Sequence record: NC_100129.1 | Source: a phage | Reading direction: 5' to 3' (one strand) | DNA: 50,984 nucleotides | Shown: positions 1-50,984 of the stretch, one piece after another | Layout of the letters: each line of letters starts with the position of its first letter | Numbering within the stretch: position 1 is the stretch's first letter | Program-made: the position numbers and the translations under genes | Notes under the pieces: generated by a model | Seen by the model: only the letters and a program-made list of their open reading frames with translations | The model's database searches: none | What the model was told of the DNA's origin: nothing

Positions 1-360
1 GTTTTTTGCGTTCGCAATACATTGAAAAACAGCGCGGAAACATGCCGCCCTGAAACGCGAACACGCGCGAACAAAATAAACAGCTTCTGTTTGCTGACGC
101 CACCAGGACGAGGCGAGAGGGCAACTACTTTCTATACACCCCGCCACACATGATTAATCACACACGCAATCAATCGAAAAACCTGGTAAACGCATATCAC
201 ACTAACCAATTTAACAGTTAAGCAACTTATTCCGATTATTCTTTGAGCGTGGAATAACTGGAATAATGCACCAGGCATGGAATAGCACTTTTTGTTAAAA
301 CCGAATCATTCTGATCGGGTACATTACACACATCGAAACAAACCGCTCAGGAGATAGCAA
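1..360. other. non-coding leader region upstream of early plus-strand genes
   Basis: No ORF; contains CGCGAAC repeats and first dyad motif copy. Confidence 0.55.
282..300 (+). promoter_or_regulatory. dyad motif copy (atAGCACTTTTTGTTAAAA)
   Basis: Exact copy of recurrent motif; TACATT 20 nt downstream; upstream of first early gene. Confidence 0.6.
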
Positions 361-633
361 ATGAACATCAGCAAAACCACTTTCAATTTCGCTAAGCGTC
401 ACGGTCTGGATCTGACTGTTGAGAACTTAGGAGATGTTCTGCAACTCTGCATTTGGGAAGCAGATAACGATTGCGAGTGGCTTTGCTCTTATCGTATCAA
501 CTACGATTGCTTGACCTGGCACGGCAATATCTATCTGCCGCAAGAGGTGAAAGAAGAATTGCCAGCGACTATCAACAACGAAGTTTTCTTGCGCCGGGTG
601 CTGAAATTTATCAGTGAGGAGATCAAGAAGTAA
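361..633 (+). CDS. hypothetical early protein (90 aa)
   Basis: ORF with GGAG RBS upstream; first gene after dyad motif at 282-300. Confidence 0.5.
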   Translation: MNISKTTFNFAKRHGLDLTVENLGDVLQLCIWEADNDCEWLCSYRINYDCLTWHGNIYLPQEVKEELPATINNEVFLRRVLKFISEEIKK

Positions 634-899
634 TGGCGGTGATTACCGAAAATGATTTAGATCTGGCTGAGGCATTTTGCAGGGCGGCCAGGGCTAACCT
701 GGATGTGACTACTAAATTTCTTCCGGTGCGCCCACTCTTTTCATGTGCGCCCGTGAACAAACCGACTCGCGTAATGATCGTGATTGAAGGTGATGGCCTG
801 TACGCTGAAAAGACGTTCCACATCAGCAACATTAAAGGCCGCGCTGATTTTATCAATGATGTTTGCTTATTGCAGGAGAAGAAAAAATGCTTGATGTGA
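633..899 (+). CDS. hypothetical protein (88 aa)
   Basis: ATG overlaps stop of upstream ORF (TAATG); overlaps next ORF. Confidence 0.4.
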   Translation: MAVITENDLDLAEAFCRAARANLDVTTKFLPVRPLFSCAPVNKPTRVMIVIEGDGLYAEKTFHISNIKGRADFINDVCLLQEKKKCLM

Positions 900-1099
900 T
901 CAAGAAAGCTCATGAAATGGGTATGGATGTTTCAATCTGCGACGCGTCCGCGCGTCACCCGTTAGCGCCGGAAAATATGGTTGTAGTCATTGTGCATAAT
1001 CACCGCTATGAGTGCCGTGCGATGTTTGATAAGCATGATAAAGAGGCGCAACGCTGTTTTATCAACGAAGTTTGCGATCTGTATGGGAGAATCAACTGA
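887..1099 (+). CDS. hypothetical protein (~70 aa)
   Basis: Internal ATG at 887 preceded by AGGAG RBS; start chosen over 863. Confidence 0.45.
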   Translation: MLDVIKKAHEMGMDVSICDASARHPLAPENMVVVIVHNHRYECRAMFDKHDKEAQRCFINEVCDLYGRIN

Positions 1100-1500
1100 T
1101 GGCTACCGTAACCTTGAAATTTGTTGGCGAATGCAAAAACTCCTGGCACTTCTCAAGCGATCGCGTTTACGAACTGGACAAGGACAAGGACGGCGACGCG
1201 TTCGTTTACGACAACAACATGCTTAAGCTGTATGTCGAGCTCCGCGTCGATGGCGATTTTGTCGGCGTAAATTTTGAGCATTACCGATTCCAGGTTGGAA
1301 GCTATGATCAGATGGGCGTGACGTATCGCGTATCGGTGCGATGCCGGAAGACTGGCAAGACCACGATTGCCTATATGGGTAACAGCGAGACGCTCGCGAA
1401 GAATAGCTACGAGGCGCTGGCGAACAAGCCTGATTTTGTGCGCGACTTCCGCATCATTCTGCAACGCCTTGAACCTGTCACCATGATGGAATCTGACTAA
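1099..1500 (+). CDS. hypothetical protein (133 aa)
   Basis: ATG overlapping upstream stop (TGATG), GGGAGA RBS. Confidence 0.5.
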   Translation: MATVTLKFVGECKNSWHFSSDRVYELDKDKDGDAFVYDNNMLKLYVELRVDGDFVGVNFEHYRFQVGSYDQMGVTYRVSVRCRKTGKTTIAYMGNSETLAKNSYEALANKPDFVRDFRIILQRLEPVTMMESD

Positions 1501-1502
1501 AC

Positions 1503-1520
1503 AGCACTTTTTGTTAAAAC
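1503..1520 (+). promoter_or_regulatory. dyad motif copy
   Basis: AGCACTTTTTGTTAAAAC after stop of upstream ORF; followed by GGTACATTACACCCATCGACAAC leader. Confidence 0.6.
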
Positions 1521-1577
1521 TCAATCCTCGTATTCCGGTACATTACACCCATCGACAACGAATATGAGGATTTGAAA

Positions 1578-1730
1578 ATGGTTACTCTGATTACCTGGGA
1601 ACACGAAAACAGCCAGCCGGAAGCGCGCGAATTTGAAACCGTAGCGGCATGTTATAACCTGGCGAAAAATGGCGGCTTCTACAAGGCGCAAATTGTTAAC
1701 GAATTTGGAGTTGTTGATTATGAGTTTTAA
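1578..1730 (+). CDS. small hypothetical protein (50 aa)
   Basis: Short ORF not in the ORF track, read manually; AGGA RBS, downstream of motif 1503-1520. Confidence 0.3.
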   Translation: MVTLITWEHENSQPEAREFETVAACYNLAKNGGFYKAQIVNEFGVVDYEF

Positions 1731-2001
1731 GTTTTATAGCTATACCGATACAGTGGATTTTGAGGGGATACAATTGCCCCTCCCGAACATATACCGCTAT
1801 ATCACTCGTGACGAACGCGGATTTATTGAAGCCTGGCGCGCGAAGCCAGTTCGGGATCTTGAATTTGGCGGCTTCCGCTCCCTTGAGGGTGAGTTGCCTA
1901 TGTGCTTCGGGCATCAAAGCGGTGAAAACCTTCCGGTTATTACGCGCAAGTATCGACGAGAAACACGAAATCTTATCTCTGTAACTGGAAAAGTTGTTTA
2001 A
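1720..2001 (+). CDS. hypothetical protein (93 aa)
   Basis: ORF; ATG overlaps previous small ORF; stop followed by dyad motif. Confidence 0.5.
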   Translation: MSFKFYSYTDTVDFEGIQLPLPNIYRYITRDERGFIEAWRAKPVRDLEFGGFRSLEGELPMCFGHQSGENLPVITRKYRRETRNLISVTGKVV

Positions 2002-2020
2002 TAGCACTTTTTGTTAAAAA
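2001..2020 (+). promoter_or_regulatory. dyad motif copy
   Basis: ATAGCACTTTTTGTTAAAAA; TATATTACACCCATCGACAAC follows. Confidence 0.6.
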
Positions 2021-2075
2021 CGATGTGCGCCTGAATGGTATATTACACCCATCGACAACAAGCGAGGATTTAAAG

Positions 2076-2273
2076 ATGGAAAATCAGGTTGATGTTAAAG
2101 TTGTTAAGCGCGACAAGTCTCACGAAAAAGGTTTGTTTAAGAAAGGTGCTGAAATCACCATTGACCTTGATGATATGGAGGCGTACCACTCAGGGCTAAC
2201 TTGGAACGTTCGCAAATGTGAAAACGGCCTGTTCAAGTTAAATGGCTTTGAAACATACATGGAGATCATCTAA
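2076..2273 (+). CDS. hypothetical protein (65 aa)
   Basis: Internal ATG with GAGGA RBS, downstream of motif 2001-2020. Confidence 0.5.
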   Translation: MENQVDVKVVKRDKSHEKGLFKKGAEITIDLDDMEAYHSGLTWNVRKCENGLFKLNGFETYMEII

Positions 2274-2485
2274 TGGCAAAGCAATTAAAACTTAAATGCG
2301 TAGAAACTTATAACTCAATTTGGAAATTCACGCGCGAAAAAGAATATCCACTAATGGGAAATCTCAAAGAAGATCCTCATGTAATTTCAGATAATGGTCT
2401 TCACCTTTATTTAATGGAATACAACGATGGATATATTGGTGCTGGTGTTCCAGGCCATAAATTTAAGATGAAAAATAAGAAATGA
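2273..2485 (+). CDS. hypothetical protein (70 aa)
   Basis: ORF, start overlaps upstream stop (TAATG). Confidence 0.5.
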   Translation: MAKQLKLKCVETYNSIWKFTREKEYPLMGNLKEDPHVISDNGLHLYLMEYNDGYIGAGVPGHKFKMKNKK

Positions 2486-2593
2486 GGCTGGTAATATTCC
2501 GCAACGCCTGGATGGTGGCTGTTGCAAATGACCATTACGGCGGCGACGGTAAACGCGCCGCTCGACACTCTTACTTTAACTGAGGAAAATATA

Positions 2594-2833
2594 ATGACTG
2601 CTAAATCAATCAAGGTTGAAAATATTCTTGCTGCTGTTAAGGCGCACCACCGCTTAATTGTTCGACTTGATAAAACAAGCGGAATCAGCCAATTAACCAT
2701 CACTGAGGGTAAAGGCGGTTACACTGTTGGCATTCATCCAGGCGGCAAGCTGCGAAAATTCAGCGAGGCCGGATTAAAAGAAATGCTGAATGAATACTCT
2801 TTTTACATTCAAAGTTGGAAGGATGCAAAATAA
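2594..2833 (+). CDS. hypothetical protein (~80 aa)
   Basis: Internal ATG with GAGGA RBS. Confidence 0.45.
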   Translation: MTAKSIKVENILAAVKAHHRLIVRLDKTSGISQLTITEGKGGYTVGIHPGGKLRKFSEAGLKEMLNEYSFYIQSWKDAK

Positions 2834-2878
2834 TGCTCCACGGGCGCTATAATGCGCCCACAAATACAGGAAACAACC

Positions 2879-2989
2879 ATGAATAAGTTTTTAGATATTA
2901 CTTTTGCGTGCGTTTCTGGAAGCATTGGATTGGCGTTAATCGCTGCTGGCGCTGCTTTGATTTACATTTCTTTTGAGGTGATTTCATAA
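2879..2989 (+). CDS. small membrane protein (36 aa, single TM)
   Basis: Manually read ORF MNKFLDITFACVSGSIGLALIAAGAALIYISFEVIS; AGGAAACA RBS; hydrophobic core. Confidence 0.35.
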   Translation: MNKFLDITFACVSGSIGLALIAAGAALIYISFEVIS

Positions 2990-3213
2990 TGAGTCAGGAC
3001 GGATTTTTTGAACGCCTTCAAATGGCAGAAGATGCCGGACTAAATAAAGAGGCGGCGCTTGAAGTTGCATATAAGATTAAGACTCTTGATGATGCGCTAG
3101 GTGATATGGATATGAATCTTGAATCAAGCGCAATATTTGCAGATCCCACTATGATTGTTAATGATTGTGGATGCGATTTCGATCCTAGCTGTCCTCGCTG
3201 TTTTCCGTTTTGA
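2989..3213 (+). CDS. hypothetical protein (74 aa)
   Basis: ORF, start overlaps upstream stop. Confidence 0.45.
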   Translation: MSQDGFFERLQMAEDAGLNKEAALEVAYKIKTLDDALGDMDMNLESSAIFADPTMIVNDCGCDFDPSCPRCFPF

Positions 3214-3223
3214 GGTAATGACG

Positions 3224-3928
3224 ATGTATAAAGGTTTAATATTCTCCCTATTTGATGGGTCTGGTAAAGCCGTTAAAGATTGGGCTGATAATGGCTATAA
3301 GTGCATTTGCTTTAATGCTGACGGTGGCGATCACGGTGATTACCAGTCAGTGCGCATAAAGCATGAGAATATCGAATACGTTAACGTCTGGATTGACGAT
3401 GCTTTTTATGTTAAGGCAATAAATAATGAGTGGGGCAATCCTGATTTTATTATGGCCTTCCCACCATGCACTGACCTTGCAAATAGCGGATCTCGCCATT
3501 GGGCTAAAAAACGCCTTGAGAATCCATCGTTCCAGGATGAGGCCGCCGACACTTGCAGAATCGCGGCTGATATAGCTGATTATTTCGGTGTTCCTTACAT
3601 GATCGAAAATCCGGTTGGCAAGTTGTCAACGTTATGGCGTAAGCCTGATTATACGTTCCATCCGTGCGATTACGCTGGCTATCTGCCGGAAGATGATAAA
3701 CATCCCGACTTCCCTGATATTATTCCGGCGCGTGATTGCTACTTTAAGAAAACATGCCTTTGGACTGGAAACGGCTTTATCGTTCCACAGAGAAAACTGG
3801 TATTGCCAACCGAGAAGGATAACCCAGGCTGGGCTAAAACTGGTGGCAAATCATCCAGAACAAAGATGATACGCTCCCTCACTCCGCGAGGATTTGCTCG
3901 CGCCGTATTTGAGGCAAACTCAAAATAG
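3224..3928 (+). CDS. compact C5-cytosine DNA methyltransferase-like protein (234 aa)
   Basis: Motifs in canonical order: FSLFDGSG (motif I), AFPPCTDLANSG (PC motif IV), MIENPVG (ENV motif VI); no room for a normal target-recognition domain; stop TAG is part of dyad motif. Confidence 0.55.
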   Translation: MYKGLIFSLFDGSGKAVKDWADNGYKCICFNADGGDHGDYQSVRIKHENIEYVNVWIDDAFYVKAINNEWGNPDFIMAFPPCTDLANSGSRHWAKKRLENPSFQDEAADTCRIAADIADYFGVPYMIENPVGKLSTLWRKPDYTFHPCDYAGYLPEDDKHPDFPDIIPARDCYFKKTCLWTGNGFIVPQRKLVLPTEKDNPGWAKTGGKSSRTKMIRSLTPRGFARAVFEANSK

Positions 3929-3944
3929 CACTTTTTGTTAAAAC
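3925..3944 (+). promoter_or_regulatory. dyad motif copy
   Basis: Overlaps stop TAG of methyltransferase-like gene; followed by hairpin GCCCGAC..GTCGGGC and CATAAT. Confidence 0.6.
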
Positions 3945-4000
3945 GCCCGACCTTGAGTCGGGCATAATGCGTTTCAACGAAAACAACTGGAGAAAATCAA

Positions 4001-4387
4001 ATGAAAGTTATCCGCAATTCCGACAACAAATTGATGAACGGTCGCTATAAAACTGTTTACACAAAAGTAGCTGGCAGCGACGACGTGATCGAGGTGGAGG
4101 AATTTCAGGTTAAGGCGCTGGCTAAGGGCGCGAAGTGGGAATCAGCCAACCAGGACGAATACCGCACTATCAAGGCAAAGACGATTCTATGTACGTTTGT
4201 TGATCACCGGATGGCAACCAAAAAAAGTTTTAAAGCTGGAAAGCGTTACCAGGTCGAACAGGGTCGCGTTCTTGGATCAGTTGCTGGTTACGTCTTCGAT
4301 GAGGACGGCGACCGATGGACGCTCTACCGCGAGGAGGTCGGATTCTCTGCTGGTTACTCTTATCTTTTTGAGGCCAAATATTCATGA
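4001..4387 (+). CDS. hypothetical protein (128 aa)
   Basis: ORF with GGAG RBS after motif 3925-3944. Confidence 0.5.
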   Translation: MKVIRNSDNKLMNGRYKTVYTKVAGSDDVIEVEEFQVKALAKGAKWESANQDEYRTIKAKTILCTFVDHRMATKKSFKAGKRYQVEQGRVLGSVAGYVFDEDGDRWTLYREEVGFSAGYSYLFEAKYS

Positions 4388-4605
4388 TCCGCAGTGAATA
4401 CCGATATAAAGTAACTCACGCCACAACTGCAACTTTCAAGCCTGGCGATATTGTCAGGCCAATAAAGAGAACTGCGGAAGGTTGGCTGATTGGGTATTCA
4501 TATCACAAGTCGCTTTACTTCACTTTTAAGGATGATGTAACCGGAGAATGCTACAGCGACCGCCAGCCGGATCGCCTACTGGTTGCAATCGAGCGGATCA
4601 AATAG
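4384..4605 (+). CDS. hypothetical protein (73 aa)
   Basis: ORF overlapping upstream stop; stop TAG inside dyad motif. Confidence 0.5.
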   Translation: MIRSEYRYKVTHATTATFKPGDIVRPIKRTAEGWLIGYSYHKSLYFTFKDDVTGECYSDRQPDRLLVAIERIK

Positions 4606-4620
4606 CACTTTTTGACAAAT
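4602..4620 (+). promoter_or_regulatory. dyad motif copy, variant (..TTTTTGACAAAT)
   Basis: ATAGCACTTTTTGACAAAT overlapping stop TAG; hairpin GGTGCGGT..ACCGCACC downstream. Confidence 0.5.
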
Positions 4621-4672
4621 AAGGGTAGTATTGGTGCGGTAACATACACCGCACCAAATAGGAGTCGATTTA

Positions 4673-6256
4673 ATGAATTTTTCATTTGAAACAAGTCAGT
4701 TATCACCGAAACAAATCATTGAAACCGCCGAATCTCAAGGTATTTCCCCTGTTCGTGTATCCATTCAGGCCAACGGATACCGCCAATCGTCAAGCTATTG
4801 GGGACAGGTGGAAGATATTAACGGCGGTAACGACCGCTACCCTGTCATTTCACTTGGGAATGATGTTGATGTAGTTGGTAAGCTGGCGCGCAATCTTGCG
4901 AGATCTGTTCAATTCCCTGAATCATCGGCCTACATGCACTTTATCGGATGTATTTCTGCCGCTATGCTTGGTCGATTCACAGTTGACTACCACGGAACCG
5001 ATCAGCCGACCGCGCTTTACGTTGTGACAAGCCAGCCTCCGTCGGCAGGTAAATCCGCGATTAACAGTCTGGCTATTGCGCCTATGGTTGCAGAAGTTGA
5101 GCGCATCAACGAGCAACGCAAGAAGGAACGGAAAAAGATACAGGCAAAACTTGCCGGACTACTAAAGGAGATGAAAAGCGAACGCTCCGGCGCAGATATG
5201 GAGATTCTATATCAAGAAAAAGAAGATCTGGAAGAAAAACTAAGCAAACTTTGCGATGTTGTTTTCCCTGTCTCCGACACCACACCAGAGGGATTAGCAA
5301 AGATAAATAACAGACAAGGAAACTTCGCGGTTATTTCTGATGAAGCAACCAGTATTAACAGTCTGCTTGGCCTGACTTACGCGAATAGCGAGCGCAAAAC
5401 TAACAGCGAACTTGTGTTAAAAGCATGGGATCACGGCCATGTTTCTATCGCCCGTTCTAATGCAGACAATAACATGAGTTTTTTTGCGCTTGGATGTATG
5501 AGTGTTATCGCCCAGGATGAAACTATTAATGGCATCATGGATGCAGGATCTCGTGGCATCGGTGTAAGCGAGCGTTTTCTACTGGTGCGCGAACAGCCGT
5601 TAATCGGTACGCGTGTATTTGTTGATGAGAATGGTGATTCAACTTACGAACCAGTAGACGGTGAATTGAAAGCGCAATACTTTCAGTTGGTGCATAACAT
5701 TATGAGCGAAATTAACGTTTCTCTGAAAGTTAGCCGTTCTGCAATGCGCGTGCTGAACATTGCACGCCAGGATATGGAACCGCATCTTGCCGACGGCGGA
5801 AAGTTTTCGCATACGATGCTACGCGGTGCGCTGGGTAAAATGGATAAGCAGGTGATCCGCATTGCTGCCGTTCTGCATGTGATACGCAATTGGTTTAATC
5901 CTGCTGGATACCCGCAAAAGTCTAGAGAGATTGACGTTGACACGATGCAAGAAGCCTTGCTGATGTTCCATGAATTGAGCAAAACGTATATCAGCGCGGC
6001 GAACGCGTCCGGCTATGCTGGTGATGATGCCGAGATGTCAAAACTGATTGAGTTAATCACCCGCCACGGTAAGGCAAATAAAGGCGTATTGAATGTCCGC
6101 GCTTTGTATGAGGCAGCACGCAAGGTAAAACCTTTCCTGGGGCAAGCTGGCGTGATGAAGCGCATAGAATCGCAACTTCTTCCGATGCTTGAGCAAAAAA
6201 ACTACGTTTGTGTTATTAATGGTGTTATTTTTGTGAATCCTGTGTTAATGGGGTAA
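4673..6256 (+). CDS. putative P-loop NTPase, replication-associated (527 aa)
   Basis: Deviant Walker A SQPPSAGKS and Walker B-like AVISDEA; large early gene; family assignment uncertain. Confidence 0.45.
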   Translation: MNFSFETSQLSPKQIIETAESQGISPVRVSIQANGYRQSSSYWGQVEDINGGNDRYPVISLGNDVDVVGKLARNLARSVQFPESSAYMHFIGCISAAMLGRFTVDYHGTDQPTALYVVTSQPPSAGKSAINSLAIAPMVAEVERINEQRKKERKKIQAKLAGLLKEMKSERSGADMEILYQEKEDLEEKLSKLCDVVFPVSDTTPEGLAKINNRQGNFAVISDEATSINSLLGLTYANSERKTNSELVLKAWDHGHVSIARSNADNNMSFFALGCMSVIAQDETINGIMDAGSRGIGVSERFLLVREQPLIGTRVFVDENGDSTYEPVDGELKAQYFQLVHNIMSEINVSLKVSRSAMRVLNIARQDMEPHLADGGKFSHTMLRGALGKMDKQVIRIAAVLHVIRNWFNPAGYPQKSREIDVDTMQEALLMFHELSKTYISAANASGYAGDDAEMSKLIELITRHGKANKGVLNVRALYEAARKVKPFLGQAGVMKRIESQLLPMLEQKNYVCVINGVIFVNPVLMG

Positions 6257-6651
6257 TGATGTTCATTCTGGATCTCTACAGATGGTGTGAGTCTTACGAC
6301 TGGTTTACTCGTCAGCACATTGCAAAATTTATCTATCAGCACAGAGAATGTGAACGCCTGGCGAAGCAGGCCGGATTCACCCCGCGCATGTTCGCTTCCA
6401 TGCTATCGAAAGAGTTTTGCGCAAGAATGATGGGCGCTGGTTATCTGGATGGCGTTGAAGGTAGATTTTGGTGCATTGACGGATCTGCCCGTAGGCCGTT
6501 CGGATTCGAATTTTACACCTTTGAGGGAATGCAAAATGAATGGATAAGGGATATGGCACGGATAGGAGAAATGAGTGATGATGAACTCTTTGGAGCAAAG
6601 TCTAATAGACAAGATATTGAAATTTTGCGCCGTAAATTCAATATCACATGA
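6256..6651 (+). CDS. hypothetical protein (131 aa)
   Basis: ORF, ATG overlaps upstream stop (TAATGATG). Confidence 0.5.
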   Translation: MMFILDLYRWCESYDWFTRQHIAKFIYQHRECERLAKQAGFTPRMFASMLSKEFCARMMGAGYLDGVEGRFWCIDGSARRPFGFEFYTFEGMQNEWIRDMARIGEMSDDELFGAKSNRQDIEILRRKFNIT

Positions 6652-6772
6652 GGATTTCATTCATGCGTTACTTACGCTGCTTTTATCGGATATGCGTGCC
6701 TTTGACACTTCCGAACACAATTTATGTGATGATGATGGTGTCTTGCTGGTTACGGTGAAGCGGATGGAATAG
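6575..6772 (+). CDS. hypothetical protein (start uncertain)
   Basis: ORF overlapping previous gene by 77 nt; stop TAG inside dyad motif 6769-6788. Confidence 0.3.
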   Translation: MMMNSLEQSLIDKILKFCAVNSISHEDFIHALLTLLLSDMRAFDTSEHNLCDDDGVLLVTVKRME

Positions 6773-6788
6773 CACTTTTTGTTAAAAC
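6769..6788 (+). promoter_or_regulatory. dyad motif copy
   Basis: Overlaps stop TAG; followed by hairpin, TATATT and TCATCGAAACGA leader. Confidence 0.6.
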
Positions 6789-6844
6789 GCCCGGCTTATA
6801 GTCGGGTATATTTGTTTCATCGAAACGAATATGAGGAAAACAAA

Positions 6845-7063
6845 ATGAGCAACAAATTTTTTACCGTGGCGCTGATTATCAAACATGAAAACGGCACTAC
6901 CACTGAGATCCCTACAAAATTCCCAGCCGACTCCTGGACTAACGAGCAAGCTGTCGGATATGTTGAGGAAATGGCTAAACGCGTAATGGCTGGTCATTAT
7001 GATATTGAATTTCAGGAAAACCAGAAGCTAACAAATCATTCACACGAATGGACTGATGCTTAA
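6845..7063 (+). CDS. hypothetical protein (72 aa)
   Basis: Internal ATG with GAGGAAAA RBS after motif; followed by bidirectional terminator. Confidence 0.5.
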   Translation: MSNKFFTVALIIKHENGTTTEIPTKFPADSWTNEQAVGYVEEMAKRVMAGHYDIEFQENQKLTNHSHEWTDA

Positions 7064-7067
7064 AAAT

Positions 7068-7092
7068 AAAGGAGGCTTTAAGCCTCCTTTTT
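7068..7092. terminator. bidirectional rho-independent terminator
   Basis: Hairpin GGAGGCTTTAAGCCTCC flanked by A-run and T-run between convergent genes. Confidence 0.75.
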
Positions 7093-7464
7093 CTTTGTCC
7101 AGAAGTAGATAGCAAGCATTACGGCGAATGTGGCAAAACATACGATTATCGGGTCGTACCATCTGCCGTTATCACCCTGCACAACCTGGATTTTTTCCGC
7201 ATTGATGGTATTGGCCTGAATGGTTGATGCCTTAACCGTCTTCTTGCTTGATGTATCCACCTTTTCGACCTTCGATTCTTTAAAGGTGTTTTCCTGCTTG
7301 CTGCTGGAGTCTTTTTTTGCGGTAATACCAACGGCCTGCTTCACGTTCTCCGCGCCAGCCTGGGCGCTAATATCTGGCTTACTTCCGGTCAGTATGTCAA
7401 CTGGACTTATAGCAGAACAGCCGGACAATAAAACCGCCAGTGCAATAGCTGTGATTCGTTTCAT
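7078..7464 (-). CDS. unimolecular spanin (lipoprotein with C-terminal TM anchor)
   Basis: N-terminal signal plus lipobox LLSGC and C-terminal TM IIVCFATFAVMLAIYFW in one 128-aa protein; directly downstream of endolysin; this architecture is the T1 gp11-type u-spanin. Confidence 0.75.
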   Translation of the reverse strand: MKRITAIALAVLLSGCSAISPVDILTGSKPDISAQAGAENVKQAVGITAKKDSSSKQENTFKESKVEKVDTSSKKTVKASTIQANTINAEKIQVVQGDNGRWYDPIIVCFATFAVMLAIYFWTKKKEA

Positions 7465-7952
7465 TACAGATCCCTCATGCAGTATTTAAACTCAACCGCG
7501 CGACGGTTGCGTAAACCTTTAGAGCGTTCTTTCTTTCCGGTTTTAGGATTCGTGAATTTATCCCACCGCCATAACTGCTGGCACGCTTCCGGAAATCTGC
7601 CCTGATTAATCAGTTTAAGCATTGTCGAATTGCGGAATGCACCCACACCAGCGTTAAAAGTGAAACTATACATCGCCGCTCTCATCGTGGCTGGGATTTC
7701 AACCTTCACGCGCTTGTCTACTTCATCCTTCGCCACCTTGATATGTTTTGCCAGTAGCGCATCGCATTCGCGCTTTGTGTAGGTCTTGCCGATAATCACA
7801 TCTTTTCCGGTGATTCCGGCGCATACCGTCCAGACTCCGGCAATATCTTTATATGGCGTGTATCTGATCCCTTCGATTTCCTCAAGAAGTGGAGAAGTAA
7901 GAGCAAGCGCAGCGCCGATGGCGACGGCGACGACGCTATTTCTTGCGCTCAT
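7464..7952 (-). CDS. endolysin, lysozyme-like with N-terminal signal-anchor (SAR-type, inferred)
   Basis: 162 aa; N-terminal weakly hydrophobic Ala/Gly-rich segment; [26 protein letters not shown] resembles the catalytic Glu region of phage lysozymes; lies between holin and spanin. Confidence 0.7.
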
Positions 7953-8188
7953 TATTTACCCCTAATTTCAATTGCTTTTTTAAAGTCACCACTATCAAGC
8001 GCCTTCTGGAAGGCTTTACTATCACGCCACCGCAGATAAGCGCCCCACACGCCGAAAATAGCCATCAATACGAAGCTGGCAATTGCAATTGCAGTTTGTC
8101 CGGTTACTGCTCCAGTGATTGATGCGCCACCCGTGCCTGACGTTGCAGCGTTCAAAAAATCTTTCATTTTTAGATCCTCTTTATTCAA
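7952..8188 (-). CDS. holin (single TM, pinholin-like)
   Basis: 78 aa, one TM ([20 protein letters not shown]), charged C-terminus, first gene of lysis cassette. Confidence 0.6.
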
Positions 8189-8225
8189 ATGTCAATAGTG
8201 ATGATTGCATTTTAAACATTGCGCT

Positions 8226-8268
8226 GAAAAAATAAATAAAAAAAGGAGGCTTGTAAATTAAGCCTCCT
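8226..8268 (-). terminator. rho-independent terminator (minus strand)
   Basis: Hairpin AGGAGGCTT..AAGCCTCCT followed on minus strand by a long T-run; between phosphoesterase and holin genes. Confidence 0.65.
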
Positions 8269-8290
8269 TATAAGTTAATGTTTTATATGG

Positions 8291-8461
8291 TTATTCTACT
8301 GGTGAAAAAGTCAGGTAATAGCCGTGTAATGGTGCGATTATTGCGCTGCCTTGCCCGTCGCGGATCTCATACATGCCGCCAGGAATTGCTACCGCCGTGT
8401 AAATCAGGCCGACGGTATAAGGCAATTGCTTAGATGTGTTTCTGGTGCAACGTACTTTCAT
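8291..8461 (-). CDS. small hypothetical protein (56 aa)
   Basis: Manually read ORF; ATG directly abuts stop of upstream gene (TAAATG). Confidence 0.3.
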   Translation of the reverse strand: MKVRCTRNTSKQLPYTVGLIYTAVAIPGGMYEIRDGQGSAIIAPLHGYYLTFSPVE

Positions 8462-9580
8462 TTATTTCTCTGCCATCTCAGGATAAAACATAAAGCGTCC
8501 GATTTCGCCGTGTTCTTTGTCGTAAATGATAACCGCAGCACGGCGACGGGAACGCCAACCGCCTCGCGCGGCGTATGCGTCTTTAGCTGCCATCGTGCTA
8601 TGTACTTCAACAATGCCGAGCGATGTTTCTGTTACAGTCTGATGATGAAAATGCCCTACGTGCGCATACATCGTTTTTGAGTTGCCGAAGTCCTCCCGCC
8701 AGTCTGCCGCGCACATCATTAGCAATGTTTCCGGCTTGCGTACGGTGTGACCGTGATGATATGCAAGGAAGGTTTTTCCGTACTGCGTATGGTGAACCAC
8801 TCGCGGCGATACATCAACGTAAACGCGAGGCTCTTTTTCATATGCCGCCGCCATAGCTGCACGTAACCAGATCATGCCGCTTTGGTCATGGTTTCCCTCA
8901 ATTATCTGGATCTCTACTTCTTTGTGTTTTTTGAGCATCAACTCAATGGCACGACGGACGGCGCGGATTGCCACGTAAACCAATTTTGCGTATCGGCTAT
9001 CTTGATCCAGGACGTGACCGCTTGCAGGCGTTACTGCTTCCAGGCCGTCACTATGAAGCATGTCACCCCCAATCAGTAGCACTGCTTTCTCGCTGAACGG
9101 TGCGCAGGCCACAGCATAATCGAAAAAGTCATTCATTACTTTCTCAGCCGTGGACGTATCCCAATTCTCGCCGCATTCGTGTTTGTGCGCCATAGCTCCC
9201 AGGTGCATATCAAAAACTGGGTAAAGGGCAAGGCTTTCTCTGTATTCGCTAGTTTCTTCTGGTGTCGGATCTACGCGAGGCAATTCTTCGGTAAAAGCGT
9301 CCATAGCTGCGCGCATCAACGCTTCCAGTTGCTCTTTGTCCTTACTGGTCTTTGTCCATTTGACGATCACGTTTCCGTCTTTGTCGGTCATGACCGATTC
9401 ACCGTGAACACCAAACCCAGGCGTTCCGATGGTGGATATTTTACCCTGCTTTGCCAGTCGTGCCGCGCGGCGCTCGACACTACGAACGTTAAGGCCGTAT
9501 TCCTCAGCAATCTGCCGATAGCTCTTACCCTTTAATCGCTCATGCGTGAATTGCTCGTCCGTTATCTTGCTTTGACTCAT
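8462..9580 (-). CDS. calcineurin-like metallophosphoesterase with N-terminal HTH domain
   Basis: N-terminal HTH (SYRQIAEEYGLNVRSVERR); phosphoesterase motifs DMH, GDMLHSDG, EGNHDQ, GHFHH. Confidence 0.65.
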   Translation of the reverse strand: MSQSKITDEQFTHERLKGKSYRQIAEEYGLNVRSVERRAARLAKQGKISTIGTPGFGVHGESVMTDKDGNVIVKWTKTSKDKEQLEALMRAAMDAFTEELPRVDPTPEETSEYRESLALYPVFDMHLGAMAHKHECGENWDTSTAEKVMNDFFDYAVACAPFSEKAVLLIGGDMLHSDGLEAVTPASGHVLDQDSRYAKLVYVAIRAVRRAIELMLKKHKEVEIQIIEGNHDQSGMIWLRAAMAAAYEKEPRVYVDVSPRVVHHTQYGKTFLAYHHGHTVRKPETLLMMCAADWREDFGNSKTMYAHVGHFHHQTVTETSLGIVEVHSTMAAKDAYAARGGWRSRRRAAVIIYDKEHGEIGRFMFYPEMAEK

Positions 9581-9679
9581 GATTTTTCTCCTATTGTCAC
9601 ATTACGATGCTATACATGATAGCGGTCGCAATGATAACGGGTAACGGTAGAACAAACAAGCGCCACATGATAACAATCC

Positions 9680-9943
9680 TCATTTATAATATTTGCGAGG
9701 CTCTCGAATTTTAGCCATTGCCTCTTTGAAATCAATTTTTGTTGGTATAGCTGGAACTCGCACCATCTTGCGCGGCCTTTCCTTGAGGAAAGTCATTTTC
9801 CCGCCGCCGATTACGCTGATGTCGGCAATATCAAAATATTGCGCGATTTTCTTTATGTCGTCAGCCATCCCCATTTCGTTTATATGTTGCCAGACTGCTT
9901 CACGCCCTTGTTCAACTTTCATGCTTATAATATGCCTCCGCAA
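9680..9943 (-). CDS. hypothetical protein (87 aa)
   Basis: ORF in co-directional cluster. Confidence 0.45.
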   Translation of the reverse strand: MRRHIISMKVEQGREAVWQHINEMGMADDIKKIAQYFDIADISVIGGGKMTFLKERPRKMVRVPAIPTKIDFKEAMAKIREPRKYYK

Positions 9944-10097
9944 ATTCTAATGGGTAGTGACCATATGCAACGCGAAGTAGAATCATTGCAGCGCCCCAAT
10001 CAAGCTGCATATTGTTTTTCGTTCCACCTTTTACCGCCTCGCGTGCTGTTTGTTGCGCCTGGTCAAATGCTTTCTTGCTATATACTACCATTTTCAT
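9912..10097 (-). CDS. hypothetical protein (61 aa)
   Basis: ORF with GAGGAAATGAAA RBS, downstream of dyad motif 10148-10167. Confidence 0.45.
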   Translation of the reverse strand: MKMVVYSKKAFDQAQQTAREAVKGGTKNNMQLDWGAAMILLRVAYGHYPLEFAEAYYKHES

Positions 10098-10147
10098 TTC
10101 CTCATGTTCGTTTCGATGAAATAATTATGCCCGACAAAATGCCGGGC

Positions 10148-10167
10148 GTTTTAACAAAAAGTGCTAT
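10148..10167 (-). promoter_or_regulatory. dyad motif copy (reverse orientation)
   Basis: Minus strand reads ATAGCACTTTTTGTTAAAAC, then hairpin, CATAAT, TCATCGAAACGA, RBS, ATG of 9912-10097 gene. Confidence 0.6.
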
Positions 10168-10424
10168 TAGTGGATCATTCCGTGCTGAAAATTCCACGAA
10201 TCGACAAATTCTTGCATGTCATTTCTGATCTGTTCATGCCATTTTTCAAGCGGGAGTTTTTTTGTCTCCTCAAAGCTCATATCCAATGCGCTTGAAAATT
10301 CCCACGGATCGCAATCAATCATCTTTTTCACGTTAGGGTTTTTATCAAGCGCATCGCAAACCATAGCGCGATAAAGCAACCATTCGCCACACTCATTTAA
10401 ATAAACGCTTCTTTCTTTTTGCAT
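10167..10424 (-). CDS. hypothetical protein (85 aa)
   Basis: ORF; stop adjacent to dyad motif. Confidence 0.5.
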   Translation of the reverse strand: MQKERSVYLNECGEWLLYRAMVCDALDKNPNVKKMIDCDPWEFSSALDMSFEETKKLPLEKWHEQIRNDMQEFVDSWNFQHGMIH

Positions 10425-10428
10425 GATA

Positions 10429-11130
10429 TTAACTCCGCTTTCTTGCCCGACGCTCTGCCACGGAAGGGCAAATGTCGCTGATTTTAACGTATCGCGTTTT
10501 CTGATGCTCGCCTTCTTTCAGTTCACGCATGATGAAAATAACGCTTCCTTTGTTGTTGCCCTGTACTGGTTTACCTGTAAGTGCGGAAGTAAACGCCAGG
10601 CGTCCGGTGCGTGAATATTCTGTTCCATCCTCTTTGTAAACTTCTCCAGTGATCCAGATTATTTCCGCCGCGTGCTGTTGCGCTTCATAAAACCATCCTG
10701 TTGATGTGTCGCATGGTAAAAGCATGTCGATCTGGTTGTTGTGCTCCATCTGCTCAATCGCTTTCTTAACGAATGGCGTGATGTTGCTGTATGGTGGATT
10801 AAGCCAGATGTGCTTATTGCTACCCCACCAACGCTTTAAGCAATTCGTTTCCTTGCTGTAGAATTTTTCGCATACAGCATTATCTTCGCTTGCTGCCGCG
10901 TCGATGTCATAATCACCATATTCGCTTTCCATCCATGCGACAAGCTCTGATGGCGTAGACCATAAATCGCGCACAACGTCCGGCGTATTGCTTCCGTTAT
11001 ATCGGTTGCCAGTCACTTTGAAATATTGATTTGACTTAACTGCCTGGTAATGGCCTCCGGTCGCTAGGGCATTACCTACAAACGTTTCTCGTTCGATTTG
11101 TTCAAAGCTGATTTCAATTTCTTTCTTCAC
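10429..11130 (-). CDS. dam: DNA N6-adenine methyltransferase (phage Dam family)
   Basis: Catalytic NPPY motif (WLNPPYSN); 233 aa typical of phage Dam-type orphan methylases. Confidence 0.8.
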   Translation of the reverse strand: MKKEIEISFEQIERETFVGNALATGGHYQAVKSNQYFKVTGNRYNGSNTPDVVRDLWSTPSELVAWMESEYGDYDIDAAASEDNAVCEKFYSKETNCLKRWWGSNKHIWLNPPYSNITPFVKKAIEQMEHNNQIDMLLPCDTSTGWFYEAQQHAAEIIWITGEVYKEDGTEYSRTGRLAFTSALTGKPVQGNNKGSVIFIMRELKEGEHQKTRYVKISDICPSVAERRARKRS

Positions 11131-11186
11131 GTTAATATCCTCGCGATTGCCTTGTTTATTTGATTATGGCGCAATCCATCGCGCCT

Positions 11187-11206
11187 GTTTTAACAAAAAG
11201 TGCTAT
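11187..11206 (-). promoter_or_regulatory. dyad motif copy (reverse orientation)
   Basis: Overlaps stop of VRR-NUC gene; upstream of dam. Confidence 0.6.
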
Positions 11207-11622
11207 TTCAGCATGTAATCAACTGCGATCATGAATTGCTTGTAACCGTAGGTGACGGCAGCGAAGCCGCCAAGCTCGCGCACGCGGCGCAAGAAGGCTT
11301 TTTGCTCTTTGCTGACTGGTGAAGCCTTTCCCTTGCCCGACTTGTTGACGCGCTTCATTTCAATTGCCGCGAACGGATAGCGGCCTTTCAATCCAATCAG
11401 GATGATGAAGTCACTCACACCCTTAACGAGTCCAGCTTGCTGATCCATCATTGCAGTGGCGATTCCCTTTTCGCCTTCGTTTTTCGTATGCCAGGCCAGC
11501 AATTCAGGATGAGCATAAGTTACCCATTGAAACGCACCTATTTGGTGAGATTCTTCTTTTAGTGTATCTGTTGGATCCCTTTCGTAAAACTCCAGATAGT
11601 CACCTTTATCAGTCATTGCCAT
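11203..11622 (-). CDS. VRR-NUC domain nuclease (PD-(D/E)XK)
   Basis: GVSDFIILIG...AAIEMKR and SKEQKAFLRRVRELGGFAAV match VRR-NUC signature; overlaps start of helicase gene as is common. Confidence 0.65.
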   Translation of the reverse strand: MAMTDKGDYLEFYERDPTDTLKEESHQIGAFQWVTYAHPELLAWHTKNEGEKGIATAMMDQQAGLVKGVSDFIILIGLKGRYPFAAIEMKRVNKSGKGKASPVSKEQKAFLRRVRELGGFAAVTYGYKQFMIAVDYMLK

Positions 11623-13648
11623 AATTAAACTCCTTCTTGTATATATTATCTTCGCCCTTGCTCGTCTTGCGGTGAGTTACCATCGACGGCGGCATGATGT
11701 GATTCGCATATTGCATGATTTTTCTTGCATTGCGATAGCTTGCCACCATGCCAGCAATACGGCGATCCTGTATATGCTTTAACGCGACTCTACGCCATTT
11801 ATCCCTGCAAATCTTGCTTTCTGATTCAGGGAAAAATATCTCTCTCGCCCTGAATGTGTCGATGCCGTCGGAAAGCTCATAATTGAAGATGATCCCTTTC
11901 TGATTTTTCGTCATGTCAACCGAGAAAGATTTTACCTGGAACCAGTCGTTTTTTGTGTAGTGCTTACCGCTTAACTTTTCGTTAGGGTCAATAAGCGACA
12001 CATCGCAATGCCTGCACACCCTGGCCGCAATATCATTCTTAGCACCACAGCCGTGATGGATCACCTTTCTGGTGCGCGGGTCTATCCGATCCTCACATAT
12101 CTTGTATTTGAAAAACCATTCGCATCTGTTTCCGTTTTCGTCTACGTGCATACAACGTCGAGCGTAATAGCTGTTTAACGTCTTGCATACAGGGCAAGGC
12201 TTCGGATCTTTTCCGTTTTTGAATCTCTTCTGATGCTGCGCCTGCTCCAGTATCGGATCGAAATAAAGCTCTCCTAACTCGTCCATCGTGCCGGAAAAGT
12301 CCAAAACAAGATGATCGTCTTTATGAAAGCCCTGCTCTTTGTGCCACTTTTTAAGCAGTCGCATACCGCGACCTAAAAGCTGAATCAACAAAGTTAGCGA
12401 TCCAATCTTACGCAGAATAACTGACGTATCCCAAAACGGCACGTTAACGCCAGTGGTTAGCGCCTGCACCTGGAAGATGTATTTTACTTTCCCCTCGTAT
12501 GCTTCTTTCAGCCATTCTTTACGCTGATTGTCGCCAGTCTTGCCAGTGATGATCCGGTAAGTCGTGCCAGGAGGCAACGCTGCCGCCGCCTCTTTACAAT
12601 GTCTTTCACCTGCACATGTCACCAATACGCCGTTACGGTTTTTACATATTTCGTGCACCTTCTCCATGATTCGCTTAGTCATAGTGGCTTCTTCATGGAT
12701 CTTCTGTTCCATTTTGCGAAGCGTTTTAGCGTCAAAATCTGCAACGCCGTCCTCGCTGGATGCCTCGAACTCTGACAGGTCATAACCGAGATCGCCAACG
12801 TCGCCAAAATTAGTTGGCACGACCGAACCGAATTTGATCAGGTAGTTGGTATCTATGTTCGTAACCTGTTCTCGCCAAAATCCTTTCTGTTTTTTATCTT
12901 CAACCAGGATTGGAACCACGCCGCGAAATTCCGATCCAGTCATGCCAAATATACGCAATTCGTGACCGTATTCCTTCCTGCAACGACGCATCATTTCCAT
13001 GATGATAACGGTGTACTGTGTCCGGCCTGTTCCTTCCATTGGCAAGCCATCTTCCCCAATCAGGAATTCATCACACTCATGGGCGTTCGTGATGTCGTAA
13101 TCTGGATTCTTTACTTTCTCGCCCTTTTTTGTCGTCATTTGAATTAGCGATTCGTCATTCTCTATCGCGTCGGCAAGGTCTTCCCAATCCACCTGATGAC
13201 ACTCGTCAATCCCGATAACGTGCGGCGCGTAGTCTCCAAGTGACTTAAACAGGCCGTTAACTACAGTTCCCTCAGAACCAACAACAATAGGAAAGTATGC
13301 GCTTTTGGTTTTCAGTCCAGCACAATAAATGGAATTTGGCACGCCGAGATTTGTGATCTCCTCTGAATCCTGATCCACAATTTCAGCCTGTCGCGCCAAT
13401 ACCATCATTTTCAAGCCCATTTTCCGGCATTGCGCCGCAACCATTGCAAACATCAATGTTTTGCCTGCTGATACTGACGCTTTAATAAAGAATGGATGCT
13501 GATAATTGCGCATACGCTTTGCGATCTCAGTGTATGCAACAACCTGGTAAGGATATGGCACAATATCGCCAACCGTGAAACGCTCCTGTATTTTTCGGAT
13601 CGTTTCTTCACCTAAAGCGGCTATCTGCTTTTCAATATTAGGAATCAT
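11609..13648 (-). CDS. superfamily 2 DNA helicase
   Basis: Walker A SAGKT, motif II IDECHQ (DEAH-like), C-terminal Cys cluster (CPVCK...C..C); 679 aa. Confidence 0.8.
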   Translation of the reverse strand: MIPNIEKQIAALGEETIRKIQERFTVGDIVPYPYQVVAYTEIAKRMRNYQHPFFIKASVSAGKTLMFAMVAAQCRKMGLKMMVLARQAEIVDQDSEEITNLGVPNSIYCAGLKTKSAYFPIVVGSEGTVVNGLFKSLGDYAPHVIGIDECHQVDWEDLADAIENDESLIQMTTKKGEKVKNPDYDITNAHECDEFLIGEDGLPMEGTGRTQYTVIIMEMMRRCRKEYGHELRIFGMTGSEFRGVVPILVEDKKQKGFWREQVTNIDTNYLIKFGSVVPTNFGDVGDLGYDLSEFEASSEDGVADFDAKTLRKMEQKIHEEATMTKRIMEKVHEICKNRNGVLVTCAGERHCKEAAAALPPGTTYRIITGKTGDNQRKEWLKEAYEGKVKYIFQVQALTTGVNVPFWDTSVILRKIGSLTLLIQLLGRGMRLLKKWHKEQGFHKDDHLVLDFSGTMDELGELYFDPILEQAQHQKRFKNGKDPKPCPVCKTLNSYYARRCMHVDENGNRCEWFFKYKICEDRIDPRTRKVIHHGCGAKNDIAARVCRHCDVSLIDPNEKLSGKHYTKNDWFQVKSFSVDMTKNQKGIIFNYELSDGIDTFRAREIFFPESESKICRDKWRRVALKHIQDRRIAGMVASYRNARKIMQYANHIMPPSMVTHRKTSKGEDNIYKKEFNYGND

Positions 13649-13703
13649 AACTGTCTCTTTTAATAAGCCATTAGGCGTGTATAATACACACGTTCAAAAG
13701 CTA

Positions 13704-13723
13704 TTTTTAACAAAAAGTGCTAT
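13704..13723 (-). promoter_or_regulatory. dyad motif copy (reverse orientation)
   Basis: In divergent region between helicase (minus) and HTH regulator (plus) genes. Confidence 0.55.
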
Positions 13724-13733
13724 GAGGTGCAAA

Positions 13734-14210
13734 ATGAAAGAAAAGCGAATCGCGGCCTATACTGGTGAGATTGACAAGCGAACATTGAACGGCAACAACG
13801 GAACGCGACGCGGCAAGGACAAGAAGCCACGCAAGCCGCGCACCGGATATTACATACTGAAAGAAGAAGTAAAAGCCGGACTGACCGCTCGCCTTGATAT
13901 TCTTCTGGAGTATTTCGGAGGTGTGGCAAATATGGCTCGTCGATTGGGAGTATCCCAGCAAACTGTAAATATGTGGCGCAAGCGCGGGATGATTTCAGCG
14001 ATGGGCGCACAACGCGTGCATAATGACTACAAATATAATGGCTGTAAAGGCTATCGCGCATCATTCTGTCGCCCGGATCTAAAATTCGACTCAAACGGTA
14101 AACCGCTTGTTACACGTTGCGAACGTCGTGAGATGTTGAGAGTGGTAACGATGCGCGATTATGAACCTGGCGGAATATTCTACAAAGAACCAAAAAGCAC
14201 AAATAGCTAA
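13734..14210 (+). CDS. HTH DNA-binding protein (Cro/YdaS-like), putative transcriptional regulator
   Basis: HTH GGVANMARRLGVSQQTVNMWRKRGMIS; basic N-terminal region. Confidence 0.6.
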   Translation: MKEKRIAAYTGEIDKRTLNGNNGTRRGKDKKPRKPRTGYYILKEEVKAGLTARLDILLEYFGGVANMARRLGVSQQTVNMWRKRGMISAMGAQRVHNDYKYNGCKGYRASFCRPDLKFDSNGKPLVTRCERREMLRVVTMRDYEPGGIFYKEPKSTNS

Positions 14211-14267
14211 AATTAATTGCCTGGCGTGGTTTATCATTGCCAGGCTTTTTCTTGTATGAGGTTTACA

Positions 14268-15179
14268 ATGCACTACGACAAAGACGAAGTTTTACCGCGT
14301 ATGCTGGGAATGTGGCAAACTGCATTAATGAAACTATGCAATGCGCCTCAATCTTTCTTTAATGGCAAGCATCAACCGTGCCTGTATTGTGGTGGCAAAG
14401 ACCGCGCTCGTTGGACTAACCAACTCGCAAAGAAAGGTGATGGCGGCAATATCTGCAACGTATGCGGTAACGATAGCGGGATCGGGTTGTTTATGCGATT
14501 GCGCGGGGAAAGCTATAGCGAAGCAATTAACACGCTGGGCGACTGGCTCAATCTCGTTCCGGTCGAAGTGGTGGCAAAGGCTAACAAGATAGCGTCGCGC
14601 TCGTCCGGCTACAATTTCGGGAAGCAGGCCAGCCATGAATGCTGTGAAAGAGTAATGGCAAAGACGCTTAAATTTGATCGCACTCCTTTAAGCGTATTTG
14701 AAGGAATCTACCCGCCTGATGATGGTCATTACGATTGCGGAGTTAAGGATGGGCGATACATTCACGCGCTTCCGTGCCGACTTGTTCACGAAGACGGCGT
14801 GGATGATGAGATGTGCAATATTCTCTTTATCACAGAGGAAGGCGATAAATCATTTCTGGCAAAGGATTACACGCGCGGATCGGTTGTTGTAACTGGTAGC
14901 ACAGATAAGACGATCTATTTGTGCACTGACTGGGTAAATGCTCAGCATGTGCACATTGCGACGGGGCAAGAAGTATGGACGTGCTACAATAACTACAATC
15001 TTGAGATGGTTGCCCACAGATACAAAGGAAATCGAAAGATGCGCGTCGTATGCCATAAAGATGATCGGGATGTAATAATCGCCGCCGATGAAAGAAACCT
15101 TGATGTTATGCTGCCGATTGGTGGAAACTTCAAAAATGGCATTGAGAAAAAACTTTACAAGCCTGAATCGCTTTTATAA
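14268..15179 (+). CDS. DNA primase with zinc-ribbon (P4-alpha-like Zn-binding domain)
   Basis: CLYCGGKDRARW...CNVCGNDSGIGLFM matches primase zinc-ribbon motif; GAGG RBS at start; terminator downstream. Confidence 0.65.
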   Translation: MHYDKDEVLPRMLGMWQTALMKLCNAPQSFFNGKHQPCLYCGGKDRARWTNQLAKKGDGGNICNVCGNDSGIGLFMRLRGESYSEAINTLGDWLNLVPVEVVAKANKIASRSSGYNFGKQASHECCERVMAKTLKFDRTPLSVFEGIYPPDDGHYDCGVKDGRYIHALPCRLVHEDGVDDEMCNILFITEEGDKSFLAKDYTRGSVVVTGSTDKTIYLCTDWVNAQHVHIATGQEVWTCYNNYNLEMVAHRYKGNRKMRVVCHKDDRDVIIAADERNLDVMLPIGGNFKNGIEKKLYKPESLL

Positions 15180-15219
15180 GATTAGCGAGAATCCATCGTT
15201 ATCACTTCCTTTATGCTTA

Positions 15220-15243
15220 CCCCGCTACGCGGGGTTTTTTTTT
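15220..15243 (+). terminator. rho-independent terminator after primase gene
   Basis: CCCCGCTACGCGGGG followed by TTTTTTTTT. Confidence 0.8.
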
Positions 15244-15274
15244 GCCTGCAAAACTGCTATTCTCAATGTTGTCA

Positions 15275-15291
15275 TTAGCAAAAAGTGCTAT
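15275..15291 (-). promoter_or_regulatory. dyad motif copy, variant (TTAGCAAAAAGTGCTAT)
   Basis: About 12 nt upstream of RBS of tail fibre gene, after primase terminator. Confidence 0.5.
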
Positions 15292-15308
15292 ACAGGAGAA
15301 AATTACAG

Positions 15309-17264
15309 ATGGCAATTTATCGCAAAGGTCAAGCGTCAATGGACGCTCAAGGCTATATAACTGGCTACGGGACGAACTGGCGTGAGCAGTTAACGCTGAT
15401 CCGTTCCGGCGCAACCATTATTTTTCTGACTCAGCCGCTACAGGCCGCAGTTATCACCGAAGTGGTCAACGATACTAGCATTCGAGCAATCACCACTGGT
15501 GGTGCTGTTGTTCCCCGTTCAGACTACATAATCTTGCTTCATGACTCGTTAACTGTTGATGGCCTGGCGCAAGACGTAGCGGAAACATTGCGCTACTACA
15601 TGGGGAAAGAGTCGGAGCTTGCTGGATTTATTGAGATCATCAAGGATTTTGATTGGGATAAGCTACAGAAGATCCAAGAAGACGTAAAGACAAATGCTGA
15701 CGCAGCAGCAGCAAGCCAGCAGGCAGCTAAAACCAGCGAGAATAACGCGAAGACAAGCGCAACAAATGCAGCGAATAGCAAGAAAGGCGCTGATACTGCA
15801 AAGGCTGCCGCTGAATCCGCGCGCGACGCTGCAAACACTGCAAAGACTGGCGCTGAAGCAGCAAAGTCTGGCGCTGAATCCGCGCGTGACGCTGCGAACA
15901 CCGCAAAGGCAGGCGCTGAAAGTGCGCGAGATAAAGCGGAGGAATACGCAAAGCAGGCCGCAGAACCTTACAAAGACTTATTGCAACCGTTGCCGGACGT
16001 GTGGATACCGTTTAATGATTCGCTTGATATGATTACGGGATTCTCGCCGTCATACAAAAAGATTGTCATAGGTGATGATGAGATCACAATGCCAGGCGAC
16101 AAGATTGTTAAATTTAAACGAGCATCAACCGCCACTTACATTAATAAGTCTGGCGTGCTTACTAATGCTGCTATTGATGAACCTAGATTTGAAAAGGATG
16201 GTCTTCTCATCGAGGGGCAAAGAACAAACCTTCTTATAAATAGCACCAATCCTTCAAAATGGAACAAGTCATCAAACATGGTATTAAACCAATCAGGAGT
16301 TGATGATTTCGGTTTTTCATTTGGCAAGTTTACATTGAAGCCAGAAATGGTAGGGCAAACATCGGCTATTAACATAGTTACAGTATCTGGTAATAAGGGT
16401 TTTGATGTTACTGGTGAAGAAAAAAGAGTAACAATCTCATGCAGAGTAAAGGGAGGTAAAGGAAACATAAGGTGCAGGCTTAGATTTGAAAATTATAATG
16501 ATAGTGGATATACCTTTTTGGGTGATGCTTATCTCGGACTTGAGGACTTGTCAATAGAAAAAACAGGCAGTGCTGCAAACAGGATAACAGCAAGAGCAGT
16601 AAGAGATGAATCAAGCAAATGGATATTTTTTGAGGCCACGATCACAGCATTAGAACAGGAAGGCATGATTGGTGCAATGGTGCAATATGCACCTGAAAAG
16701 GGGGCTGCAACCACTGCCGACGATTACATTTATATTGCAACTCCACAAGTTGAGGGAGGATCTTGTGCCTCTTCTTTCATAATTACAGAAGGAGATCCAG
16801 TAACACGGGCAAGCGATATGGTAAACATACAATCAATTAACAACCTTTCCATTAGACCTTTTACCGTATTATGTGAAGTTGGCATAAACTGGACTACTCC
16901 GCCAAATATTGCTCCTAGAATATTTGATGTTGGAGGCCATAAAAGTGATGAGAATTATTTGTCTTTAGGTTTTGTTTCAACTGGTAAATTGTCTGCAAAC
17001 GTTGGCATGACTCAGCCTCAAATTGCTGTGAGTGGCAATAAATTCATTGCAGGATTGAGAGCAAAATCAGATCTGTCTGTAAATGCTTTCTTTAATGGAA
17101 ACTATACAACCAATCCTAACGGTAAGGTTTTTGGTGTAACTGCAACATCTTTAAGATTTGGTGGACAAACAACTTCTGGATCAAGGCACTTGTTTGGTCA
17201 TGTAAGGAATTTCAGGATGTGGCATAAGGAGCTAACAGATCACCAAATGGGGGAAATTGTATAA
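15309..17264 (+). CDS. tail fibre protein with Ala-rich repeat shaft
   Basis: Long Ala/Ser/Lys-rich quasi-repeats typical of fibre shafts, contains a 63-bp tandem DNA repeat; AGGAG RBS. Confidence 0.7.
   Translation: MAIYRKGQASMDAQGYITGYGTNWREQLTLIRSGATIIFLTQPLQAAVITEVVNDTSIRAITTGGAVVPRSDYIILLHDSLTVDGLAQDVAETLRYYMGKESELAGFIEIIKDFDWDKLQKIQEDVKTNADAAAASQQAAKTSENNAKTSATNAANSKKGADTAKAAAESARDAANTAKTGAEAAKSGAESARDAANTAKAGAESARDKAEEYAKQAAEPYKDLLQPLPDVWIPFNDSLDMITGFSPSYKKIVIGDDEITMPGDKIVKFKRASTATYINKSGVLTNAAIDEPRFEKDGLLIEGQRTNLLINSTNPSKWNKSSNMVLNQSGVDDFGFSFGKFTLKPEMVGQTSAINIVTVSGNKGFDVTGEEKRVTISCRVKGGKGNIRCRLRFENYNDSGYTFLGDAYLGLEDLSIEKTGSAANRITARAVRDESSKWIFFEATITALEQEGMIGAMVQYAPEKGAATTADDYIYIATPQVEGGSCASSFIITEGDPVTRASDMVNIQSINNLSIRPFTVLCEVGINWTTPPNIAPRIFDVGGHKSDENYLSLGFVSTGKLSANVGMTQPQIAVSGNKFIAGLRAKSDLSVNAFFNGNYTTNPNGKVFGVTATSLRFGGQTTSGSRHLFGHVRNFRMWHKELTDHQMGEIV
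15810..15935 (+). repeat. tandem in-frame 63-bp repeat (2 copies) inside tail fibre gene
   Basis: GCTGAATCCGCGCG(C/T)GACGCTGC(A/G)AACAC.GCAAAG... at 15810 and again at 15873; encodes AESARDAANTAK.GAE twice. Confidence 0.8.
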
Positions 17265-17542
17265 TGCGCGATTTAACACTGAAATTTGTAGACAAGGCGG
17301 AGTTTTCCGCCTTTCTGGAAAGAATAGAATGGAACGAAAACGAAAACATTCAGGATGCAATCCTGCTCGATGTAATCGGCAATACTTACACAGTAATTGC
17401 ACGATCTGACGATGGCGAGGAGATTGCGCGAAAGAACGACGGCTATTTCGTCAATGTGCGAATCATTGATGATAAGTTTGATGCCGTAATTTTTAACGAC
17501 TACGTGGTTGAGTTAGATCAGCCGATTAGAGAATGGGCTTAA
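17264..17542 (+). CDS. hypothetical protein (92 aa), possible fibre-associated
   Basis: ORF translationally coupled (TAATG) to tail fibre gene. Confidence 0.45.
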   Translation: MRDLTLKFVDKAEFSAFLERIEWNENENIQDAILLDVIGNTYTVIARSDDGEEIARKNDGYFVNVRIIDDKFDAVIFNDYVVELDQPIREWA

Positions 17543-17554
17543 GGAGTTAGGAAA

Positions 17555-18250
17555 ATGGCTACAGTAACTGTTATACCTACTGATATAACGAAGCTGAAAA
17601 ATGATGTTTCTACGATAAAACAGGATGTTTCGACACTAAAGCAGGATGTCGCCGGAAAAGCATCAACTACTGATGTTGACAATAAGTTGAAACCGTATCT
17701 AAAACAAACTGATCTATCATCCGAGTTGAGTAGCGGAAGGTATAGTGGGAGTTTTTACCCCCTAACTGGTAACGATGCATTTTATTTATTTAATATTAAC
17801 ACAACCGCTCAATCAGCAAACTTATGGCTTGATCCAAATGCTGGAGTGTCGCAAGTTTTACGCTCCACTTCCTCTTCTCGTTATAAGAGCAGCGTAGAAT
17901 CGGTTATTGATGAATATGCGGATCTGATGCTTGAAATGCGTCCTGTGTTGTATCGGTCAACTTGTGAAAGCGACCGTAAAGATTGGGGATGGTACGGACT
18001 GATTGCAGAGGAAGTTGGAGAGGTTGCGCCGGAGTACGTTCACTGGCGACCGCTGCAAGAAGGAGAAGATCCTGCCATTGCTTCAAGTAATGGCATGGTG
18101 GCGGAAGGCGTTATGTATGACCGCCTCACTGTTCCACTGATTCACCACGTCAAGAATCTGAAAGCGGAAAATGAGGAGATGAGAAAAGAAATTGACGAGC
18201 TAAAAGCGGTTGTAGCGGCACTGGTAAACAAACAAACCACGTTAGACTAA
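17555..18250 (+). CDS. short fibre-like protein with C-terminal intramolecular chaperone (peptidase S74-like) domain
   Basis: N-terminal heptad-like repeats; C-terminal SSRYK...GLIAEEVGEVAPEYV...YDRLTVPLIHHVKNL matches the auto-cleaving chaperone domain of tail fibres and endosialidases. Confidence 0.65.
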   Translation: MATVTVIPTDITKLKNDVSTIKQDVSTLKQDVAGKASTTDVDNKLKPYLKQTDLSSELSSGRYSGSFYPLTGNDAFYLFNINTTAQSANLWLDPNAGVSQVLRSTSSSRYKSSVESVIDEYADLMLEMRPVLYRSTCESDRKDWGWYGLIAEEVGEVAPEYVHWRPLQEGEDPAIASSNGMVAEGVMYDRLTVPLIHHVKNLKAENEEMRKEIDELKAVVAALVNKQTTLD

Positions 18251-18280
18251 AAAAATGCCCCGCATATGCGGGGCTTTTGT
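18250..18280. terminator. bidirectional terminator between fibre genes and ssb
   Basis: GCCCCGCATATGCGGGGC flanked by A-run and T-run. Confidence 0.75.
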
Positions 18281-18282
18281 TA

Positions 18283-18759
18283 TCAGAATGGAATGTCGTC
18301 GTCAAAATTCATTGGCGGCTGATTGCTTTGCTGTGGTTGCTGGCGAGGATGCTGCTGTTGCGGTTGCCCCCATCCACCTTGATTCTGCTGTTGCTGCTGT
18401 CCTTCGGTGCGCTGGCTGAATACCAGTCGTGGTTGTTCCATCTGCAACGTTACGTAGTTGTTACCGTTATGCTCGCGCTGGTTGATGCGTAGAACTTCCG
18501 CAGAGATGGAAACGACTTTACCAACCTGCAACGCGTTATCATACCACTGACGCATTGCATCGCTTGATGCGAAGAACGTTGCGCTATAGTTTGAATATAT
18601 CCGTTCACCACTCTGTTTGTCTTTAATAGACTCCGACAATTCCACAATATACATCTTGTAAGCGCCGGAGTTGCTTTGTCCTTCTTTTGTGTATGGCTCT
18701 TTTCGGATCGTTCCTGTGACTACGTGCATTTTGTTTTCTCCTATGAAAATGGGGCGCAA
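18283..18759 (-). CDS. ssb: single-stranded DNA-binding protein
   Basis: Gln/Gly-rich linker and acidic C-terminal tail DDDIPF, the SSB hallmark. Confidence 0.85.
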   Translation of the reverse strand: MRPIFIGENKMHVVTGTIRKEPYTKEGQSNSGAYKMYIVELSESIKDKQSGERIYSNYSATFFASSDAMRQWYDNALQVGKVVSISAEVLRINQREHNGNNYVTLQMEQPRLVFSQRTEGQQQQQNQGGWGQPQQQHPRQQPQQSNQPPMNFDDDIPF

Positions 18760-18770
18760 GCGCCCCGTTT

Positions 18771-19424
18771 TTATTCAAAATCGGTGATGTTAGCCGATTG
18801 TACTTGCTCAGGTTTTGCGGTGTCAACGGAATCACTTGCCAGATTCTTTTTCGGTTGCGCTGGATTAAAACCACGAGCGCCGCAGATTTCGATTTCTGCT
18901 TTTCGTTTCTCGTAGTGTTCCTTAACGACCTGTTTACTTGCTGGATCGCTTGCGCTCCATGCTTTCTTGAATGTTTCCTGCAATTCAGGCACTGACTCGC
19001 ATTTATCAAGATCACGTTTCCAGTCGTTTGCAGACTTAACAGCGATTTGCGCATCATCGTCAGCCTGGCTTAAACCGAACGCTGCCGCCGCAGAATAGCG
19101 CCTACCGTATGTAAAAGCAGATCCTACACCTTGCGGATCATTCTTCACGATTGGGATGTCAAAGAAATATTTCACCCACTGACCTGATGTGTGCATTACT
19201 GTTGTTTCGACTCGCAGCGTGTTATTTTCGATGCGGCTGCCGTCCTGCATTAGCATTAGGTCGTTATCCATCAACGCTGGAGTTATTGCATCAAGTACAG
19301 CGTCAAGTGTGGCGTAACGGTTTTTCAGATGGCTGTTTTGTCGGTCTTTTTTAACCTTCACAAACATTGAACGCGCTTTGTGTAGCGCCGGAAGTACAAG
19401 ATCGAATTTCTCTGATAGCTGCAT
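18771..19424 (-). CDS. erf: Erf-family single-strand annealing protein
   Basis: N-terminal region with [17 protein letters not shown] typical of Erf; sits between exonuclease and SSB. Confidence 0.7.
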
Positions 19425-19500
19425 AATTAACCCCTTATTTGTTAACCTGCGCGGCGAATTATAACACCGCGCTAATCATTTGTTTAGCTATTTGTGCGGT

Positions 19501-20562
19501 TTAAATCAGATACTGCTTGAACTGTCGGCGCACAAATTCAGGCGTATCCAAGCAAACTTCCGGCTCACCGTTTGCATACGCAGGCCATACGTCATGATGC
19601 TGGCACATAGCAAACTGTTGGATCACGCTAACATACTGGACTCGGCCTATCTTCAATTGCTCGCTGTTCATGCGGAAAGCCAACGGCAAATAAGGCTCTT
19701 TCTTCTCCTGGGCTAACAGGCGCATAACTACAGGGCGCTTCTCGTCTGGATATGCCTTCCTGAATAAATCATGTTGCAGCGCCATTTTCAGATAATAGCC
19801 GTGGTTGTAAGCCAGTCGCATAAACTCCATCGGATTTGCGCTCATTGTGGTTTTGTAGTCAGTTATAACAACCGCTTCTGGATAGATAATATCGCGGCAA
19901 ATTGGCTGACCTTTTTCGTCATAACCATCAATTAGCGTGGCGGTGACGTTTTTCACTACGTCAACGTGATCACATCGAACTTTAACTTTTACGCCGTTGA
20001 TTTCGCCGAATAACGACAATTCACGCTGTGCCGTCGGGCTGTTCATGCAGGCGTTATGTTCCGGTATGGATTCCAGAACCTGGCGCATTGCCACGCAAGC
20101 ATCGTAATCTTTCGCGTCGATTAACTGTACGCCGTCGGCTCTGGCCTGGCTTTCTGCGATCATGTCGATTAACCACATGATGTTAAGGTCTTCGCCACAA
20201 TCAACCATCATTTTGATAAGGTCGGGGTAAGCCTTTCCGCTTGTCCCTTTCAGGCCAAAAGATTTCAGCTTTGCAGCCAATGCCGTTTGGCTTGTGATCA
20301 ACTCTTTGAAGTCTTCCGGCGCTGGCGCACGGCGGTAAGTTTTATCAAATAGCTCCTTGCTTTCGAAGTTGGTATGCGACTGCGTACCGAAAACGAGCGC
20401 CTTGCTCTTATCGTCGCGCGGCTTGAACTTCCACGCAGCAGGGCAAGTGCTGTAAATCTCTGCCAGACTTGAACCGCTAACATATTCAGCCGTCCATGCT
20501 TCTGGATCGTGATAAAGCTCGTTGCTCATTTCTGCGCTGGTGTAAGCCATAAATTTATTCAT
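19501..20562 (-). CDS. PD-(D/E)XK recombination exonuclease (RecE/YqaJ-like)
   Basis: VITDYKTT motif; first gene of exonuclease-Erf-SSB module. Confidence 0.65.
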   Translation of the reverse strand: MNKFMAYTSAEMSNELYHDPEAWTAEYVSGSSLAEIYSTCPAAWKFKPRDDKSKALVFGTQSHTNFESKELFDKTYRRAPAPEDFKELITSQTALAAKLKSFGLKGTSGKAYPDLIKMMVDCGEDLNIMWLIDMIAESQARADGVQLIDAKDYDACVAMRQVLESIPEHNACMNSPTAQRELSLFGEINGVKVKVRCDHVDVVKNVTATLIDGYDEKGQPICRDIIYPEAVVITDYKTTMSANPMEFMRLAYNHGYYLKMALQHDLFRKAYPDEKRPVVMRLLAQEKKEPYLPLAFRMNSEQLKIGRVQYVSVIQQFAMCQHHDVWPAYANGEPEVCLDTPEFVRRQFKQYLI

Positions 20563-21073
20563 GATTAGCCCTCATTGGTTGGTATGCCTTCATTTTAGCT
20601 ATTTGATGCGTTTAGTCAATAGGTGATTTGTTTTTTCTGTTTTCTAAACGCTTCTTTTGGGCTTAAGAACAAAATCTGATTATAAGTGATTGAATATCAG
20701 GTTGTTATTTTTCTGTTCTCGCGTTCGCGTATCTGCTCAGCTTTATACATACATATGCAATACCCAGTGAGCATCTGTAATTACATAAATCAATACACTC
20801 ACCAAACATGCTACACACCACAACCCAATGAAACACAGAGAACAAATAAAAACAAATATAGATACATAGATAAATAAACTCTTTATTTTTTATGTATATA
20901 GATGATTTTACTGTCTATTGTTTGTCCAATTTGTGTTTAAGTTTTGCGCTAAAATTAAGGAGGTGTGAATTTGATAACAAGCGAGAACAGAAAAAACAAA
21001 TAGCACTTTTTGCTAAACTCGATGTTCAAGATCTTGTATAGTTGGAAACAACAACAACTAAGGAGATACAAAG
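20563..21073. other. large non-coding divergent control region (candidate ori/regulatory)
   Basis: ~510 bp without credible ORF; G-poor A/C-rich top strand; GTTCGCG repeat and AT-rich palindromic element ACATAGATAAATAAACTCTTTATTTT. Confidence 0.6.
21000..21017 (+). promoter_or_regulatory. dyad motif copy, variant (ATAGCACTTTTTGCTAAA)
   Basis: Upstream of lipoprotein cassette; TATAGT ~25 nt downstream. Confidence 0.55.
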
Positions 21074-21343
21074 ATGAAAAAATTAATCGCAGTTATCGCC
21101 ACCGTAGCCGCTCTGACCGGATGCGCAGCGTCGCCTACTGGCAGCTTCAAAAAGATCGATTGCACGGCAAAATTTAACGTTAAAACATTCCCTGTTAACG
21201 GATTCCATGAAGTCAAAATTAATGCAGTACGCGAAAACAGATTCAGCCAAAAGCAATACAGGTTGAGCGTTGACAATAAAGAAGTTAAATTTATCAACCG
21301 CTGGCAAAATGAAAGTAAATTTATTGATTTGAGGTGTAATTAA
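21074..21343 (+). CDS. small outer-membrane lipoprotein, candidate Cor-like superinfection-exclusion protein
   Basis: Signal peptide plus lipobox LTGC; 89 aa; own upstream dyad motif; position next to J-like gene. Confidence 0.5.
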   Translation: MKKLIAVIATVAALTGCAASPTGSFKKIDCTAKFNVKTFPVNGFHEVKINAVRENRFSQKQYRLSVDNKEVKFINRWQNESKFIDLRCN

Positions 21344-21621
21344 TGGCGCAATATGGTTATGCAATATATGACGATCGAGGAAGGGAAGTTACAGGACTTT
21401 TAACGCCTGTTTTCTTTCTTGATAAATTCACTCAGCCATCAGGTAGCAAGACTTACCAAAACAGGCCGCCAGGTAAATCATTGAAAGCAATATATGTTGG
21501 CATGAATTCCTGGCGTGGTGGCGACCCTGGCGCACCAAACTTATCGGTAAGTGGCGACACCGTTACATGGAGTGGGCTTTCTGGATCTGATTCAAGATAT
21601 ATATATACTTTTTGGGGGTGA
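21343..21621 (+). CDS. hypothetical protein (92 aa), paralog-motif family
   Basis: Shares N-terminal motif YG-x-x-I-x-x-x-x-G with the next ORF; translationally coupled. Confidence 0.45.
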   Translation: MAQYGYAIYDDRGREVTGLLTPVFFLDKFTQPSGSKTYQNRPPGKSLKAIYVGMNSWRGGDPGAPNLSVSGDTVTWSGLSGSDSRYIYTFWG

Positions 21622-22238
21622 TGATGTACGGGATGAGCATAAAAAAATCAGACGGATCATTATGGTTAAGCCCAGATTTCACTCCGGTTAATCTAATTGA
21701 TCGGGCAGTTATATCTGCTAATACCGGAACAGTTTTTACTTCGTCAATTCCTATTGATAGGGTGTGTTTTTTCTTTGTTAGATTGACTGCTAAATCATAC
21801 ATATCATTTACGCAATTTAACAATGGAGGAAGACACGCAATAAGACTTGATAGATCTGATAATCAGGGGGATGTTATTGTTTATGCTTTTAGCAACATGG
21901 TTACGCCTCCTGGTAGTCACGGGATAGCATTTTATAATGCTAGTGGTGAAATGGTTTATCATGGAAAAATGAGGCCTTTGGATGCAAAACTTGTATCTGT
22001 AAGCGGGATCGCGTTTGATGTTAATTTGGGATACCCTTGCGCCATAATGCCATCACTGACAGCGTTAAACTCTGTTCCTAATCCGGCTTTAGGTGGATTC
22101 ATGATATTTGAATCTCAGGCTGCTGCGTATGGCAACGGTGTATATTCTTTCTCTAGGCAAGTTGCACAAACTCCTGGCCCAGTTGGTATTTACACCGCTT
22201 CATCTGTTTTGGTTATAAATACATCACACTATGATTAA
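21612..22238 (+). CDS. hypothetical protein (~205 aa), paralog-motif family
   Basis: Contains motif twice (YGMSIKKSDGS, HGIAFYNASGEMV); followed by bidirectional terminator. Confidence 0.5.
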   Translation: MGVMMYGMSIKKSDGSLWLSPDFTPVNLIDRAVISANTGTVFTSSIPIDRVCFFFVRLTAKSYISFTQFNNGGRHAIRLDRSDNQGDVIVYAFSNMVTPPGSHGIAFYNASGEMVYHGKMRPLDAKLVSVSGIAFDVNLGYPCAIMPSLTALNSVPNPALGGFMIFESQAAAYGNGVYSFSRQVAQTPGPVGIYTASSVLVINTSHYD

Positions 22239-22242
22239 AATT

Positions 22243-22266
22243 AAAGGGGGCTATGCCCCCTTTTTT
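22243..22266. terminator. bidirectional terminator between plus-strand cassette and J-like gene
   Basis: GGGGGCTATGCCCCC then TTTTTT; A-rich upstream. Confidence 0.8.
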
Positions 22267-25200
22267 ACCAGCTTCCGGTAATCCTTCCGACTTCAACCCT
22301 CAATACTCCGTTTGCATCTTTTACCTTCAATCCCTCATTGGTGAATTTAGTAGCTCCTTCTCCTGGCGTTGATCCGTAATTCTCAAAGATTCCGTTTTTA
22401 TCAAGCCTCCATCCTTGCTGGTTTTGAACAAAGTTGTTTGACTGAATAACATTACCAATCATCGCATTAGTGATTGATCCGTTCTTCACCAAAAGACTAT
22501 TAATGAAAACCTGATTATTCTCAACCACGAAAGGCAAAGTGAAAGTCCCTCCAGTAGAGCTAGTCATAATGGCGAACCTGTTAGCATCAAACAAAATTTG
22601 CGAGATAAGGCCGGATGAACCCTGCGAAAGCTGCATCACCATTCCTGCGCTGTACTTCTGCCCATTGTAAGTAAGACCCAATTTCATAGCGTACTTAGCG
22701 CCAACTGAATCAACGCTCGCCCAAGAATCCAACTTTTCAACCAATGCAGATTCAACGTCTCCAAATCGTGCTGTTAATGCCTGATCAGCTTGTACTCGTG
22801 CTTCCTCCTCGTTGGCGATAGCTTGTCTCACTTCGGAAATGCTGGCCTCAACGTCAACCTTGATTGCATCATTGAGATCATTAATCTCTTTGGTGAATTT
22901 TGCATCAAGCTGTTGTACCGCTTGCGCTCGCGCTTCTGACTCGTTAGTGATTGTCTGCCTTACATCGCTAATGCTTGCAGAAGTATCCTTGCGCACGCCG
23001 TCGATTTCTTTCGTGAATTTAGAATCAAGCTGCTGAATTTGAGTTGCTCGTGTCTCTGATTCAGTGGCGATTGCCTCCTGAACTGTCTTGATGCTTGATG
23101 TTATCTCGCCATCAATTGAAGCCCTCAATTCTTCGATTTGAGTTACTCGCGCCTCAGTCTCATTTGCGATCAACTGAACAGCATGACCATATTCAGCCTT
23201 TCGCTTTCCGTTCTGTACTCGCGTCCATTTCAAGTTAGCGTCAATCGCCAAAGCGTTCTGGATTATTGCCTGCGCCTGGTCTTTGATCTTGTTCGCGCTT
23301 TCGATGGCGTTCTCCTTGATTTCTTGCCCTGCTTCGCTATCAAAAATCTTATCAAGAATATCTCCTAAAACAGATTCAACATCATCTGATGCCATGCCAC
23401 GAACAAAATCAGTCCAGCTAGAAACGTTGCCGATTCTGTCAACGCTGCGGATTCTATACCAGACAACCTGACCCGCTGGTAGTGTACTGTGCCAGTATTC
23501 ATATTGCGGGTATGGGATCAGCGTTAACAGGCTTGAGTTTTCAACCGTTCCGTCTGGCGACTGGTGAAGCTCAATGTAGGCCGTGTCTCCGCTTCCTTCT
23601 GGCATGCCCCATTTAATACGAATGCCGAAAACTTCATTATCTGATGCGGTTAAGTTAACTGGCGCGCCTGGCTCGCCAACTTTACCAGTCAGGGAAGCTG
23701 TTGCAATCTTCGACCATGCTGATGTACTGCCGGAAGCTGAAACAGATCTGACCCTTACTTGATAGTTCCCTGAATAAATTCCTTCTACTTCCGTCTCTTT
23801 GTTCGCTGTGCGCGGCGTATTTAGCCAGTTGCCATCACCTTTTCGCCATTGCATTTCATACAGTGACGCATAAGGCACTTTATCCCACGACACAACCATC
23901 GTCTCAACGCTAACACCCTGGACAACACGGGAGTATGATGACACCTGAACATTTTCCGGTGCTTGCATGATGTCCGGCTGCACGATTGAGATCGGACGAT
24001 CATCAATGTTTACGCCATAATCAATTTCGTCGTATTTGTTAGGATCGTATTCAACCGCCGTAATCGAGTAGGTAAATTCTTCCTCAGTGTCACCCTTGCT
24101 GATTCCTGTTACAACGTACTGTTGCAACGCAAGGTCTGTTCGGTCGATTGCAAATACGGTGTCCGGTTTTACGTCGAATCCGAACCCTACGTTTAACTCA
24201 ATGGTTTTTCCGTCCGCGCTGACTTTTGAGATTGTGCGCTTAACTGGTTTTCCGTCCGGTCTGTTGATGATAATGAAATCACCTGGTCTAGCGTCAATCT
24301 TAAACGGAACGAATACCTGCAAGCCGGAAACTTCCATTACGCGCCCTGATAGGTTGAGCGTTAAGTTGCTGCTCAGGAAGTTATCAGAAATCGCGATAAC
24401 GTCACCGATAGATGGGATCATCCCTTCCAGCCCGGTGGCAAAGTTTACCGTTTGGCTGCGCAGGTTGGTTTTCAGTATCCAGCGTCCGCGTCGATTCGCT
24501 TCGCTTCGACGGGTACAACCAATCGCCGTGATACTTGTTGGATTGTAGCCAAAACGTAACGCCGCCTCAGTGTCAAATACGCCCTCAACGTCCTGTTGAT
24601 ACATGTTTTGCTCATCGTCAAACGTAACGTTGCATTGAGTGTACATGCTCTTTTCGCTGGCGCTCGTGTACTGAAAATCTCCATTAATTACGTTGTCGTT
24701 TGTAAAGATGTATGATGGCTCGCGCGGTTTATCCACCACTACAGACAAGCTCTCGCCATTCCAAAAAGTCATTCCTCGGAAGATTGAGCAAATGTCACGA
24801 ATAAGCTGATAAGCCTCAATCTGGCTTTGAATCACCATATCGCATAGGTAGCGCGGCTCTGTTCCTCCCTTGCCATCTGGAACCATCTGATCACAATACA
24901 CCCCAGCCTCGTATAGACTCCACTTGTCGATCTGTATTCCCAATTCTCGTTGATCAAGTCCATAACGCTGATTAGTAACCAAATCGTAAAGAACCCATGC
25001 CGGATTATTTGACCACGCTTTTTTAAATGTTCCGTCCCATGTTCCAGAATACCGACGAGATACAGGATCGTAATTGCTGGGAACCTGAATCAACTTCCAT
25101 TTCTTTTTAATTGAAATGTTAGGGATCTGGTTAGGGAACAGTTCACTGTCAAACTCGACGTAAACAAGCCCAGTCAGAGGGTAACGGAATTTTGCATCAA

Positions 25201-25843
25201 TTACCTCGGCGTAACTCTGTATGCGGATCAGGTCTGTAACCTTCGACGTTGTGCTGTCAGGCGTAACGCGGCGAACGCGAAGCAAAACACGCTCATTGAA
25301 TTTCGGCAAGTCAATGCGTCGGCTACGGTCGTATCCGGTGCGCGTCTTGCCGTTAATGGTGTCGATCATTACTTCTTTGTATGAATCACCATCAACCGCC
25401 ATATCAACTGCATATGTAACGGTAACGCCCACCAAGTCGCCGTTATCCTCCTGCTTAATACCCACTGGCATTAGCATTTTGATGCGTATTGCGGAAAGCG
25501 TCTTATTCGTTACCGACAAAACATATGGCGTATTTGTAGTCAAATCTCGATTGATGATCACCTCGTTTGACGTGTCAGTAAAACCCTGAATGTATTCCTG
25601 ATCCTGCGTTCCTGGCCTAAACTCTGCTTTAACGCCTGGGTAGTTTACAGTTCCGTCGTCAGCGATAACCGGAACATCATCAAGATACAGATCACGTAAT
25701 GAGAAATCCGCGTCACACTCACCATCGGATACGGCAAGCAGGATTTTAATTTTGTTTATTGAAATCAGGTTATCTTCAAGCTCTTTAGGCACGTAAGGTT
25801 TTTTCGACCCACCCTTACTGCCAGTTATAATATTTTTAGCCAT
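22265..25843 (-). CDS. central tail fibre / host specificity protein (lambda gpJ-like)
   Basis: 1192 aa; blocks recalled from lambda J (LQVPSNYNP..YSG.WDGTFK, CDQ.VPDG.GGTEPR); last gene of tail module. Confidence 0.9.
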   Translation of the reverse strand: MAKNIITGSKGGSKKPYVPKELEDNLISINKIKILLAVSDGECDADFSLRDLYLDDVPVIADDGTVNYPGVKAEFRPGTQDQEYIQGFTDTSNEVIINRDLTTNTPYVLSVTNKTLSAIRIKMLMPVGIKQEDNGDLVGVTVTYAVDMAVDGDSYKEVMIDTINGKTRTGYDRSRRIDLPKFNERVLLRVRRVTPDSTTSKVTDLIRIQSYAEVIDAKFRYPLTGLVYVEFDSELFPNQIPNISIKKKWKLIQVPSNYDPVSRRYSGTWDGTFKKAWSNNPAWVLYDLVTNQRYGLDQRELGIQIDKWSLYEAGVYCDQMVPDGKGGTEPRYLCDMVIQSQIEAYQLIRDICSIFRGMTFWNGESLSVVVDKPREPSYIFTNDNVINGDFQYTSASEKSMYTQCNVTFDDEQNMYQQDVEGVFDTEAALRFGYNPTSITAIGCTRRSEANRRGRWILKTNLRSQTVNFATGLEGMIPSIGDVIAISDNFLSSNLTLNLSGRVMEVSGLQVFVPFKIDARPGDFIIINRPDGKPVKRTISKVSADGKTIELNVGFGFDVKPDTVFAIDRTDLALQQYVVTGISKGDTEEEFTYSITAVEYDPNKYDEIDYGVNIDDRPISIVQPDIMQAPENVQVSSYSRVVQGVSVETMVVSWDKVPYASLYEMQWRKGDGNWLNTPRTANKETEVEGIYSGNYQVRVRSVSASGSTSAWSKIATASLTGKVGEPGAPVNLTASDNEVFGIRIKWGMPEGSGDTAYIELHQSPDGTVENSSLLTLIPYPQYEYWHSTLPAGQVVWYRIRSVDRIGNVSSWTDFVRGMASDDVESVLGDILDKIFDSEAGQEIKENAIESANKIKDQAQAIIQNALAIDANLKWTRVQNGKRKAEYGHAVQLIANETEARVTQIEELRASIDGEITSSIKTVQEAIATESETRATQIQQLDSKFTKEIDGVRKDTSASISDVRQTITNESEARAQAVQQLDAKFTKEINDLNDAIKVDVEASISEVRQAIANEEEARVQADQALTARFGDVESALVEKLDSWASVDSVGAKYAMKLGLTYNGQKYSAGMVMQLSQGSSGLISQILFDANRFAIMTSSTGGTFTLPFVVENNQVFINSLLVKNGSITNAMIGNVIQSNNFVQNQQGWRLDKNGIFENYGSTPGEGATKFTNEGLKVKDANGVLRVEVGRITGSW

Positions 25844-25889
25844 GTTTTTTTACCTTTTGTGCTATTTGCGTGTTTACATTATACGGACG

Positions 25890-25921
25890 AAAAAAAAGCC
25901 GCGCAACGCGCGACTCTTTTT
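25890..25921. terminator. terminator-like hairpin between I-like and J-like genes
   Basis: A-run, GC-rich imperfect hairpin (GCCGCGCAACGCGCG), T-run. Confidence 0.5.
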
Positions 25922-25923
25922 GT

Positions 25924-26523
25924 TTATGCTTTATCTTCCGCGTAGCTTCCAGCCGACCAGATCGCACCACCAACGGTGCGCAATCCGTAAGGTATTGGAA
26001 GTGGATAGCCAGCCGCAGAAGTGTTTACAGCCCCACCAAAGGCATATGACGGTTTGTTCTCTGTGGCTGTTGCCTGCATTTTTGCCCCTCCTGGTTGCGG
26101 TGATAGCATTTGCGTTACCCCTCCCAATGCCATAGCGCCACCCATAAGGAAAGCAGACGATGCAAACGAACTAGCCATCATTGCTGCTACGCCGCCAGTT
26201 GCAACCACTGCCACTGCCATGATGGTAACACCCAAGATGGATTGGAACAGGCCGCCTGACTTAGACCCCGTGGGAATTGGGATTATCCTGATCTCTTTCG
26301 CGCATTGCCAGGTGCGATCGTCATGCTGGCTAATCTCTTTGCCGTCAACAATAACAGCGTAACGCATACGCGATCCCACCTCGCTTTGCATGTAATCCTT
26401 GAATCCTTCAATCTGTGAAGAAAGGGCGCGGATTGCTTCGGGGTATGAGTCAACGGCTAATTTGTGAAATACACCAAAACGACGGCCTAACGACCCCGAT
26501 AATTTAATTGTTTTCAATGTCAT
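25924..26523 (-). CDS. tail assembly protein (lambda gpI-like)
   Basis: AIRAL, GSKSGGLFQSILG and Gly/Ala-rich hydrophobic C-terminal half as in lambda I; position between K and J. Confidence 0.75.
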   Translation of the reverse strand: MTLKTIKLSGSLGRRFGVFHKLAVDSYPEAIRALSSQIEGFKDYMQSEVGSRMRYAVIVDGKEISQHDDRTWQCAKEIRIIPIPTGSKSGGLFQSILGVTIMAVAVVATGGVAAMMASSFASSAFLMGGAMALGGVTQMLSPQPGGAKMQATATENKPSYAFGGAVNTSAAGYPLPIPYGLRTVGGAIWSAGSYAEDKA

Positions 26524-27235
26524 ATTTTAGATCCTTATGCCTACATACCATTACCGCATGTTCCTGATACCAGCCGGAATACAGATCAATTTTTGATAGC
26601 TTACCAAAAGCGTGATGCAATAGCTGGTTGTTGCCTAAGTAGATTCCGGCGTGATTCCAGACTGGCGATGATAGCTGAAAAATCACCATATCGCCTGCCT
26701 TCGGATCCTGATTGGTTGGTATGAACCCCTCTTTCAGATAGTTTTCCTCATAGAGATTCTCGCCGTATTCAGGCTTCCACCATTCGTAAGGTTTTCGGAA
26801 GTCGTTCAGTTCTACGCCATTCTCTTTGTGCCAGGCCATAACAAGCCCCCAGCAATCATAAGAACCAAGCGACCAGGGGCGACCAGTCAGTGGGCGTGTT
26901 TCCGGTTCTATTATTCGCATATCGCCTTCCGGCCAGGAAACGATAACCCATGATACGCCTGTTTCGTCACACATACATGTGTCGTGCGCACTGGGGATTG
27001 TACTTGCCCCATCTCCAGTGTGTGAATGCACAATAGCAATAAGCTCGCCACTGTCGCACGCTTCGACGTATTCCATCGTATCCATTTCAAAGTGATTTTC
27101 TGGATCATCATGAACATTTGTTATGCGGTGATATTTCTGTACCCGCGATTTTTGAGTGATAACCCCGCACGCCTCGCGCGGGTATTCGTCTTTAACGTGC
27201 TGCATTATTTCAAGTTTAATCTTTGCACTAATCAT
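26504..27235 (-). CDS. tail assembly protein (lambda gpK-like; JAB/MPN plus NlpC/P60 domains)
   Basis: JAB motif EACGVI...HSHTGDGASTIPSAHD and C-terminal Cys/His peptidase-like region; position. Confidence 0.75.
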   Translation of the reverse strand: MISAKIKLEIMQHVKDEYPREACGVITQKSRVQKYHRITNVHDDPENHFEMDTMEYVEACDSGELIAIVHSHTGDGASTIPSAHDTCMCDETGVSWVIVSWPEGDMRIIEPETRPLTGRPWSLGSYDCWGLVMAWHKENGVELNDFRKPYEWWKPEYGENLYEENYLKEGFIPTNQDPKAGDMVIFQLSSPVWNHAGIYLGNNQLLHHAFGKLSKIDLYSGWYQEHAVMVCRHKDLKYDIENN

Positions 27236-27993
27236 TATTGATTTCTCCTTAACAGGCTTGCCACTGGTGCGCCGCCAAAATCAAGCTCGTTTTCCGCGCC
27301 AAATCGAAGTTTGCACGCGTTCACCGTTCCTGCGCAAAAGTCTTGCGATGGATCAGTTACCGGATTGTTGTCTTTGTCGAACATTCGCGATCCGTTATAG
27401 CTGCAACCTTTACCGCTGCGATACCAGTTACGCTGCGCCCAATAGCAGACGCTTTGTGTCACTCGCGGCGGGATCATGATTCCGTCCATATCGTATGGAG
27501 ATGTAAGGTCAAACTTTGCCAGAGTTCGGTTAAACTGACTCGGACGCTCAATGTAATAAACCATTCGCCGGAAAGCACCATCTTTGATGTTCCCATCCTC
27601 GCCCAGCAATTCAGCCGGAATAACGTATATGGTAACTTTCGCCTGCATCATGCCGTTGTAATTTCGGATCATTGCGCTAACCTGGCTATCAAGGTTGGAC
27701 AAGATTAATTGCGGCTTGTCTGCCTTTCCGTTACTGGTAAAGTTAATTCCGGTGATTCCAAACGGTCGCGCCCCGTATTGCTCACCACGAAAAGTAATTT
27801 CTTTCGGTGGCAATATTCCTGTTTGCTGCGCCTGTAATAATTCTTCCGGCGTGTAGCGGATATTCTCGCCGTGTAAGCGGTAAACGCGAGCGCCAAACTT
27901 CGTTCCGTCAATCTCAATAAGCGTGATGATTTCTCCTGGATACAGGCTTTGTAAGCAGTTATGTAGATCTTGTCTTCCGGTTGTTTCAGCCAT
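27235..27993 (-). CDS. minor tail tip protein (lambda gpL-like)
   Basis: C-terminal Cys cluster (CYWAQRNWYRSGKGCSYNG...CAGTVNACKLRFG...DFGG) as in lambda L; start set at ATG with AGGAGG RBS. Confidence 0.75.
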   Translation of the reverse strand: MAETTGRQDLHNCLQSLYPGEIITLIEIDGTKFGARVYRLHGENIRYTPEELLQAQQTGILPPKEITFRGEQYGARPFGITGINFTSNGKADKPQLILSNLDSQVSAMIRNYNGMMQAKVTIYVIPAELLGEDGNIKDGAFRRMVYYIERPSQFNRTLAKFDLTSPYDMDGIMIPPRVTQSVCYWAQRNWYRSGKGCSYNGSRMFDKDNNPVTDPSQDFCAGTVNACKLRFGAENELDFGGAPVASLLRRNQ

Positions 27994-28021
27994 AATAAGT
28001 CCTCCTGTTTGCTGCATTGTA

Positions 28022-28052
28022 ACACCAATAAAAAGGCCGCACAAAAGCGGCC
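28022..28052 (-). terminator. terminator/attenuator between M-like and L-like genes
   Basis: GGCCGCACAAAAGCGGCC with T-run on minus strand. Confidence 0.6.
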
Positions 28053-28058
28053 TGTGTT

Positions 28059-28409
28059 TTATCCCATTGATGTAAATTGCTCCGTGAAAGTAGCTTTGAC
28101 TTCCTGAACGGTTGCAGAAATCGGAGTTGCGCCAACGCTGCCTCCCTGCACCCTGAATAACCCCAATTGACCGTCCGGCATTTCCCAAACAAACGGTTTT
28201 AATCTGTGATTATGCAGAAAGTTCAGCACCTCCCTGTAATCACGTCCGGCGTACACGATGGTAAACTCTCGCCGCACCGTGTTAAATCCGCCGGATGCTA
28301 CTTGCGTGTATCCGTTACCAAAAACGACCTCCCTGTCGTTGTTGGATGTGGTCATTGCTCCGCCGCCTCCTTGCGTTTGCGTGCACCATTTGAATCTTTC
28401 CAGCTTCAT
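28059..28409 (-). CDS. minor tail protein (lambda gpM-like)
   Basis: 116 aa immediately downstream of tape measure gene, size and position of gpM. Confidence 0.6.
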   Translation of the reverse strand: MKLERFKWCTQTQGGGGAMTTSNNDREVVFGNGYTQVASGGFNTVRREFTIVYAGRDYREVLNFLHNHRLKPFVWEMPDGQLGLFRVQGGSVGATPISATVQEVKATFTEQFTSMG

Positions 28410-28411
28410 GA

Positions 28412-31342
28412 TTAGCCTCGCTTGCTCATAACAAATTCGTAAACTTCGCCGCCCTGCGTACAGGAACGTTTAATCATATCGGTGAAAATCATCTTAACGC
28501 CAGTTTCTATACCTTTCGGATCGCTACCGTTGTTAATATCAACGCTAATACCGCCGATATTGAATTGCGCCGCGCCAGCATTGATGCCACCGCCGCTATA
28601 GCTGGAACCACCAACCACGCCGCCGTTAGCATAACCGCGCATCAACTTGTAAAGGTTGCCGACTCCGATCCGCTTCGTTGCCTCCTTCGTCATGACAAAT
28701 TCACCCTTGTGAACCACTCCAGCCGCTTCATATTTCCCGCCGTCGCCAGTGTAACCGCCATCAGAGAAGCCGCGAGGACGGAATGACGGAACGGGGAATG
28801 ACTGACCAGATCCGCCGCCAGTTTTAGGACTTCCGCTAACCCATCCCATCGCTGCCTGAATTGCGTAGGCAATACTCAACTGCGTAATGATGTTCATAAT
28901 CATTTTGATGATTGAAGATGCGAAGTCTTTAAAACTGCTTTTTCCTGTGCTCAATAGCTCCACAAACTGATCGCTGATTCCGTTTAATGCGTTGGTCATT
29001 ACGTTACCAAATTGACCGCCCAAATCCATAGCCGAATCAATCCAGTTTTTCGTAGAGCGTTCAATCCCTGCGATTGAGTTCATGCTCAACTCATCTTGCA
29101 TTGCGTAGACTTCGTTGATCTTATCAATCATCTCGGCGAGTCTTGCATCAGTAAGCTGACCGCCTTTTGCCAGCCAGTCAGTGACGATGCGTTGCCGTTC
29201 AAGCTCCCTTTGCGTCTCTCGGTCGCTCATGCCTTTTTGCTGTAGCTCAAGCGATTGAAGCGTTTCCTTTTGACGATGCAAGAATTTAATTGATGTATCC
29301 TGCAACTGGATCTGGTCGCCAAGTATAGCCCGCTGCTCTGCCAGCGAAAGGATCTTATCCTTGTTGGCAATAATGCTTTTTTCTTCGTCAGTAAGCTGGC
29401 GTTTCTGTGATGCTTCCTGCAAGACCTGGATTTTTGCTTGCTCAGTCCATAACGCCCGGCGCTGCTGGCTGATTGATGCAATGACAGTTTCGTGCTCCTT
29501 CAATACTCGCAATTGAGTCTCCAGTGCAACAATGTCTCGCTGATACTGATCCTCAATCCTGTCTCCAGCCGACACTTTGACCTTTTGAGAACGTGCTTTG
29601 TCACGCTTCGCCAGTTCTTCGGCCTCTTTCCTGATTGCTTCGCGCGTCTTCTCTGAATACTGCTGCTCTGTCGCCGCGCGTTCACGCATCATTTCAATGT
29701 AACCCATCTCGCCCTTTCTGACTCGCGCGTCGCGTTCTTCGATGGACTTCGCCAGTTCTTCGTTTTCCTTCTTGCTCTTGTCGATGATTTCCTGCTGCTG
29801 CTTGATAAATTCATCGCCAACACCGCTAAGTCCTGGGATGTTCTGCATCGCTTTAGTGGCAGAAATAACAAACTCACCGATCAGAATATCACCCTGATTA
29901 AGCAAGTAGCGAACCTGCTCAACCGTTGCCGCCACAACGTCAGTGATCAGGTTAAGCGCACCAATTGTGTGATCGCCTACCCATCCCCAGGCGTCAGAAG
30001 CCCACTTGCGCACGTCGTCCCACATCTTTTCTAACGGCGTTGCCGAATCGGCAAGGTTGGCAAGGCGTTGCTCCATTACATCGGCGAATAGCTCGGTCGC
30101 CCGTGTTACTGCCGCAGTTTTGCCGCTGGTTTTTTCAAGGTCGGCGATATAGGTTAGCTGTCCTTGTTTCAGGAAGTTAAATTCTTCGTTTAGCTTAGCC
30201 AGACCTTTGACCGGATCATCAGCAATCTTGTTAAAGTATTCCGTAATCTTTCCGCTTGATTCGCCCGTTACCGCTGACCATTGCGCAGTCGTTTTGGTGA
30301 TTGCCCTGATTTGGGTAATCGTAAACTTACCGGATCTTGCAAGCTCGGTTGCAATGTTGCGGATACTTCCAATCGTTGCATTCGTGCTACTGTTGATGTC
30401 CTGCGCCATCTTTTCGAATTGCGCCGCGTTAGTTCCGGCATAACCTCCAGTCAGGACTAACGCCTCATGCAAGTTTCGTTGCGAAGAGTAGGAATCATAA
30501 CCCGCTTTCACCAAAGCACCCAGGGAAACAACAAGCGCACCAACGCCAACATTTACCGGATTAAGGTACGACAACAACGCTTTGAACGTGTTAGAGATTC
30601 CACCGAATGAATCCTTAATCTGCCCGCCCTGCTGGATTGCAACCAACCATACAGGCATACCAGAAGCAAGCGAAGTGACAACATCAGTGATCTGCGCCGG
30701 AAGCATTCTCATAGCCTGCCGATATTGTCCCATTGAGATGCCTAATTTTTGGGCTTGCTTATCCTGCGCTTTCATCTGCGAGATAAATGGCGCTGCCTCA
30801 GCACTTACCCCTAGTTGTGCGGCGCGAATCTCCAGCAATTCCTCTCTGGTTTTCCCTGCTGCCTCAGCTTGCTGTTGCAATGCAGAGATGAATTTACGCG
30901 CCTCAGCCTCTGCACGGGCTTTCTGTTTCGCTTCCTCTGCCGCTGCTCGGCCTTCTTCGGTTAATGCTTTCTTTGTGGCGATCAGCTTATTCTGCTGCGT
31001 TTCCAAGATAGCGCCAAGCTCAAAGAAAGTATCATCAGGCACTACGCCTTTTTTCCAAAGGGAATCAAGCTGTGATGCCGCTTGTCGCAACTTATCCATT
31101 TTTGCCGCTGTCGGATCAATGGAGTCCTGAATTTTTCTAAACTCCGCTCGCTGCCTGCGCAATTCCTCGGCAAGCTGTTTAGCCTGCTGTCGTGCGATTG
31201 CCTCAGTATCAACGAATCCCTCGACGCTGCTCTTTGCGTCGTCGTTGGCCTTCTTGAACTGCTGCAATGATTTAACAGCATTCGTGACCTGCGACACGTC
31301 AACGCCAAGTGTTAAGCCTGCGTATTTATCAGCCATGTTCAT
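28412..31342 (-). CDS. tail tape measure protein
   Basis: 976 aa, long coiled-coil-rich, Gly-rich C-terminus, downstream of G/G-T chaperone. Confidence 0.85.
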   Translation of the reverse strand: MNMADKYAGLTLGVDVSQVTNAVKSLQQFKKANDDAKSSVEGFVDTEAIARQQAKQLAEELRRQRAEFRKIQDSIDPTAAKMDKLRQAASQLDSLWKKGVVPDDTFFELGAILETQQNKLIATKKALTEEGRAAAEEAKQKARAEAEARKFISALQQQAEAAGKTREELLEIRAAQLGVSAEAAPFISQMKAQDKQAQKLGISMGQYRQAMRMLPAQITDVVTSLASGMPVWLVAIQQGGQIKDSFGGISNTFKALLSYLNPVNVGVGALVVSLGALVKAGYDSYSSQRNLHEALVLTGGYAGTNAAQFEKMAQDINSSTNATIGSIRNIATELARSGKFTITQIRAITKTTAQWSAVTGESSGKITEYFNKIADDPVKGLAKLNEEFNFLKQGQLTYIADLEKTSGKTAAVTRATELFADVMEQRLANLADSATPLEKMWDDVRKWASDAWGWVGDHTIGALNLITDVVAATVEQVRYLLNQGDILIGEFVISATKAMQNIPGLSGVGDEFIKQQQEIIDKSKKENEELAKSIEERDARVRKGEMGYIEMMRERAATEQQYSEKTREAIRKEAEELAKRDKARSQKVKVSAGDRIEDQYQRDIVALETQLRVLKEHETVIASISQQRRALWTEQAKIQVLQEASQKRQLTDEEKSIIANKDKILSLAEQRAILGDQIQLQDTSIKFLHRQKETLQSLELQQKGMSDRETQRELERQRIVTDWLAKGGQLTDARLAEMIDKINEVYAMQDELSMNSIAGIERSTKNWIDSAMDLGGQFGNVMTNALNGISDQFVELLSTGKSSFKDFASSIIKMIMNIITQLSIAYAIQAAMGWVSGSPKTGGGSGQSFPVPSFRPRGFSDGGYTGDGGKYEAAGVVHKGEFVMTKEATKRIGVGNLYKLMRGYANGGVVGGSSYSGGGINAGAAQFNIGGISVDINNGSDPKGIETGVKMIFTDMIKRSCTQGGEVYEFVMSKRG

Positions 31343-31355
31343 TTACTCCAGATAT

Positions 31356-31378
31356 TAAAAAAGCGCCCGTAGGCGCTT
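31356..31378 (-). terminator. terminator/attenuator between G-T and tape measure genes
   Basis: AGCGCCCGTAGGCGCT followed by T-run on minus strand. Confidence 0.6.
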
Positions 31379-31384
31379 TGATTG

Positions 31385-32010
31385 CTATTTTTGGTGCATC
31401 ATTTCTAATGCTTTTTGTTCCATGATTCGCAAATCGTTTAAGGCCATTTCTTCATCTTCTATTTTATAGATTCTGAACAACATCGGCAAAACATTATAGT
31501 CAAATCCGTAAGCACCAGATCCGGCGCTTCTCCACTGCGTTTGCATTGCACAAAAAACATCCCATGACTGCATCATGCTTTCATCGAAAATAACCTCCGG
31601 CGGCTCCTCGCCTTCGTAGTCGGCGCGTGTTAATCCGACCGCTTCAAGCTCTGCGTCTGTCGGTGGCTTCTGGTAAAACAGGTAAACCGCGCGCCTTAAC
31701 CCTTTACGCGCTGACCAGCCAGAGCGCCTAAGTAGGATTGAACGAGCGCCAACGCTGACCCAGGGTAATAATCGACTAACAGTTTTGCGTTTTCGTGGTT
31801 AAATTCTTCTTCAAGATCCCAACCCGTCGCAATGTTCATGATAAAGTCAGAATCTTTGATCCCCTCTTTCCGGTAAAGCTCCTGTACTTCCGTCGCTTTC
31901 TTGTGCTTCACGGTGAAAATGATTTTCTGTTCGCTACCGTCAGGCATAACGAAGTTTACTGGTAGCTTGAAGTCCGGCAGTGGGCCAAGTGTTAATTTCA
32001 TCTTTGCCAT
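31385..32010 (-). CDS. tail assembly chaperone G-T fusion via -1 programmed frameshift
   Basis: -1 frame is open from heptamer A_AAG_GGT (31699-31705) through the 31385-31576 ORF; verified by manual translation. Confidence 0.6.
31696..32010 (-). CDS. tail assembly chaperone (gpG-like)
   Basis: 104 aa between major tail and tape measure; ends at slippery site AAAGGGT. Confidence 0.7.
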   Translation of the reverse strand: MAKMKLTLGPLPDFKLPVNFVMPDGSEQKIIFTVKHKKATEVQELYRKEGIKDSDFIMNIATGWDLEEEFNHENAKLLVDYYPGSALALVQSYLGALAGQRVKG

Positions 32011-32026
32011 TTTAATTTCTCCTTAA

Positions 32027-32046
32027 ATAGCATTTTTTGTTAAAAG
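32027..32046 (+). promoter_or_regulatory. dyad motif copy, variant (ATAGCATTTTTTGTTAAAAG)
   Basis: Between major tail gene terminator and chaperone G start; ~12 nt from G RBS on the minus strand. Confidence 0.5.
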
Positions 32047-32079
32047 TCTGAATGACTTGTTTGATAGATTCTACAGTAA

Positions 32080-32106
32080 CGAAAAAAGGGGCGCAACGCC
32101 CCCTTG
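32080..32106 (-). terminator. terminator after major tail protein gene
   Basis: AAGGGGCGCAACGCCCCTT followed by TTTTTT on minus strand. Confidence 0.75.
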
Positions 32107-32109
32107 TAA

Positions 32110-32772
32110 TTACTGAACATCGGAAGGAAGGAAGGTGAATCGACCTTTCAGAGAAACGGAAAGGGAAACTGTTTCCATTTCGTTGACGGTCGTCTGCGGG
32201 ATCTCGTTAAACGAAAGAACACCAGCCCAGCAACGCATTTCTTTCGCCTTTGGAACGAACATTCGCAACGCCGTAACCTCACCTCCTTCATCAGCTTTTC
32301 GAAGCAATGGATAAATTGGATTATCGAACTCATGCGCGAAAGTGTAGGTAAGAGATACCGCGCTTTTATATGTTGGTAGCTGCTGCTCCTGGTCGTCAGA
32401 TAAACACTGATAAGTGTAATATTGCTGTTCGCCGCCGTCCTGTGACAGATCCTGAACGCATGGAATTTCAACCCATGAATTGATTTTCGCAAACGATGCA
32501 GTACCACCGGAAGGGAAGATATTCTGATCTGTAGTATCAATACCCTCAAGCGTTACGCTAGTTTCTTCGCCATTCTGCTTGACGCGAAGAACGCGATCAA
32601 CCATCTTACCCCATGAGGAAGTAGTGATAATTACATAATCACCTTTCTTAAACTCAGTGCCGCCTGATGCAACTGTAAATACAGGATCTGCTGCGTTAGA
32701 AATAGCCGTTGCTTGCACATCAGTAGCTCGATTGCTTTCAATAAAAATTTGAGAACCGTTAGGAAGGTGCAT
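32110..32772 (-). CDS. major tail protein
   Basis: 220 aa directly upstream of G/G-T; strong terminator hairpin after the gene. Confidence 0.65.
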   Translation of the reverse strand: MHLPNGSQIFIESNRATDVQATAISNAADPVFTVASGGTEFKKGDYVIITTSSWGKMVDRVLRVKQNGEETSVTLEGIDTTDQNIFPSGGTASFAKINSWVEIPCVQDLSQDGGEQQYYTYQCLSDDQEQQLPTYKSAVSLTYTFAHEFDNPIYPLLRKADEGGEVTALRMFVPKAKEMRCWAGVLSFNEIPQTTVNEMETVSLSVSLKGRFTFLPSDVQ

Positions 32773-32778
32773 AGTAAA

Positions 32779-33177
32779 TTACTCCTTTGTTTCAATTCGA
32801 ACATAGAACCTGATCGGAATCAACCAACCAGTTTCACTTTTTTGTAGCTTATGGACTTTCGCCCCTTCGCTAATATAGCCAGTTTCTAAGATTTTACCAT
32901 CATAGAAAAAACTGGCAATCTCTTTAGCAAGTTTTCTACCTTTGTCAGATCCAGCGCCTGGAGGAATAATAACGCCAATCTGAACCATCCCAATATAAGA
33001 AACACATCTACGGTCAATTGAGAAAAACTCCTTGTCAACTTCTGTATAATCGAACCGCAACCACATAGAACCATCGGCAGGCGGTACAAACTCGACGTTT
33101 TCATAAGCGATTTTAAATCTGCTTTCAAATTCACCAGCAAGCGCCTTGCGCGCTGCCAACATCAATTCATAGTCCAT
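32779..33177 (-). CDS. tail terminator-like protein (by position)
   Basis: 132 aa immediately upstream of major tail gene. Confidence 0.45.
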   Translation of the reverse strand: MDYELMLAARKALAGEFESRFKIAYENVEFVPPADGSMWLRFDYTEVDKEFFSIDRRCVSYIGMVQIGVIIPPGAGSDKGRKLAKEIASFFYDGKILETGYISEGAKVHKLQKSETGWLIPIRFYVRIETKE

Positions 33178-33607
33178 TTTTTTTCCTCGACTCTTTGATT
33201 GCTTCTGCTATATACGTTCTTAACTTCGCTGCAACAATTCCCAGCACACCCGCTGGCGCTTGCTTTGAATGCCCGTACTCTAGGGCGTTAGCATAAATCA
33301 ACATATTGGAAAAATAAATCGACCTTACCGCGCCGCCGCCACGCATGATGGCAAAGATTGCCCGCTTGCCTTCCGCAATAGTCTTATCTCCGTGCTTATC
33401 ATATTGATTCAGTGCGTACAGTGGCGGGGAATTTGCTGTCACCTGCCAGTTTCCCCGATAGCGCCCCGTATCAACTGGCGAGCGTCTTACCAGATCTGTG
33501 TGTACCTTAACGGCGAACAATTCTATGCAATCCTCAAGACCATCATTTACGGCGTTAATCCAGCGGTCAATGTCGCCGTGAAATTCCTTGATCTTGTAGT
33601 TAGCCAT
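33167..33607 (-). CDS. tail completion protein (by position)
   Basis: ATG overlaps upstream stop (ATGGCTAA); position in head-tail joining cluster. Confidence 0.45.
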   Translation of the reverse strand: MANYKIKEFHGDIDRWINAVNDGLEDCIELFAVKVHTDLVRRSPVDTGRYRGNWQVTANSPPLYALNQYDKHGDKTIAEGKRAIFAIMRGGGAVRSIYFSNMLIYANALEYGHSKQAPAGVLGIVAAKLRTYIAEAIKESRKKNGL

Positions 33608-33980
33608 GTACCGCAACCCTCCTAAGTATTGGCCTGTAGGCGACCGTGATGTTTGTCTGTCTGACTGGTCGCGCTTCAACTACTATATAACGCTCACCAT
33701 CAACATCAATGTGATACCCGTTCTTAATTTCTACGGAATTAGTGAAAACTCCCAGCTTGTCGGTTACGCGGATTGTTTCGCCGTCCACCTCACGCGTTCG
33801 AGGCGACCGGATCAGACCTTTAATCATTACGCTTACTTCCGGCTTCTCTACCTCCTCGCCTCCCACAATATCTACGCTACCCTGTTGCGTGATACACTTA
33901 AACTCACCAGCGCCATCGCTGAAAAAGTTAATTCCAGCCGTAGCCAATCGTGCGATCTCATTGTAGTTCATCGGCAACAC
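33600..33980 (-). CDS. head-tail joining protein (by position)
   Basis: 126 aa; overlapping co-directional neighbours. Confidence 0.45.
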
Positions 33981-34450
33981 CTCCGGCGCAATCCAGTTAC
34001 CAGGCCAAATCCGCCACCATGCTTACGGTTTAGCGCCTCGTACATTTTTCCCCACGGTGTCTGGCGGATCATCTTTCCGCTTGCGTCATTAGTCACGCGG
34101 TCAAACGTCTGACTAAATTCTCCAGTCAGGGAAAACGACGAAATACGGCGTGAGTAACTCTCCACGCTCTCACCTTCCTGTTTCATAGCTCCGTCCAACG
34201 TCATAAGGTGCAAGGTGTAAAGCGCAACCGCTTTCGGGTATGAGTTTTTAAACCTCTTTTTGCAAACAAACTCTTTAGAAAGCTCAATCCATGCCACAAT
34301 TAAATCGGGATCAACTTGTTGCATTGGCGGCGCTAACTTCACGATTTGCTGCATGATTTCAGCGTCTGTGTAAAATTCATCTACCATTTTGTTTTCTCCA
34401 GATGTGACAAAGGGCGCATAAGCGCCCCAATTATTAATATTCGCCGCCAT
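33968..34450 (-). CDS. head-tail connector/adaptor protein (by position)
   Basis: 160 aa in head-tail joining cluster. Confidence 0.45.
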
Positions 34451-34700
34451 CCTCTAGCTCTTTGCGGCTCTTGCCCTCGGTAGGATCTTTTTTGCGCTTC
34501 TTCTCCGCTTTCTCCTTGATTTGCTCGTTAATTTCTGAATTGTCTTTAACTTCCACATCTCCGCGAGCGATCAGGTATTCAATTGCGGAATCATTAATGC
34601 GTTCGGATTCAATTTCAATTTCATCACCAGGATGATAACGCTTACCGTTCATAATAATCATGCAAACGCCAGTTACTTTAAGTTTTAAAGTTTTGCTCAT
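34434..34700 (-). CDS. hypothetical structural protein (88 aa)
   Basis: ATG with GGAG RBS just after terminator hairpin following capsid gene. Confidence 0.4.
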
Positions 34701-34711
34701 TTTGTGTGCTC

Positions 34712-34746
34712 CGTAAATAAAAAAAGGGGAACCATTAAGGCTCCCC
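34712..34746 (-). terminator. terminator after major capsid gene
   Basis: GGGGAACC..GGCTCCCC hairpin followed by T-run on minus strand. Confidence 0.65.
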
Positions 34747-34757
34747 ATGTTATCTAA

Positions 34758-35732
34758 TTACGCATCCTTTTTCAAGCCAGTAATTAGAACCATCGTAAAC
34801 GGACGGTAAATTGTAAGGCCAGTGCACTTTGAAGTACAAGGAACTTTAAAATGCAGATCTTTCGGCTGTGCAGGCAGCATATTGAATGCCTCCGGGATCT
34901 CAATGCTCATGTTCATTGGATCTTTTTCGTAAACCAGGCAGCCTTTAGTGCCTTTGCCGTCAATATCCTCAAGCTCTGCAATGGAGTCGATGGTGATACC
35001 GTCGTTTTGCTTCTGGAAGTATTCCAAATAGCTTTCAGTGGTATTTTCCATTCGAACCGTAAGGACTTTACGCATAGACGGCGGAATCAGGATGTTAGTC
35101 GCGCGATGCTGACCTTTGGTTACTTCCTCGATCGTTTCGATTGCAGTCTCCAGTTCATCGCTTGCAACTTCTGGAAACTTGGTGTTTCCGTCGTTACTCA
35201 GCCATCCTTTTGACGTGATTTTAGTCAGGTTTGGATGATCGAAAACGGAAACGATCTTATGAGGCTTGGAACCTTTGAAAACCAGGAAGTTAATAAGCTG
35301 ATCATGTGCATTCTGCGCTGCGTTAGCCTTGCGAGTAGAAAGGCTTTTACCAGTTCGCTGACCTGCTTTGATTTCGTCAATTGAGATCAGGAAAGCGTTA
35401 CCCATGCGGAACACTTTGCCAAACTCAGAAGTCATAAGAGCGTCAACGGTCGGCAGGTCGTCGGTGTAGTCTGCAATAATTTTCGCGTAACCAACTTTAT
35501 CAAAAGTCTGATACTCGAAAGTTTTGTCGGTGTCGCTCAGTTCATTGGTGACAGGGAAGACGCGAAGCGCAGAACCCGCTGGATACTCTTTTTCGTAAGC
35601 AGTGGATCGGATTTTGTGCAACTCCTGAGCAGTCCAAATACCCATGTCGGAAGCATCACCCTTAACACCTTGCAATTGCAGGTGATTAGACACAATGGAA
35701 GCGTCTAGCTCATCATATTTTTTCTTTGTCAT
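34758..35732 (-). CDS. major capsid protein
   Basis: 324 aa; AGGAG RBS; flanked by terminator hairpins; position after scaffold/decoration genes. Confidence 0.7.
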   Translation of the reverse strand: MTKKKYDELDASIVSNHLQLQGVKGDASDMGIWTAQELHKIRSTAYEKEYPAGSALRVFPVTNELSDTDKTFEYQTFDKVGYAKIIADYTDDLPTVDALMTSEFGKVFRMGNAFLISIDEIKAGQRTGKSLSTRKANAAQNAHDQLINFLVFKGSKPHKIVSVFDHPNLTKITSKGWLSNDGNTKFPEVASDELETAIETIEEVTKGQHRATNILIPPSMRKVLTVRMENTTESYLEYFQKQNDGITIDSIAELEDIDGKGTKGCLVYEKDPMNMSIEIPEAFNMLPAQPKDLHFKVPCTSKCTGLTIYRPFTMVLITGLKKDA

Positions 35733-35744
35733 GATTTTTTCTCC

Positions 35745-35775
35745 TATAAAAAAGGCTGTTAACAAGTAACAGCCT
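35745..35775 (-). terminator. terminator/attenuator upstream of major capsid gene
   Basis: AGGCTGTTA..TAACAGCCT hairpin followed by TTTTTT on minus strand. Confidence 0.65.
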
Positions 35776-35779
35776 CATG

Positions 35780-35799
35780 ATAGCACTTTTTGTTAAAGG
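35780..35799 (+). promoter_or_regulatory. dyad motif copy
   Basis: Between decoration-like gene and terminator/major capsid gene. Confidence 0.5.
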
Positions 35800-35823
35800 T
35801 GCAAATCTATTTTGTGGTATTCA

Positions 35824-36606
35824 TTAAGTGCCTACTGTTTTACTGAACACTATGTCAAACTGATCAGCAACTCCAGAACCGTCGTTTGCAGTCCAGTTAA
35901 CATTAACATGTCCGCCTACTCCAGTAGGAACTACAAGGCCAGTGCGACTAACGCTTGCAACCTTTGGATCTTGCTCGTTTGTAATCGTCCACTTCCCCGT
36001 TTTGTCGTCAGCCCATGTTGGAACAACGGTTACTTTTAGCTGAACGTTGTCAATTGTTTCTGTTCCCTCTACGTAACCATTTTCGGCCTCAATGATCGCA
36101 CCAGTAAGAAGGTATTTTCTATGATGAAGCGGCGTTATTCTGACTCCGACTATGTTCATTGTTTCATCAAACTTGTAAAAGTCACCAGTAAAAATCCAGC
36201 CATCGACGATTTCATCCCCATCACTACTTGCTACAAAACCATCATTGTTAACATAAACAAGATCGCCATGTTCAGGCGCAGACTCAATCGTTTGAGTTAA
36301 GCACCATACAACCCCTCTTGTTAAAATGTTGATAGAATCTCCTTCCTTATAGTCAGAGTATCCGTCTTCCTCGTTAACCGTTGTCGTGATATTGCTCCTT
36401 ATAGCAACACCAGCAACCACAGCATCACCCTCTTTGTGATCAACAAATATGTTGTAACCTTCAACTCTTTCTTTAAAGAAAACAACCTTTCCAGCGATGA
36501 TGGATTCAGAACCGCAAACTCCAGTGCCATCAATATTGTAGCGAGTAGAATCAACTAGGCATCCAGGACAGGAAAGCCCCATAACAGATGAGTAATCTTT
36601 AGCCAT
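35824..36606 (-). CDS. capsid decoration-like protein, long paralog
   Basis: N-terminus MAK...YNIDGTGV... paralogous to 36768-37169 gene; AGGAG RBS; terminator upstream. Confidence 0.5.
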   Translation of the reverse strand: MAKDYSSVMGLSCPGCLVDSTRYNIDGTGVCGSESIIAGKVVFFKERVEGYNIFVDHKEGDAVVAGVAIRSNITTTVNEEDGYSDYKEGDSINILTRGVVWCLTQTIESAPEHGDLVYVNNDGFVASSDGDEIVDGWIFTGDFYKFDETMNIVGVRITPLHHRKYLLTGAIIEAENGYVEGTETIDNVQLKVTVVPTWADDKTGKWTITNEQDPKVASVSRTGLVVPTGVGGHVNVNWTANDGSGVADQFDIVFSKTVGT

Positions 36607-36621
36607 CTCATTTCTCCTTAC

Positions 36622-36652
36622 ATAATAAAAAAAGGCGCTCAAGCGAGCGCCT
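36622..36652 (-). terminator. terminator between decoration-like paralogs
   Basis: GGCGCTC..GAGCGCC hairpin followed by TTTTTTT on minus strand. Confidence 0.7.
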
Positions 36653-36767
36653 TAATTTTAGCTTGGGAAGACTTGAACTTCAAACAAAGTCAACAAATCG
36701 CTACCAGTACCAAAAGTGGTTTTATCTCCAGTGTAGATCCAGTTCGTATTGATTGCACCAGCACTTT

Positions 36768-37169
36768 TCACACCTTGCCAGTGTTTTCATCAATTTTCAC
36801 AGGCTCGCGATATTGTGGAGTTTTTGATTTATCAGAATCATCGCCAACCATCCAGACTCTGCCCTCGGTCATAACGTTGATTCCGCCGCCAGCCTCATAA
36901 ACCATTCGCCCATTATCAGCCGTGGTTTGAAAGTGCGAGCGGATGCCAACGCCATAAGGAACATCACCACCACCAGAAATAGCGTCGATCAGCTTATTAC
37001 CCATTGAGTCAACGCCTTTTAGCTTAACAGCCACGCCAACCAGGATTGGGATGCCGTCTTCTTTATCAAGAACGCAAGCGCCGTCAATGTTATAAGCGGA
37101 AGTGTCAGACACCTGACCAGGAAGTGCGCGCGCCATTACGTCAAAGTAACTTGCTCCAATTTTAGCCAT
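36768..37169 (-). CDS. capsid decoration-like protein, short paralog (possibly truncated by frame break)
   Basis: MAK...YNIDGACV...GVGIRS motifs shared with neighbour; a 42-codon -1-frame extension downstream resembles the paralog C-terminus. Confidence 0.5.
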   Translation of the reverse strand: MAKIGASYFDVMARALPGQVSDTSAYNIDGACVLDKEDGIPILVGVAVKLKGVDSMGNKLIDAISGGGDVPYGVGIRSHFQTTADNGRMVYEAGGGINVMTEGRVWMVGDDSDKSKTPQYREPVKIDENTGKV

Positions 37170-37185
37170 TTTATTTCTCCTTTGA

Positions 37186-38298
37186 TTATTTCAGTTTAGC
37201 AAAGCGAGCGTTTGGATTAAGAGGCTTGTCTTCGTCTTCCTTATTGGAACAGAAAGAGTCACCCTTAACTGCTTGTCGCTGAGCTGCCATTTTATCAGAA
37301 GTCTTCGCAATATCGAAAGCGGTTTCGATGTAAGCGTCAGCCTTGTCTGATACGTCCGCACCAGTAACCTCTTTGATGTAAGCAACCTTGATTGCTTTCG
37401 CATCCAGACCGTCGCACTTGATGCCAATCTCTGTAGCATCAGCAACAAGCGCGGCGTGCGCTTCTGCGTCAGCTTTGGCCTGCTTCACAGCTTCTTCAAT
37501 CTTAGCCGGAATGCCATCAACCTTAGCCTGCAATGCGTCGCGCTCCGCCTCCAGTGATGCGGCCTTGTCTTTCTCGGCTTTAGCGTCAGCTTTCAGGTTG
37601 TCAATGTGCGCTGCAACTTCTTTCGGTACATCAAATTCTACAGCGCCATCAAGCTTAATTTTAACGTTCATTTTTTCATCCTCTTTGTTTGAAATATCCT
37701 CGTCACTATACGGAAAATCTTGCTCACTATCAAGGTTTAGTTTAGCGACTCCGGCACGACCACGGAAAACTAGCGCGATATGATTAACTCGGATGTTCGT
37801 CTGAATTGCATCGAACTTAACCCAATCAGGAGAATCAGGTTTCCAATCTTCTTTCATATCTTCTTCAAAGAAATATTCACCTGTCTGATTATTGCCCCAG
37901 CCTGGCTTGTCAATATCAACGGACGTGTAACCTACAGATATTTCAGCCGTGGCTCGTTTCTTCGCGCTATCGATCGCACGTTTAGAGTAAATGCTTAACG
38001 GCACTTCTACCCCAATCCCGTTTGGAACGCCAGCGCCAGCACAGGAACCAACAACCACTTTTTCCGCGTTCTCAGGCGTGACGGTAACATGCCCGATAGT
38101 GATCGGCTTGCCTGCGAACGTCTCCAGGGAGTCGGCCTTGAATACCTCTGAAGCTGGGCGAAATTCACGTCGAACGCCGAAAGGAGTTTGGTACTCCTGC
38201 AAACCGATACGCGCCACAATTGGGCGATCCACTAAAAACCCGTTATCGTCAAAGTGCGCTTTGACGCGCACACTATCAAACCTTTGTTTTGCCTTCAT
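37186..38298 (-). CDS. putative prohead protease/scaffolding protein
   Basis: Globular N-terminal half plus Ala/Lys/Glu-rich coiled-coil C-terminal half; between minor head protein and capsid genes. Confidence 0.45.
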   Translation of the reverse strand: MKAKQRFDSVRVKAHFDDNGFLVDRPIVARIGLQEYQTPFGVRREFRPASEVFKADSLETFAGKPITIGHVTVTPENAEKVVVGSCAGAGVPNGIGVEVPLSIYSKRAIDSAKKRATAEISVGYTSVDIDKPGWGNNQTGEYFFEEDMKEDWKPDSPDWVKFDAIQTNIRVNHIALVFRGRAGVAKLNLDSEQDFPYSDEDISNKEDEKMNVKIKLDGAVEFDVPKEVAAHIDNLKADAKAEKDKAASLEAERDALQAKVDGIPAKIEEAVKQAKADAEAHAALVADATEIGIKCDGLDAKAIKVAYIKEVTGADVSDKADAYIETAFDIAKTSDKMAAQRQAVKGDSFCSNKEDEDKPLNPNARFAKLK

Positions 38299-38312
38299 TA
38301 ATTAGCCTCCTG

Positions 38313-39059
38313 TTAATCCCATTTTGGAATAGCCCAACAACGACAACCAAATTCCTCGCCAGGGAAAACATGGTTTTCACTCAGCATAATCAGTTTACCT
38401 TCCCATTGGACGTGTTTCAATCGCTCGCGCTCGTCTAACATCCCGTGCCAGTAATAGGCCGACACTCCGGCATCATAAAGGCGCTGGCGCATCAGGCGAC
38501 TATTCCACGCGCCCACCATATTTTCCGCTCTGGTCTTTCCCCATGAGCTATAGACGGCGAATCGCTTCTCAGCCAGTTCATTAACCTGTTGGTCACTGCT
38601 GCCGCGAAAATTGGCGTTACGGATATTTGTTGACCAGTCAGACACGATGTTGGTAAACAGTTTTCTCAGTGATGATTCAGTAAGCCCAAGCCATTGACCG
38701 TATAGCGTCCTATACCATTCTTCTTGTGCGTTCGCCCCGACCGCGACCAGAACAATGACAGCTACGTTATCTTTGCCGCCAGTAGCGCGCGCGATGTTAA
38801 TAAACTGCTGCGCATTGAATTTGTAGATCGCCAGTGCGATAGCCGGAAGGCTTGAAACGATGGCGCTGATTAAGTCGGTAGACAGATTGTTGATCTCATC
38901 CTCTGCCGCGTTAATCTCTGCGTCGCTTGCGTCAAATTTCATTGCCTTTGTCCGGCGGCGCATCAGCACAACCAGATCTCGAATCGCCTCCTGAATTGAG
39001 CGGCTTAATTGCCGCTCGCTGGCTTCAGGAAAGCGCCATTGTTTAACGGCGCGTTTCAT
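38313..39059 (-). CDS. minor head morphogenesis protein (Mu F / SPP1 gp7-like)
   Basis: C-terminal HVFPGEEFGCRCW motif typical of this family; immediately downstream of portal. Confidence 0.65.
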   Translation of the reverse strand: MKRAVKQWRFPEASERQLSRSIQEAIRDLVVLMRRRTKAMKFDASDAEINAAEDEINNLSTDLISAIVSSLPAIALAIYKFNAQQFINIARATGGKDNVAVIVLVAVGANAQEEWYRTLYGQWLGLTESSLRKLFTNIVSDWSTNIRNANFRGSSDQQVNELAEKRFAVYSSWGKTRAENMVGAWNSRLMRQRLYDAGVSAYYWHGMLDERERLKHVQWEGKLIMLSENHVFPGEEFGCRCWAIPKWD

Positions 39060-39061
39060 GA

Positions 39062-40345
39062 TTATTCTCCCTCAGTGCCTGGCTCCGGCTCCACTGGCTC
39101 CGGCTCCGGCAATTTGATGTTGTTGGTGTCTTTCAGTTTAACTTTCGGCGCGATAGCTCGCAATGTGTCGCGTGCTTCGTCTGCGTCAATAAATTGGCCT
39201 TCGATAGCTGCTTTCAGAGAAGTAATATTTTTGTTAAGGATTTCAGCCTCGTCCTTATCGCTCGGCACGCTCAACGGCGCAAAGTCGATGCTCCACTCGT
39301 TTTCAGTGATCAGGAACGGCAGGAGAAATTCCAGGATTGGCTTGTAGTCCTCAATGCGTTTTCGTTCGATCAGTTTGTAGAACGTTTCAAGCGCGGTGTT
39401 TTGACTGGCGCTCACGCCGCCGACGTTTTTATTTTTCAGAATGATTTCATGGATACCTGACAGGGAAACAATACGATCAAGTTTCTTCTCCAGGAAGGCA
39501 TCCACGCCTGAAATGTCAGAATTAAGAACGTCGTATTCTTCATCTTCCGCGTCAATCCCGATTGCACGGCCTACACCGCTTTCATCGTCAACCTGCGCTA
39601 GTCGCAAGCGTGCCGCCTGTTCACCTTCGTTGTCGTCGCACAGGTCAGCCAGTCCGCGTGCTTTCCATACCGCCTGTTGTTTGCGGCGTAGTAGCTGTGT
39701 CGCCAGTTCTTCACAATAGTTGTAATCAACGATGGCCTCAATCAGCCGCTTATTGAGAATTGACTCGCCCCATCCATCGTTACGTCGTCTCTGCGCGTTA
39801 GGAATACGTTCACCGTCGATAACACAAATTCGTGTGTAGTGTACTTGATATTCCGGCATATCATCGCCAGGTTGGATGGTGTAAAGCACTGGCTCACCGT
39901 AGCGGACGTTTCGTGGATTTGTTTCACGTTTTTCTACTCGGATCTGGAAGCGGTCATATACGCGGATGTCTTCAAGCATTGCGCCTTCGCTGACGGCTGA
40001 CTTTAACGCTCTCCCGTCGTTGACTATTGCCACAATTGCAGCGCCACCGAACAATCGCGACCAGCACAGGGCATCAATGATTTTTGCATTAAGGCGCTTC
40101 TCATCCCAAATAGAGCGGAAAGCGGCCTCATCTTCTATGCCATCAATATTAAACCCAGGCGTCACCATCTCTTCCGGCACAACGTCGATGATTCTTTTTG
40201 CCATGCCATCAACGGCGTAAAAGTCGGCAAGCGTTCGCTGTTCCAGTCCTTGCATGTAAAATGGCTGCTCGACTCGTTGGTTTTGGCTTCGCTTGAAAAT
40301 ATCGTTGTACCCGTCGTACTTTATGGTTTTATTTTTCTCACTCAT
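39062..40345 (-). CDS. portal protein
   Basis: 427 aa between terminase large subunit and head morphogenesis gene; acidic C-terminus. Confidence 0.75.
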   Translation of the reverse strand: MSEKNKTIKYDGYNDIFKRSQNQRVEQPFYMQGLEQRTLADFYAVDGMAKRIIDVVPEEMVTPGFNIDGIEDEAAFRSIWDEKRLNAKIIDALCWSRLFGGAAIVAIVNDGRALKSAVSEGAMLEDIRVYDRFQIRVEKRETNPRNVRYGEPVLYTIQPGDDMPEYQVHYTRICVIDGERIPNAQRRRNDGWGESILNKRLIEAIVDYNYCEELATQLLRRKQQAVWKARGLADLCDDNEGEQAARLRLAQVDDESGVGRAIGIDAEDEEYDVLNSDISGVDAFLEKKLDRIVSLSGIHEIILKNKNVGGVSASQNTALETFYKLIERKRIEDYKPILEFLLPFLITENEWSIDFAPLSVPSDKDEAEILNKNITSLKAAIEGQFIDADEARDTLRAIAPKVKLKDTNNIKLPEPEPVEPEPGTEGE

Positions 40346-40357
40346 GATTATTCTCCT

Positions 40358-40386
40358 AATAAAAAAGGCTGGAAAAATCCAGCCTT
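40358..40386 (-). terminator. terminator/attenuator between terminase and portal genes
   Basis: AGGCTGGAAAAATCCAGCCT hairpin plus T-run on minus strand. Confidence 0.65.
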
Positions 40387-40399
40387 GATTATACTTTCT

Positions 40400-40417
40400 T
40401 TTAGCAATTCGTGCTAT
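40400..40417 (-). promoter_or_regulatory. dyad motif copy, palindromic variant (ATAGCACGAATTGCTAAA)
   Basis: Overlaps stop TAG of terminase large subunit; followed on minus strand by TATAAT, terminator hairpin and portal RBS. Confidence 0.55.
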
Positions 40418-41982
40418 TTATTGCGTAGACCTGCCAGTTTTTTCATGCGAGCAACCGGATCATCTGCCATATTCATTTCAAGGTTAACGGCATCAACCAG
40501 TGTGTCGACAATATCATCATGTGGATGGCTATCATCGAAAGTAAAAGCCGCCACCTCTGACAGTATCTCATCCAGCATGGGATGTGATTCAGGTAATGCC
40601 ACACGTCCAGCCTTCATTACTGGCGCTGCGTCCATAGCTCGCGTTACCTTGTCCTTGTCGCGCTGCACCGGATTGATGGCAATTGGCAGCTTTTTAGCCG
40701 CACTCTGTATCAGGCCAGTTCCCGATGATTTGTCTTCTACGTGTATGCGGCGCAACGTTCCGCACTCCTTGTTTCGCTTCCAGCATTGATTAACGAACGC
40801 TACAAAATTTGTTTCCAGTTCCGGCGCTTCCCACTTTCCGCGAACGCCATCAATGAAGTAAACGCGGTTTTTATACATCCCCCAATAGCAGATCACAGAA
40901 TAGTCGTTAAGTTCTCCTGTTTTCTGAGCGGTATCAACGGTAATGAATGTGTATTCAAAGCGATCTGGCTTCTGAACGGTTGCTCTGTCCCCGCCGCCGT
41001 AATATTGGAACCACTCCACCTTAAACACGTTTCCACCAAGCGCGATAGGATGCTGCTGGTACTGGCTTGCGAACGTGTAAGGATCTGCATTCCGCAGGGC
41101 AAGCAATTCCTCCGCGCTTTCCTTTGCAGGCCAGAAGGAGTAATGCGCCACGCCATCAATATACACGGGCTTGCTGCTTAACACGTCGCGGTCAAACTCA
41201 GGTTTCAACCAGTCAGGCAACGTTTCCCGATAATCCTCGGTAACGAGCGCCGGAATGCTCACGACCTTAAACTTGATGCCGCCCATACCGCCATTCGTCA
41301 TAAACCAAGTCGAATCATTGACGTGTAGCCGCTGCTGAACCATTACAATCGGCGTGGTGTCTTTCATTCGACGTGATCGCACGGTGTTTTTCAGGCGCAT
41401 GTGTCCGGCTTCGCGCTTAACCTTTGATAACTGGTCGTCTGGTTTATCTGGATCATCAAGAACCAGCATACCAGTAAAGCCATCATCCATGTAGCCGCCG
41501 CGCAAGCCAGTTACCTGTCCACCAATAGAGCGGGAATTAACCTGCAATTTAACTTTCCCTTTCTCCGTGACTATCAGGTCTTTTGCGCTGGCCTTAGCCA
41601 GTTTGCCAGGCCATAGTTCCTGCCATTCCGGCGATCCAATAATCTCCTTAATCCTGTTGCTATTCTGCTGCACAAGTCCGTCACTAAACGAAAGATTCAG
41701 ATTTCGCACCTTCTTGCTTTTTAGTGACGCATAAGGTGACATATGGATCGAAAATATCTCGGTTTTACCACTGCCAGGGGTTATATTGAAAATCACGTTT
41801 TGTGATTCGCCTTTGATGATTTTCTCTACTTCGCTGCACAGGTAGCTGAAATGCCAGTTACCTAAAAACTTTTGCCCCTGGAGTAGCTGGAACCAGATTC
41901 GAATCATCTTTTCGAATGAATGCTCGCTCATTTCCTTAATGGCGCGTTTCTGCGCCGCTGTTAAATCTTCCCAAATAAGCAT
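40414..41982 (-). CDS. terminase large subunit
   Basis: Walker A TPGSGKTE, ATPase then nuclease domain with conserved acidic residues; 522 aa. Confidence 0.85.
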   Translation of the reverse strand: MLIWEDLTAAQKRAIKEMSEHSFEKMIRIWFQLLQGQKFLGNWHFSYLCSEVEKIIKGESQNVIFNITPGSGKTEIFSIHMSPYASLKSKKVRNLNLSFSDGLVQQNSNRIKEIIGSPEWQELWPGKLAKASAKDLIVTEKGKVKLQVNSRSIGGQVTGLRGGYMDDGFTGMLVLDDPDKPDDQLSKVKREAGHMRLKNTVRSRRMKDTTPIVMVQQRLHVNDSTWFMTNGGMGGIKFKVVSIPALVTEDYRETLPDWLKPEFDRDVLSSKPVYIDGVAHYSFWPAKESAEELLALRNADPYTFASQYQQHPIALGGNVFKVEWFQYYGGGDRATVQKPDRFEYTFITVDTAQKTGELNDYSVICYWGMYKNRVYFIDGVRGKWEAPELETNFVAFVNQCWKRNKECGTLRRIHVEDKSSGTGLIQSAAKKLPIAINPVQRDKDKVTRAMDAAPVMKAGRVALPESHPMLDEILSEVAAFTFDDSHPHDDIVDTLVDAVNLEMNMADDPVARMKKLAGLRNK

Positions 41983-41994
41983 AAAACACCACCA

Positions 41995-42515
41995 TTAGAT
42001 ATTATCCAGAATATCGCGTACAGCCTCGCGCACTTCCTCAGCCGTCACGGATTCGATGCTGGAATCAGCCGTGGCCTCAACGTTGATGCTTGCTGGCTTG
42101 TCTATTCCGATCTCTTTGCCGATTAAGCCAGGGTTGATCATGTTGTGTGCGGCAAGTTGGAATTTTTGCTCAAATACAACGGAATCAATAAACGCCATAA
42201 CATCACTGTAACCTGGGAGTTTTCGCAGTCTCTGGATGTTGCTGTCAGAGATACCGGAAAACAAAGAAAATCCGGTCAGCGTAAACACTCGCGGCTTATG
42301 CACTTTGCTTTCATACACATCGCCCTGGAAAGATGCCGTTTCTGCCGCCTGGATGTGGTTTTGTTCTGCCCAGGTGAAGTAACGCACAGCCAGATCGAAA
42401 ATCTGTTCCGGTGTGTATCGGCTGCTGGCCTGCACGGTGACAATATCTCCGTATTTCTTGTTATATAGTTCCTTGAAGTTTTGAACCTTCACTACTGGCT
42501 CAGGATTGCGTGCCA
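41995..42515 (-). CDS. terminase small subunit
   Basis: 173 aa directly upstream of large subunit; AGGAGAAATG RBS at chosen start. Confidence 0.55.
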
Positions 42516-42565
42516 TAATCATTTCTCCTTTTTGATAACAGGGCATCATTATAGCAAATGACAGG

Positions 42566-42603
42566 CAATAAAAAACCCGCCATAAAGGCGGGCTGTTTTT
42601 CGT
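42566..42603. terminator. bidirectional terminator upstream of terminase small subunit gene
   Basis: CCCGCCATAAAGGCGGG flanked by A-run and T-run. Confidence 0.7.
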
Positions 42604-42845
42604 CACTCAAGCAATTTGTATTCCACTTTTCCGTCCATTGCTTTGATGTGCTTGTGAATTTCCTGTCCGATCCGCAGGTATCGACCGCGAACATGCCATT
42701 TCTCATCCTTGCTTGAGTAAATGGCAAACGCCGCCTTGCCTTTACGTGCAAGATGAGCTATTGCGACTGACGTCAGGCATCCCCATGCAAATGCGCCAGC
42801 AATAAAGGTGAGGATATAACTTAAAACAAATAGTAACGTACTCAT
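42603..42845 (-). CDS. small membrane protein (80 aa)
   Basis: N-terminal TM (LLFVLSYILTFIAGAFAWGCL); terminator after gene. Confidence 0.45.
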   Translation of the reverse strand: MSTLLFVLSYILTFIAGAFAWGCLTSVAIAHLARKGKAAFAIYSSKDEKWHVRGRYLRIGQEIHKHIKAMDGKVEYKLLE

Positions 42846-42991
42846 GACATTTCCTTTACAAAGTTAATGGAAAATTGATGTGTTTCAGGATTCGCCCCTG
42901 AAAGGCGTTTTGCAAGGTTAACGGCGTGCTCTGCATTAAAGGCCGCAACCTCACATTCAAAATCTTGTTTGCAAGAGGAGCAATTACGCCC
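42842..42991 (-). CDS. small Cys-rich protein (49 aa)
   Basis: Internal ATG overlapping upstream stop; CSSC...C motif. Confidence 0.35.
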   Translation of the reverse strand, partial: GRNCSSCKQDFECEVAAFNAEHAVNLAKRLSGANPETHQFSINFVKEMS

Positions 42992-43217
42992 CATCCGTCG
43001 AATCGTTAGTTTCACCTTGTAAATCACTGGCGATAACCTCACGCTTAATGCAAGTAATATTATGAATCGGGTAGGCAACATCACCGATAGAAATACACGT
43101 ATCATCACCATTAAGCTGATTTTCTGTGACTTCTACCGTAAAGCATTTATCAAAGCTACCGTAGAAAGGATGAATGACCTCATCGCGAAAGGCAATTGTA
43201 AGTTTGAACTTTTGCAT
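42984..43217 (-). CDS. hypothetical protein (77 aa)
   Basis: ORF with RBS. Confidence 0.45.
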   Translation of the reverse strand: MQKFKLTIAFRDEVIHPFYGSFDKCFTVEVTENQLNGDDTCISIGDVAYPIHNITCIKREVIASDLQGETNDSTDGA

Positions 43218-43362
43218 TTTATTTGCTCCGTAAAAAAGGCGCTACGTCTTACAGTGTCCCAGCATAGCGCCGTTGTTTGTGACTATCGCGTCACGCGTTC
43301 GGCAGCAAGGCCGCTCTTACGTTTACGGGATTGATGCTATCCAATCATGACAACGTTGTCAA

Positions 43363-43593
43363 TCATTCGCGGTCGAAAGCATTACCCCACCGCCCGCGCA
43401 AGTAACCGCACAGCCAGATAAATTGCGTGATCGTCAACATTGGCGCGATTGGTTGGTAGTGCTCTGCAATGATGCTCTTCATTACTTCATCAACATACTT
43501 CCCGCGCTTTTCTACATCCGCTTTCATCGCCTCGCCGCACTTTTTAGCCTGGCGTTTAGCTGCGTTGAATTGCGCCTCATTCATGCCGAACAT
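43363..43593 (-). CDS. hypothetical protein (~76 aa)
   Basis: Start set at MFGMNEAQ, which overlaps stop of upstream small ORF (TGATG). Confidence 0.4.
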   Translation of the reverse strand: MFGMNEAQFNAAKRQAKKCGEAMKADVEKRGKYVDEVMKSIIAEHYQPIAPMLTITQFIWLCGYLRGRWGNAFDRE

Positions 43594-43721
43594 CAGTATC
43601 CTCTCCCCTTCCATTCTTCCGCAAGTTTGAAATAGTTCATAGCTTCTTCTACATCTCCGCGCTCCAGTGCTTCCTCCTGCTTCTCTTTGCACCACTGCGA
43701 AGGCTGCTTGTACTCACCCAT
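43593..43721 (-). CDS. small hypothetical protein (42 aa)
   Basis: Manually read ORF MGEYKQPSQWCKEKQEEALERGDVEEAMNYFKLAEEWKGRGY with AAGGTGA RBS. Confidence 0.3.
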   Translation of the reverse strand: MGEYKQPSQWCKEKQEEALERGDVEEAMNYFKLAEEWKGRGY

Positions 43722-43777
43722 AAAATCACCTTACTTAAAAAATAGCTCGTTAGAATGCTATTGAGGCGCTCTAATAG

Positions 43778-44122
43778 CTATTCGCTTTCGTTAAATTTTC
43801 CATCAAGGATATTGCGGAGATTGTTTAGCGTCTTAACCTTCCAGCAATCCCATTCCGACGAACCAGGCTCAAGGTTTCTTGCGAATCCTGGCGCGTCAGT
43901 GCTCAACTCGTCGATAATGCAAGACACTTCATCAACGATAAGCTCCTTTATGTACTCTCGCTCGGCAAGATCGTCATTAATATTTTCCACCGACTCAAAA
44001 GCATGAATGACACCGCCTAAAACCTGTTGCTGCGCCTTTGCCTTGTCAAAATCATCATGAATGAAACGATGCTCTTTTTTGTTCTCGTTTGTTCCGATTT
44101 TGTAGTAGTGAATGTAAATCAT
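43778..44122 (-). CDS. hypothetical protein (114 aa)
   Basis: ORF in co-directional early cluster. Confidence 0.5.
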   Translation of the reverse strand: MIYIHYYKIGTNENKKEHRFIHDDFDKAKAQQQVLGGVIHAFESVENINDDLAEREYIKELIVDEVSCIIDELSTDAPGFARNLEPGSSEWDCWKVKTLNNLRNILDGKFNESE

Positions 44123-44427
44123 TTGTATTTCTCCGATACATGATTTGCAACTGATTGAACGTAATCAGCAAATGCCGACTCCATGCTTTCATTCTTTCGC
44201 TTCCAGTCCTCAATCTGCTGATCTCGGTAGCCATTCTCACCAAACCATGCTGCTGTTTCTGCCTGATCAGAACCAGCGGGAACAAATGCGTGTTCAAGCT
44301 GGTTAAAAACTTCACGCGCTACAGCCTCAGGAATTTTAACCGTTGCCTGAATACCGTTATCATCTCGCCAACCAAAGGCCGCTAACATAATTCGCGCTTG
44401 CTCTTCTGAAAGGTTGATCGTAATCAT
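44119..44427 (-). CDS. hypothetical protein (102 aa)
   Basis: ORF, overlapping start/stop with neighbours. Confidence 0.5.
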   Translation of the reverse strand: MITINLSEEQARIMLAAFGWRDDNGIQATVKIPEAVAREVFNQLEHAFVPAGSDQAETAAWFGENGYRDQQIEDWKRKNESMESAFADYVQSVANHVSEKYK

Positions 44428-44672
44428 TCGATAATCTCCGCTTCTTCTTTTGTCAAACTAAACCAATCTGTTTCCTTCACCTCGCCAAATTCGCCGCTAC
44501 TGTTAACTCCAGCCATAGCCCACATCTCACCGTCTTTATAAAGCTCTACAACCATTTCCTTTCCGTTTTCGAATCCAGACCACTCGCGCAATGTAGGTGA
44601 ATCTGGATCTGGACGATAGTCAACGTTGATTAACTTAACTCGAACATGGCCTACAAAACTTTTATCTTTCAT
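44424..44672 (-). CDS. hypothetical protein (82 aa)
   Basis: ORF downstream of dyad motif and hairpin. Confidence 0.5.
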   Translation of the reverse strand: MKDKSFVGHVRVKLINVDYRPDPDSPTLREWSGFENGKEMVVELYKDGEMWAMAGVNSSGEFGEVKETDWFSLTKEEAEIIE

Positions 44673-44723
44673 TTAATCTCTCCCGTCGTCGATGCGCACA
44701 TAATACAAAACCAGCCGAAGCTG

Positions 44724-44743
44724 GTTTTAACAAAAAGTGCTAT
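44724..44743 (-). promoter_or_regulatory. dyad motif copy (reverse orientation)
   Basis: Exact copy; followed on minus strand by hairpin CCAGCTTCGGCTGG and T-run. Confidence 0.6.
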
Positions 44744-45028
44744 TTATAACGCATATTCGATTTCCCATCGTGCGAACTCATCAAAATCATGTTGCGTCAG
44801 TGGGCGATCTTGAGTTGCGGCCTCTTCCATCATTTCGGTTAGAGTTTCGTTCATGAACGGGAAAGGATGCTCCAGGTCGTAGCATCCAGCCAGGCATCGT
44901 GCAAAATGTCGAACTGATTTATACTCTCCGCGATTGATAGTGTAAGGTGAATTTTTAGAATCATCCCAGCCTCGACGGCGAATTTCTCTTTCAAAGCCAT
45001 TGATAAGCATTTTTCGCATAGTTGCCAT
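44744..45028 (-). CDS. hypothetical protein (94 aa)
   Basis: ORF; stop abuts dyad motif. Confidence 0.5.
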   Translation of the reverse strand: MATMRKMLINGFEREIRRRGWDDSKNSPYTINRGEYKSVRHFARCLAGCYDLEHPFPFMNETLTEMMEEAATQDRPLTQHDFDEFARWEIEYAL

Positions 45029-45072
45029 TTTCTTTCTCCTATAGAAAACGCCACCTTGCGGCGGCGCGTGTT

Positions 45073-45273
45073 TTACTTTTTCTTTCCGGTCAGCACATAA
45101 CGCTTTCCGTTTTCGAATCCGTCACAATAGCCAGCATAACCGCCAGCCATGAAGATAATCAACCCGCCGATTGACTCAACAATGCCGCTATAATTATAAG
45201 CAAGGTAGCAACCAGCGATAAGGGCAATAAAAGTGATAATTGCTATCTTCATTCGTGATCCTATACATCGCAC
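45073..45273 (-). CDS. small membrane protein (66 aa, two TM)
   Basis: Two hydrophobic segments (IAIITFIALIAGCYLAY; LIIFMAGGYAGY). Confidence 0.45.
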   Translation of the reverse strand: MRCIGSRMKIAIITFIALIAGCYLAYNYSGIVESIGGLIIFMAGGYAGYCDGFENGKRYVLTGKKK

Positions 45274-45512
45274 TTATTAACAACAAGCAAACGAAGGCGT
45301 GATTTGCGGAATCGGTGCGCTGTTTTCGCATACATTGCCGCCGAACTGTATCGGGCAAACTCCATAGCGAACAGGCCGAATGAATCCTCTGTCAGATATT
45401 CCCAGCGACCGCGCCAGGTGCTACGACGTTGCAGGTAGTAAACTTTGCATTCAGTGCAACATACGATCCTGTATTCTGGACGAATAAGCCGCTTTAGTGC
45501 ATTGACAACCAT
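45261..45512 (-). CDS. hypothetical protein (83 aa)
   Basis: ORF, Cys pairs (CCTEC). Confidence 0.4.
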   Translation of the reverse strand: MVVNALKRLIRPEYRIVCCTECKVYYLQRRSTWRGRWEYLTEDSFGLFAMEFARYSSAAMYAKTAHRFRKSRLRLLVVNKCDV

Positions 45513-45611
45513 AATCCAAACCTCAAACAGTGAAAAATTAACAGAACGAATAGTATCACAGCCATCGCCTTATGAAAATCAAATGGCGGCTTTGGATTAG
45601 TCGAATCGACG

Positions 45612-46013
45612 TTATTTGCCAGCATTGCGCGCTATCCCCTGGTAGGTTTTGTAAAAATCATCTCCAGGATTCTTGAACTTACAGGCGTTGCGAGCAAGTC
45701 GGCGCATACGTCGCGAATCGTATCGTGCGTTCTGGAATGGTGTTTTCATGGTCTTTATGTGACAGCCGCGATGATTACGGATTCGCTTAAGGTCTGCGAT
45801 GATTCCGGTGCTGGACTTGATCACGTAATTGTCGAATCCCAGGCTATCGGTGATGATGTAGCCGAATTTAATGCGTGGGCGCTTGTAGTTCTCCAGTCTG
45901 CCGATGTAACGGGATTGGGCGGTTACAATCTCACCACGACGAAGGCCGCATTTTTCGTCTGCCCAGGTTACGCGAAATTTTGTTCCGGTGCGGATATTGC
46001 TTAGCTCTAACAT
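45612..46013 (-). CDS. hypothetical protein (133 aa)
   Basis: ORF downstream of variant dyad motif and TATAAT. Confidence 0.5.
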   Translation of the reverse strand: MLELSNIRTGTKFRVTWADEKCGLRRGEIVTAQSRYIGRLENYKRPRIKFGYIITDSLGFDNYVIKSSTGIIADLKRIRNHRGCHIKTMKTPFQNARYDSRRMRRLARNACKFKNPGDDFYKTYQGIARNAGK

Positions 46014-46070
46014 TGTTGATTCCTATGTTTACTGAACGGGGTAAATTATAGCGGAGCATTGCGCCCCGCG

Positions 46071-46088
46071 TTTAGCAATTCGTGCTAT
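46071..46088 (-). promoter_or_regulatory. dyad motif copy, palindromic variant
   Basis: ATAGCACGAATTGCTAAA overlapping stop TAG of kinase gene; TATAAT 22 nt downstream on minus strand. Confidence 0.55.
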
Positions 46089-46675
46089 TTGATTTTTGTG
46101 AAATGCCACTGCACGGTTTCTATGATTTCCTCCACCGTCTTTTCTGGCTCGCCATCGTGCAACGTGAAATCGTAATGCTTGAGGCGGTGATGATAGTCGC
46201 CCATGTCGATATAGTTTCGCGAGTCGCCATCGAACGTGTACCCCTCGCGATGCAGTCGGCAAATGTGCACTTTGTGACCTGCTTTAATCAGTGGCTTGAT
46301 TTCTTCTGGAAAGCCGCCGTCTGTTACGATAATTGCAAGGTCGCGGTACATTTCGTGAATCTGCTCAACCATTCTCCAGCCGAAATACTGTTCCCCAAAT
46401 GCTGGCTTCATTACCTCCTCGCTAATCCAGATCATGAACTGACGCGGTGATTTGCCCTGCAATATCACTTGAGGCTTTTCTTTCTGTTCCCGGTCGTTGT
46501 ACAAGTCCATAAATTCATCGTATCTGTACACACCAAGCATGGAGAACGCAATATCGAACATTGGCTGTTTGAATGATGCCTTAACTGCTGGGTATTGGTG
46601 TCCGGTAAGGTATGCCGCAATGGTGTCCTTTCCCACTCCAGGTGGCCCATTCAGGATAATGATGTCTCTTTTCAT
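46085..46675 (-). CDS. deoxynucleoside monophosphate kinase-like P-loop kinase (T4 gene 1-like)
   Basis: P-loop NGPPGVGKDT followed by YPAVKASFKQPMFDIA, resembling T4 dNMP kinase N-terminus as recalled. Confidence 0.6.
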   Translation of the reverse strand: MKRDIIILNGPPGVGKDTIAAYLTGHQYPAVKASFKQPMFDIAFSMLGVYRYDEFMDLYNDREQKEKPQVILQGKSPRQFMIWISEEVMKPAFGEQYFGWRMVEQIHEMYRDLAIIVTDGGFPEEIKPLIKAGHKVHICRLHREGYTFDGDSRNYIDMGDYHHRLKHYDFTLHDGEPEKTVEEIIETVQWHFTKIK

Positions 46676-46941
46676 TTTCTGCTCTCCACAAAAGTAATAG
46701 TCTCAACAAGTTTTGGATTAATCATGTCGCTTCGTCTAGGCTCTATGCTTGAGTCTTTATGCAAGCATCGGCCTTGCATAGCAATTTTATCTGCAAACTT
46801 TTTGCGCACACAGTCGAAGCCGTATTCATCCAGCTCTACGTTGTAGGCGACGTCTTCGCCATCAATGGACTCAATAGCGAATAGTGAATCCCTCATGTCG
46901 ATTCTGTCTATGGCCTGGAATATTTCAATTTTGCGTGTCAT
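46672..46941 (-). CDS. hypothetical protein (89 aa)
   Basis: ORF, translationally coupled to kinase gene. Confidence 0.45.
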   Translation of the reverse strand: MTRKIEIFQAIDRIDMRDSLFAIESIDGEDVAYNVELDEYGFDCVRKKFADKIAMQGRCLHKDSSIEPRRSDMINPKLVETITFVESRK

Positions 46942-47027
46942 TTCTTCGTCTCCTCGTCTGCTGTAACAACATGATGCTTTCCTCTTTCGTTGTTGATGGG
47001 CTTACTATAAAGCAAGCCCGATGGAAT

Positions 47028-47047
47028 GCTTTAACAAAAAGTGCTAT
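47028..47047 (-). promoter_or_regulatory. dyad motif copy (reverse orientation)
   Basis: Overlaps stop TAG of small ORF 47044-47205; hairpin GGGCTTGC..TAAGCCC follows. Confidence 0.55.
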
Positions 47048-47205
47048 TTACGAACGCATAACGCTGTTACATCCTTCCCACTATCTGACATGTGGAGAAC
47101 AACTTGCTTTCGCGCTTCCAGGCATCTTGATTCGCCGTGGAACTCCTGCGACTCAATAGCTGCGGAGTTGTAACTTGTGACAAAGATTAAAAGCAACCAA
47201 GTCAT
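47044..47205 (-). CDS. small secreted/membrane protein (53 aa)
   Basis: Manually read ORF MTWLLLIFVTSYNSAA...; ATG overlaps upstream stop (ATGA); its stop TAG lies inside dyad motif 47028-47047. Confidence 0.35.
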   Translation of the reverse strand: MTWLLLIFVTSYNSAAIESQEFHGESRCLEARKQVVLHMSDSGKDVTALCVRK

Positions 47206-47741
47206 TTTAAACACTCCAAGCCGTGAGATTGCAGGTGAGCGTGTGGCTTGTCGTATTCCGTGACCTGATAGGTTGTGATCCCCAGGCTGCGGAAGTGCTT
47301 AACCACGTTCGGCGAATCGTCAAAGGCGCAAACAATGTTGCCCAATCCAATAGCGCGCAAGGCTTCTTCTTTAATAACCGTATCCTTTCGGTTGTCCTCC
47401 TGGCGGCGCATGATGATTTCGTCAAACTTCACGCCGTTCTCATTCAACCATTTGCATGTTTCATAGCGCACTTCGTCGCTGCGTCCGGTCAGGATAATGA
47501 CGGCGAATCCTGATACCCATAAACCGTTAATAACAGCAATCGTGCTCTTAATCGGTGAATCTCCGGCGGCTGCCCTGTTAAATTCGCTCCACGATTCCGT
47601 AAGGTGCAAGTTTTCGGTTGGCAGCAAGTGCAAACGATGCGATCCGTCCGATAGCGTGCCATCCAGATCAACGATAACAATAGGCTTGCTGGTCATTAAT
47701 TCGTATTTCTTGCCCCATAGTTCGAAAGTGTATTTTTTCAT
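47202..47741 (-). CDS. HAD-superfamily phosphatase (nucleotidase / polynucleotide 3-phosphatase-like)
   Basis: HAD motif I IVIVDLDGTL, motif II-like ILTGR, C-terminal Asp pair (AFDDSPN). Confidence 0.6.
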   Translation of the reverse strand: MKKYTFELWGKKYELMTSKPIVIVDLDGTLSDGSHRLHLLPTENLHLTESWSEFNRAAAGDSPIKSTIAVINGLWVSGFAVIILTGRSDEVRYETCKWLNENGVKFDEIIMRRQEDNRKDTVIKEEALRAIGLGNIVCAFDDSPNVVKHFRSLGITTYQVTEYDKPHAHLQSHGLECLK

Positions 47742-47751
47742 ATATTAATCC

Positions 47752-47934
47752 TTAAAATGTTTTATGGATGTATTCAGCAGTAGCCACAAGCAAAATGATC
47801 CATCCTGGAATACTGAAGCAGGTCATAACGAATGAATTATCATAGCTCAGTCTGAATTTATGCCTCGCACAGTGGATAAGCCACGCAAAAAGAAACACAA
47901 TCCAGCCGAGAACAAGCCGAGTAAAATCATCCAT
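47752..47934 (-). CDS. small membrane protein (60 aa)
   Basis: Two hydrophobic segments. Confidence 0.4.
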   Translation of the reverse strand: MDDFTRLVLGWIVFLFAWLIHCARHKFRLSYDNSFVMTCFSIPGWIILLVATAEYIHKTF

Positions 47935-48167
47935 TATTGCACTTCCTCAAATTCCGCGTCTGTAACCTGCTCGAACTCTGCAACTAAGTTTTCAAACGCA
48001 ACGATCTCAGTTCCATTCTCGCCGTTAAGGTAAAACTTGTATCCGTTGTTGCAGTGAACATGATAAGAGTGACCATCTCTTGTGTCCTTTTTGCCCTGAT
48101 ACACCTTTCCAGGCGTGAAGAATGGTCGATTGCTCTTAACGCAAAGAAAATGCTGTTCAATAATCAT
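47934..48167 (-). CDS. hypothetical protein (77 aa)
   Basis: ORF with GGAGATAAAAAATG RBS after variant dyad motif. Confidence 0.5.
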   Translation of the reverse strand: MIIEQHFLCVKSNRPFFTPGKVYQGKKDTRDGHSYHVHCNNGYKFYLNGENGTEIVAFENLVAEFEQVTDAEFEEVQ

Positions 48168-48219
48168 TTTTTATCTCCTTCGTTGAAAGTGAGGCCATTA
48201 TACCTGGCCCCACATTTGA

Positions 48220-48239
48220 GTTTTAACAATTCGTGCTAT
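48220..48239 (-). promoter_or_regulatory. dyad motif copy, variant (ATAGCACGAATTGTTAAAAC)
   Basis: Overlaps stop TAG; hairpin with TATAAT in loop (GGCCAGGTATAATGGCC) downstream on minus strand. Confidence 0.55.
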
Positions 48240-48454
48240 TTCTCAACACACACAGTTTCATCATACCAACCCACCATTACGACCTTTCCGACAAGGTATG
48301 TGCCATAAACTTTTTTTCCTGTCGTGTGGCACTCAAGCTGTGATGACTTGTATATATAATACCCACAAACGCTGAAAAGTATGATAAATACAGTGAATAT
48401 AGAATATGCCATTATCTTGAATATTGATTCGGCGCTCATACTTTCACCTTCCAC
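48236..48454 (-). CDS. small membrane protein (72 aa)
   Basis: Central TM (IMAYSIFTVFIILFSVCGYYIY); stop TAG inside variant motif. Confidence 0.45.
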   Translation of the reverse strand: MEGESMSAESIFKIMAYSIFTVFIILFSVCGYYIYKSSQLECHTTGKKVYGTYLVGKVVMVGWYDETVCVEK

Positions 48455-49329
48455 TTAACCATCGTTCCGCGCTTGATGCTGATCTCACCTGCAACCGTCC
48501 GGTTTTTTGCGCCGCCGTAGTGAAGCAGAAGGATAACAACATCATCATGAATCTCAATCGTCTTTGGTGTAGCCGTTAATTCATACCATGTACCATCATC
48601 AAGCTGGACTCCTTTTAGCGTGGCTGCAACTGGCATATCTTCAATTGCGCCCTGCGTTACGATTTCTTGATAGGCAAAGTCGCTCTTGTCAATACGCCAG
48701 CCTCCAGGCGCTTTCATTTCGGCAGCCGCTTTGTGGATCTCCTCGCCAATGATTTGATGAATTGACGTCTTCCCGCCGCCGAATGGTGTTTCTCCAAATA
48801 AGTGTTTTGTAATATCTTCCACGTAGTACACCTTATCTTTTTCGTTGTGTGGATTGTATCTATTGTGACCATCAACAAAGAAATCAACTTTCAACTCTGA
48901 TTTCTGACCATCGCTATAAACGCCATTGTCGCGCGATGTGAAGCGAATCGTTGAATTACCAACCGTGTAGAACGTGATCGGGTACTTGATATTGTCCACA
49001 CTTAAGCACCACAGCTTTTTGTAGTCGCATGTTTTCATCTCGACCATCTGAATCTCTGCGCGTTCCGGTGAGCGCACTGGCAACACCTGGCCTTTATATG
49101 GCTTGTAGTGGAAGCTGGTATATCCTGGCATTGCATAGCCATAGTCTTTAAGGGAGTTGTAGTGCGTATTGTGTGCATCAATAAAGTGTTCAATCTCAAT
49201 TGTTGATGGGCTTAGTTTGTCGCTATTCATATCAACCTTATGGCATGTTTTTTCATCGGTAAAAATGTAATGACCAATGCCGCGAGATTCGAATGTGATC
49301 GGGAATTTAATGTCAGCAAGTTTTAACAT
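48436..49329 (-). CDS. hypothetical protein with internal tandem duplication (297 aa)
   Basis: Two ~95-aa N-terminal repeats (KFPITFESRGIGHYIFT / KYPITFYTVGNSTIRFT) plus Gly-rich C-terminal domain; function unknown. Confidence 0.55.
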   Translation of the reverse strand: MLKLADIKFPITFESRGIGHYIFTDEKTCHKVDMNSDKLSPSTIEIEHFIDAHNTHYNSLKDYGYAMPGYTSFHYKPYKGQVLPVRSPERAEIQMVEMKTCDYKKLWCLSVDNIKYPITFYTVGNSTIRFTSRDNGVYSDGQKSELKVDFFVDGHNRYNPHNEKDKVYYVEDITKHLFGETPFGGGKTSIHQIIGEEIHKAAAEMKAPGGWRIDKSDFAYQEIVTQGAIEDMPVAATLKGVQLDDGTWYELTATPKTIEIHDDVVILLLHYGGAKNRTVAGEISIKRGTMVKWKVKV

Positions 49330-49406
49330 GGTATTTCTCCTGATTGGTTTTGTGGGCGACGCCGTGCCGCCCTATGTGATTTATTATGCCTGGTTATCGT
49401 TTTCGA

Positions 49407-49426
49407 GTTTTAACAAAAAGTGCTAT
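49407..49426 (-). promoter_or_regulatory. dyad motif copy (reverse orientation)
   Basis: Exact copy; CATAAT 22 nt downstream on minus strand. Confidence 0.6.
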
Positions 49427-49612
49427 TTAGAATTTTACCTCTTCCACAAGCTCAACCATTTTGTAACCAAGACGATAAGAGTCACCAAACAACAAGATCC
49501 CCACAAATTCATCGTGGCTTATTGACTCTTTGTCAACCGTTCTAAGCTCGCCGTTGTGAATCACAGTATCGCCGATCTTGATTTCTGATTTATGGACTAA
49601 TTTCGTTTTCAT
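49427..49612 (-). CDS. hypothetical protein (61 aa)
   Basis: ORF in early cluster. Confidence 0.45.
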   Translation of the reverse strand: MKTKLVHKSEIKIGDTVIHNGELRTVDKESISHDEFVGILLFGDSYRLGYKMVELVEEVKF

Positions 49613-49627
49613 CTATTCACCTGCTAA

Positions 49628-49828
49628 TCAAAAGAAAGCTACATAGTTTGCAATGCCTTTGGCGTCGTCGTTTGGCATTGCTTTTACAGCCAGGTCATAA
49701 CCCGCCTCTACCTTCTGCTTTGCTGTTTCTTCGTTGTAGCCCCAGATAACCAGGATTTTAACTACGTTTTCTTTGTTCAGGACTTTAAGGTCTTTTGTGA
49801 TGCGACGTGCCATTTTTTGTTTCCTCAA
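49628..49828 (-). CDS. hypothetical protein (66 aa)
   Basis: ORF with GAGGAAACAAAAAATG RBS after dyad motif. Confidence 0.5.
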   Translation of the reverse strand: MRKQKMARRITKDLKVLNKENVVKILVIWGYNEETAKQKVEAGYDLAVKAMPNDDAKGIANYVAFF

Positions 49829-49870
49829 TCTCGTTTCGATGAGGCTATTATGCCAGGTTTTGCACCTGGC

Positions 49871-49890
49871 GTTTTAACAAAAAGTGCTAT
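49871..49890 (-). promoter_or_regulatory. dyad motif copy (reverse orientation)
   Basis: Overlaps stop TAG of lipoprotein gene; hairpin, CATAAT, CCTCATCGAAACGAG leader, RBS follow. Confidence 0.6.
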
Positions 49891-50150
49891 TTCACGCTTG
49901 TTGTGTTCTGGTAGTGACTAACCGACTTACCTTCGTTAGTTGACCAGTTTGCGCTACCCTGGCAGTTGGTAAAGTACACGTATCGGCTATCGCTGAACCT
50001 GTACACATCGCAACCATCGACTGTAAATAGTTTTCTGACGTTGTAAGTATCGGCAGGGTTAGCCATTTGTGCATCGACGTAAGCACCATCACCATTACAT
50101 CCGGTCAGGAATGCTGTTGCCATAAAAACCGCCATTAATGCCTTATTCAT
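49887..50150 (-). CDS. small lipoprotein (87 aa)
   Basis: Signal peptide plus lipobox FLTGC; GAGGAG RBS; start overlaps upstream stop region. Confidence 0.5.
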   Translation of the reverse strand: MNKALMAVFMATAFLTGCNGDGAYVDAQMANPADTYNVRKLFTVDGCDVYRFSDSRYVYFTNCQGSANWSTNEGKSVSHYQNTTSVK

Positions 50151-50151
50151 T

Positions 50152-50613
50152 TCATTTCTCCTCGTTAACAAGATTGCGGATCATTTCCTGGTAGCGGCTT
50201 ATTCCTTCGCAAGCTCCAGCCAGTTTATCGCCTTGCATATCGGTAACGTTCGGCATTGATGCAAGAATGCGCGCGGCGAATTTTTCCACCGCCTTTGCCT
50301 GGACTGCTGGCAAGTCCTCGCTCGTTATCACCTTGCGCTTAACGTCGCGATTCAGCGTTAGCACATACTCTTTATTGTCGTCAGTTTCCTCAGTCCTGAT
50401 TCGCACCGCGCCAACCGCTTTAACTTCCGGCACTCGGTTGATGATAGTGCGGCTGTATGCCTGGTTTTTGGTGATCTTGTAGTAATCGTCACCGCTTAGG
50501 CTTGATGCCAGGTCGGTAAGCGAGATCCTAAACTCTGAAAACTCACCACTTGCCAGGCGGCGGCCAATTTCCCGCAGCCATTCGCAATAGTCCTTAGATG
50601 TCTTTTGATTCAT
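50152..50613 (-). CDS. hypothetical protein (153 aa), first gene of long minus-strand unit
   Basis: ORF with AGGAGG RBS adjacent to the large non-coding control region. Confidence 0.5.
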   Translation of the reverse strand: MNQKTSKDYCEWLREIGRRLASGEFSEFRISLTDLASSLSGDDYYKITKNQAYSRTIINRVPEVKAVGAVRIRTEETDDNKEYVLTLNRDVKRKVITSEDLPAVQAKAVEKFAARILASMPNVTDMQGDKLAGACEGISRYQEMIRNLVNEEK

Positions 50614-50984
50614 GGTTAGCCTCCTGTTGACCAGTTGCCGCCCATTATAAGTGCCTTTTAATTAGTGTCAATGTTTATTTTGTCCGTATAACGTTCGCGT
50701 CCTGTTCGCGTTGCCGACGTTTTGAGATAATCGCTACATAACCACATGATTTGCAATAAGTTTTTGCCGCTTGTTTTCTTTCTGTTCGCGCTGTTAGCGT
50801 AATATCGCAATAAAAGTATATATACATACTCATTCCACCAGGCGCGCAACTATCCATATATATACCAACAAAGCGACACCGCAACCATCACATACCACAC
50901 TAACAACGCTAACAAGAAATAACACATAAATATATACATAAATAAATATTCTTTATTTTCAATGTATTATAAGGGATTTATTTT
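50614..50984. other. large non-coding control region at window end (continues at 1-360 if circular/permuted)
   Basis: Three GTTCGCG repeats (50693, 50704, 50784); inverted copies at 56-62 and 66-72; A/C-rich tract and second copy of AT-rich element near 50935. Confidence 0.6.

Follow-up and report, generated by a model that had tools for sequence, protein, structure and literature searches.

The structural region of this phage is probably cut into short units by canonical intrinsic terminators, and these units would mostly be restarted by sigma-70-type promoters interlocked with the terminator hairpins. The window, that is, the whole stretch of DNA analyzed here (50,984 nucleotides, NC_100129.1), represents a T1-like siphophage (Drexlerviridae) that is approximately 99% identical to phage BabyEgg, with the late and structural genes located on the minus strand and a structural region of about 20 kb. 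Unless indicated otherwise, all features described below are on the minus strand. The gene names assigned around the hairpins in the preliminary description of this DNA are each matched in a Pfam scan that covered 15 window proteins, and the order and families of the tail genes (G/T, tape measure, M, L, K, I, J) are homologous to those of lambda. A Cro/YdaS-like HTH protein was the sole regulator noted. An Rfam search of positions 22000-43000 yielded nothing above the threshold, and the sub-threshold matches to the Trp and Leu leaders were dismissed as a mere reflection of the terminator shape.

All six hairpins that the preliminary description had placed on the coding (minus) strand are present at the coordinates it gave, each with a T-run after it, and the free-energy calculation it had proposed gives values of -13.2 to -16.4 kcal/mol (z -2.8 to -5.1 against dinucleotide shuffles). 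The list was incomplete, however, in that five sites of the same kind were missed (A, C, E2, I and the site after J, as labeled below). The 11 sites have perfect, G+C-rich stems of 7-10 bp, loops of 3-6 nt and minimum free energies of -13.2 to -17.4 kcal/mol, calculated for stretches of 37-42 nt that include a few flanking bases; four to eight T residues directly follow the stem at 10 of the 11 sites, the exception being the site after gp88 (TTTGT). Hairpins occupy all ten late-module gaps of at least 42 nt (the occupied gaps are 42-99 nt long) and none of the gaps of 16 nt or less, and the eleventh site is located 3' of J. All are oriented with the flanking minus-strand genes, and in every case the mRNA strand carries the T-run. 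The 11 sites divide 23 genes into small groups, and the genes for the three highest-copy proteins, namely the cement protein (gpY), the major capsid protein (MCP) and the major tail protein (MTP), each have their 3' end at a hairpin, with gpY and MCP having one on both sides.

A hairpin followed by a T-run is found at the orthologous junctions of ten relatives (including T1, atuna, G29-2, Henu7, Klebsiella K50, Sephi301i, CS01, Call and JK06) that represent at least seven genera, as assessed by per-genome hairpin detection at nine junctions in up to 11 genomes; the relatives share common ancestry, so that these conservation counts do not represent independent events. In each junction alignment, conservation is highest in the columns of the T-run. 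The stems themselves vary: those located after the MCP gene are GGGGAGCC, GGGAGCCTC, AAGCCTCTC, GGGGCTAAC, AATGGCCC and TACCACCC, with five to eight T residues after every one. Stem sequences that differ while the hairpin is kept point to selection on structure, and this joint conservation of the hairpin and the U-tract upholds the original reading of these elements as terminators. RNAalifold was uninformative for the post-MCP and gpX/gpY hairpins because MAFFT was unable to align the non-homologous stems, and per-sequence detection was used instead.

In the head part of the module, terminator A is located between the small gene preS and terS (AGCCCGCC-TTTAT-GGCGGGTT, 42574..42594, T-run 42567-42573, -15.6 kcal/mol) and has orthologous hairpins in all eight aligned genomes. 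Terminator B, between terL and the portal gene, spans 40365..40386 (AAGGCTGGA-TTTT-TCCAGCCTT followed by TTTTATT, T-run 40358-40364, -16.4 kcal/mol, z -5.1). Terminator C separates the cement paralogue gpX from the cement protein gpY (36632..36653, T-run 36622-36631, -17.4 kcal/mol, z -5.3), and a hairpin with a T-run, although with unrelated stems, is present there in 10 of 11 genomes. Between gpY and MCP, hairpin D (GAGGCTGTTA-CTTGT-TAACAGCCTT followed by TTTTAT, 35752..35776, T-run 35746-35751, -13.2 kcal/mol) comprises 10 pairs in the RNAalifold consensus of eight genomes, five of them with compensatory changes. Terminator E, between MCP and gp88 (GGGGAGCC-TTAAT-GGTTCCCC followed by TTTTTTT, 34726..34746, T-run 34715-34725, -16.3 kcal/mol), lies at a junction where all 11 genomes have a hairpin with a T-run but the stems largely differ, and hairpin E2, after gp88 (GGGGCGC-TTAT-GCGCCCT, 34412..34428, -14.4 kcal/mol, with the weak T-run TTTGT), is identical in sequence in atuna.

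In the tail part, terminator F is located between MTP and the chaperone gene G (32085..32105, T-run 32082-32087, -14.0 kcal/mol), and terminator G, which has a UACG tetraloop, between T and the tape measure gene (TMP) (31360..31379, T-run 31352-31359, -13.7 kcal/mol, z -5.0); the latter is found in 10 of 10 genomes, with the ribosome-binding site directly after the T-run. Terminator H lies between M and L (28034..28053, T-run 28027-28033, -14.7 kcal/mol) and terminator I between I and J (GTCGCGC-GTT-GCGCGGC, 25898..25914, T-run 25890-25897, -16.5 kcal/mol). The last one, after the tail fiber gene J (22243..22263, -15.6 kcal/mol), marks the end of the structural block.

The preliminary description also mentioned dyad motifs adjacent to the hairpins. 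No dyads are found there; the neighbors are promoter hexamers and a non-palindromic 19-nt repeat, ATAGCACnnnTTGnTAAAA. Comparison of the genomes reveals conserved sigma-70-type elements in a fixed position relative to the hairpin at junctions A, B, D, F, H and I, and two interlocked layouts can be discerned. In the first, at MTP/G, M/L and I/J, the end of the loop together with the 3' arm of the hairpin forms TTG(C/T)GC, which would serve as a -35 element, the T-run falls inside a 17-nt spacer, and a TAnAAT -10 element follows. In terminator F, TTGCGC (32091-32096) is positioned in the loop and 3' arm, exactly 17 nt ahead of TAGAAT (32068..32073), forming a putative promoter that would restart transcription of G, T and TMP, and a TGTAnAAT-type hexamer past the T-run is kept in relatives. 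In terminator H, TTGTGC (28039-28044) occupies the loop and 3' arm, and the extended -10 TGTTACAAT (28016..28024) comes 17 nt later, together a putative promoter at which transcription of L, K and I may restart; the pattern TTG(T/C)GC-17-TA(C/T/G)AAT is present in 9 of 11 genomes. In terminator I, TTGCGC (25901-25906) within the hairpin and TATAAT (25878-25883) are likewise separated by a 17-nt spacer, and TTG(C/T)G(C/G)-17-TA(T/C)AAT is found in 9 of 11 aligned I/J sequences. When 28 sequences from these three junctions (no more than 10 genomes each) are anchored on the -10 element, about 22 of them have a TTG located exactly 17 nt upstream, and the consensus is gC.TTG.Gc.g.tTTTTT.tt.....TA.AAT; the -35 elements within hairpins match the sigma-70 consensus at only three of six positions.

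In the second layout, at terL/portal and gpY/MCP, a -10 element ends 0-1 nt before the stem, which would place initiation within the 5' arm. At the former junction, TATAAT (40388..40393) stops 1 nt short of hairpin B, initiation is predicted at about 40381, within the 5' arm, and TATAAT, TACAAT or TAAAAT is found 0-1 nt ahead of the hairpin in all nine genomes that have it, T1 and CS01 included. Hairpin D starts directly after the -10 element of the putative MCP promoter (35777..35805), a promoter scan match that consists of TTTGCA (35800-35805), 17 nt and the extended -10 TGCTATCAT (35777-35785), and the pattern TTGnnn-16/17-TAT(C/T/G/A)(A/C)T is present in 11 of 11 genomes.

Two further candidates are arranged differently. 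The putative extended -10 TGCTATAAT (42548..42556), a predicted restart promoter for terS-terL, lies 10 nt past the T-run region of terminator A (16 nt past the uninterrupted T-run), and a -10 element of the T(A/G)TAAT type (TATAAT; TAAAAT in T1) is found at this position in all eight genomes, six of which have the TGn extension. A putative MTP promoter is embedded in the tail-terminator gene (32891..32918), about 120 nt upstream of the MTP start, with TTGCCA, 13 nt and the extended -10 TGGTAAAAT (a 16-nt spacer to TAAAAT; promoter scan match 10/12, with TG). Its GATGGTAnAAT motif is invariant in nine genomes, and it holds three of the only four invariant third-codon positions (among 53). The start sites predicted for all these elements are approximately 42541, 40381, 35770, 32884, 32061, 28009 and 25871. 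Seven modules (terS, portal, MCP, MTP, G, L and J) thus come with a conserved candidate -35/-10 pair or extended -10. For gpY and gp88, the candidates are weak and overlap coding sequence: at gpX/gpY and MCP/gp88, a -10-like hexamer abuts the hairpin upstream (at the latter, TAACAT at 34747-34752 with TTGAAA at 34770-34775, upstream of terminator E, which is suggestive only), overlaps stop codons or coding sequence and is less consistently conserved. There is no promoter 3' of the hairpin at gpX/gpY, MCP/gp88 and gp88/next gene, and no promoter-like element near the T/TMP hairpin.

Copies of the 19-nt repeat lie over or beside several of the candidate late promoters. A copy in the sense orientation, ATAGCACGAATTGCTAAAA (40399..40417), is located upstream of the portal junction and is kept in five Tempevirinae-like relatives (atuna, G29-2, Henu7, KlebK50 and BabyEgg) and in JK06; its TTGTTA was considered as a -35 element and rejected, being 22 nt from the -10-like hexamer. 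An inverted copy on the plus strand (35780-35798) contributes, as its reverse complement, the spacer of the MCP promoter. Plain sigma-70 promoters by themselves give no account of late timing; the 19-nt repeat may be a temporal switch for the late promoters.

Under the proposed scheme, the host E. coli RNA polymerase would stop at the hairpins in the Rho-independent manner, and late transcription would be split into short units in place of a single long RNA. In both layouts, RNA that arrives from upstream would contain the whole hairpin and be terminated, whereas RNA started locally would lack it and escape. The result would be promoter-gene-terminator cassettes around the cement protein, MCP and MTP, with a lower output for the low-copy genes, and the 3' hairpins probably stabilize the upstream mRNAs as well. 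If ten good terminators acted in series and transcription were not restarted, the distal tail genes would be starved, which counts in favor of restart. The earlier suggestion of re-initiation, as opposed to a single read-through transcript, is accordingly supported at the level of comparative sequence, by the sigma-70-type elements in fixed positions and by the embedded MTP promoter. Graded attenuation, the other mode that had been put forward, has the better claim at a single junction, T/TMP, which shows no promoter-like element near the hairpin and whose downstream genes would depend on read-through. What the sequences show directly is the anatomy of the sites, their excess over chance, their co-oriented intergenic placement and the conservation of structure and promoter hexamers across the family; the actual occurrence of termination and initiation, their efficiency and grading, and the effect on stoichiometry are inferred. 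It is further possible, at somewhat less than an even chance, that an interlocked terminator-promoter module of about 45 nt, which stops the polymerase and launches a hairpin-free transcript, is the standard punctuation of the late region in T1-like phages; such a module would turn each high-copy structural gene into an insulated cassette.

The most serious alternative, which we nevertheless consider unlikely, is mainly post-transcriptional: there would be a single long late transcript or a few of them, owing to weak termination or to a polymerase made resistant by a phage factor, and the stem-loops would be barriers to 3'-exonucleases that lengthen the half-lives of segments such as MCP and MTP. 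The location of hairpins exactly 3' of the highest-copy genes is compatible with this possibility, as is the need for read-through at T/TMP, gpX/gpY, MCP/gp88 and gp88, which have no downstream promoter, and terminators are known to stabilize upstream mRNA (PMC11696848). A stabilizer, however, needs no U-tract, whereas no feature of any junction is more conserved than the five to eight T residues after the stem; the promoter hexamers conserved at fixed spacing would remain unaccounted for; and the annotations of T1, BabyEgg and the other relatives include no antiterminator. Processing at these sites by RNase III, on the model of the T7 R-sites (imperfect duplexes of about 20 bp or more that usually have an internal loop and can do without a U-tract), was rejected given that the stems are only 7-10 bp long, perfect and accompanied by a U-tract.

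It is considerably less probable that the role of these elements is mainly translational, such that the hairpin, U-run and Shine-Dalgarno sequence uncouple neighboring genes and offer a U-rich, S1-binding, unstructured leader that boosts the next gene. At terL/portal, gpX/gpY, MCP/gp88 and T/TMP, the U-run is indeed followed within 3-10 nt by GGAG and a start codon. At MTP/G, M/L, I/J and preS/terS, however, 30-70 nt, including the conserved -10 element, separate the U-run from the ribosome-binding site, and the site after J has no co-oriented gene downstream; moreover, the elements have the standard anatomy of terminators and are predicted as such by ARNold and TransTerm in relatives.

Hardly probable at all is a function of the palindromes at the DNA level, for instance as protein-binding operators or in recombination or packaging. 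The palindrome before MCP, CTGTTA...TAACAG, does overlap a promoter and loosely resembles LexA-type CTGT...ACAG, and the non-palindromic 19-nt repeat nearby is presumably bound by a protein. The stems, however, differ among junctions and genera while the pairing is kept, a turnover that fits base-pairing and not a protein-binding site, and the T-run has the same strand bias throughout. A LexA box was specifically rejected: the spacing is 9 instead of 8, and CTGT is not conserved (CCGT/ACGG in atuna).

Finally, chance inverted repeats in A+T-rich intergenic DNA, to which the many weak sites in a permissive consensus scan (36 versus 19.8 expected) could be attributed, can be regarded as already refuted: a strict scan of the coding strand in 22000-43000 (at least six contiguous pairs, at least four of them G-C, a loop of 3-8, dG of -9 or lower and at least four T in the next 5 nt) detects eight sites versus 0.27 +/- 0.53 expected (maximum 3 in 300 dinucleotide shuffles), all of them within the intergenic 3.4% of the module and at positions orthologous to those in the 10 relatives. 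The strict version replaced an early permissive finder that returned hundreds of large-loop artefacts.

The hairpins are already annotated in T1, TLS and G29-2, which makes the finding ordinary in this respect: the terminators themselves are already known. In the RefSeq record of T1 (NC_005833), terminators are annotated before terS (8322-8344), between terL and the portal gene (10545-10573), between the cement genes (14235-14267), after MCP (16107-16137), after gp88 (16445-16470), after MTP (18770-18796), before TMP (19508-19527), at M/L (22793-22816), at I/J (24972-24994) and after J (28568-28594); no terminator is annotated before MCP although the hairpin is present, and the record contains no promoters. 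The G29-2 record includes terminators as well, among them those at terL/portal (ARNold) and after gp88. For TLS, terminators T28-T50 and the 21-nt direct repeats DR1-18 have been described (PMC11447400, Supplementary Table S1), and the sites reported here correspond to them one-to-one: A to T28, B to T30, C to T34, D to T35, E to T36A, E2 to T36B, F to T42, G to T44, H to T46, I to T49 and the site after J to T50. The stems and loops are near-identical at several sites, and the repeat ATAGCACnnnTTGnTAAAA is shared, with DR7 inverted just before the MCP hairpin.

Terminator-flanked late modules with RpoD promoters were proposed for T1 under the name of 'transcriptons' (Roberts et al., 2004, as quoted in PMC11447400). 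Using stringent predictors, the authors of the TLS re-annotation obtained only three intergenic sigma-70 promoters genome-wide, did not endorse the transcriptons and left the role of the direct repeats open (PMC11447400), whereas the comparison across genera performed here points to conserved promoter hexamers at six to seven late junctions. What appears to be new is the candidate -35 element within the hairpin at three junctions, the -10 element abutting the hairpin at two, and the putative MTP promoter within the upstream gene; the interlocked layouts are stated neither in the T1 record nor in PMC11447400. At the sequence level, these observations support the idea of transcriptons, of which the TLS re-annotation had found no confirmation, and they provide exact predicted start and stop coordinates. 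If the scheme is correct, it would explain the ratios of structural proteins in a phage without a polymerase or sigma factor of its own, and the terminator-promoter composites of about 45 nt could be used as insulating parts in synthetic biology.

No RNA-seq or transcript study for T1, Drexlerviridae or Webervirus was found in the literature searched. The internal terminators of other lytic phages offer a comparison. Phage T7 has an internal, partly read-through terminator, T-phi, after the capsid gene. In Pseudomonas phages studied by ONT-cappable-seq, terminators located after high-copy structural genes or just past promoters give rise to mixtures of short and long transcripts (PMC10914365). 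Those terminators were measured, and the ones in 5' UTRs are downstream of the start, whereas here the start predicted from the sequence falls inside or after the hairpin. The late operon of lambda is expressed as a single PR' transcript under Q antitermination and does not rely on internal restart. In contrast to lambda, with its one late promoter and an antiterminator, this phage combines 11 terminator-like sites with the lack of an annotated Q-like protein.

The window falls within the Drexlerviridae, the T1-like siphophages: across 28000-40400 it shows 98.6-98.9% identity to Escherichia phages BabyEgg, BEBK14, MatMar and WaterSpirit and 76-84% identity to other Tempevirinae such as atuna. 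The structural genes occupy the minus strand from ~42845 down to 22265, and Pfam agrees with the names given in the preliminary description to the terminase large subunit, portal, major capsid protein (MCP; PF09950), tail tube protein, tail assembly chaperone (G), tape measure and minor tail proteins M and L. Upstream of the capsid gene lie gpX and gpY, which encode paralogous 'cement' (decoration) proteins, one of them with an Ig-like domain (Pfam). Compared with BabyEgg, gpX (36660-37169) carries a 2-bp insertion at ~36771 on the minus strand (GGTGTGAAAAG vs GGTGAAAAG in BabyEgg) that shifts the frame, giving 133 aa vs 169 aa, with the conserved C-terminus continuing in a different frame; either a genuine mutation or a sequencing error may be responsible. 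About 20 unannotated public 'Campylobacter phage' records (MG065643, MG065681, MG065673 and others) share ~76% identity with most of the structural module and, on this similarity, look like mislabelled T1-like phages or contaminants of Campylobacter phage preparations.

Six hairpins had been noticed at the terL/portal (40358-40386), gpY/MCP (35745-35775), MCP/gp88 (34712-34746), major tail protein (MTP)/G (32080-32106), T/tape measure (31356-31378) and M/L (28022-28052) junctions. All are present on the coding strand with a T-run directly after each, and RNA folding of the 37-42-nt stretches around them gives -13.2 to -16.4 kcal/mol (z-scores of -2.8 to -5.1 against shuffles). The list was incomplete, as five more hairpins of the same kind, for a total of 11, are located ahead of terS (42574-42594), between gpX and gpY (36632-36653), downstream of gp88 (34412-34428, where the T-run is weak), at I/J (25898-25914) and downstream of J (22243-22263). 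Under a strict definition, 8 sites are found on the coding strand of 22000-43000 vs 0.27 +/- 0.53 in 300 dinucleotide shuffles. Only 3.4% of the structural module is intergenic; hairpins are present in 10/10 gaps of at least 42 nt and in none of the gaps of 16 nt or less, and strong sites genome-wide are all co-oriented with local genes or located at convergent junctions. The strict count together with the gap-only, co-oriented placement rules out a chance origin. At two convergent gene junctions (7068-7090 and 18257-18274), hairpins that are perfect palindromes and carry a T-run on either strand are probably bidirectional terminators. At 34387-34450 (minus strand), a 160-aa ORF annotated from 34450 in BabyEgg overlaps gp88 and engulfs a conserved hairpin. 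The true start is probably at 34387, where an ATG follows GGAG and matches the start in atuna and T1.

Nine junctions were aligned in up to eleven genomes each (the window, BabyEgg, atuna, G29-2, Henu7, Klebsiella phages K50 and Call, Salmonella phage Sephi301i, Cronobacter phage CS01, T1 and JK06), and a G+C-rich hairpin followed by T5-8 was found at nearly all junctions in all genomes. After the capsid gene, stem sequences mostly have little in common between genomes (5'/3' arms: window, GGGGAGCC/GGTTCCCC; Henu7, GGGAGCCTC/GAGGTTCCC; CS01, AAGCCTCTC/GAGAGGCTT; T1, GGGGCTAAC/GTTAGTCCC; Call, AATGGCCC/GGGCCATT; JK06, TACCACCC/GGGTGGTA), and a T-run follows the stem in 11/11; before the capsid gene, the register is kept and 5 of 10 pairs show compensatory changes. 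Stem turnover with retention of the T-run and the compensatory changes point to selection on structure and U-tract rather than on a particular sequence which, as judged from these alignments, is the signature of intrinsic terminators and not of protein-binding palindromes.

The comparison across genera also revealed conserved predicted promoter elements at constant positions relative to the hairpins. In one layout (MTP/G, M/L and I/J), the -35 lies within the hairpin: the 3' end of the loop and the 3' arm read TTG(C/T)GC, and TA(T/C/G/A)AAT, often preceded by TG, follows exactly 17 nt later, beyond the T-run. Anchored on the -10, 28 such sequences yield the consensus gC.TTG.Gc.g.tTTTTT.tt.....TA.AAT, with TTG at the 17-nt position in ~22; loops ending in TTG are absent from hairpins that lack a -10 downstream, which argues that the TTG serves the promoter. 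The T-run before terS is followed by an extended -10 (TGnTATAAT), whose TA(T/A)AAT hexamer is conserved in 8/8 genomes and whose TG extension is present in 6/8. In the other layout, the -10 abuts the stem: the predicted capsid-gene promoter, TTGnnn-16/17-TGcTAT(C/T)AT, is strongly conserved in 11/11 genomes, with the hairpin starting immediately after its -10, and at terL/portal TATAAT lies 0-1 nt before the stem in 9/9 genomes with the hairpin, T1 and CS01 among them. Because start sites usually lie ~7 nt from the -10, transcription would start inside the 5' arm. The tail-terminator gene preceding the major tail gene contains TTGCCA, 13 nt and an extended -10, TGGTAAAAT, at 32891-32918 (-), with a 16-nt spacer from TTGCCA to the TAAAAT hexamer. 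At this site, GATGGTAnAAT does not vary among nine genomes, and only 4 of 53 third-codon positions are invariant, 3 of them within this motif; such synonymous-site conservation (GAT GGT AAA) marks a probable coding-embedded promoter for the major tail gene. No promoter was found after the gpX/gpY, MCP/gp88 and gp88/next gene hairpins; at the first two, a -10-like hexamer abutting the hairpin upstream is suggestive.

A mainly post-transcriptional role, in which the hairpins stabilise mRNA within a long transcript, is possible but leaves both the conserved U-tracts and the promoter hexamers unexplained. A function chiefly in translation is at odds with the junctions at which 30-70 nt, including a -10, lie between the U-run and the ribosome-binding site. 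Action of the palindromes at the DNA level is contradicted by stem turnover with preserved pairing. Stem length rules out RNase III sites, and Rfam gave no match above threshold in 22000-43000.

We infer from sequence a mechanism of termination and restart in which incoming transcripts, with the full hairpin and U-tract, would terminate, and those from the interlocked promoter, without the hairpin (first layout) or its 5' arm (second layout), would continue. Cement, capsid and major tail proteins would be encoded in promoter-gene-terminator cassettes, with 3' hairpins that should also protect their mRNAs. At T/tape measure, since no promoter-like element is found near the hairpin, the downstream, mostly lower-copy genes would depend on read-through, that is, true attenuation. 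Restart is favoured because ten canonical terminators in series, with neither restart nor antitermination, would leave the distal tail genes almost no transcript; no antiterminator is annotated in the Drexlerviridae records examined, and the only regulator seen is a Cro/YdaS-like HTH protein. The preliminary reading, graded attenuation or re-initiation setting structural protein stoichiometry instead of a single read-through late transcript, is partly supported by sequence evidence, with the conserved promoter elements and the restart argument favouring re-initiation over graded attenuation.

A non-palindromic 19-nt repeat, ATAGCACTTTTTGTTAAAA, is present in the window in ~21-25 copies (25 at up to 3 mismatches vs 2.3 expected), for example, at 282-300(+), 3925-3943(+), 10149-10167(-), 44725-44743(-) and 49872-49890(-), and in the late module at 40399-40417(-), 25847-25865(-), 35780-35798(+) and 32027-32045(+). 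Two late copies are inverted, one being the spacer of the predicted capsid-gene promoter. About 15 early/middle copies are followed at a fixed 18-19 nt by a -10-like hexamer ((C/T)ATAAT or TAnnnT), a distance too great for the TTGTTA of the repeat to act as a normal -35. Among 21 copies, 8 have a 19-nt spacer before this hexamer that is itself a hairpin, rich in G+C and of varying sequence (-5 to -12 kcal/mol; spacers include 3944-3962(+), 6788-6806(+), 10130-10148(-), 46051-46069(-) and 49853-49871(-)), which places a hairpin within a putative promoter in early regions too, echoing the late terminator-promoter composites. The repeat, equivalent to the TLS 'DR' repeats, may be a binding site of an early/late regulator.

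The late-module hairpins belong to the known features of T1-like phages, for which a literature search found no transcript-level results in any Drexlerviridae member. The T1 RefSeq record annotates a 'rho-independent transcriptional termination site' at orthologous junctions (8322, 10545, 14235, 16107, 16445, 18770, 19508, 22793, 24972 and 28568), the G29-2 record has ARNold terminators at matching places, and the 2024 re-annotation of TLS lists T28, T30, T34, T35, T36A, T36B, T42, T44, T46, T49 and T50 (PMC11447400), with sequences near-identical to the hairpins of the window. The interpretation was also anticipated, in the T1 "transcripton" idea of terminator-flanked late modules with RpoD promoters, which a stringent promoter search could not confirm for TLS (PMC11447400). 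Compared with these systems, only the conserved way in which terminator and promoter interlock is modestly new, and the coordinates make it testable.

What the first reader, a model, noticed from the sequence alone, without database searches (positions are those of the whole stretch)
31385..32010. Canonical -1 programmed frameshift site (A_AAG_GGT) joining tail chaperone G to a T extension
Manual translation shows the G-like ORF ends ...AGQRVKG-stop with heptamer A_AAG_GGT (31699-31705) three codons before the stop. The -1 frame is open from that heptamer through the downstream 63-aa ORF (31385-31576), giving a ~200-aa fusion. The G/G-T frameshift upstream of the tape measure gene is a conserved feature of long-tailed phages, so its presence here supports the tail-module annotation.
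Basis: partly seen in the sequence, partly recalled or inferred. Interest (0 to 1): 0.4.

Follow-up and report, generated by a model that had tools for sequence, protein, structure and literature searches.

The report
Tail chaperone -1 frameshift site
This is the ordinary programmed -1 ribosomal frameshift that T1-like phages use to make a longer version of their tail assembly chaperone; its only unusual feature is a rare variant of the slippery sequence.

Summary
On the minus strand, a 104-aa chaperone gene (32010..31696, Pfam Phage_TAC_4) ends GTA-AAG-GGT-TAA. The heptamer A_AAG_GGT is at 31705..31699, directly before the stop. The -1 frame is open from 31798 to 31385, so a shift gives a 208-aa fusion. 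Its second half is a DUF1799 domain that begins 20 residues upstream of the ATG of the 63-aa ORF.

The two ORFs lie between the tail tube gene and the tape measure gene. The window is a T1-like coliphage (Drexlerviridae, Warwickvirus), 99.7% identical over a 1-kb query to phage WaterSpirit. In over 100 related phage sequences, T is in the -1 frame and a Lys slip site sits at the same position.

Most relatives carry A_AAA_AAC. Only this subclade (six GenBank phages) carries A_AAG_GGT. Other clades have only A_AAA or A_AAG followed by an unrelated codon. The invariant signal is therefore A_AAR (Lys), one codon, then a stop.

Published E. coli reporter data give similar low shiftiness for both heptamers. 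A downstream hairpin predicted in many relatives is absent here.

The frameshift is already annotated or mentioned for T1-like phages U136B and Stevie. This is a known mechanism with a minor variant site, and interest is low.

The parts
32110..32772 (-). Major tail (tube) protein gene, directly upstream of the chaperone genes
   Evidence: Pfam Phage_tail_3 1.1e-64 and PHROG 584 'major tail protein' 1.3e-95.
32085..32105 (-). Terminator-like hairpin plus T run between the tube gene and G
   Evidence: Consensus scan: 9-pair stem with 6 GC pairs, followed by a T run. Function not tested.
32019..32024 (-). Shine-Dalgarno-like AAGGAG, 8 nt upstream of the G start codon
   Evidence: Read directly from the sequence.
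31696..32010 (-). G-like tail assembly chaperone gene, 104 aa, zero frame, including the stop TAA at 31698..31696
   Evidence: ORF list and translation. Pfam Phage_TAC_4 2.9e-35 over residues 1-103.
31699..31705 (-). Slippery heptamer A_AAG_GGT, covering the last two sense codons of G. The A_AAG part is the family-invariant Lys slip site.
   Evidence: Sequence. Homologous position holds A_AAA_AAC in most relatives and A_AAR plus another codon in the rest. A37-A39 are invariant columns in alignment A1 although the preceding codon changes between GTA and GCA.
31696..31698 (-). Zero-frame stop TAA, immediately 3' of the heptamer
   Evidence: A stop (TAA or TGA) directly follows the slip site plus one codon in every intact relative examined.
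31385..31699 (-). T extension in the -1 frame: 104 codons starting with TTA at 31699, plus the stop TAG at 31387..31385. The G-T fusion is complement(join(31385..31699, 31699..32010)), 208 aa.
   Evidence: Open -1 frame. Pfam DUF1799 matches fusion residues 126-205. PHROG 17368 and 680 also match. Third-codon-position diversity is about twice that of positions 1 and 2 in this frame, both upstream and downstream of the internal ATG.
31385..31576 (-). The 63-aa ORF as a gene caller sees it. It is only the ATG-initiated tail end of the T extension.
   Evidence: ORF list. There is no ATG, GTG or TTG in this frame between 31798 and 31577, and GGAGG lies 16 nt from the ATG. The Met is Thr in 30 of 96 distinct relatives.
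31360..31379 (-). Terminator-like hairpin plus T run between the T stop and the tape measure gene
   Evidence: Consensus scan. The same hairpin sequence is present in U136B. Function not tested.
28412..31342 (-). Tape measure protein gene. The likely true start is ATG 31336.
   Evidence: Pfam TMP_2 3.3e-65 and Tape_meas_lam_C 1.1e-18; PHROG 24. Start inferred from GGAG spacing in the sequence and from the WaterSpirit annotation.

Best explanation
A small fraction of ribosomes translating the tail assembly chaperone gene (G-like, 32010..31696, minus strand) slip back one nucleotide on A_AAG_GGU (31705..31699), just before the stop codon. The Lys-tRNA moves from AAG to AAA. The Gly-tRNA may also move from GGU to GGG. 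Reading then continues with UUA in the -1 frame to 31385.

The product is a 208-aa G-T fusion, ...QRVKG-LRRAVYLFYQKPP..., made alongside abundant 104-aa G. By analogy with lambda gpG/gpGT, the shared G part binds the tape measure protein. The T part (DUF1799) recruits the tube protein, so that the tail polymerises to the right length. Neither protein is expected in the virion.

Shown here: the sequence anatomy, the protein families, the lack of an independent start for T, coding constraint in the -1 frame, and conservation of the site across the family. Inferred: that the shift actually occurs, its efficiency, which tRNAs slip, and the assembly role.
For: Anatomy
- The heptamer, the adjacent stop and the open -1 frame are all present.

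Gene context and protein families
- The order is tube protein, G, T, tape measure protein, with Phage_TAC_4 and DUF1799 domains.
- A single PHROG profile spans both halves.

T cannot be made on its own
- There is no ATG, GTG or TTG in the -1 frame upstream of 31576, and GGAGG lies 16 nt from that ATG.
- DUF1799 starts 20 residues upstream of the ATG.
- The Met is replaced by Thr in 30 of 96 distinct relatives.
- The 41 codons before the ATG show nucleotide diversity of 10.8, 9.6 and 21.9 at codon positions 1, 2 and 3 in the -1 frame, which is the signature of coding sequence.

Conservation
- T is in the -1 frame in all intact relatives: 36 of 38 loci from BLAST and viral-contig searches and 78 of 81 protein-seeded loci.
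- In some relatives the G/T overlap is only 28-31 nt, which confines the shift to the last 8 or so codons of G.
- At the homologous position the sequence is A_AAA_AAC in most relatives and A_AAG_GGT in six Warwickvirus phages.
- The A before the Lys codon is invariant even though that codon alternates between GTA and GCA.

Published support
- E. coli reporter data: AAAGGGU gives 0.134, 0.368 and 1.598% frameshifting with no stimulator, the IS911 stimulators and the IS3 pseudoknot. AAAAAAC gives 0.163, 0.189 and 0.739%. Both are depleted in this phase in E. coli genes (z = -10.05 and -6.74) (PMC4066793, Table S3).
- The frameshift is annotated for U136B and mentioned for the T1-like phage Stevie (PMC4319613).
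- The lambda mechanism is summarised in PMC5009743.
Against: - There is no direct evidence of the fusion protein for this phage or, as far as I found, for any T1-like phage.
- The heptamer is intrinsically weak in reporters, at 0.13% unstimulated, which is about 2-3 times background.
- I found no convincing stimulator in the window. The 50 nt downstream fold no better than shuffles (z = -0.15, 81 of 200 shuffles as good). The 110 nt downstream give z = -1.0. No SD-like GGAG, GAGG or AGGA lies within 25 nt upstream.
- The heptamer pattern alone has about an 8.5% chance of occurring somewhere in the overlap.
- Sister clades lacking any heptamer (A_AAA_GTT, A_AAG_GTC, A_AAG_CCC, A_AAA_GCC) show that tandem two-tRNA slippage is not required in the family. 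The role of GGT here is therefore uncertain.
Confidence: 0.85

Rival explanations
1. The event is the same -1 shift, but only one tRNA slips. The Lys-tRNA(UUU) moves from AAG to AAA on the tetramer A_AAG. The following GGT codon plays no part, so the heptamer form is incidental. The adjacent stop codon may be part of the signal. The protein product is identical (V-K-G-L-R-R).
For: - In 14 of 78 intact protein-seeded relatives the codon after A_AAR cannot re-pair: GTT, GTC, CCC or GCC. T is still in the -1 frame and still conserved in these.
- A_AAG is by far the most shift-prone tetramer in E. coli, at 5.6% with a pseudoknot (Sharma et al. 2014, and Table S2).
- 'One codon, then a stop' is invariant across the family.
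Against: - 64 of 78 relatives, plus this clade, do satisfy X_XXY_YYZ. Chance would give about 1 in 16 for the second triplet, which suggests the heptamer form is favoured.
- Tetramers without a stimulator are barely above background in reporters, and no stimulator is evident in the window.
Confidence: 0.35
2. There is no frameshift. The 63-aa ORF (31576..31385) is translated independently from its own ATG as a separate small protein.
For: - Gene callers annotate it this way in WaterSpirit, BEK12A and many other records.
- An ATG exists, with a GGAGG 16 nt upstream.
Against: - The 41 codons upstream of the ATG are conserved as protein in the -1 frame, with variation concentrated at the third codon position.
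- The DUF1799 domain and PHROG profiles extend upstream of the ATG.
- The Met is Thr in 30 of 96 distinct relatives.
- The SD spacing is too long, and there is no other start codon in the frame.
Confidence: 0.04
3. The extra base comes from RNA polymerase slippage, not from the ribosome. An inserted nucleotide in the mRNA would put T in frame.
For: Most relatives carry a run of six A (A_AAA_AAC), a sequence type on which low-level transcriptional slippage is conceivable. Slippage on A runs is reviewed in PMC5009743.
Against: - The window has only A3 followed by G3, and other clades have A4 or A3. These runs are too short for known polymerase slippage, which is established for runs of roughly 7 or more.
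- The conserved feature is the Lys codon in a fixed phase, which matters to ribosomes but not to RNA polymerase.
Confidence: 0.02
4. The shift occurs elsewhere in the 103-nt overlap, at one of the other in-phase shifty tetramers: A_AAC at 31792, A_AAA at 31786 or C_CCT at 31765.
For: These in-phase tetramers exist, and the -1 frame is open from 31798.
Against: - In relatives the -1 frame is open for only 28-43 nt before the G stop, which excludes these positions.
- A shift there would delete the conserved C-terminal third of G and add non-conserved residues.
- PHROG 17368 joins G at about residue 107 to T at about residue 109.
Confidence: 0.02

Closest known systems
Phage lambda gpG/gpGT tail assembly chaperone frameshift (Levin, Hendrix and Casjens 1993; Xu, Hendrix and Duda 2004, 2013, 2014), as summarised in PMC5009743
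   Same: - Two overlapping ORFs lie between the major tail protein gene and the tape measure gene.
- The second ORF is in the -1 frame and has no start of its own.
- The slip site is near the end of the first ORF.
- The expected outcome is a low-level fusion product that shares its N-terminal part with the abundant short protein.
   Different: - Lambda uses the efficient heptamer G_GGA_AAG, with a G:GT ratio of about 30:1. This window has A_AAG_GGU, which is more than 10-fold weaker in E. coli reporters with stimulators.
- The proteins belong to other Pfam families (Phage_TAC_4 and DUF1799). No lambda G or T family scored at E <= 0.01.
- Here the stop codon abuts the heptamer.
Tape measure chaperone frameshift of other T1-like phages (Drexlerviridae), for example the U136B joined CDS QRV71246.1 and Stevie (PMC4319613)
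   Same: The genes are homologous (about 79% nucleotide identity to U136B). The gene order, the -1 frame and the slip position (the last two codons of G, followed directly by a stop) are the same.
   Different: - Those phages carry A_AAA_AAC. Many of them also have a predicted hairpin, GGGCGGUUU...AARCCGCCC, starting 6-7 nt downstream (dG -14 to -19 kcal/mol, z -3.8 to -5).
- The window's subclade has A_AAG_GGT and has lost that hairpin (z = -0.15).
- The junction residues also differ: K-G-L-R-R here, against K-N-L-K-R if the AAC codon is decoded before the slip.
IS1 insA-insB' frameshift on A_AAA_AAC, and the X_XXZ_ZZN motif survey in E. coli (Sharma et al. 2014, PMC4066793)
   Same: This is low-efficiency -1 slippage on a purine-only heptamer. 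For IS1, no stimulator has been established either. A_AAG_GGU is one of the 64 motifs measured in that survey.
   Different: IS1 is a transposase gene, not a phage tail gene. The paper lists one A_AAG_GGT gene cluster in enterobacteria (yaiS), which is unrelated to phage tails.

Membership tests
G/GT-type tail assembly chaperone programmed -1 frameshift (lambda paradigm; Xu et al. 2004) | Two ORFs lie between the major tail (tube) protein gene and the tape measure protein gene | tested here: met
   Phage_tail_3 at 32772..32110, G at 32010..31696, T ending at 31385, tape measure protein from 31342 or 31336.
G/GT-type tail assembly chaperone programmed -1 frameshift (lambda paradigm; Xu et al. 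2004) | The second ORF overlaps the first in the -1 frame and has no translation start of its own for its conserved N-terminal part | tested here: met
   The -1 frame is open from 31798 to 31385. There is no ATG, GTG or TTG before 31576. The 41 upstream codons are under coding constraint, and the Met is not conserved.
G/GT-type tail assembly chaperone programmed -1 frameshift (lambda paradigm; Xu et al. 2004) | A slippery sequence lies in the overlap, near the end of the first ORF, and is conserved in position among relatives | tested here: met
   A_AAG_GGT at 31705..31699. The same position holds A_AAA_AAC or A_AAR plus another codon in more than 100 relatives.
G/GT-type tail assembly chaperone programmed -1 frameshift (lambda paradigm; Xu et al. 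2004) | The fusion protein is actually made at a low, fixed ratio and is required for tail assembly | not testable with these tools
   This needs mass spectrometry or western blotting, plus phage genetics.
Pfam Phage_TAC_4 (PF08748) plus DUF1799 (PF08809) chaperone pair | Scores above the curated Pfam gathering thresholds | tested here: met
   Phage_TAC_4 scores 121.6 bits against a cut-off of 21.1. DUF1799 scores 45.5 bits against a cut-off of 26.
Lambda gpG / gpT sequence families | Detectable sequence similarity to the lambda G and T Pfam families | tested here: not met
   Only Phage_TAC_4 and DUF1799 scored at E <= 0.01. No solved structure matched below E = 0.47. The relationship to lambda is functional analogy or distant homology only.
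X_XXY_YYZ tandem-slippage heptamer | The pattern is in the correct phase and allows both tRNAs to re-pair at their first two positions | tested here: met
   Zero-frame codons are GTA AAG GGT. After the shift AAG reads as AAA and GGT as GGG. Measured shiftiness in E. coli is 0.13-1.6%.
X_XXY_YYZ tandem-slippage heptamer | Both the P-site and the A-site tRNA actually slip | not testable with these tools
   Sister clades without a second re-pairing triplet make this doubtful. Mutational reporter assays are needed.
Stimulated -1 frameshift signal (downstream hairpin or pseudoknot 5-9 nt after the heptamer) | A stable downstream structure, better than shuffled controls, at the right spacing | tested here: not met
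   Window: dG = -9 kcal/mol, z = -0.15 over 50 nt; z = -1.0 over 110 nt. Relatives of the T1, Tls and PHB17 types do have such a structure (z about -5). Covariation support for it is weak: one compensatory pair, and 22 of 500 shuffles reach the observed score.
dnaX / IS911-type upstream Shine-Dalgarno stimulator | An SD-like element about 10-14 nt upstream of the slip site | tested here: not met
   The upstream 25 nt, CTTAGGCGCTCTGGCTGGTCAGCGCGT, contain no GGAG, GAGG or AGGA.

The most novel reading that the evidence does not exclude
In Drexlerviridae the real, family-wide frameshift signal may not be a heptamer. It may be 'A_AAR (Lys), one arbitrary sense codon, then a stop codon'. Under this reading the heptamer form and the downstream hairpin are optional, clade-specific enhancers that have been gained, swapped (A_AAA_AAC to A_AAG_GGT) and lost repeatedly.

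The window's subclade, with a new heptamer and no hairpin, would then be one point in a natural series for testing two questions in E. coli. How little sequence suffices for a biologically adequate -1 frameshift? Does a stop codon one codon downstream of the slipping tRNA act as a stimulator?
Probability: 0.3. Interest if true: 0.45.

Novelty: new member of a known kind. Interest (0 to 1): 0.2.

Why it matters
For annotation, the two small ORFs should be joined as complement(join(31385..31699, 31699..32010)) and named tail assembly chaperone G and G-T. None of the six closest GenBank genomes does this. Several label both ORFs 'tail length tape measure protein'.

Biologically this is the expected mechanism for a long-tailed phage, so it only confirms the tail module.

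The modest point of wider interest is evolutionary. Within one phage family the slip site has turned over (A_AAA_AAC, A_AAG_GGT, A_AAA_GTT, A_AAG_GTC and others), while its position, the Lys codon and the adjacent stop stayed fixed. Published reporter data show the two heptamers are about equally weak, which would make the swap near-neutral.

Tried and rejected
- **Downstream stimulatory structure in the window.** Folding 50 nt and 110 nt gave nothing better than shuffled sequences.
- **Covariation test of the hairpin seen in relatives.** It is 83% paired, but with only one compensatory change, and 22 of 500 shuffles scored as high. The result is inconclusive. The hairpin is also absent from several clades.
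- **Substitution hot spot at the slip site, as a sign of a recombination patch.** The 20-nt core differs at 7 positions against about 20% divergence in the flanks. This is not a clear excess.
- **Homologue search with the fusion protein in the 5.8-billion-protein set.** It returned only two T-frame ORFs of 123 and 136 aa and no full-length fusions. I attribute this to the tool's word-based seeding; I did not check that. It was uninformative.
- **Scan of bacterial genome contigs.** Only two hits appeared, both looking like phage contigs inside assemblies, so there is no prophage diversity to exploit.
- **Solved-structure search by sequence.** No meaningful hit.
- **Structure prediction.** Not attempted. 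The alignment I held came from loci that the tool does not accept, and a fold would not bear on the frameshift question.
- **Other in-phase shifty tetramers in the overlap.** Rejected because the overlap is only 28-43 nt in relatives.

Full report
**1. What is in the sequence**

All the genes concerned are on the minus strand. A 104-aa ORF runs from 32010 to 31696 and ends ...GCT GGT CAG CGC GTA AAG GGT TAA, which reads ...A G Q R V K G stop. The heptamer A_AAG_GGT lies at 31705..31699, in the X_XXY_YYZ phase. The stop codon TAA (31698..31696) follows it directly.

The -1 frame has no stop codon from 31798 down to the TAG at 31387..31385, and it contains the 63-aa ORF 31576..31385. A -1 shift on the heptamer gives a 208-aa protein with the junction ...QRVKG|LRRAVYLFYQKPPTDAELEAV.... 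The junction sequence is the same whichever tRNA slips, because GGT and GGG both encode Gly.

**2. Could it be chance?**

In-phase X_XXY_YYZ heptamers occur at 32 of 11,874 codon positions in the window's long ORFs, or 0.27%. That gives about an 8.5% chance of at least one in the 33-codon overlap and about 0.3% at this exact place. The pattern alone is only suggestive, so the case rests on context and comparison.

**3. Gene context and protein families**

- The ORF upstream (32772..32110) is a tail tube protein (Pfam Phage_tail_3, 1e-64).
- The ORF downstream (31342 or 31336 to 28412) is a tape measure protein (TMP_2, 3e-65; Tape_meas_lam_C, 1e-18).
- The 104-aa ORF is Phage_TAC_4 (3e-35).
- The -1 extension is DUF1799 (9e-12), matching fusion residues 126-205. 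The domain therefore begins 20 residues upstream of the ATG of the 63-aa ORF.
- PHROG 17368, a 213-position profile, matches G on positions 1-107 and T on positions 109-211. Joined proteins of this kind are thus already in public collections.

**4. T cannot be made on its own**

- There is no ATG, GTG or TTG in the -1 frame between 31798 and 31577. The only SD-like GGAGG is 16 nt from ATG 31576.
- Across 96 distinct relatives, the 41 codons upstream of that ATG have summed nucleotide diversity of 10.8, 9.6 and 21.9 at codon positions 1, 2 and 3 of the -1 frame. This is the signature of a translated region.
- The Met itself is Thr in 30 of the 96 relatives.

**5. Identity of the window and its relatives**

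A 1-kb query spanning the region is 99.7% identical to Escherichia phage WaterSpirit (Drexlerviridae, Tempevirinae, Warwickvirus). By blastn, 443 phage records hold the G-T region. I examined three sets of relatives:

- 38 loci taken from GenBank and IMG/VR;
- 98 IMG/VR contigs found with a DNA pattern;
- 81 loci seeded by protein similarity.

T is in the -1 frame in every intact case. The few exceptions have A5 in place of A6 at the slip site and look like homopolymer miscalls.

In some Tunavirus genomes the overlap of the two frames is only 28-31 nt, so the shift must occur in the last 8 or so codons of G. Phage U136B carries an annotated joined 'frameshift product' at exactly this place. 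[quoted passage not shown]

**6. The slip site varies within the family**

Counts at the homologous position in the protein-seeded sample:

| Sequence at the slip position | Loci |
|---|---|
| A_AAA_AAC | 64 |
| A_AAA_GTT | 7 |
| A_AAG_GTC | 5 |
| A_AAG_CCC | 1 |
| A_AAA_GCC | 1 |
| Broken (frame disrupted) | 3 |

In every intact locus a TAA or TGA stop follows directly.

The window's A_AAG_GGT occurs only in six GenBank Warwickvirus phages: WaterSpirit, BabyEgg, BEBK14, BEK12A, BEK26 and MatMar. Another Warwickvirus, swan01, has A_AAA_AAC.

What never changes is an A, then a Lys codon AAR, then one sense codon, then a stop. The A is invariant even where the codon holding it switches between GTA and GCA.

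Two conclusions follow. Second, because whole clades manage without a re-pairing second triplet, the essential event is probably slippage of the single E. coli Lys-tRNA(UUU) from AAR to AAA. That this tRNA is shift-prone is established knowledge and is discussed in PMC4066793 and PMC5009743.

**7. How strong is the site?**

Table S3 of Sharma et al. 2014 gives measured -1 frameshifting in E. coli under three conditions: no stimulator, the IS911 stimulators, and the IS3 pseudoknot.

| Motif | No stimulator | IS911 | IS3 pseudoknot | z-score in this phase |
|---|---|---|---|---|
| AAAGGGU | 0.134% | 0.368% | 1.598% | -10.05 |
| AAAAAAC | 0.163% | 0.189% | 0.739% | -6.74 |
| GGGAAAG (lambda) | 0.277% | 3.8% | 43% | -2.02 |

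The negative z-scores for AAAGGGU and AAAAAAC mean both are depleted in this phase in E. coli genes. The window's motif is 'canonical' in form but weak, and about as good as the family's usual one. The swap therefore looks near-neutral.

**8. Stimulators**

Many relatives carrying A_AAA_AAC have a predicted hairpin, GGGCGGUUU...AARCCGCCC, starting 6-7 nt after the heptamer. Its dG is -14 to -19 kcal/mol and its z-score is -3.8 to -5, with at most 1 of 200 shuffles folding as well. Covariation support for it is weak: one compensatory pair, with 22 of 500 shuffles scoring as high. It is also missing from several clades.

In the window the hairpin is disrupted by changes in both arms. The 50 nt downstream give dG = -9 kcal/mol and z = -0.15. 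The 110 nt downstream give z = -1.0. No SD-like element lies upstream. The only candidate extra element in the window is the abutting stop codon, which I could not test.

**9. Mechanism and comparison with known systems**

The best explanation is the classical G/GT mechanism. G is abundant. A minor fraction of ribosomes make G-T through the -1 shift. The G part binds the tape measure protein and the T part recruits the tube protein (lambda model, PMC5009743).

The window meets every sequence-level criterion of that class. It is not detectably related in sequence to lambda G or T and has no match to a solved structure.

I rate the rivals as unlikely to very unlikely: independent initiation of T, RNA polymerase slippage (the runs here are only A3 and G3), and a shift elsewhere in the overlap. 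The live question is whether one tRNA or two slip.

**10. Verdict**

The finding is real and correctly interpreted, but it is ordinary. It is a known, conserved recoding event in a family where it has already been annotated. The minor novelty is the rare heptamer variant together with loss of the hairpin seen in relatives. Its practical value is correcting the annotation: join the two ORFs and rename them as chaperones.

Noticed in passing
window 32085..32105 and 31360..31379 (minus strand): Two terminator-like GC hairpins with T runs bracket the G-T cassette. One follows the tube protein gene and one lies between the T stop and the tape measure gene. The second is also present in U136B. They may tune the relative expression of tube protein, chaperones and tape measure protein.
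   Followed up: partly
window 31336..31342 (minus strand): The tape measure gene probably starts at ATG 31336, not ATG 31342. GGAG at 31349..31346 is 9 nt from 31336, and the WaterSpirit annotation uses that start.
   Followed up: partly
L002, L004, L024 and similar loci, 6-45 nt after the slip site: Many T1-, Tls- and PHB17-type relatives have a strong predicted hairpin, GGGCGGUUU...AARCCGCCC, at the ideal spacing for a -1 frameshift stimulator (z about -5). It is absent from the window's clade and several others. Covariation support is weak.
   Followed up: yes
L040, L048, L060, L073, L139, L203, L211, L212 (homologous slip position): Whole Drexlerviridae clades have no X_XXY_YYZ heptamer anywhere in the G/T overlap. 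They have only A_AAA or A_AAG followed by GTT, GTC, GCC or CCC and then a stop. This implies single-tRNA Lys slippage, or some signal not yet understood.
   Followed up: partly
L023/L179 (IMGVR_UViG_2974632794) and L033 (phage 2725-N35, MN840485); L171 and L194 not inspected: L023/L179 and L033 have five A instead of six at the slip site. This fuses G to the wrong frame and produces an odd 117-aa 'tail assembly chaperone' annotation in 2725-N35. These are most likely homopolymer sequencing errors. L171 and L194 also come out with T in the wrong frame, but I did not look at their slip sites.
   Followed up: partly
GenBank hits H21, H26, H29, H30: Records named 'Streptococcus phage MBBL140' and 19 'Campylobacter phage' entries carry G-T genes 75-79% identical to this coliphage. 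They look like T1-like coliphage contaminants or host mislabels.
   Followed up: no
L138 (Nitratidesulfovibrio liaohensis assembly) and L139 (Fibrobacter MAG): T1-like phage contigs sit inside bacterial genome assemblies of unlikely hosts. This is probably contamination or binning error.
   Followed up: no
L001 and other records that carry this label: Both chaperone ORFs are labelled 'tail length tape measure protein' in several public records, the same name the PHROG families carry. None of the six closest genomes joins the two ORFs.
   Followed up: yes

Follow-up and report, generated by a model that had tools for sequence, protein, structure and literature searches.

The window analysed here, a stretch of phage DNA of 50,984 nucleotides (NC_100129.1), carries on its minus strand a capsid cement protein gene whose reading frame is broken mid-way. 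To judge from sequence comparison, the 133-codon ORF at 36768-37169 and the open tail that continues from it in the -1 frame to 36658 belong together as the two halves of a single gene, and this broken gene is a homolog of the gene for T1 gp49, the dominant trimeric beta-tulip cement protein. The cement gene itself is already known: it is that of a T1 gp49-type protein, here with a private 2-nt frameshift. The break is very probably a private, non-programmed insertion of 2 nt, regardless of whether it represents a mutation or an error.

The phage is Warwickvirus-like (Drexlerviridae, T1-like) and infects E. coli. The region around the break shows 83-99% identity to 45 records of Warwickvirus-like Drexlerviridae, which are T1-like E. 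coli phages. The ORF map and the Pfam matches give the gene order DUF2213 protease, gp49-like protein, gp48-like protein with a Big_2 domain and major capsid protein, and the order of the head module is identical in BabyEgg, PeterMerian, FritzSarasin, tunus, tiwna and MatMar. These genes all lie on the minus strand. The head-morphogenesis gene at 38313-39059 is part of this T1-like head module. The gene for the DUF2213 head maturation protease/scaffold (37186-38298; PF09979), annotated in relatives as 'head maturation protease' or 'prohead protease', lies directly upstream of the cement gene. The 5' part of the cement gene (36768-37169) consists of 133 codons and ends with a premature TGA at 36770-36768, and the 3' part in the -1 frame (36658-36771) contains 36 conserved codons, KSAGAINTNWIYTGDKTTFGTGSDLLTLFEVQVFPS, and ends with TAA. 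A terminator scan detects a terminator-like hairpin with a T-run at 36632-36653 on the same strand, 4 nt past the stop codon of the tail, with a 9-bp stem that contains 6 GC pairs. The portion of this hairpin within the five-relative alignment is mostly kept in the relatives, and the hairpin marks the true 3' end of the cement gene. The intact paralog of 260 aa, the T1 gp48 homolog, is located at 35824-36606, and the major capsid protein gene is located at 34758-35735 (PF09950 Major_capside, E 2.2e-53).

When the two open frames are joined to give a repaired protein of 169 aa, this protein matches T1 gp49, the 158-aa chain of PDB 9KZJ/9KMG/9KMH, over residues 1-152 with a phmmer E value of 4.6e-36, and the 255-aa BIG2 chain of the T1 head with an E value of 8e-13. 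The 260-aa paralog matches the latter chain (9KZJ chain H, T1 gp48) over its full length with an E value of 1.6e-15. In agreement with its cement domain and C-terminal Big_2 Ig-like domain, it covers positions 4-144 of the 146 positions of PF22758 and also matches PF02368 (Big_2).

The names given to the gp49 homolog across GenBank are inconsistent. They include 'HtjA', 'capsid decoration protein', 'putative zonula occludens toxin', 'putative scaffolding protein', 'beta-galactosidase' (BEBK14), 'putative preneck appendage protein' and 'hypothetical protein', and none of these annotations uses 'cement protein', the name from the T1 head structure. The record of Escherichia phage BEBK14 (MN158214.1, 27578-29333) gives a two-piece match that spans 1756 nt, as compared with 1701 nt of the query, and this phage may hold approximately 55 extra nt within the cement/MCP region relative to the window.

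The ORF of 133 aa, which the sequence-only reading had reported, is present in the ORF list, and translation of the -1 frame confirms that this frame is open for exactly the 42 codons quoted there, KHWQGVKSAGAINTNWIYTGDKTTFGTGSDLLTLFEVQVFPS. The ORF matches PF22758 (Phage_cement), entitled 'Structural cement protein (E217 gp24/Pam3 gp6)', with 74.3 bits, and this match is truncated, covering profile positions 3-115 of 146. The match of the repaired protein has 83.5 bits and covers positions 3-135, and both scores are above the gathering cut-off of 27 bits. This extension of the match from position 115 to position 135, with the rise from 74.3 to 83.5 bits, indicates that the tail is the C-terminal part of this gene that the ORF lacks. 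The ORF had also been regarded as a paralog of the N-terminal part of the protein encoded at 35824-36606, and this relationship holds: by BLASTP the repaired protein is 32% identical to that protein (E 6e-15), with residues 1-168 colinear with residues 1-159. The tail had been thought to resemble the very C-terminal end of the longer paralog (GHVNVNW..., within the Big_2 Ig-like domain), but this match is not significant (E 19). Instead, the tail aligns colinearly with paralog residues ~128-159, where the cement domain of the paralog ends, and …NWIYTGDKTTF…LFEVQVFP of the tail lies opposite …GWIFTGDFYKF…IVGVRITP.

The homologs of the repaired protein are complete at this end. The 120 homologs listed from a search of 5.8 billion proteins are all 155-172 aa long and nearly all cover at least 96% of the repaired query, and a form of ~133 aa is not found among them. 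In alignments of 26 and 33 of the listed homologs, four residues, G137, W143, G147 and L161, do not vary, and T141, T146, T150, E163 and V164 are nearly invariant. The tail of the window keeps all four invariant residues and is undecayed, differing from BabyEgg by a single synonymous change. In the AlphaFold2 model of a homolog with 93% identity (P0001; mean pLDDT 82.6, pTM 0.81), the fold is predicted to be all-beta, and two long strands, 139-152 and 159-166, fall within the part missing from the 133-aa ORF. A complete single-chain cement domain, which spans ~155-172 aa including the C-terminal strands, is not encoded by this ORF, which ends at codon 133 and at profile position 115 of 146. 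Its 133-aa product would be without the last two beta-strands predicted by the model; it most likely misfolds and is probably non-functional.

The comparison of orthologs that had been proposed as a check was carried out, and it locates the break. The related phages examined contain a continuous gene of 169 codons: it measures 510 nt in each of the five aligned relatives, and a CDS of 510 nt and 169 aa follows the protease gene in seven relatives examined, including BabyEgg, PeterMerian, FritzSarasin, tunus, tiwna and MatMar, where it is annotated as 'capsid decoration protein', 'HtjA' or 'hypothetical protein'. In the nucleotide alignment with the five relatives, which are 83-99% identical to the window, the sole length difference within the gene is a 2-nt insertion. 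At the junction the window has GGCAAGGTGTGAAAAGT and the relatives have GGCAAGGTGAAAAGT, with GTT in tiwna; aligned with the window sequence, GGCAAG--GTGAAAAGT is found in four relatives and GGCAAG--GTTAAAAGT in tiwna. The insertion is a private tandem duplication of 2 nt (GT or TG), which gives GTGTG at 36769-36773 on the minus strand where the relatives have GTG or GTT. As a result of this duplication, ...AAG GTG AAA AGT... (K V K S) becomes ...AAG GTG TGA, and frame 0 reads GTG TGA, while the tail frame begins at the second GTG, 36771-36769. A search with 151 nt across the site matches 44 phage records, and in every one of them the matched span falls short of the query by exactly 2 nt. This result indicates that the insertion is private to this genome. 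Exact-pattern scans do not detect the mutant junction in IMG/VR, where the result is uninformative because the wild-type junction is absent as well, or in the JGI metagenomes, where it carries little weight with the mutant pattern alone scanned. The exact 133-aa product is not on record in public assemblies.

A census was made of every indel that distinguishes the window from two relatives of ~98% identity, MatMar and BabyEgg, with compensated pairs in divergent patches set aside. The cement gene is the only gene broken mid-way by an isolated indel private to the window: a gain of 2 nt (GT) at 36772, recorded as 'ins_in_window 2' against both MatMar and BabyEgg. The remaining indels lie in ribosome-binding-site spacers (T5 vs T6 at 9588, and T6 vs T5 at 35740, the latter at the MCP start), between genes (a 1-nt deletion at 20700), 7 nt past the stop codon of the major tail protein gene (C5 vs C4 at 32103), in a likely intergenic position upstream of the probable start of the 34434-34748 ORF (A7 vs A5 at 34724) and in the last codons of a 94-aa ORF (-2 nt at 44749/50, ...ECALYK to ...EYAL). 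The last of these affects a hypothetical ORF at 44744-45028 on the minus strand; the relatives have TATATAG and the window has TATAAC at 44749/44750, so that the C-terminus reads ...WEIEYAL rather than ...WEIECALYK. It is another dinucleotide-type indel and is probably harmless. The sites at 9588 and 35740 share the motif CATGATTTTT(T)CTCC, upstream of two minus-strand genes, whose reverse complement, GGAG-A5/6-TCATG, represents a ribosome-binding site and a start codon. The T-run shifts at these two sites are opposite relative to the relatives, from T6 to T5 at 9588 and from T5 to T6 at 35740. Besides the indels, ~80 nt at 10089-10168 match a second site in MatMar and BabyEgg with 88.75% identity in the orientation opposite to that of the main alignment, suggesting a short inverted repeat between two genome regions.

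We consider it somewhat more probable than an even chance that the GT insertion is a genuine and very recent replication-slippage mutation that has been fixed in the sequenced stock. The change of GTG to GTGTG is a typical product of polymerase slippage and is not a homopolymer miscall, which favours a real mutation. Scattered homopolymer errors are not found in the coding regions, which indicates an assembly without random indel noise and likewise favours a real mutation. The possibility that the sequence is at fault carries appreciable weight, although we hold it to be less probable than not: a consensus or assembly error would mean that the phage carries the intact 169-codon gene and that the deposited sequence alone contains the extra GT. 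This possibility agrees with the uniqueness of the insertion among 44 related records and with the perfect preservation of the 36 downstream codons. General experience with phage genomes in databases, where a private frame break in a conserved structural gene is often an error, also speaks for an error here. In addition, the insertion hits the principal cement protein, and 120 of the 120 listed homologs of this protein are full length; in T1 it is structurally integral (PMC11945409). A null allele of the dominant cement protein is a priori unlikely in a viable isolate that packages by the headful mechanism, and such a viable null mutant would be surprising, which favours an error. However, an insertion of 2 nt outside a homopolymer is not typical of any common sequencing platform, and no other mid-gene coding indel is found relative to the 98% relatives, so that the assembly is otherwise accurate. 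The undecayed tail fits an error and a real mutation equally well. We lean slightly towards the real mutation. The proposal of the sequence-only reading that the break is either a sequencing error or a recent pseudogenising indel stands as to its kind, since none of 44 records shares the break, but the change is a GT duplication of 2 nt and not a change of 1 nt in the A4 run.

In the sequence as written, the GT duplication brings a TGA into frame after codon 133, and the -1 frame then holds the final 36 conserved codons. If the duplication is real, a viable phage would need at least one of three rescue routes. In the first route, peptidyl-tRNA-Val would re-pair at a low level from GUG at 36773-36771 to GUG at 36771-36769 during the pause in which UGA in the A site awaits release factor 2, and the product would be exactly the wild-type protein of 169 aa, ...GKV-KSAG.... 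In the second route, termination would be followed by reinitiation at the GUGA overlap of stop and start, and two fragments would be produced, the second of 37 residues; according to the model, the split would fall in a predicted surface loop between strands. In the third route, the loss would be tolerated, with paralog B (gp48-like) still present and intact. Re-pairing by +2, reinitiation and compensation by the paralog are thus inferred as candidate rescue routes. An independent start of the 37-codon ORF driven by a Shine-Dalgarno (SD) sequence is rejected, since the sole SD-like sequence, AAGG, lies 1 nt before the GTG, which is too close; for this ORF only coupled reinitiation stays conceivable.

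It is established that peptidyl-tRNA can re-pair with an overlapping codon while a slowly decoded codon occupies the A site (PMC10732093, citing Weiss et al. 1987). As in the 'shifty stop' systems (Weiss et al. 1987; prfB-type, next to UGA), GUG_UGA of the window has a slowly decoded stop codon in the A site and offers a re-pairing codon, an identical GUG 2 nt downstream. In contrast to the prfB-type site, it would have arisen by accident from the duplication, with no selected signal, and its efficiency is presumably low. It seems improbable, though not negligibly so, that the duplication is real and normal heads are nevertheless formed, either by tRNA-Val re-pairing at a useful rate or by complementing fragments from reinitiation. 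If true, this would be a natural +2 'shifty stop' or a split-protein rescue of an important structural gene. Restoration of the frame by re-pairing would give a species of ~18 kDa with SAGAINTNWIYTGDK and a Glu-C peptide across NTGKVKSAGAINTNW....

The site had also been suspected of deliberate slippage that produces a short and a long isoform, like the T7 10A/10B pair. Ribosomes would then shift by -1 (equivalently +2) near the stop codon, and the 133-aa and 169-aa isoforms would both be used in a programmed manner. This reading agrees with the codon arrangement in that GUG_UGA permits perfect re-pairing of tRNA-Val two nucleotides downstream, beside a stop codon; the shifted product would equal the wild-type protein, and the general re-pairing mechanism is documented (PMC10732093). 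However, none of 44 relatives has the break and the homologs are single continuous proteins. The presence of one continuous 169-codon gene in the relatives indicates that the site is not a programmed recoding site. The overlap GAA AAC ACT GGC AAG GTG TGA is also without an X XXY YYZ heptamer, a stimulatory RNA structure is not indicated (MFE -19 kcal/mol against a shuffle mean of -19.7, z 0.27), and the short product would be without two core strands of the predicted fold and is unlikely to be a useful isoform. Transcriptional slippage typically needs a run of A or T of 8 or more, and a homopolymer long enough for it is not found at the junction, where the sequence offers just two runs, both A4, at 36784-36787 and at 36765-36768. 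The likeness to T7 10A/10B is limited to the fact that the 3' end of a capsid-associated gene likewise continues in the -1 frame. The T7 gene 10 site serves to make two capsid isoforms, whereas the break in the window is absent from 44 relatives and without slippery heptamer or stimulator, and its 'extension' is, by the predicted structure, part of the core fold rather than an add-on. Programmed recoding is thus largely refuted by the comparative data, and we regard it as very improbable.

A position elsewhere in the window would be a better candidate for genuine recoding than the cement gene. Past the major tail protein gene, at 31696-32010 on the minus strand and in the region 3' of it (MatMar L006 9967-10592), two small ORFs, both annotated in relatives as 'tail length tape measure protein', precede the real tape measure gene. 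The tail assembly chaperone pair, with its conserved programmed -1 frameshift, usually lies at this site.

The reading in which a 1-nt loss in the A4 run at 36784-36787 (T4 on the plus strand) caused the break has practically no chance of being correct: one A added there does join both open frames arithmetically, as had been claimed, but it gives ...IDEKHWQGVKSAG... where the family has ...IDENTGKVKSAG..., the GAAAAC run within GATGAAAAC is identical in all six aligned sequences, that is, in the window and its five relatives, the five codons that separate the run from the stop encode, in frame 0, NTGKV as in the family, and the only length difference of the gene is the GT insertion at 36769-36773, which lies 11-18 nt further 3' on the coding strand. 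The A4 homopolymer is ruled out as the lesion by the alignment of the five relatives.

What is at stake in a broken cement gene is seen from the T1 head (9KZJ). Its T=7 capsid carries 80 gp49 homotrimers and 60 gp48:gp49x2 heterotrimers at the threefold and quasi-threefold axes, a trimer count that gives ~360 copies of gp49 per head; gp48 and gp49 both have the beta-tulip fold, and gp49 is ordered over residues 2-158, with its N-terminal arm inserted into the inner capsid surface (PMC11945409). The beta-tulip of gp49 is analogous to that of lambda gpD, a trimeric cement protein, and gp49 forms trimers at threefold positions, but the N-terminal arm of gp49 enters the inner capsid surface, unlike lambda gpD (PMC11945409). 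For lambda gpD the likeness is one of fold, drawn for T1 gp49. The gene of the window is a clear homolog of that of T1 gp49 and shares its gene order, and its product is predicted to have an all-beta fold; in contrast to T1 gp49, it is interrupted after codon 133, and the ~36 residues lost are ordered in the T1 structure (PMC11945409). The paralog at 35824-36606 shares the cement and Ig-like architecture of T1 gp48 and is intact.

In annotation, a single disrupted gp49-type cement gene, with a frameshift or a possible sequencing error, is the appropriate entry for the two ORFs, rather than a short 'decoration protein' with an orphan ORF or a recoding site. Should the mutation be real, the isolate would suit the measurement of +2 re-pairing at GUG_UGA, a modest and specialist use, and the phage would be a natural mutant with which to test whether the main cement protein is needed for the stability of a T1-like capsid.

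Follow-up and report, generated by a model that had tools for sequence, protein, structure and literature searches.

The closest described counterparts of the gene block considered here are those of the T1-like coliphages, where T1 gp77–gp55 and TLS gp01–gp28 share its position and orientation relative to terS. The TLS authors called the syntenic genes 'presumptive early gene products', and in both T1 and TLS the host DNA is degraded and its nucleotides are reused. A 21-nt repeat, aaATAGCACnnnTTGnTAAAA, has been published as genome-wide in T1-like phages (PMC11447400), and in T4-type phages PeSL (promoter-early stem-loop) cassettes are described from hyperplastic regions (Arbiol 2010, PMC2839356; Comeau 2014, PMC4122927).

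The window analysed here (NC_100129.1; 50,984 nucleotides) is the whole ~51-kb genome of a Warwickvirus (Drexlerviridae, T1-like) with 95–97% identity to phages MatMar and BabyEgg. Twenty-five minus-strand ORFs of 42–297 aa, g1 to g25, tile positions 50613–42603 without internal stops; they are intact and close-packed, have good RBSs, and overlap at 11 junctions (ATGA, TAATG, TGATG or longer). All 25 were first called from ATG, and for g24 the GTG at 43027 is the likelier start. As a gene array the block is ordinary and well known, being carried ahead of terminase by every T1-like coliphage, and its synteny with T1 and TLS extends to size (~8 kb, 23–28 small ORFs), to a Pnkp-type phosphatase, a P-loop dNMP-kinase-like gene and homologues of g1, g19, g22 and g24, to the 21-nt repeat, and to a terminator that ends the block before terS. 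In contrast, for more than half of the block ORFs of the window no homologue could be detected in T1, TLS or Rtp, and neither the T4 Stp-like peptide of TLS and Rtp nor the HNH endonuclease of T1 is present. Functional annotation is absent for 23 of the 25 proteins in Pfam, PHROGs and PADLOC, and the literature examined yielded data on transcripts, timing or phenotype for no T1-like phage. The first-pass annotation had described about 25 small, mostly unknown minus-strand genes with overlapping start and stop codons, and this agrees with what we find, as do its lipoprotein, kinase-like protein and phosphatase, although its dyad count and its view of the block as the leader of the terminase unit do not hold.

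We think it probable that the block is an accessory-gene arm of short, independently promoted units carrying a conserved core together with fast-turnover ORFans. In this model the arm would be common to all T1-like (Drexlerviridae) phages, situated between a pac-proximal divergent control region and terS, and would consist of a string of short transcription units, each with its own promoter, read by host RNA polymerase. The promoters would be one head promoter of sigma-70 consensus, a second canonical one driving a structured leader or small RNA, and six 'repeat' promoters in which a family-wide 20-mer lies at about −51 to −32, ahead of the −10 hexamer; hairpins and terminators would separate the units, and a strong terminator would shut the block off before terS. 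The family-wide core of the cargo is g1, the g9 phosphatase, the P-loop kinase-like g12, g19, g22 and g24, and the remainder are fast-turnover ORFans, one third of them envelope-targeted, whose gain, loss and swapping would occur mostly at the promoter cassettes.

Block borders and repeat cassettes

The head promoter (50644..50671, on the minus strand, as are all features below), TTGACA-16-TATAAT, matches the sigma-70 consensus at 12/12 positions, lies 30 nt upstream of the g1 ATG and has no 21-nt repeat. It is kept at 12/12 in Warwickvirus and at 11/12 in Hanrivervirus relatives, and was not found when looked for in T1, TLS and Rtp. There is an internal intrinsic terminator in the g16/g17 gap (45048..45067), and the array is closed between g25 and terS by a strong bidirectional intrinsic terminator (42574..42594; 8 bp, GC-rich, with a U-tract). 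Beyond it an extended −10 (TGCTATAAT; 42548..42556), read directly from the sequence, is situated upstream of terS (41995..42522; 175 aa, GP3_package), the downstream border, which lies outside the array. This terminator and the separate promoter ahead of terS speak against the earlier placing of the block as the leader of one long minus-strand unit.

The conserved part of the 21-nt repeat is a non-palindromic 20-mer, ATAGCACTTTTTGTTAAAAC, with ~20 copies genome-wide where 0–1.7 are expected, and because these are spread through the genome the 20-mer is not specific to the block. The repeat precedes only six of the 25 block genes (g3, g5, g7, g11, g13 and g18) and stands just as much before replication, recombination and lysis genes outside the block; sense-oriented copies are nearly absent from the structural block. 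In cassette 1 (49847..49892) aaATAGCACTTTTTGTTAAAAC is followed by a 7-bp GC hairpin and by CATAAT at +28, and cassette 2 (49383..49428) has CATAAT at +28 and no dyad. A dyad brackets TATAAT in cassette 3 (48197..48241; GAA subclass) and TATAGT in cassette 4 (47004..47049; GGGCTT...AAGCCC), cassette 5 (46045..46090; GAA subclass) has a hairpin and then TATAAT, and in cassette 6 (44700..44745) a terminator-like hairpin, AAAACCAGC-TTCG-GCTGGTTTT, is followed by TATTAT.

A −10 hexamer is found at +27/28 of the repeat in 16 of the 20 window copies, and at +28 in 15–16 of 18–20 copies in T1, TLS and Rtp. Over these four divergent genomes a −10-like hexamer occupies the fixed offset (+28) in ~80% of 77 copies, and other offsets almost never; a semi-conserved CATCGAAACGA start region comes after it. 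Because the hexamer sits exactly 28 nt downstream in four genomes we propose, as a new suggestion, that the repeat is a promoter element with putative activity. A canonical −35 at normal spacing is missing (19 nt from TTAAAA, 22 nt from TTGTTA), and both the activity and the class of these promoters are therefore only putative. Also new here is a variable-sequence dyad that accompanies five of the six block copies of the repeat, and across genomes the dyad is statistically real (−9.9 kcal/mol vs −4.2 for shuffles, p=3e-11). Most of the genes had been said to follow a dyad motif and so to form a co-regulated set. A dyad does stand beside five of the six copies, but its conserved neighbour is non-palindromic and serves only six of 25 genes, and a co-regulated set defined in this way is not upheld, as replication, recombination and lysis genes are served equally.

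As in the T4-type PeSLs, short repeated cassettes of a promoter and a GC stem-loop here lie on either side of ORFans in a plastic, presumptively early region, at the points where close relatives differ by an insertion, deletion or replacement. The cassettes of the window differ in that what is conserved is a 20-mer (−51 to −32) and the canonical −35 is missing, that the stem-loop lies within the promoter (in the gap between repeat and −10, or bracketing the −10) and not beside it, that the stem-loops mostly lack a U-tract, and that replication, recombination and lysis genes have such cassettes as well.

A structured RNA between g22 and g23

The g22–g23 gap contains a second canonical promoter, TTGACA-17-(TGG)TAGCAT (43334..43362), whose −10 is extended and which lacks the 21-nt repeat; it is followed by a conserved structured RNA of ~96 nt with three hairpins (43232..43329). 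A 5' block, CCGUAAACGUAAGAG, is followed by hairpin 1, AACGCG, hairpin 2 (loop GCGAUA) and hairpin 3, the loop core of which is CUGUAA in the window vs CCGUAA in most relatives. The covariance model scores 67 bits (E=2e-15), with a single copy per genome; in the covariation analysis pairing is 96.4%, double changes occur in 8/9 pairs, and the score was reached by 0/500 shuffles. Hairpin 3 also covaries, and RNAalifold predicts an identical structure. The element is strongly conserved, has no Rfam match and appears to be undescribed.

In the window's clade hairpin 3 and the U6 following it form a predicted intrinsic terminator that ends 14 nt before the g23 ATG. The arrangement recalls the lambda PR'-6S RNA-tR' unit of Q antitermination and the HK022 put RNA, which likewise are short structured promoter-proximal transcripts with a strong promoter and an intrinsic-terminator end, and the g22–g23 RNA is similarly upstream of, and co-oriented with, a terminator-rich late-gene block. 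However, the RNA is not similar to either of these in sequence or by model, a Q-like protein was not identified here, the T1, TLS and Rtp versions lack the terminal U-tract, and between the RNA and terS lie three small genes and a further terminator.

Gene content and turnover

The array begins with g1 (50152..50613; 153 aa, DUF7174), predicted to combine a winged-helix-like domain with two long helices. The 87-aa predicted lipoprotein g2 (49887..50150; MNKALMAVFMATAFLTGC..., DUF4884 match) has a signal peptide with lipobox L-T-G-C, confirming the earlier call. Next are g3 (49628..49813; 61 aa, DUF7421), missing in the four closest relatives yet 98–100% identical in tinuso and Hanrivervirus phages, and g4 (49427..49612; 61 aa, phrog_3623), with the same patchy distribution. 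In g5 (48436..49329; 297 aa, phrog_7116) an N-terminal unit of ~100 aa is internally duplicated; its AF2 model (pLDDT 41) is too low for use. Among the relatives examined g6 (48236..48439; 67 aa, one TM segment) occurs only in BabyEgg, and acidic g7 (47934..48167; 77 aa, phrog_9122) is replaced by a 32–38% identical allele in BabyEgg, BEBK14 and WaterSpirit. Around g9 lie g8 (47752..47934; 60 aa, two TM segments) and g10 (47044..47205; 53 aa, phrog_5579, with a hydrophobic signal-like N-terminus), and g11 (46672..46941; 89 aa) precedes g12.

Further along are g13 (45612..46013; 133 aa, very basic with K+R 30 vs D+E 11, no family), g14 (45494..45625; 43 aa, one TM segment), g15 (45261..45512; 83 aa, basic, no family), g16 (45073..45252; a 59-aa membrane protein with a possible lipobox IAGC), g17 (44744..45028; 94 aa, phrog_8758), g18 (44424..44672; 82 aa, acidic, phrog_5684), g19 (44119..44427; 102 aa, DUF7180), g20 (43778..44122; 114 aa, acidic, phrog_11192) and g21 (43593..43721; 42 aa, phrog_1312). 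The family-wide g22 (43363..43593; 76 aa, phrog_303) corresponds to T1 gp59, TLS gp24 and Rtp15; g23 (42984..43217; 77 aa, acidic, no family) is absent in TLS, T1 and Rtp; and g24 (42842..43027), of 61 aa from the GTG or 50 aa from ATG 42994, has a CxxC motif and is phrog_2919, conserved family-wide. The last gene, g25 (42603..42845; 80 aa, DUF7299), has an N-terminal TM segment. Small membrane proteins had been counted as four; we count five whose hydrophobic segment reaches TM strength (g6, g8, g14, g16 and g25), besides the signal-peptide-like g10.

Even phages of 95–97% identity differ extremely in which of the genes they carry, and in the mosaic matrix the cassette scaffold is conserved and variable genes directly adjoin cassettes. 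Eleven of 38 breakpoint clusters fall in cassettes, which make up 6.8% of the sequence (p=3e-5), and all six cassette junctions are used as breakpoints vs 8/18 of the others (Fisher p=0.022), in statistics for which the relatives used are non-independent. The enrichment is partly expected anyway, because the cassettes are most of the intergenic DNA and conserved islands. Gene swaps among relatives concentrate at cassettes, resembling T4 PeSLs, which is new here. Most of the block's protein families are restricted to ~50-kb T1-like contigs. Several alleles reach 93–100% identity between genera, a sign that they were transferred recently and successfully and are under purifying selection.

Alternative readings and the role of the cargo

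Three other explanations bear on this model. That the block forms the 5' leader of a single long late operon co-transcribed with terminase and structural genes would suit its orientation, which is that of terS-terL-portal-head-tail with no opposite-strand genes, but we regard it as highly improbable given the GC-rich U-tract terminator between g25 and terS, the extended −10 of terS itself, the eight promoter-like elements and further terminators within the block, and at least eight strong sense-strand terminators in the downstream structural block. It is distinctly unlikely that the repeat is instead an operator ('stoperator') or a recombination or packaging signal for a phage protein, with incidental hexamers; German et al. 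list stoperator and enhancer options, the −35 spacing is not canonical and breakpoints cluster at the cassettes, and yet the fixed hexamer offset across four genomes and the semi-conserved start region after it speak against this reading.

The cargo could also be mostly selfish or neutral, moron-like ORFans that persist since the cassettes ease insertion and have little or no host-directed function, with only the conserved genes (phosphatase, kinase-like, g22 and g24) mattering, for nucleotide salvage or phage development. The extreme presence/absence differences and the restricted families fit this, as does the breakdown of host DNA and recycling of nucleotides by T1 and TLS, which suits a kinase/phosphatase core. 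We consider it rather unlikely, however, as the ORFs are intact and close-packed with good RBSs, several alleles are shared nearly unchanged across genera, and one third are envelope-targeted, as is typical of genes for exclusion or lysis timing.

The anatomy, homology, promoter geometry and mosaicism of the block and the structure of its RNA are shown by the analysis; under the accessory-arm model we infer further that the block is expressed early, and that its cargo may act in host takeover, superinfection exclusion, nucleotide salvage or anti-defence. It was reasonable to compare the block, as the first-pass annotation did, with those that virulent phages carry for early accessory functions, in view of the T1/TLS synteny, the sigma-70 head promoter and the high mosaicism, even though the dyad-defined set and the long leader that went with it are not sustained. 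Host takeover or anti-defence is a plausible but only putative role of the cargo: the window lacks Stp, and none of the 25 proteins matched a defence-related model or a known defence or anti-defence family.

In the T5 pre-early region and the T7 class I genes, a cluster of small genes near the genome end encodes host shut-off and anti-restriction functions. The likeness of genome-end-proximal small genes behind host-type promoters is one of analogy only; homology to them was not detected, and T1-like phages are not known to deliver their DNA stepwise.

Two enzymes noted earlier are recovered. The kinase-like g12 (46085..46675; 196 aa, P-loop GPPGVGKDT) matches phrog_139 'dNMP kinase' (E=2.6e-50), with no PDB sequence match found, and g9 (47202..47741; 179 aa, DxDxT = DLDGT) matches Pfam PF25109 HAD_PNKP (E=5e-21) as a stand-alone HAD 3'-phosphatase of Pnkp type. 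Its PDB matches span only the phosphatase half of the T4 Pnkp chain (residues 202–298 of 301) and it has no kinase domain; its GenBank name, 'polynucleotide kinase', is unwarranted. With the T4 Pnkp/Stp/PrrC counter-defence circuit g9 shares the HAD 3'-phosphatase domain of Pnkp, and in the equivalent block of TLS and Rtp a homologue of the anti-restriction peptide Stp adjoins the Pnkp-type phosphatase. In the window, however, g9 is without the 5'-kinase domain, Stp has no homologue, and the block showed no RNA ligase.

Setting and gene content of the minus-strand block

The block of small genes at 50613–42603 lies on the minus strand between a non-coding divergent control region and terS, in the same orientation as terS. 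As the first-pass annotation had described, it is a dense array of 25 mostly uncharacterized ORFs (g1 at the head to g25 on the terS side), none with internal stops; 11 of its junctions overlap, by 1–19 nt, and ribosome binding sites are recognisable for nearly all 25 ORFs. Initiation of g24 is more probably at the GTG at 43027, which gives a product of 61 aa that matches the length in relatives. By megablast the block matches 170 deposited phage records, T1-like coliphages nearly throughout, the best being MatMar (97%) and BabyEgg (96%), followed by BEBK14 and WaterSpirit, all of them Drexlerviridae, Tempevirinae, Warwickvirus. The 50,984-bp window, a complete genome of this genus, corresponds to MatMar read on the opposite strand and from another start point. 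Twenty of the matching records are labelled 'Campylobacter phage' (host C. jejuni), an odd host for an E. coli T1-like block, and these may be mislabelled or contaminated.

The syntenic counterparts in more distant phages are T1 gp77–gp55 and TLS gp01–gp28, each a run of small ORFs with a terminator just before terS, and this type of region is recognisable here by its upwards of 20 small ORFs, mostly of unassigned function, and by landmark genes for a phosphatase of the Pnkp type and a dNMP-kinase-like P-loop protein. The array is genuine but commonplace, a feature by which T1-like phages are known, and as a gene array it is of little weight, being already annotated in more than 170 T1-like genomes, chiefly as hypothetical proteins. 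What our analysis adds is the promoter geometry of a published repeat, a tie between that repeat and gene exchange that is reminiscent of the promoter-early stem-loop (PeSL) cassettes of T4-type phages, and a conserved structured RNA. The control region at the head of the block (50614–50984 and 1–282, about 650 nt) is AT-rich with (TA)n-like tracts and is a candidate site for pac, origin or control functions; its opposite arm, on the plus strand from 283, begins with small genes followed by a methyltransferase and a helicase. A tract similar to this region is found at the T1 left end, adjoining the annotated terminal repeat.

Searches of Pfam, PHROGs, PADLOC and PDB sequences assign a function to just two of the 25 proteins, g9 and g12. 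The HAD phosphatase is g9 (47741–47202), which matches PF25109 HAD_PNKP (E=5e-21) and carries the DxDxT motif as DLDGT. Its 179 aa align only to residues 202–298 of the 301 in T4 Pnkp in the PDB sequence search, and only to positions 153–292 of PHROG 505; the N-terminal P-loop 5'-kinase domain of T4 Pnkp was not found in it. Because the alignment is confined to the phosphatase half, g9 is by sequence a stand-alone HAD 3'-phosphatase, and the first-pass label is more accurate than the GenBank label 'polynucleotide kinase'. The dNMP-kinase-like protein, g12 (46675–46085), is a P-loop protein matching phrog_139 'dNMP kinase' (E=2.6e-50), with no match in the PDB sequence search. The lipoprotein at 49887–50150 (g2, MNKALMAVFMATAFLTGC) is likewise borne out as a prediction by an N-terminal signal peptide, the lipobox LTGC (pattern [LVI][ASTVI][GAS]C) and DUF4884. 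Small membrane proteins exist as proposed, although they number five rather than four with segments of transmembrane strength (g6, g8, g14, g16 and g25), and the N-terminus of g10 resembles a signal peptide; together with g2 this makes 7 of the 25 proteins putatively envelope-directed. Recently defined domains of unknown function are found in g1 (DUF7174), g3 (DUF7421), g19 (DUF7180) and g25 (DUF7299), and the remaining proteins match PHROGs without function or nothing at all. A PADLOC scan of ten block proteins gave no match and a tRNA scan of the block found none. The predicted structure of g5 has a pLDDT of 41, probably because its input alignment, at 85–98% identity, is too shallow. In all, the gene-level observations made on the block at first pass are largely right.

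GenBank labels for homologues of the block genes are inconsistent across relatives and in places probably wrong. Dubious cases, besides the 'polynucleotide kinase' label of g9, which lacks the kinase domain, are 'HNH endonuclease' for homologues of g13 and of the g8 slot, 'tail fiber protein' for g5, 'methyltransferase type 11' for a 70-aa ORF and 'inducer of pleiotropic effects' for g22.

An anti-defence or host-takeover role of the putative early genes in the block is a reasonable reading, and what speaks for an early role directed at the host is circumstantial: a consensus host-type promoter at the head, the label given to the TLS counterparts, the plasticity of the block, its many predicted envelope proteins, and Stp homologues in relatives. 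The TLS paper calls the syntenic genes 'presumptive early gene products' and remarks that those responsible for degrading host DNA await identification. The syntenic blocks of TLS and Rtp encode homologues of T4 Stp, with 72–79% identity over 18–24 residues, beside the phosphatase; such a peptide, an ORF of about 26–30 aa with an HNEHVMQFYR core, turned up neither in the window nor in the relatives from Warwickvirus and Hanrivervirus. Literature searches on T1-like phages returned neither transcriptomes nor genetic data, and nothing relevant on anti-defence genes of Drexlerviridae.

Transcription units and the geometry of the 21-nt repeat

The block had been viewed as the leader of a long unit that includes the terminase genes, and this is not supported. 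It begins with a perfect promoter, TTGACA-16-TATAAT (50671–50644, minus strand), which Warwickvirus keeps intact and Hanrivervirus almost intact, and which is not found in T1, TLS or Rtp. Intrinsic terminators lie inside the block at 45067–45048 (minus strand) and within the sixth repeat-bearing cassette, upstream of g18, and a strong terminator closes it (42594–42574, minus strand), followed by a separate extended -10 (TGCTATAAT) and then terS. With promoters and terminators of its own, the block is therefore several units and not a terminase-operon leader.

The recurring intergenic element is a non-palindromic 20-mer, ATAGCACTTTTTGTTAAAAC, with 16 copies in the window at up to 3 mismatches (0 expected) and 21 matches to a looser pattern (1.7 expected). 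German et al. 2024 (PMC11447400) described 21 copies of aaATAGCACnnnTTGnTAAAA in TLS and noted the element also in T1, Rtp and Rogue1; they found it to be intergenic, oriented along the direction of transcription and about 76 nt before the start codon, divided it into TTT, GAA and AAA subclasses, and offered a stoperator, an enhancer site or an UP-like element as its function. The TLS re-annotation lists three canonical promoters only and leaves the 21-nt repeat without explanation. The repeat in the window fits the published description, with both TTT and GAA subclasses seen. About 20 copies are present in total (for example at 283, 3926 and 6770 on the plus strand and at 10166, 11205, 44742 and 49889 on the minus strand), and only six of these are in the block, before g3, g5, g7, g11, g13 and g18. 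The earlier proposal that most of the genes are preceded by a dyad motif, which would mark them as a co-regulated set, is thus not upheld: the element precedes 6 of 25 genes, and the same element also stands upstream of replication, recombination and lysis genes outside the block. As it is a published repeat located mostly elsewhere, the motif defines no regulon specific to the block.

A fixed distance links the repeat to a -10-like hexamer (at least 4 of 6 matches, with A2 and T6), which for 16 of 20 window copies begins 27–28 nt past the TTG of the repeat and, in each of T1, TLS and Rtp, at exactly +28 for 15–16 of the 18–20 copies; hexamers at other offsets are almost absent from all four genomes. 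With the hexamer at +28, the 20-mer spans about -51 to -32 and is centred near -41.5. There is no canonical -35 at normal spacing in these promoters, the nearest -35-like hexamers being 19 or 22 nt off, and a semi-conserved CATCGAAACGA is found downstream of the -10 at the expected start site. From this geometry we take the repeat to form the upstream part of a probable promoter, acting perhaps as an UP-like element or perhaps as a class-II-type activator site. A dyad does accompany many copies: the 36 nt of spacer, -10 and discriminator fold at a mean of -9.9 kcal/mol compared with -4.2 in shuffles (66 copies, Wilcoxon p=3e-11), and 38 of the 66 contain a perfectly paired stem 5 bp or longer, located upstream of the -10 in 13, bracketing it in 17 and overlapping it in 8. 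The arm sequences vary from copy to copy and the stem is present in five of the six block copies; this variable-sequence dyad is presumably what the first-pass annotation had seen.

In the sense orientation the repeat is almost absent from the structural block (22–40 kb), where the one copy is an aberrant GAA-class repeat at the terL–portal junction (40400–40416, minus strand) with TATAAT only 14 nt past its TTG, off the +28 geometry, and with a strong terminator (40386–40365) directly after it. Two further copies, at 32027–32046 and 35780–35799 on the plus strand, are antisense to the minus-strand structural genes and could be antisense promoters; the first has the -10-like TAGATT at +28 followed by a hairpin. 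As to what might bind the repeat, the predicted model of g1 has a winged-helix-like appearance, and g1 as a repeat-binding regulator is speculation only. As a universal regulator g1 was rejected, since T1 has the repeat but no detectable g1 homologue (tblastn; hhalign probability 0.3%), and the idea is further weakened as the arrangement of head promoter and g1 is not kept in T1, TLS or Rtp.

Repeat-bearing cassettes and gene exchange

A tblastn matrix against 13 phages gives a conserved core of g1, g9, g12, g19, g22, g24 and part of g5, and the rest of the block turns over fast. Genes g3–g4 are absent from the four closest relatives, yet phages of the tinuso group and of Hanrivervirus have them at 93–100% identity; among the relatives compared g6 is found only in BabyEgg, and g7, g10, g16 and g20 show allele swaps at odds with the overall phylogeny. 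The six block cassettes (repeat plus -10, mostly with the dyad) are syntenic in all 11 Tempevirinae compared, and by our reading of the map of genes and cassettes 7 of 9 distinct variable slots directly adjoin one. Of 38 clusters of blastn homology breakpoints 11 fall inside cassettes, which make up 6.8% of the block sequence (binomial p=3e-5), and breakpoints are used at 6/6 cassette-bearing junctions compared with 8/18 others (Fisher p=0.022), values to be read with the non-independence of the relatives in mind and with the cassettes being conserved islands that contain most of the intergenic DNA.

In these respects the cassettes resemble the PeSL of T4-type hyperplastic regions, where boundaries of indels and replacements between close relatives likewise coincide with the cassettes. 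The architecture is different: PeSL have a sigma-70 consensus early promoter and an adjacent stable, GC-rich stem-loop that stops transcription arriving from upstream, whereas here there is a fixed -10 without a normally spaced -35, and the stem is inside the promoter with a U-tract in some copies only. A 10-codon mini-ORF, ATGTTGTTACAGCAGACGAGGAGACGAAGAAATGA (46942–46978, minus strand), between the fourth cassette and g11 looks like a deletion scar between short repeats; at this site MatMar, BabyEgg and BEBK14 have instead two additional genes in about 460–560 nt, and both junctions have a 12-nt sequence in common. The cassette-bounded variable slots are the first places to seek host-specific functions such as exclusion or anti-defence.

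A structured RNA between g22 and g23

The gap of 145 nt that separates g22 from g23 contains, in order, a promoter, a conserved 5' block, two short hairpins and a third hairpin. The promoter, TTGACA-17-(TGG)TAGCAT (43362–43334, minus strand), is canonical and has no repeat. The RNA element itself, of about 96 nt (43232..43329, minus strand), starts with the conserved block CCGUAAACGUAAGAG; hairpins 1 and 2 are separated by AACGCG, and hairpin 3 is followed by U6 and ends 14 nt ahead of the g23 start codon. A perfect palindrome, TTGACAACGTTGTCAA (43347–43362, minus strand), overlaps the -35 of the promoter; it is shared by this phage and MatMar and absent from more distant relatives.

Conservation of the structure was assessed in 59 distinct copies derived from 79 IMG/VR loci anchored on g22 homologues, together with T1, TLS and Rtp. 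Over a set of 25 diverse copies, 96.4% of the cells of the two-hairpin core are paired, compared with 67.5% in shuffles and 20–54% in slid controls, and 8 of its 9 pairs show compensatory double changes; the covariation score of the core is 0.76, which 0 of 500 shuffles reach, versus 0.26, and RNAalifold gives an identical structure. Hairpin 3 also covaries widely and has a conserved loop core, CCGUAA (CUGUAA in the window). With a covariance model, genomes across Drexlerviridae yield exactly one copy each, in every case at the same position: 43329–43270 in the window (E=2e-15), 7621–7681 in T1, 7821–7879 in TLS and 4648–4703 in Rtp. The terminal U-tract is found in Warwickvirus, Hanrivervirus and several other clades, and not in T1, TLS or Rtp; a Klebsiella-type short form is without hairpin 2. 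Neither the element nor the rest of 41900–50984 has a match in Rfam 15 at E<=1, and a literature search for any RNA in T1-like phages found no description of it.

The sense strand is favoured by G-U over A-C counts (7 versus 2) and by the orientation of the promoter and terminator. For the same reasons we dismissed as not meaningful the presence in the 5' block of UAAGAGCG, which reads as lambda boxA (CGCUCUUA) on the opposite strand.

A gating or antitermination role is conceivable because the downstream block, in the same orientation and with at least 8 strong sense-strand terminators, is terminator-rich and lacks repeat promoters in the sense orientation. The element would then gate transcription that starts at an immediate-early sigma-70 promoter ahead of the terminator-studded late genes, either as an attenuator read through with the help of a phage factor, as in lambda Q/6S, or as a put-like RNA rendering RNA polymerase terminator-resistant. 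The lambda PR'/6S/tR' module consists of a constitutive promoter and a short terminated leader ahead of the late genes; a promoter, the RNA of about 96 nt and a terminator are seen here and in several clades, and in T1, TLS and Rtp types the hairpin has no U-tract. A Q-like protein was not found among the annotations of the phage records compared. The element could also serve as a stability leader, or act in trans as a small RNA. On balance we consider it rather unlikely that the element represents a novel kind of regulatory RNA in phages that gates transcription into g23–g25 and the packaging and structural genes. If this gating were true, the RNA together with repeat promoters centred at -41.5 would explain gene timing in T1-like phages, which have neither polymerase nor sigma factor of their own, addressing how transcription is scheduled in these classic and industrially troublesome phages. 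Three leads for experiments are the fixed geometry of repeat and -10, the cassettes as exchange points for ORFans, and the covarying promoter-bearing RNA shortly ahead of the late genes.

Two further candidates were dropped: an outer stem pairing the RNA 5' end with the U-tract, which is not conserved in relatives, and a sigma-70-dependent pause site in the initially transcribed sequence, which is inconsistent between clades. Downstream of the RNA-element promoter region, tRNA genes take the place of the small protein genes both in Rtp (about 4750–4880) and, past the g22 homologue, in a single IMG/VR contig.

Follow-up and report, generated by a model that had tools for sequence, protein, structure and literature searches.

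The question raised by this locus is whether the two ends of a phage genome record form one control region, and what function may be served by the copies of GTTCGCG and of its reverse complement CGCGAAC that are found there. The sequence analysed, called the window below, is the whole record NC_100129.1 (50,984 nt), which belongs to a T1-like coliphage, a siphophage of the genus Warwickvirus (Drexlerviridae, Tempevirinae). T1 is one of the classical T phages. The records closest to the window are MatMar, WaterSpirit, BEBK14 and BabyEgg, and Escherichia phage Jahat_MG145 encodes a protein with 100% identity to one window protein. Judged by gene order, the window runs as the reverse complement relative to the reference records of T1 and TLS. 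The minus-strand unit from 50613, which leads from small early genes to terS (42606), terL, the portal and the tail genes, corresponds to the plus-strand unit of T1 from position 539.

In the records of MatMar, WaterSpirit, BEBK14 and BabyEgg, the first base of the window follows directly upon the last. The two ends are also contiguous in the sister clade of tuinn, EC125, SECphi27, tunus and atuna, and they are joined in six further metagenome or read-archive assemblies (28-51 kb). Because the ends are contiguous in relatives, 50614..50984 and 1..360 are one intergenic region of 731 bp, called the junction below. An earlier note on this DNA had proposed that the ends join as one control region between divergent units, provided that they are contiguous; contiguity was found in the relatives, and the proposal is confirmed by at least 15 related assemblies overall. 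According to the literature, T1-like phages are packaged by the headful mechanism from a pac site, their ends are not fixed, and the point at which their records are opened is conventional. In the T1 and TLS records this point lies elsewhere in the homologous intergenic region, and the record boundary of NC_100129.1 cuts through an element that looks functional. In L031 (ENA vOTU_00998), an otherwise very similar metagenomic relative, the corresponding region (382-1500) measures 1119 bp versus about 731 bp; about 390 bp are inserted in its control region, and an ORF of 100 aa is called at 1119-1421. Small ORFs are annotated in the junction of MatMar and WaterSpirit. We took them as over-prediction: they are unannotated in BEBK14 and in the tuinn clade, and the DNA is strongly strand-skewed.

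The divergent arrangement of the junction is real. A leftward sigma-70 promoter, TTGACA-16-TATAAT (50671 to 50644, minus strand), matches the consensus at 12 of 12 positions, and both of its hexamers are conserved in the sister clade. It is followed by the first leftward gene (DUF7174, 50613 to 50152, minus strand). At the other side, a copy of the T1-family DR element (ATAGCACTTTTTGTTAAA, 282..299, plus strand) lies upstream of the plus-strand gene at 361. The first repeats met from the left are the promoter-proximal pair GTTCGCG-N4-GTTCGCG (50693..50710, plus strand, 11-bp period), 22-39 bp upstream of the −35 hexamer. This pair sits in a segment of about 28 bp that is absent from the tuinn clade, and one of its copies is changed in the last G in BabyEgg and likewise in the relative L033. 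The left inner tandem pair, CTGTTCGCG CTGTTAGCG (50782..50799, plus strand, 9-bp period), points towards the core; it is part of an inverted-repeat pair (I10), 259 nt from its partner. A TATATACATAC box and then an A+C-rich stretch of about 100 nt come next (50816..50946, plus strand), with almost no G or T on the plus strand. The AT-rich, least stable DNA (50891..50984), which resembles an unwinding element, contains the conserved core ATAAATAAATATTCTTTATTTTCAATGTATTATA (50938-50971), and the window boundary cuts through it. This core is conserved in distant Drexlerviridae (H65, H87, H89 and H90). Beyond the boundary lie a degenerate copy GTTCGCa (10..16, plus strand) and the right tandem pair CGCGAACA-N2-CGCGAACA (56..73, minus strand, 10-bp period), which reads TGTTCGCG on the minus strand and points towards the core. 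GGAATA repeats follow at 228-290. That the heptamer copies are direct at one flank and inverted at the opposite flank, as described before, is supported. We call the part from 50732..50984 and 1..95 module A.

Some other features of the junction were considered and rejected. A central promoter in the core had a perfect TATAAT on the minus strand (50971 to 50966) without an acceptable −35; it was unreported by the promoter scan and is not conserved in the second module described below (module B). A perfect 13-bp inverted repeat, TTTTCAATGTATT / AATACATTGAAAA, lies across the boundary (I4; 50956-50968 / 16-28, with 31 nt between the arms). As a functional feature it was set aside: its left arm is in the widely conserved core, and its right arm is clade-specific and not conserved in tuinn, in the W011D-like contig L027 and in module B. 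A non-coding RNA reading was dropped because Rfam gave no match at the gathering score for the window and none at E <= 1 for the contiguous junction. Boxes of the host factors DnaA, IHF, LexA, NrdR, PurR, ArcA and TorR, compared by eye, gave no convincing or conserved match.

We counted the heptamer in the whole genome. The positions quoted in the earlier note are all correct (GTTCGCG on the plus strand at 50693, 50704, 50784 and 20723; CGCGAAC at 56 and 66), and five more copies of GTTCGCG/CGCGAAC, absent from that note, lie in coding DNA (5588, 11368, 23291, 40839 and 42686). A frequency matching that of shuffled sequences had been named there as a result that would speak against an array, and the genome-wide frequency is formally such a result, being at chance (11 copies versus 8.84 ± 3.15 in shuffles). 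The distribution of the copies is another matter. Five of the 11 are inside the 731-bp junction, and a scan statistic gives a probability of about 1 × 10−4 for 5 or more of 11 randomly placed sites sharing any one 731-bp segment. When the junction was shuffled with dinucleotides preserved, 14 of 5000 trials had any GC-rich canonical 7-mer at 5 copies, and no other 731-bp segment of the genome holds a GC-rich 7-mer at 5 copies. The heptamer is thus enriched locally, by clustering in the junction above chance, and not genome-wide. A locally enriched cluster of short repeats, as is expected of an iteron origin, is present.

The copy at 20723 is not incidental, as it had seemed when it was listed as a single copy in the other large non-coding region, and marks a second, paralogous copy of the whole module. 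Module B (20660..21014, plus strand) is colinear with the junction module over about 350 bp, in the same orientation. The local alignment scored 139, compared with 31 ± 4.8 for shuffles (maximum 51) and 61 for the reverse complement, and inspection of the alignment by eye showed that modules A and B are roughly 60-65% alike. In module B, the left pair CTGTTCTCG CGTTCGCG (20713-20729) is followed by a TATACATAC box and an A+C-rich stretch, then by the AT-rich core ATAGATAAATAAACTCTTTATTTTTTATGTATATAG (about 20843-20944) and by the right pair GATAACA/CGAGAACA (20973-20989). A DR element (21000-21017) and then a plus-strand gene come after the module. Conserved counterparts of module B, with 68-75% identity, are present in 155 phage records. 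In an alignment of IMG/VR relatives, T1 and TLS, the pattern TGTTC-N4-TGTTC on the left and GA(G/T)AACA...G(G/A)AACAAAAG on the right is kept by most relatives including TLS, and T1 carries its own variants at the repeat positions. TLS and T1 have the corresponding second module, and both copies are syntenic in T1, TLS and Warwickvirus. Two leftward sigma-70-like promoters were seen upstream of the exonuclease VIII gene, ATAACA-18-TATAAT (20679-20708) and TTGACT-16-TAAAAT (20592-20619), of which the latter is conserved in relatives including T1. The left pair of module B abuts the −35 of the candidate at 20708 to 20679, which matches the promoter consensus at 10 of 12 positions.

The DNA enclosed by the repeats is extreme in its physical properties. 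Nearest-neighbour duplex energies were calculated for 60-bp segments, and the least stable in the genome are at 50926 (−59.5 kcal/mol) and then 20843 (−59.7), with the third rank at −66.0 and a genome mean of −82.7 (sd 5.2). The cores of the two modules are the two least stable 60- and 100-bp segments of the genome, as is expected of AT-rich DNA that unwinds. The least stable 100-bp segments of T1 (203 and 29997) and of TLS (28810 and 194) are again, genome-wide, at the two homologous loci. The strongest asymmetry of A+C over G+T in 100-bp segments was found at 20782 and 50847, tied at +56 (sd 11.9; next value 42). GC skew was rejected as an origin marker, since gene orientation accounts just as well for the cumulative minimum that it has at the junction.

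We compared the repeats across relatives. The close clade shows 95-98% identity over the junction region, and among 11 relatives of this clade three motif columns are variable, all in the 3' GCG part and never in GTTC. In these 11 genomes, where substitutions are few, the variability of the motif columns was not significantly below that of the remaining columns (3 of 35 versus 79 of 696), and the test of purifying selection among them was discarded as uninformative because of too few substitutions. The sister Warwickvirus (tuinn) clade, at about 70% identity, has no copy of the exact heptamer, which is specific to the clade of the window, and the analysis was therefore moved to the TGTTC core. 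GTTCGCG, which had been treated as the repeat, is thus not the conserved unit; the TGTTC core in tandem pairs is. The pentamer TGTTC/GAACA is short and occurs 123 times in the genome (2.4 per kb). Tandem pairs of the form TGTTC-N4-6-GTT[CA] number 8 in the genome, and 4 of these 8 are exactly the four flanks of the two modules.

In tuinn, the left inner site is TGTTCACG/CTGTTAACG and the right site is CGGTAACA/GGTGAACA. In TLS (genus Tlsvirus), two GTTCACG copies form the left pair, and GTTCACG and GTTCTCG (listed as CGTGAACA, twice) stand on the right, about 270 bp away and in the opposite orientation. In the L027 contig, the left site consists of two CTGTTAACG copies and the right site of TGTGAACA/CATGAACA, and more distant contigs have TGTTTC and TTGCGGAA variants. 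The layout positions are +80, +91, +171, +180 / −427, −437 in the window; +163, +171 / −440, −450 in TLS; +146, +155 / −402 in tuinn; and +145, +154 / −410, −420 in L027. T1, from another subfamily, has its own 8-mer, TGTTAATC, and places 5 of its 6 genome copies within 510 bp around an AT-rich unstable core, in an arrangement that differs in detail from the layout in the window. In the sequences compared, the conserved feature is a TGTTC/TGTTA core in tandem pairs 9-11 bp apart, which point inward from both sides of a core of about 250 bp. Core and layout are kept in three genera. On the same alignments, the 3' half of each repeat is lineage-specific, and the layout is kept while the sequence drifts.

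The replication proteins of the phage bear on the function of these modules. The plus-strand gene at 14217..15179 encodes a primase that is homologous to the N-terminal primase domain of P4 alpha (BLASTP versus alpha aa 13-263, E = 1 × 10−11; Pfam Zn_Ribbon_Prim), and the T1 primase carries the same annotation. A primase of the DnaG/alpha type, as P4 has, is thus encoded in the window at 14217-15179. The gene at 4673..6256 (plus strand) encodes a DUF3987 helicase that is common to T1-like phages, for which the AF2 model (pLDDT 88) predicts an MCM-like AAA+ fold with a C-terminal winged helix. Its best Foldseek matches are MCM2-7 subunits (E = 1 × 10−5, with a TM of only about 0.36), and the solved folds nearest to it are MCM subunits of eukaryotes and archaea. 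The C-terminal domain modelled alone gave a generic winged helix with a best Foldseek E of 0.025, and PDB 1KA8 was not in its top 50 matches. Directly upstream of the primase, 13575..14210 (plus strand) encodes a helix-turn-helix (HTH) protein that is the homologue of the T1 ST23 "transcriptional regulator". It is 55-59% identical to T1 ST23 and TLS gp57 and has weak YdaS/P22_Cro HTH matches below the Pfam cut-offs. The predicted fold makes the DUF3987 helicase a candidate initiator that may bind the repeats, and the HTH protein may be a second candidate binder. When the helicase winged helix and the HTH protein were compared with the repeat variant, all proteins were found to diverge in parallel, over three lineages only.

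The repeats themselves resemble those of P4. The P4 record (NC_001609) lists 16 "ori type 1 repeats" TGTTCACC, with the variants TGTTCACA, TATTCACC and TCTTCACC, which form tandem arrays of 9-11 bp in both orientations, beside AT-rich DNA, at two loci (ori and crr). The window repeats, TGTTCGCG/TGTTAGCG/TGTTCTCG, share with them the TGTTC(N)C core, the C at position 7 and the spacing. The left inner pair of module A and the P4 crr pair CTGTTCACA CTGTTCACC share one 9-bp register, and the exact P4 octamer was found only in the tuinn clade among the compared phages. Like P4 with ori and crr, the phage has two cis elements with the same repeats in one genome. However, the 3' half of the repeat is GCG or ACG in the phages and ACC in P4; there are 4-7 copies per locus in the phages and 6-10 in P4; and the phage layout consists of inward-facing pairs about 250 bp apart. 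The phage primase and helicase are also separate proteins, unlike in P4, and the helicase is of the MCM-like DUF3987 kind and not of the D5/SF3 type. Origin recognition by P4 alpha is mediated by a winged helix at its C terminus (Pfam Pox_D5, PDB 1KA8). This origin-binding domain was not found in the window by tblastn, Pfam, PDB sequence search or Foldseek, and tblastn of P4 alpha versus the window matched the primase part only; the Pfam comparison, made with the candidate proteins, gave no Pox_D5 match.

The reading that we prefer is that the heptamers are initiator-binding repeats, or iterons, of an origin-like element, to which we give an even chance; both the binding and the origin function are inferred. 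It fits better than the alternatives because the repeats drift in a lineage-specific way within a conserved inward layout, the most meltable and strand-skewed DNA is enclosed, the module is duplicated, and P4-like repeats occur together with a P4-type primase. The earlier note had left the choice between an operator and an iteron array. The iteron alternative is favoured by the evidence, and the operator is still a rival, as one repeat pair per module adjoins the leftward promoter. If the element is an origin, a phage-encoded DNA-binding protein would occupy the repeat pairs and bend or bridge the two flanks, which would open the AT-rich core. The opened core would then let the phage helicase and the P4-alpha-type primase start DNA synthesis. 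Candidates for the binder are the MCM-like DUF3987 helicase, which would act via its winged helix, and the HTH protein whose gene directly precedes that of the primase. The flanking divergent promoters would probably assist, and the extra pair at 50693/50704 may couple occupancy to the leftward promoter. It counts against an origin that T1-like phages could rely largely on recombination-dependent replication, and that, between divergent promoters, a purely transcriptional role fits the position of the module equally well.

Such a role would be that of an operator or enhancer, in which the TGTTC pairs are the target of either a phage early regulator, e.g., the ST23-like HTH protein, or a host factor; the bound protein would loop the AT-rich DNA and switch the divergent promoters, with no part in replication. 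Each module does have a leftward sigma-70 promoter on one side and a rightward DR element on the other, one pair per module is just upstream of the leftward −35 (50693/50704 in module A, the left pair in module B), and the HTH protein is annotated as a transcriptional regulator in T1 and TLS. We regard this explanation as possible but doubtful. Most copies, among them those of the left and right inner pairs of module A, have no promoter core within 100 bp, and the other 19 DR elements have no adjacent TGTTC pairs. For HTH dimers of the Cro type, tandem direct repeats 9-11 bp apart are unusual targets, which also counts against an operator. It leaves unexplained, moreover, the lowest stability and the strongest strand skew of the enclosed DNA in three genera. 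A different use of the intergenic position would be packaging, with the small terminase binding repeats on both sides of the first cut and the window boundary being that cut. The boundary falls between the two repeat sets, the literature places the pac of T1 and relatives in this intergenic region, the T1 record is opened there, and ATATA repeats found here were once proposed as the T1 pac motif. However, the whole module is duplicated at 20.7 kb, and a site that initiates a packaging series should be unique. Since the "ATATA" region is duplicated, it is probably not the packaging signal itself. The records of T1 and TLS start within this intergenic region as well, but at points that lie outside the core, roughly 150-250 bp to its right in window orientation (an estimate by feature alignment), and that adjoin other repeats (GGAATA in T1, AGATTT in TLS). 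The pac position of TLS was assigned by restriction mapping and by resemblance to the P22 pac (PMC11447400). Ends that are not fixed and records that are opened by convention also count against a pac site, which we consider very unlikely.

It may also be that the repeats have no specific function, the heptamer cluster having arisen incidentally when AT-rich DNA of the promoter region was locally duplicated, or received an insertion, in a single clade, and the short TGTTC pattern being over-read. The genome count of the heptamer at chance, the two copies in the clade-specific segment of about 28 bp, the mutated copies in close relatives and the common occurrence of TGTTC/GAACA all agree with this. 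What it does not account for is that the same pair positions and inward orientation are shared by tuinn, L027, TLS and the window, and by the two modules, that half of the tandem TGTTC pairs are module flanks, and that T1 puts most copies of its own 8-mer here; we hold it to be unlikely. Alternatively, the module could be the relic of a mobile element, a unit of about 350 bp with imperfect terminal inverted repeats (CTGTTCGCGCTGTTAGCG ... CGCGAACACGCGCGAACA) that was copied to two places, as two same-orientation copies bounded by inverted repeats would suggest. We find this highly improbable: the two copies are syntenic in T1, TLS and Warwickvirus and only roughly 60-65% alike, and neither further copies nor a target-site duplication were seen. 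Chance or local duplication and a mobile relic are both disfavoured because synteny and layout are conserved across genera.

The origin-like element can be compared with other known systems. In SaPI origins, the Rep helicase melts an AT-rich region that has a set of short iterons on either side. The phage modules likewise have two short-repeat sets that bracket an AT-rich meltable segment, and the putative binder would be a helicase with a specificity domain, encoded together with a separate primase. However, sequences and hosts are unrelated, and the SaPI origin lies directly after rep, whereas the phage modules are 4-16 kb from the replication genes and duplicated. The lambda origin has four direct-repeat iterons of 18-19 bp inside gene O. 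Like lambda ori and iteron plasmids, the phage has short repeated sites, at which binding is putative, beside strand-asymmetric AT-rich DNA with transcription nearby. Unlike those of lambda, its sites are 7-9 bp long, paired, inverted across the core and intergenic. In the P1 pac, 4 + 3 hexamers flank the cut, and SPP1 has pacL and pacR. The two short-repeat clusters around a central region are similar to these, and the pac of the T1 family is mapped to the same intergenic region; the differences are that the phage module occurs twice in the genome and that the recorded T1 and TLS pac ends lie outside it.

The TLS re-annotation of 2024 reported no origin-type repeats anywhere in the genome (PMC11447400), the origin was not found in the SU57 paper of 2020, and it is not mentioned in a T1-like genome paper of 2026. 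Nothing further on origins or iterons in Drexlerviridae was found in a literature search. Within the limits of the library surveyed, the element is thus a candidate origin of a known general kind that is undescribed. Our results give two precise candidate origins per genome, with defined repeat pairs and an unwinding core, which makes an old open point of T1 biology testable. The candidates are conserved across at least two subfamilies (Tunavirinae and Tempevirinae), and the analysis points to an evolutionary link with P4-type replication modules.

A bolder reading is that modules A and B form a bipartite origin like P4 ori/crr. It would be served by a "split alpha" system with a separate primase, an MCM-like winged-helix helicase and possibly the HTH protein as an adaptor; the initiator would bridge sites 20-30 kb apart, and its occupancy would gate the divergent early promoters. 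We think that this is rather unlikely. If it were true, the replication and transcription programme of T1-like phages would be controlled from two shared nodes, with the repeat sequence co-evolving with the initiator.

Other repeats are found around the modules. The DR element, ATAGCACNNNTTGNTAAA, has 21 copies in the window versus 0.56 expected, mostly co-oriented with genes (e.g., 282, 2001, 3925, 6769, 21000, 44726 and 49873). It is the 21-nt repeat described for TLS (PMC11447400). This known repeated non-coding element of the T1 family, aaATAGCACnnnTTGnTAAAA, has one copy after each module, but it differs from the TGTTC array in sequence and in its dispersed, gene-co-oriented copies, and it lies outside the array. 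Two DR copies (32027 and 35780) are on the plus strand inside the minus-strand structural operon.

The GGAATA/TATTCC repeats at 228-290 (TTATTCCGATTATTC ... GGAATAACTGGAATAATG ... GGAATAGC) are also found in T1, directly beside position 1, which is the conventional pac end, and are absent from the tuinn clade. They could be a terminase recognition site. The motif CACCAGG, which contains the Dcm site CCAGG, has 4 copies in the genome, 3 of them in the junction region (50836, 101 and 269).

A third cluster of TGTTC pairs, again in tandem, is found in coding DNA at 44078-44310, with TGTTCTCGTTTGTTC (plus strand, 44080), TGTTCCCGCTGGTTC (minus strand, 44270) and TGTTCAAGCTGGTTA (plus strand, 44291). 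The pairs at 44080 and 44270 face inward about 190 bp apart, like those of the modules; the intervening DNA is ordinary coding sequence and not AT-rich. Among the early genes, the protein encoded at 2025-2273 matches Pfam PF25180 "Phage antiviral trigger protein Gp54" with E = 4 × 10−38.
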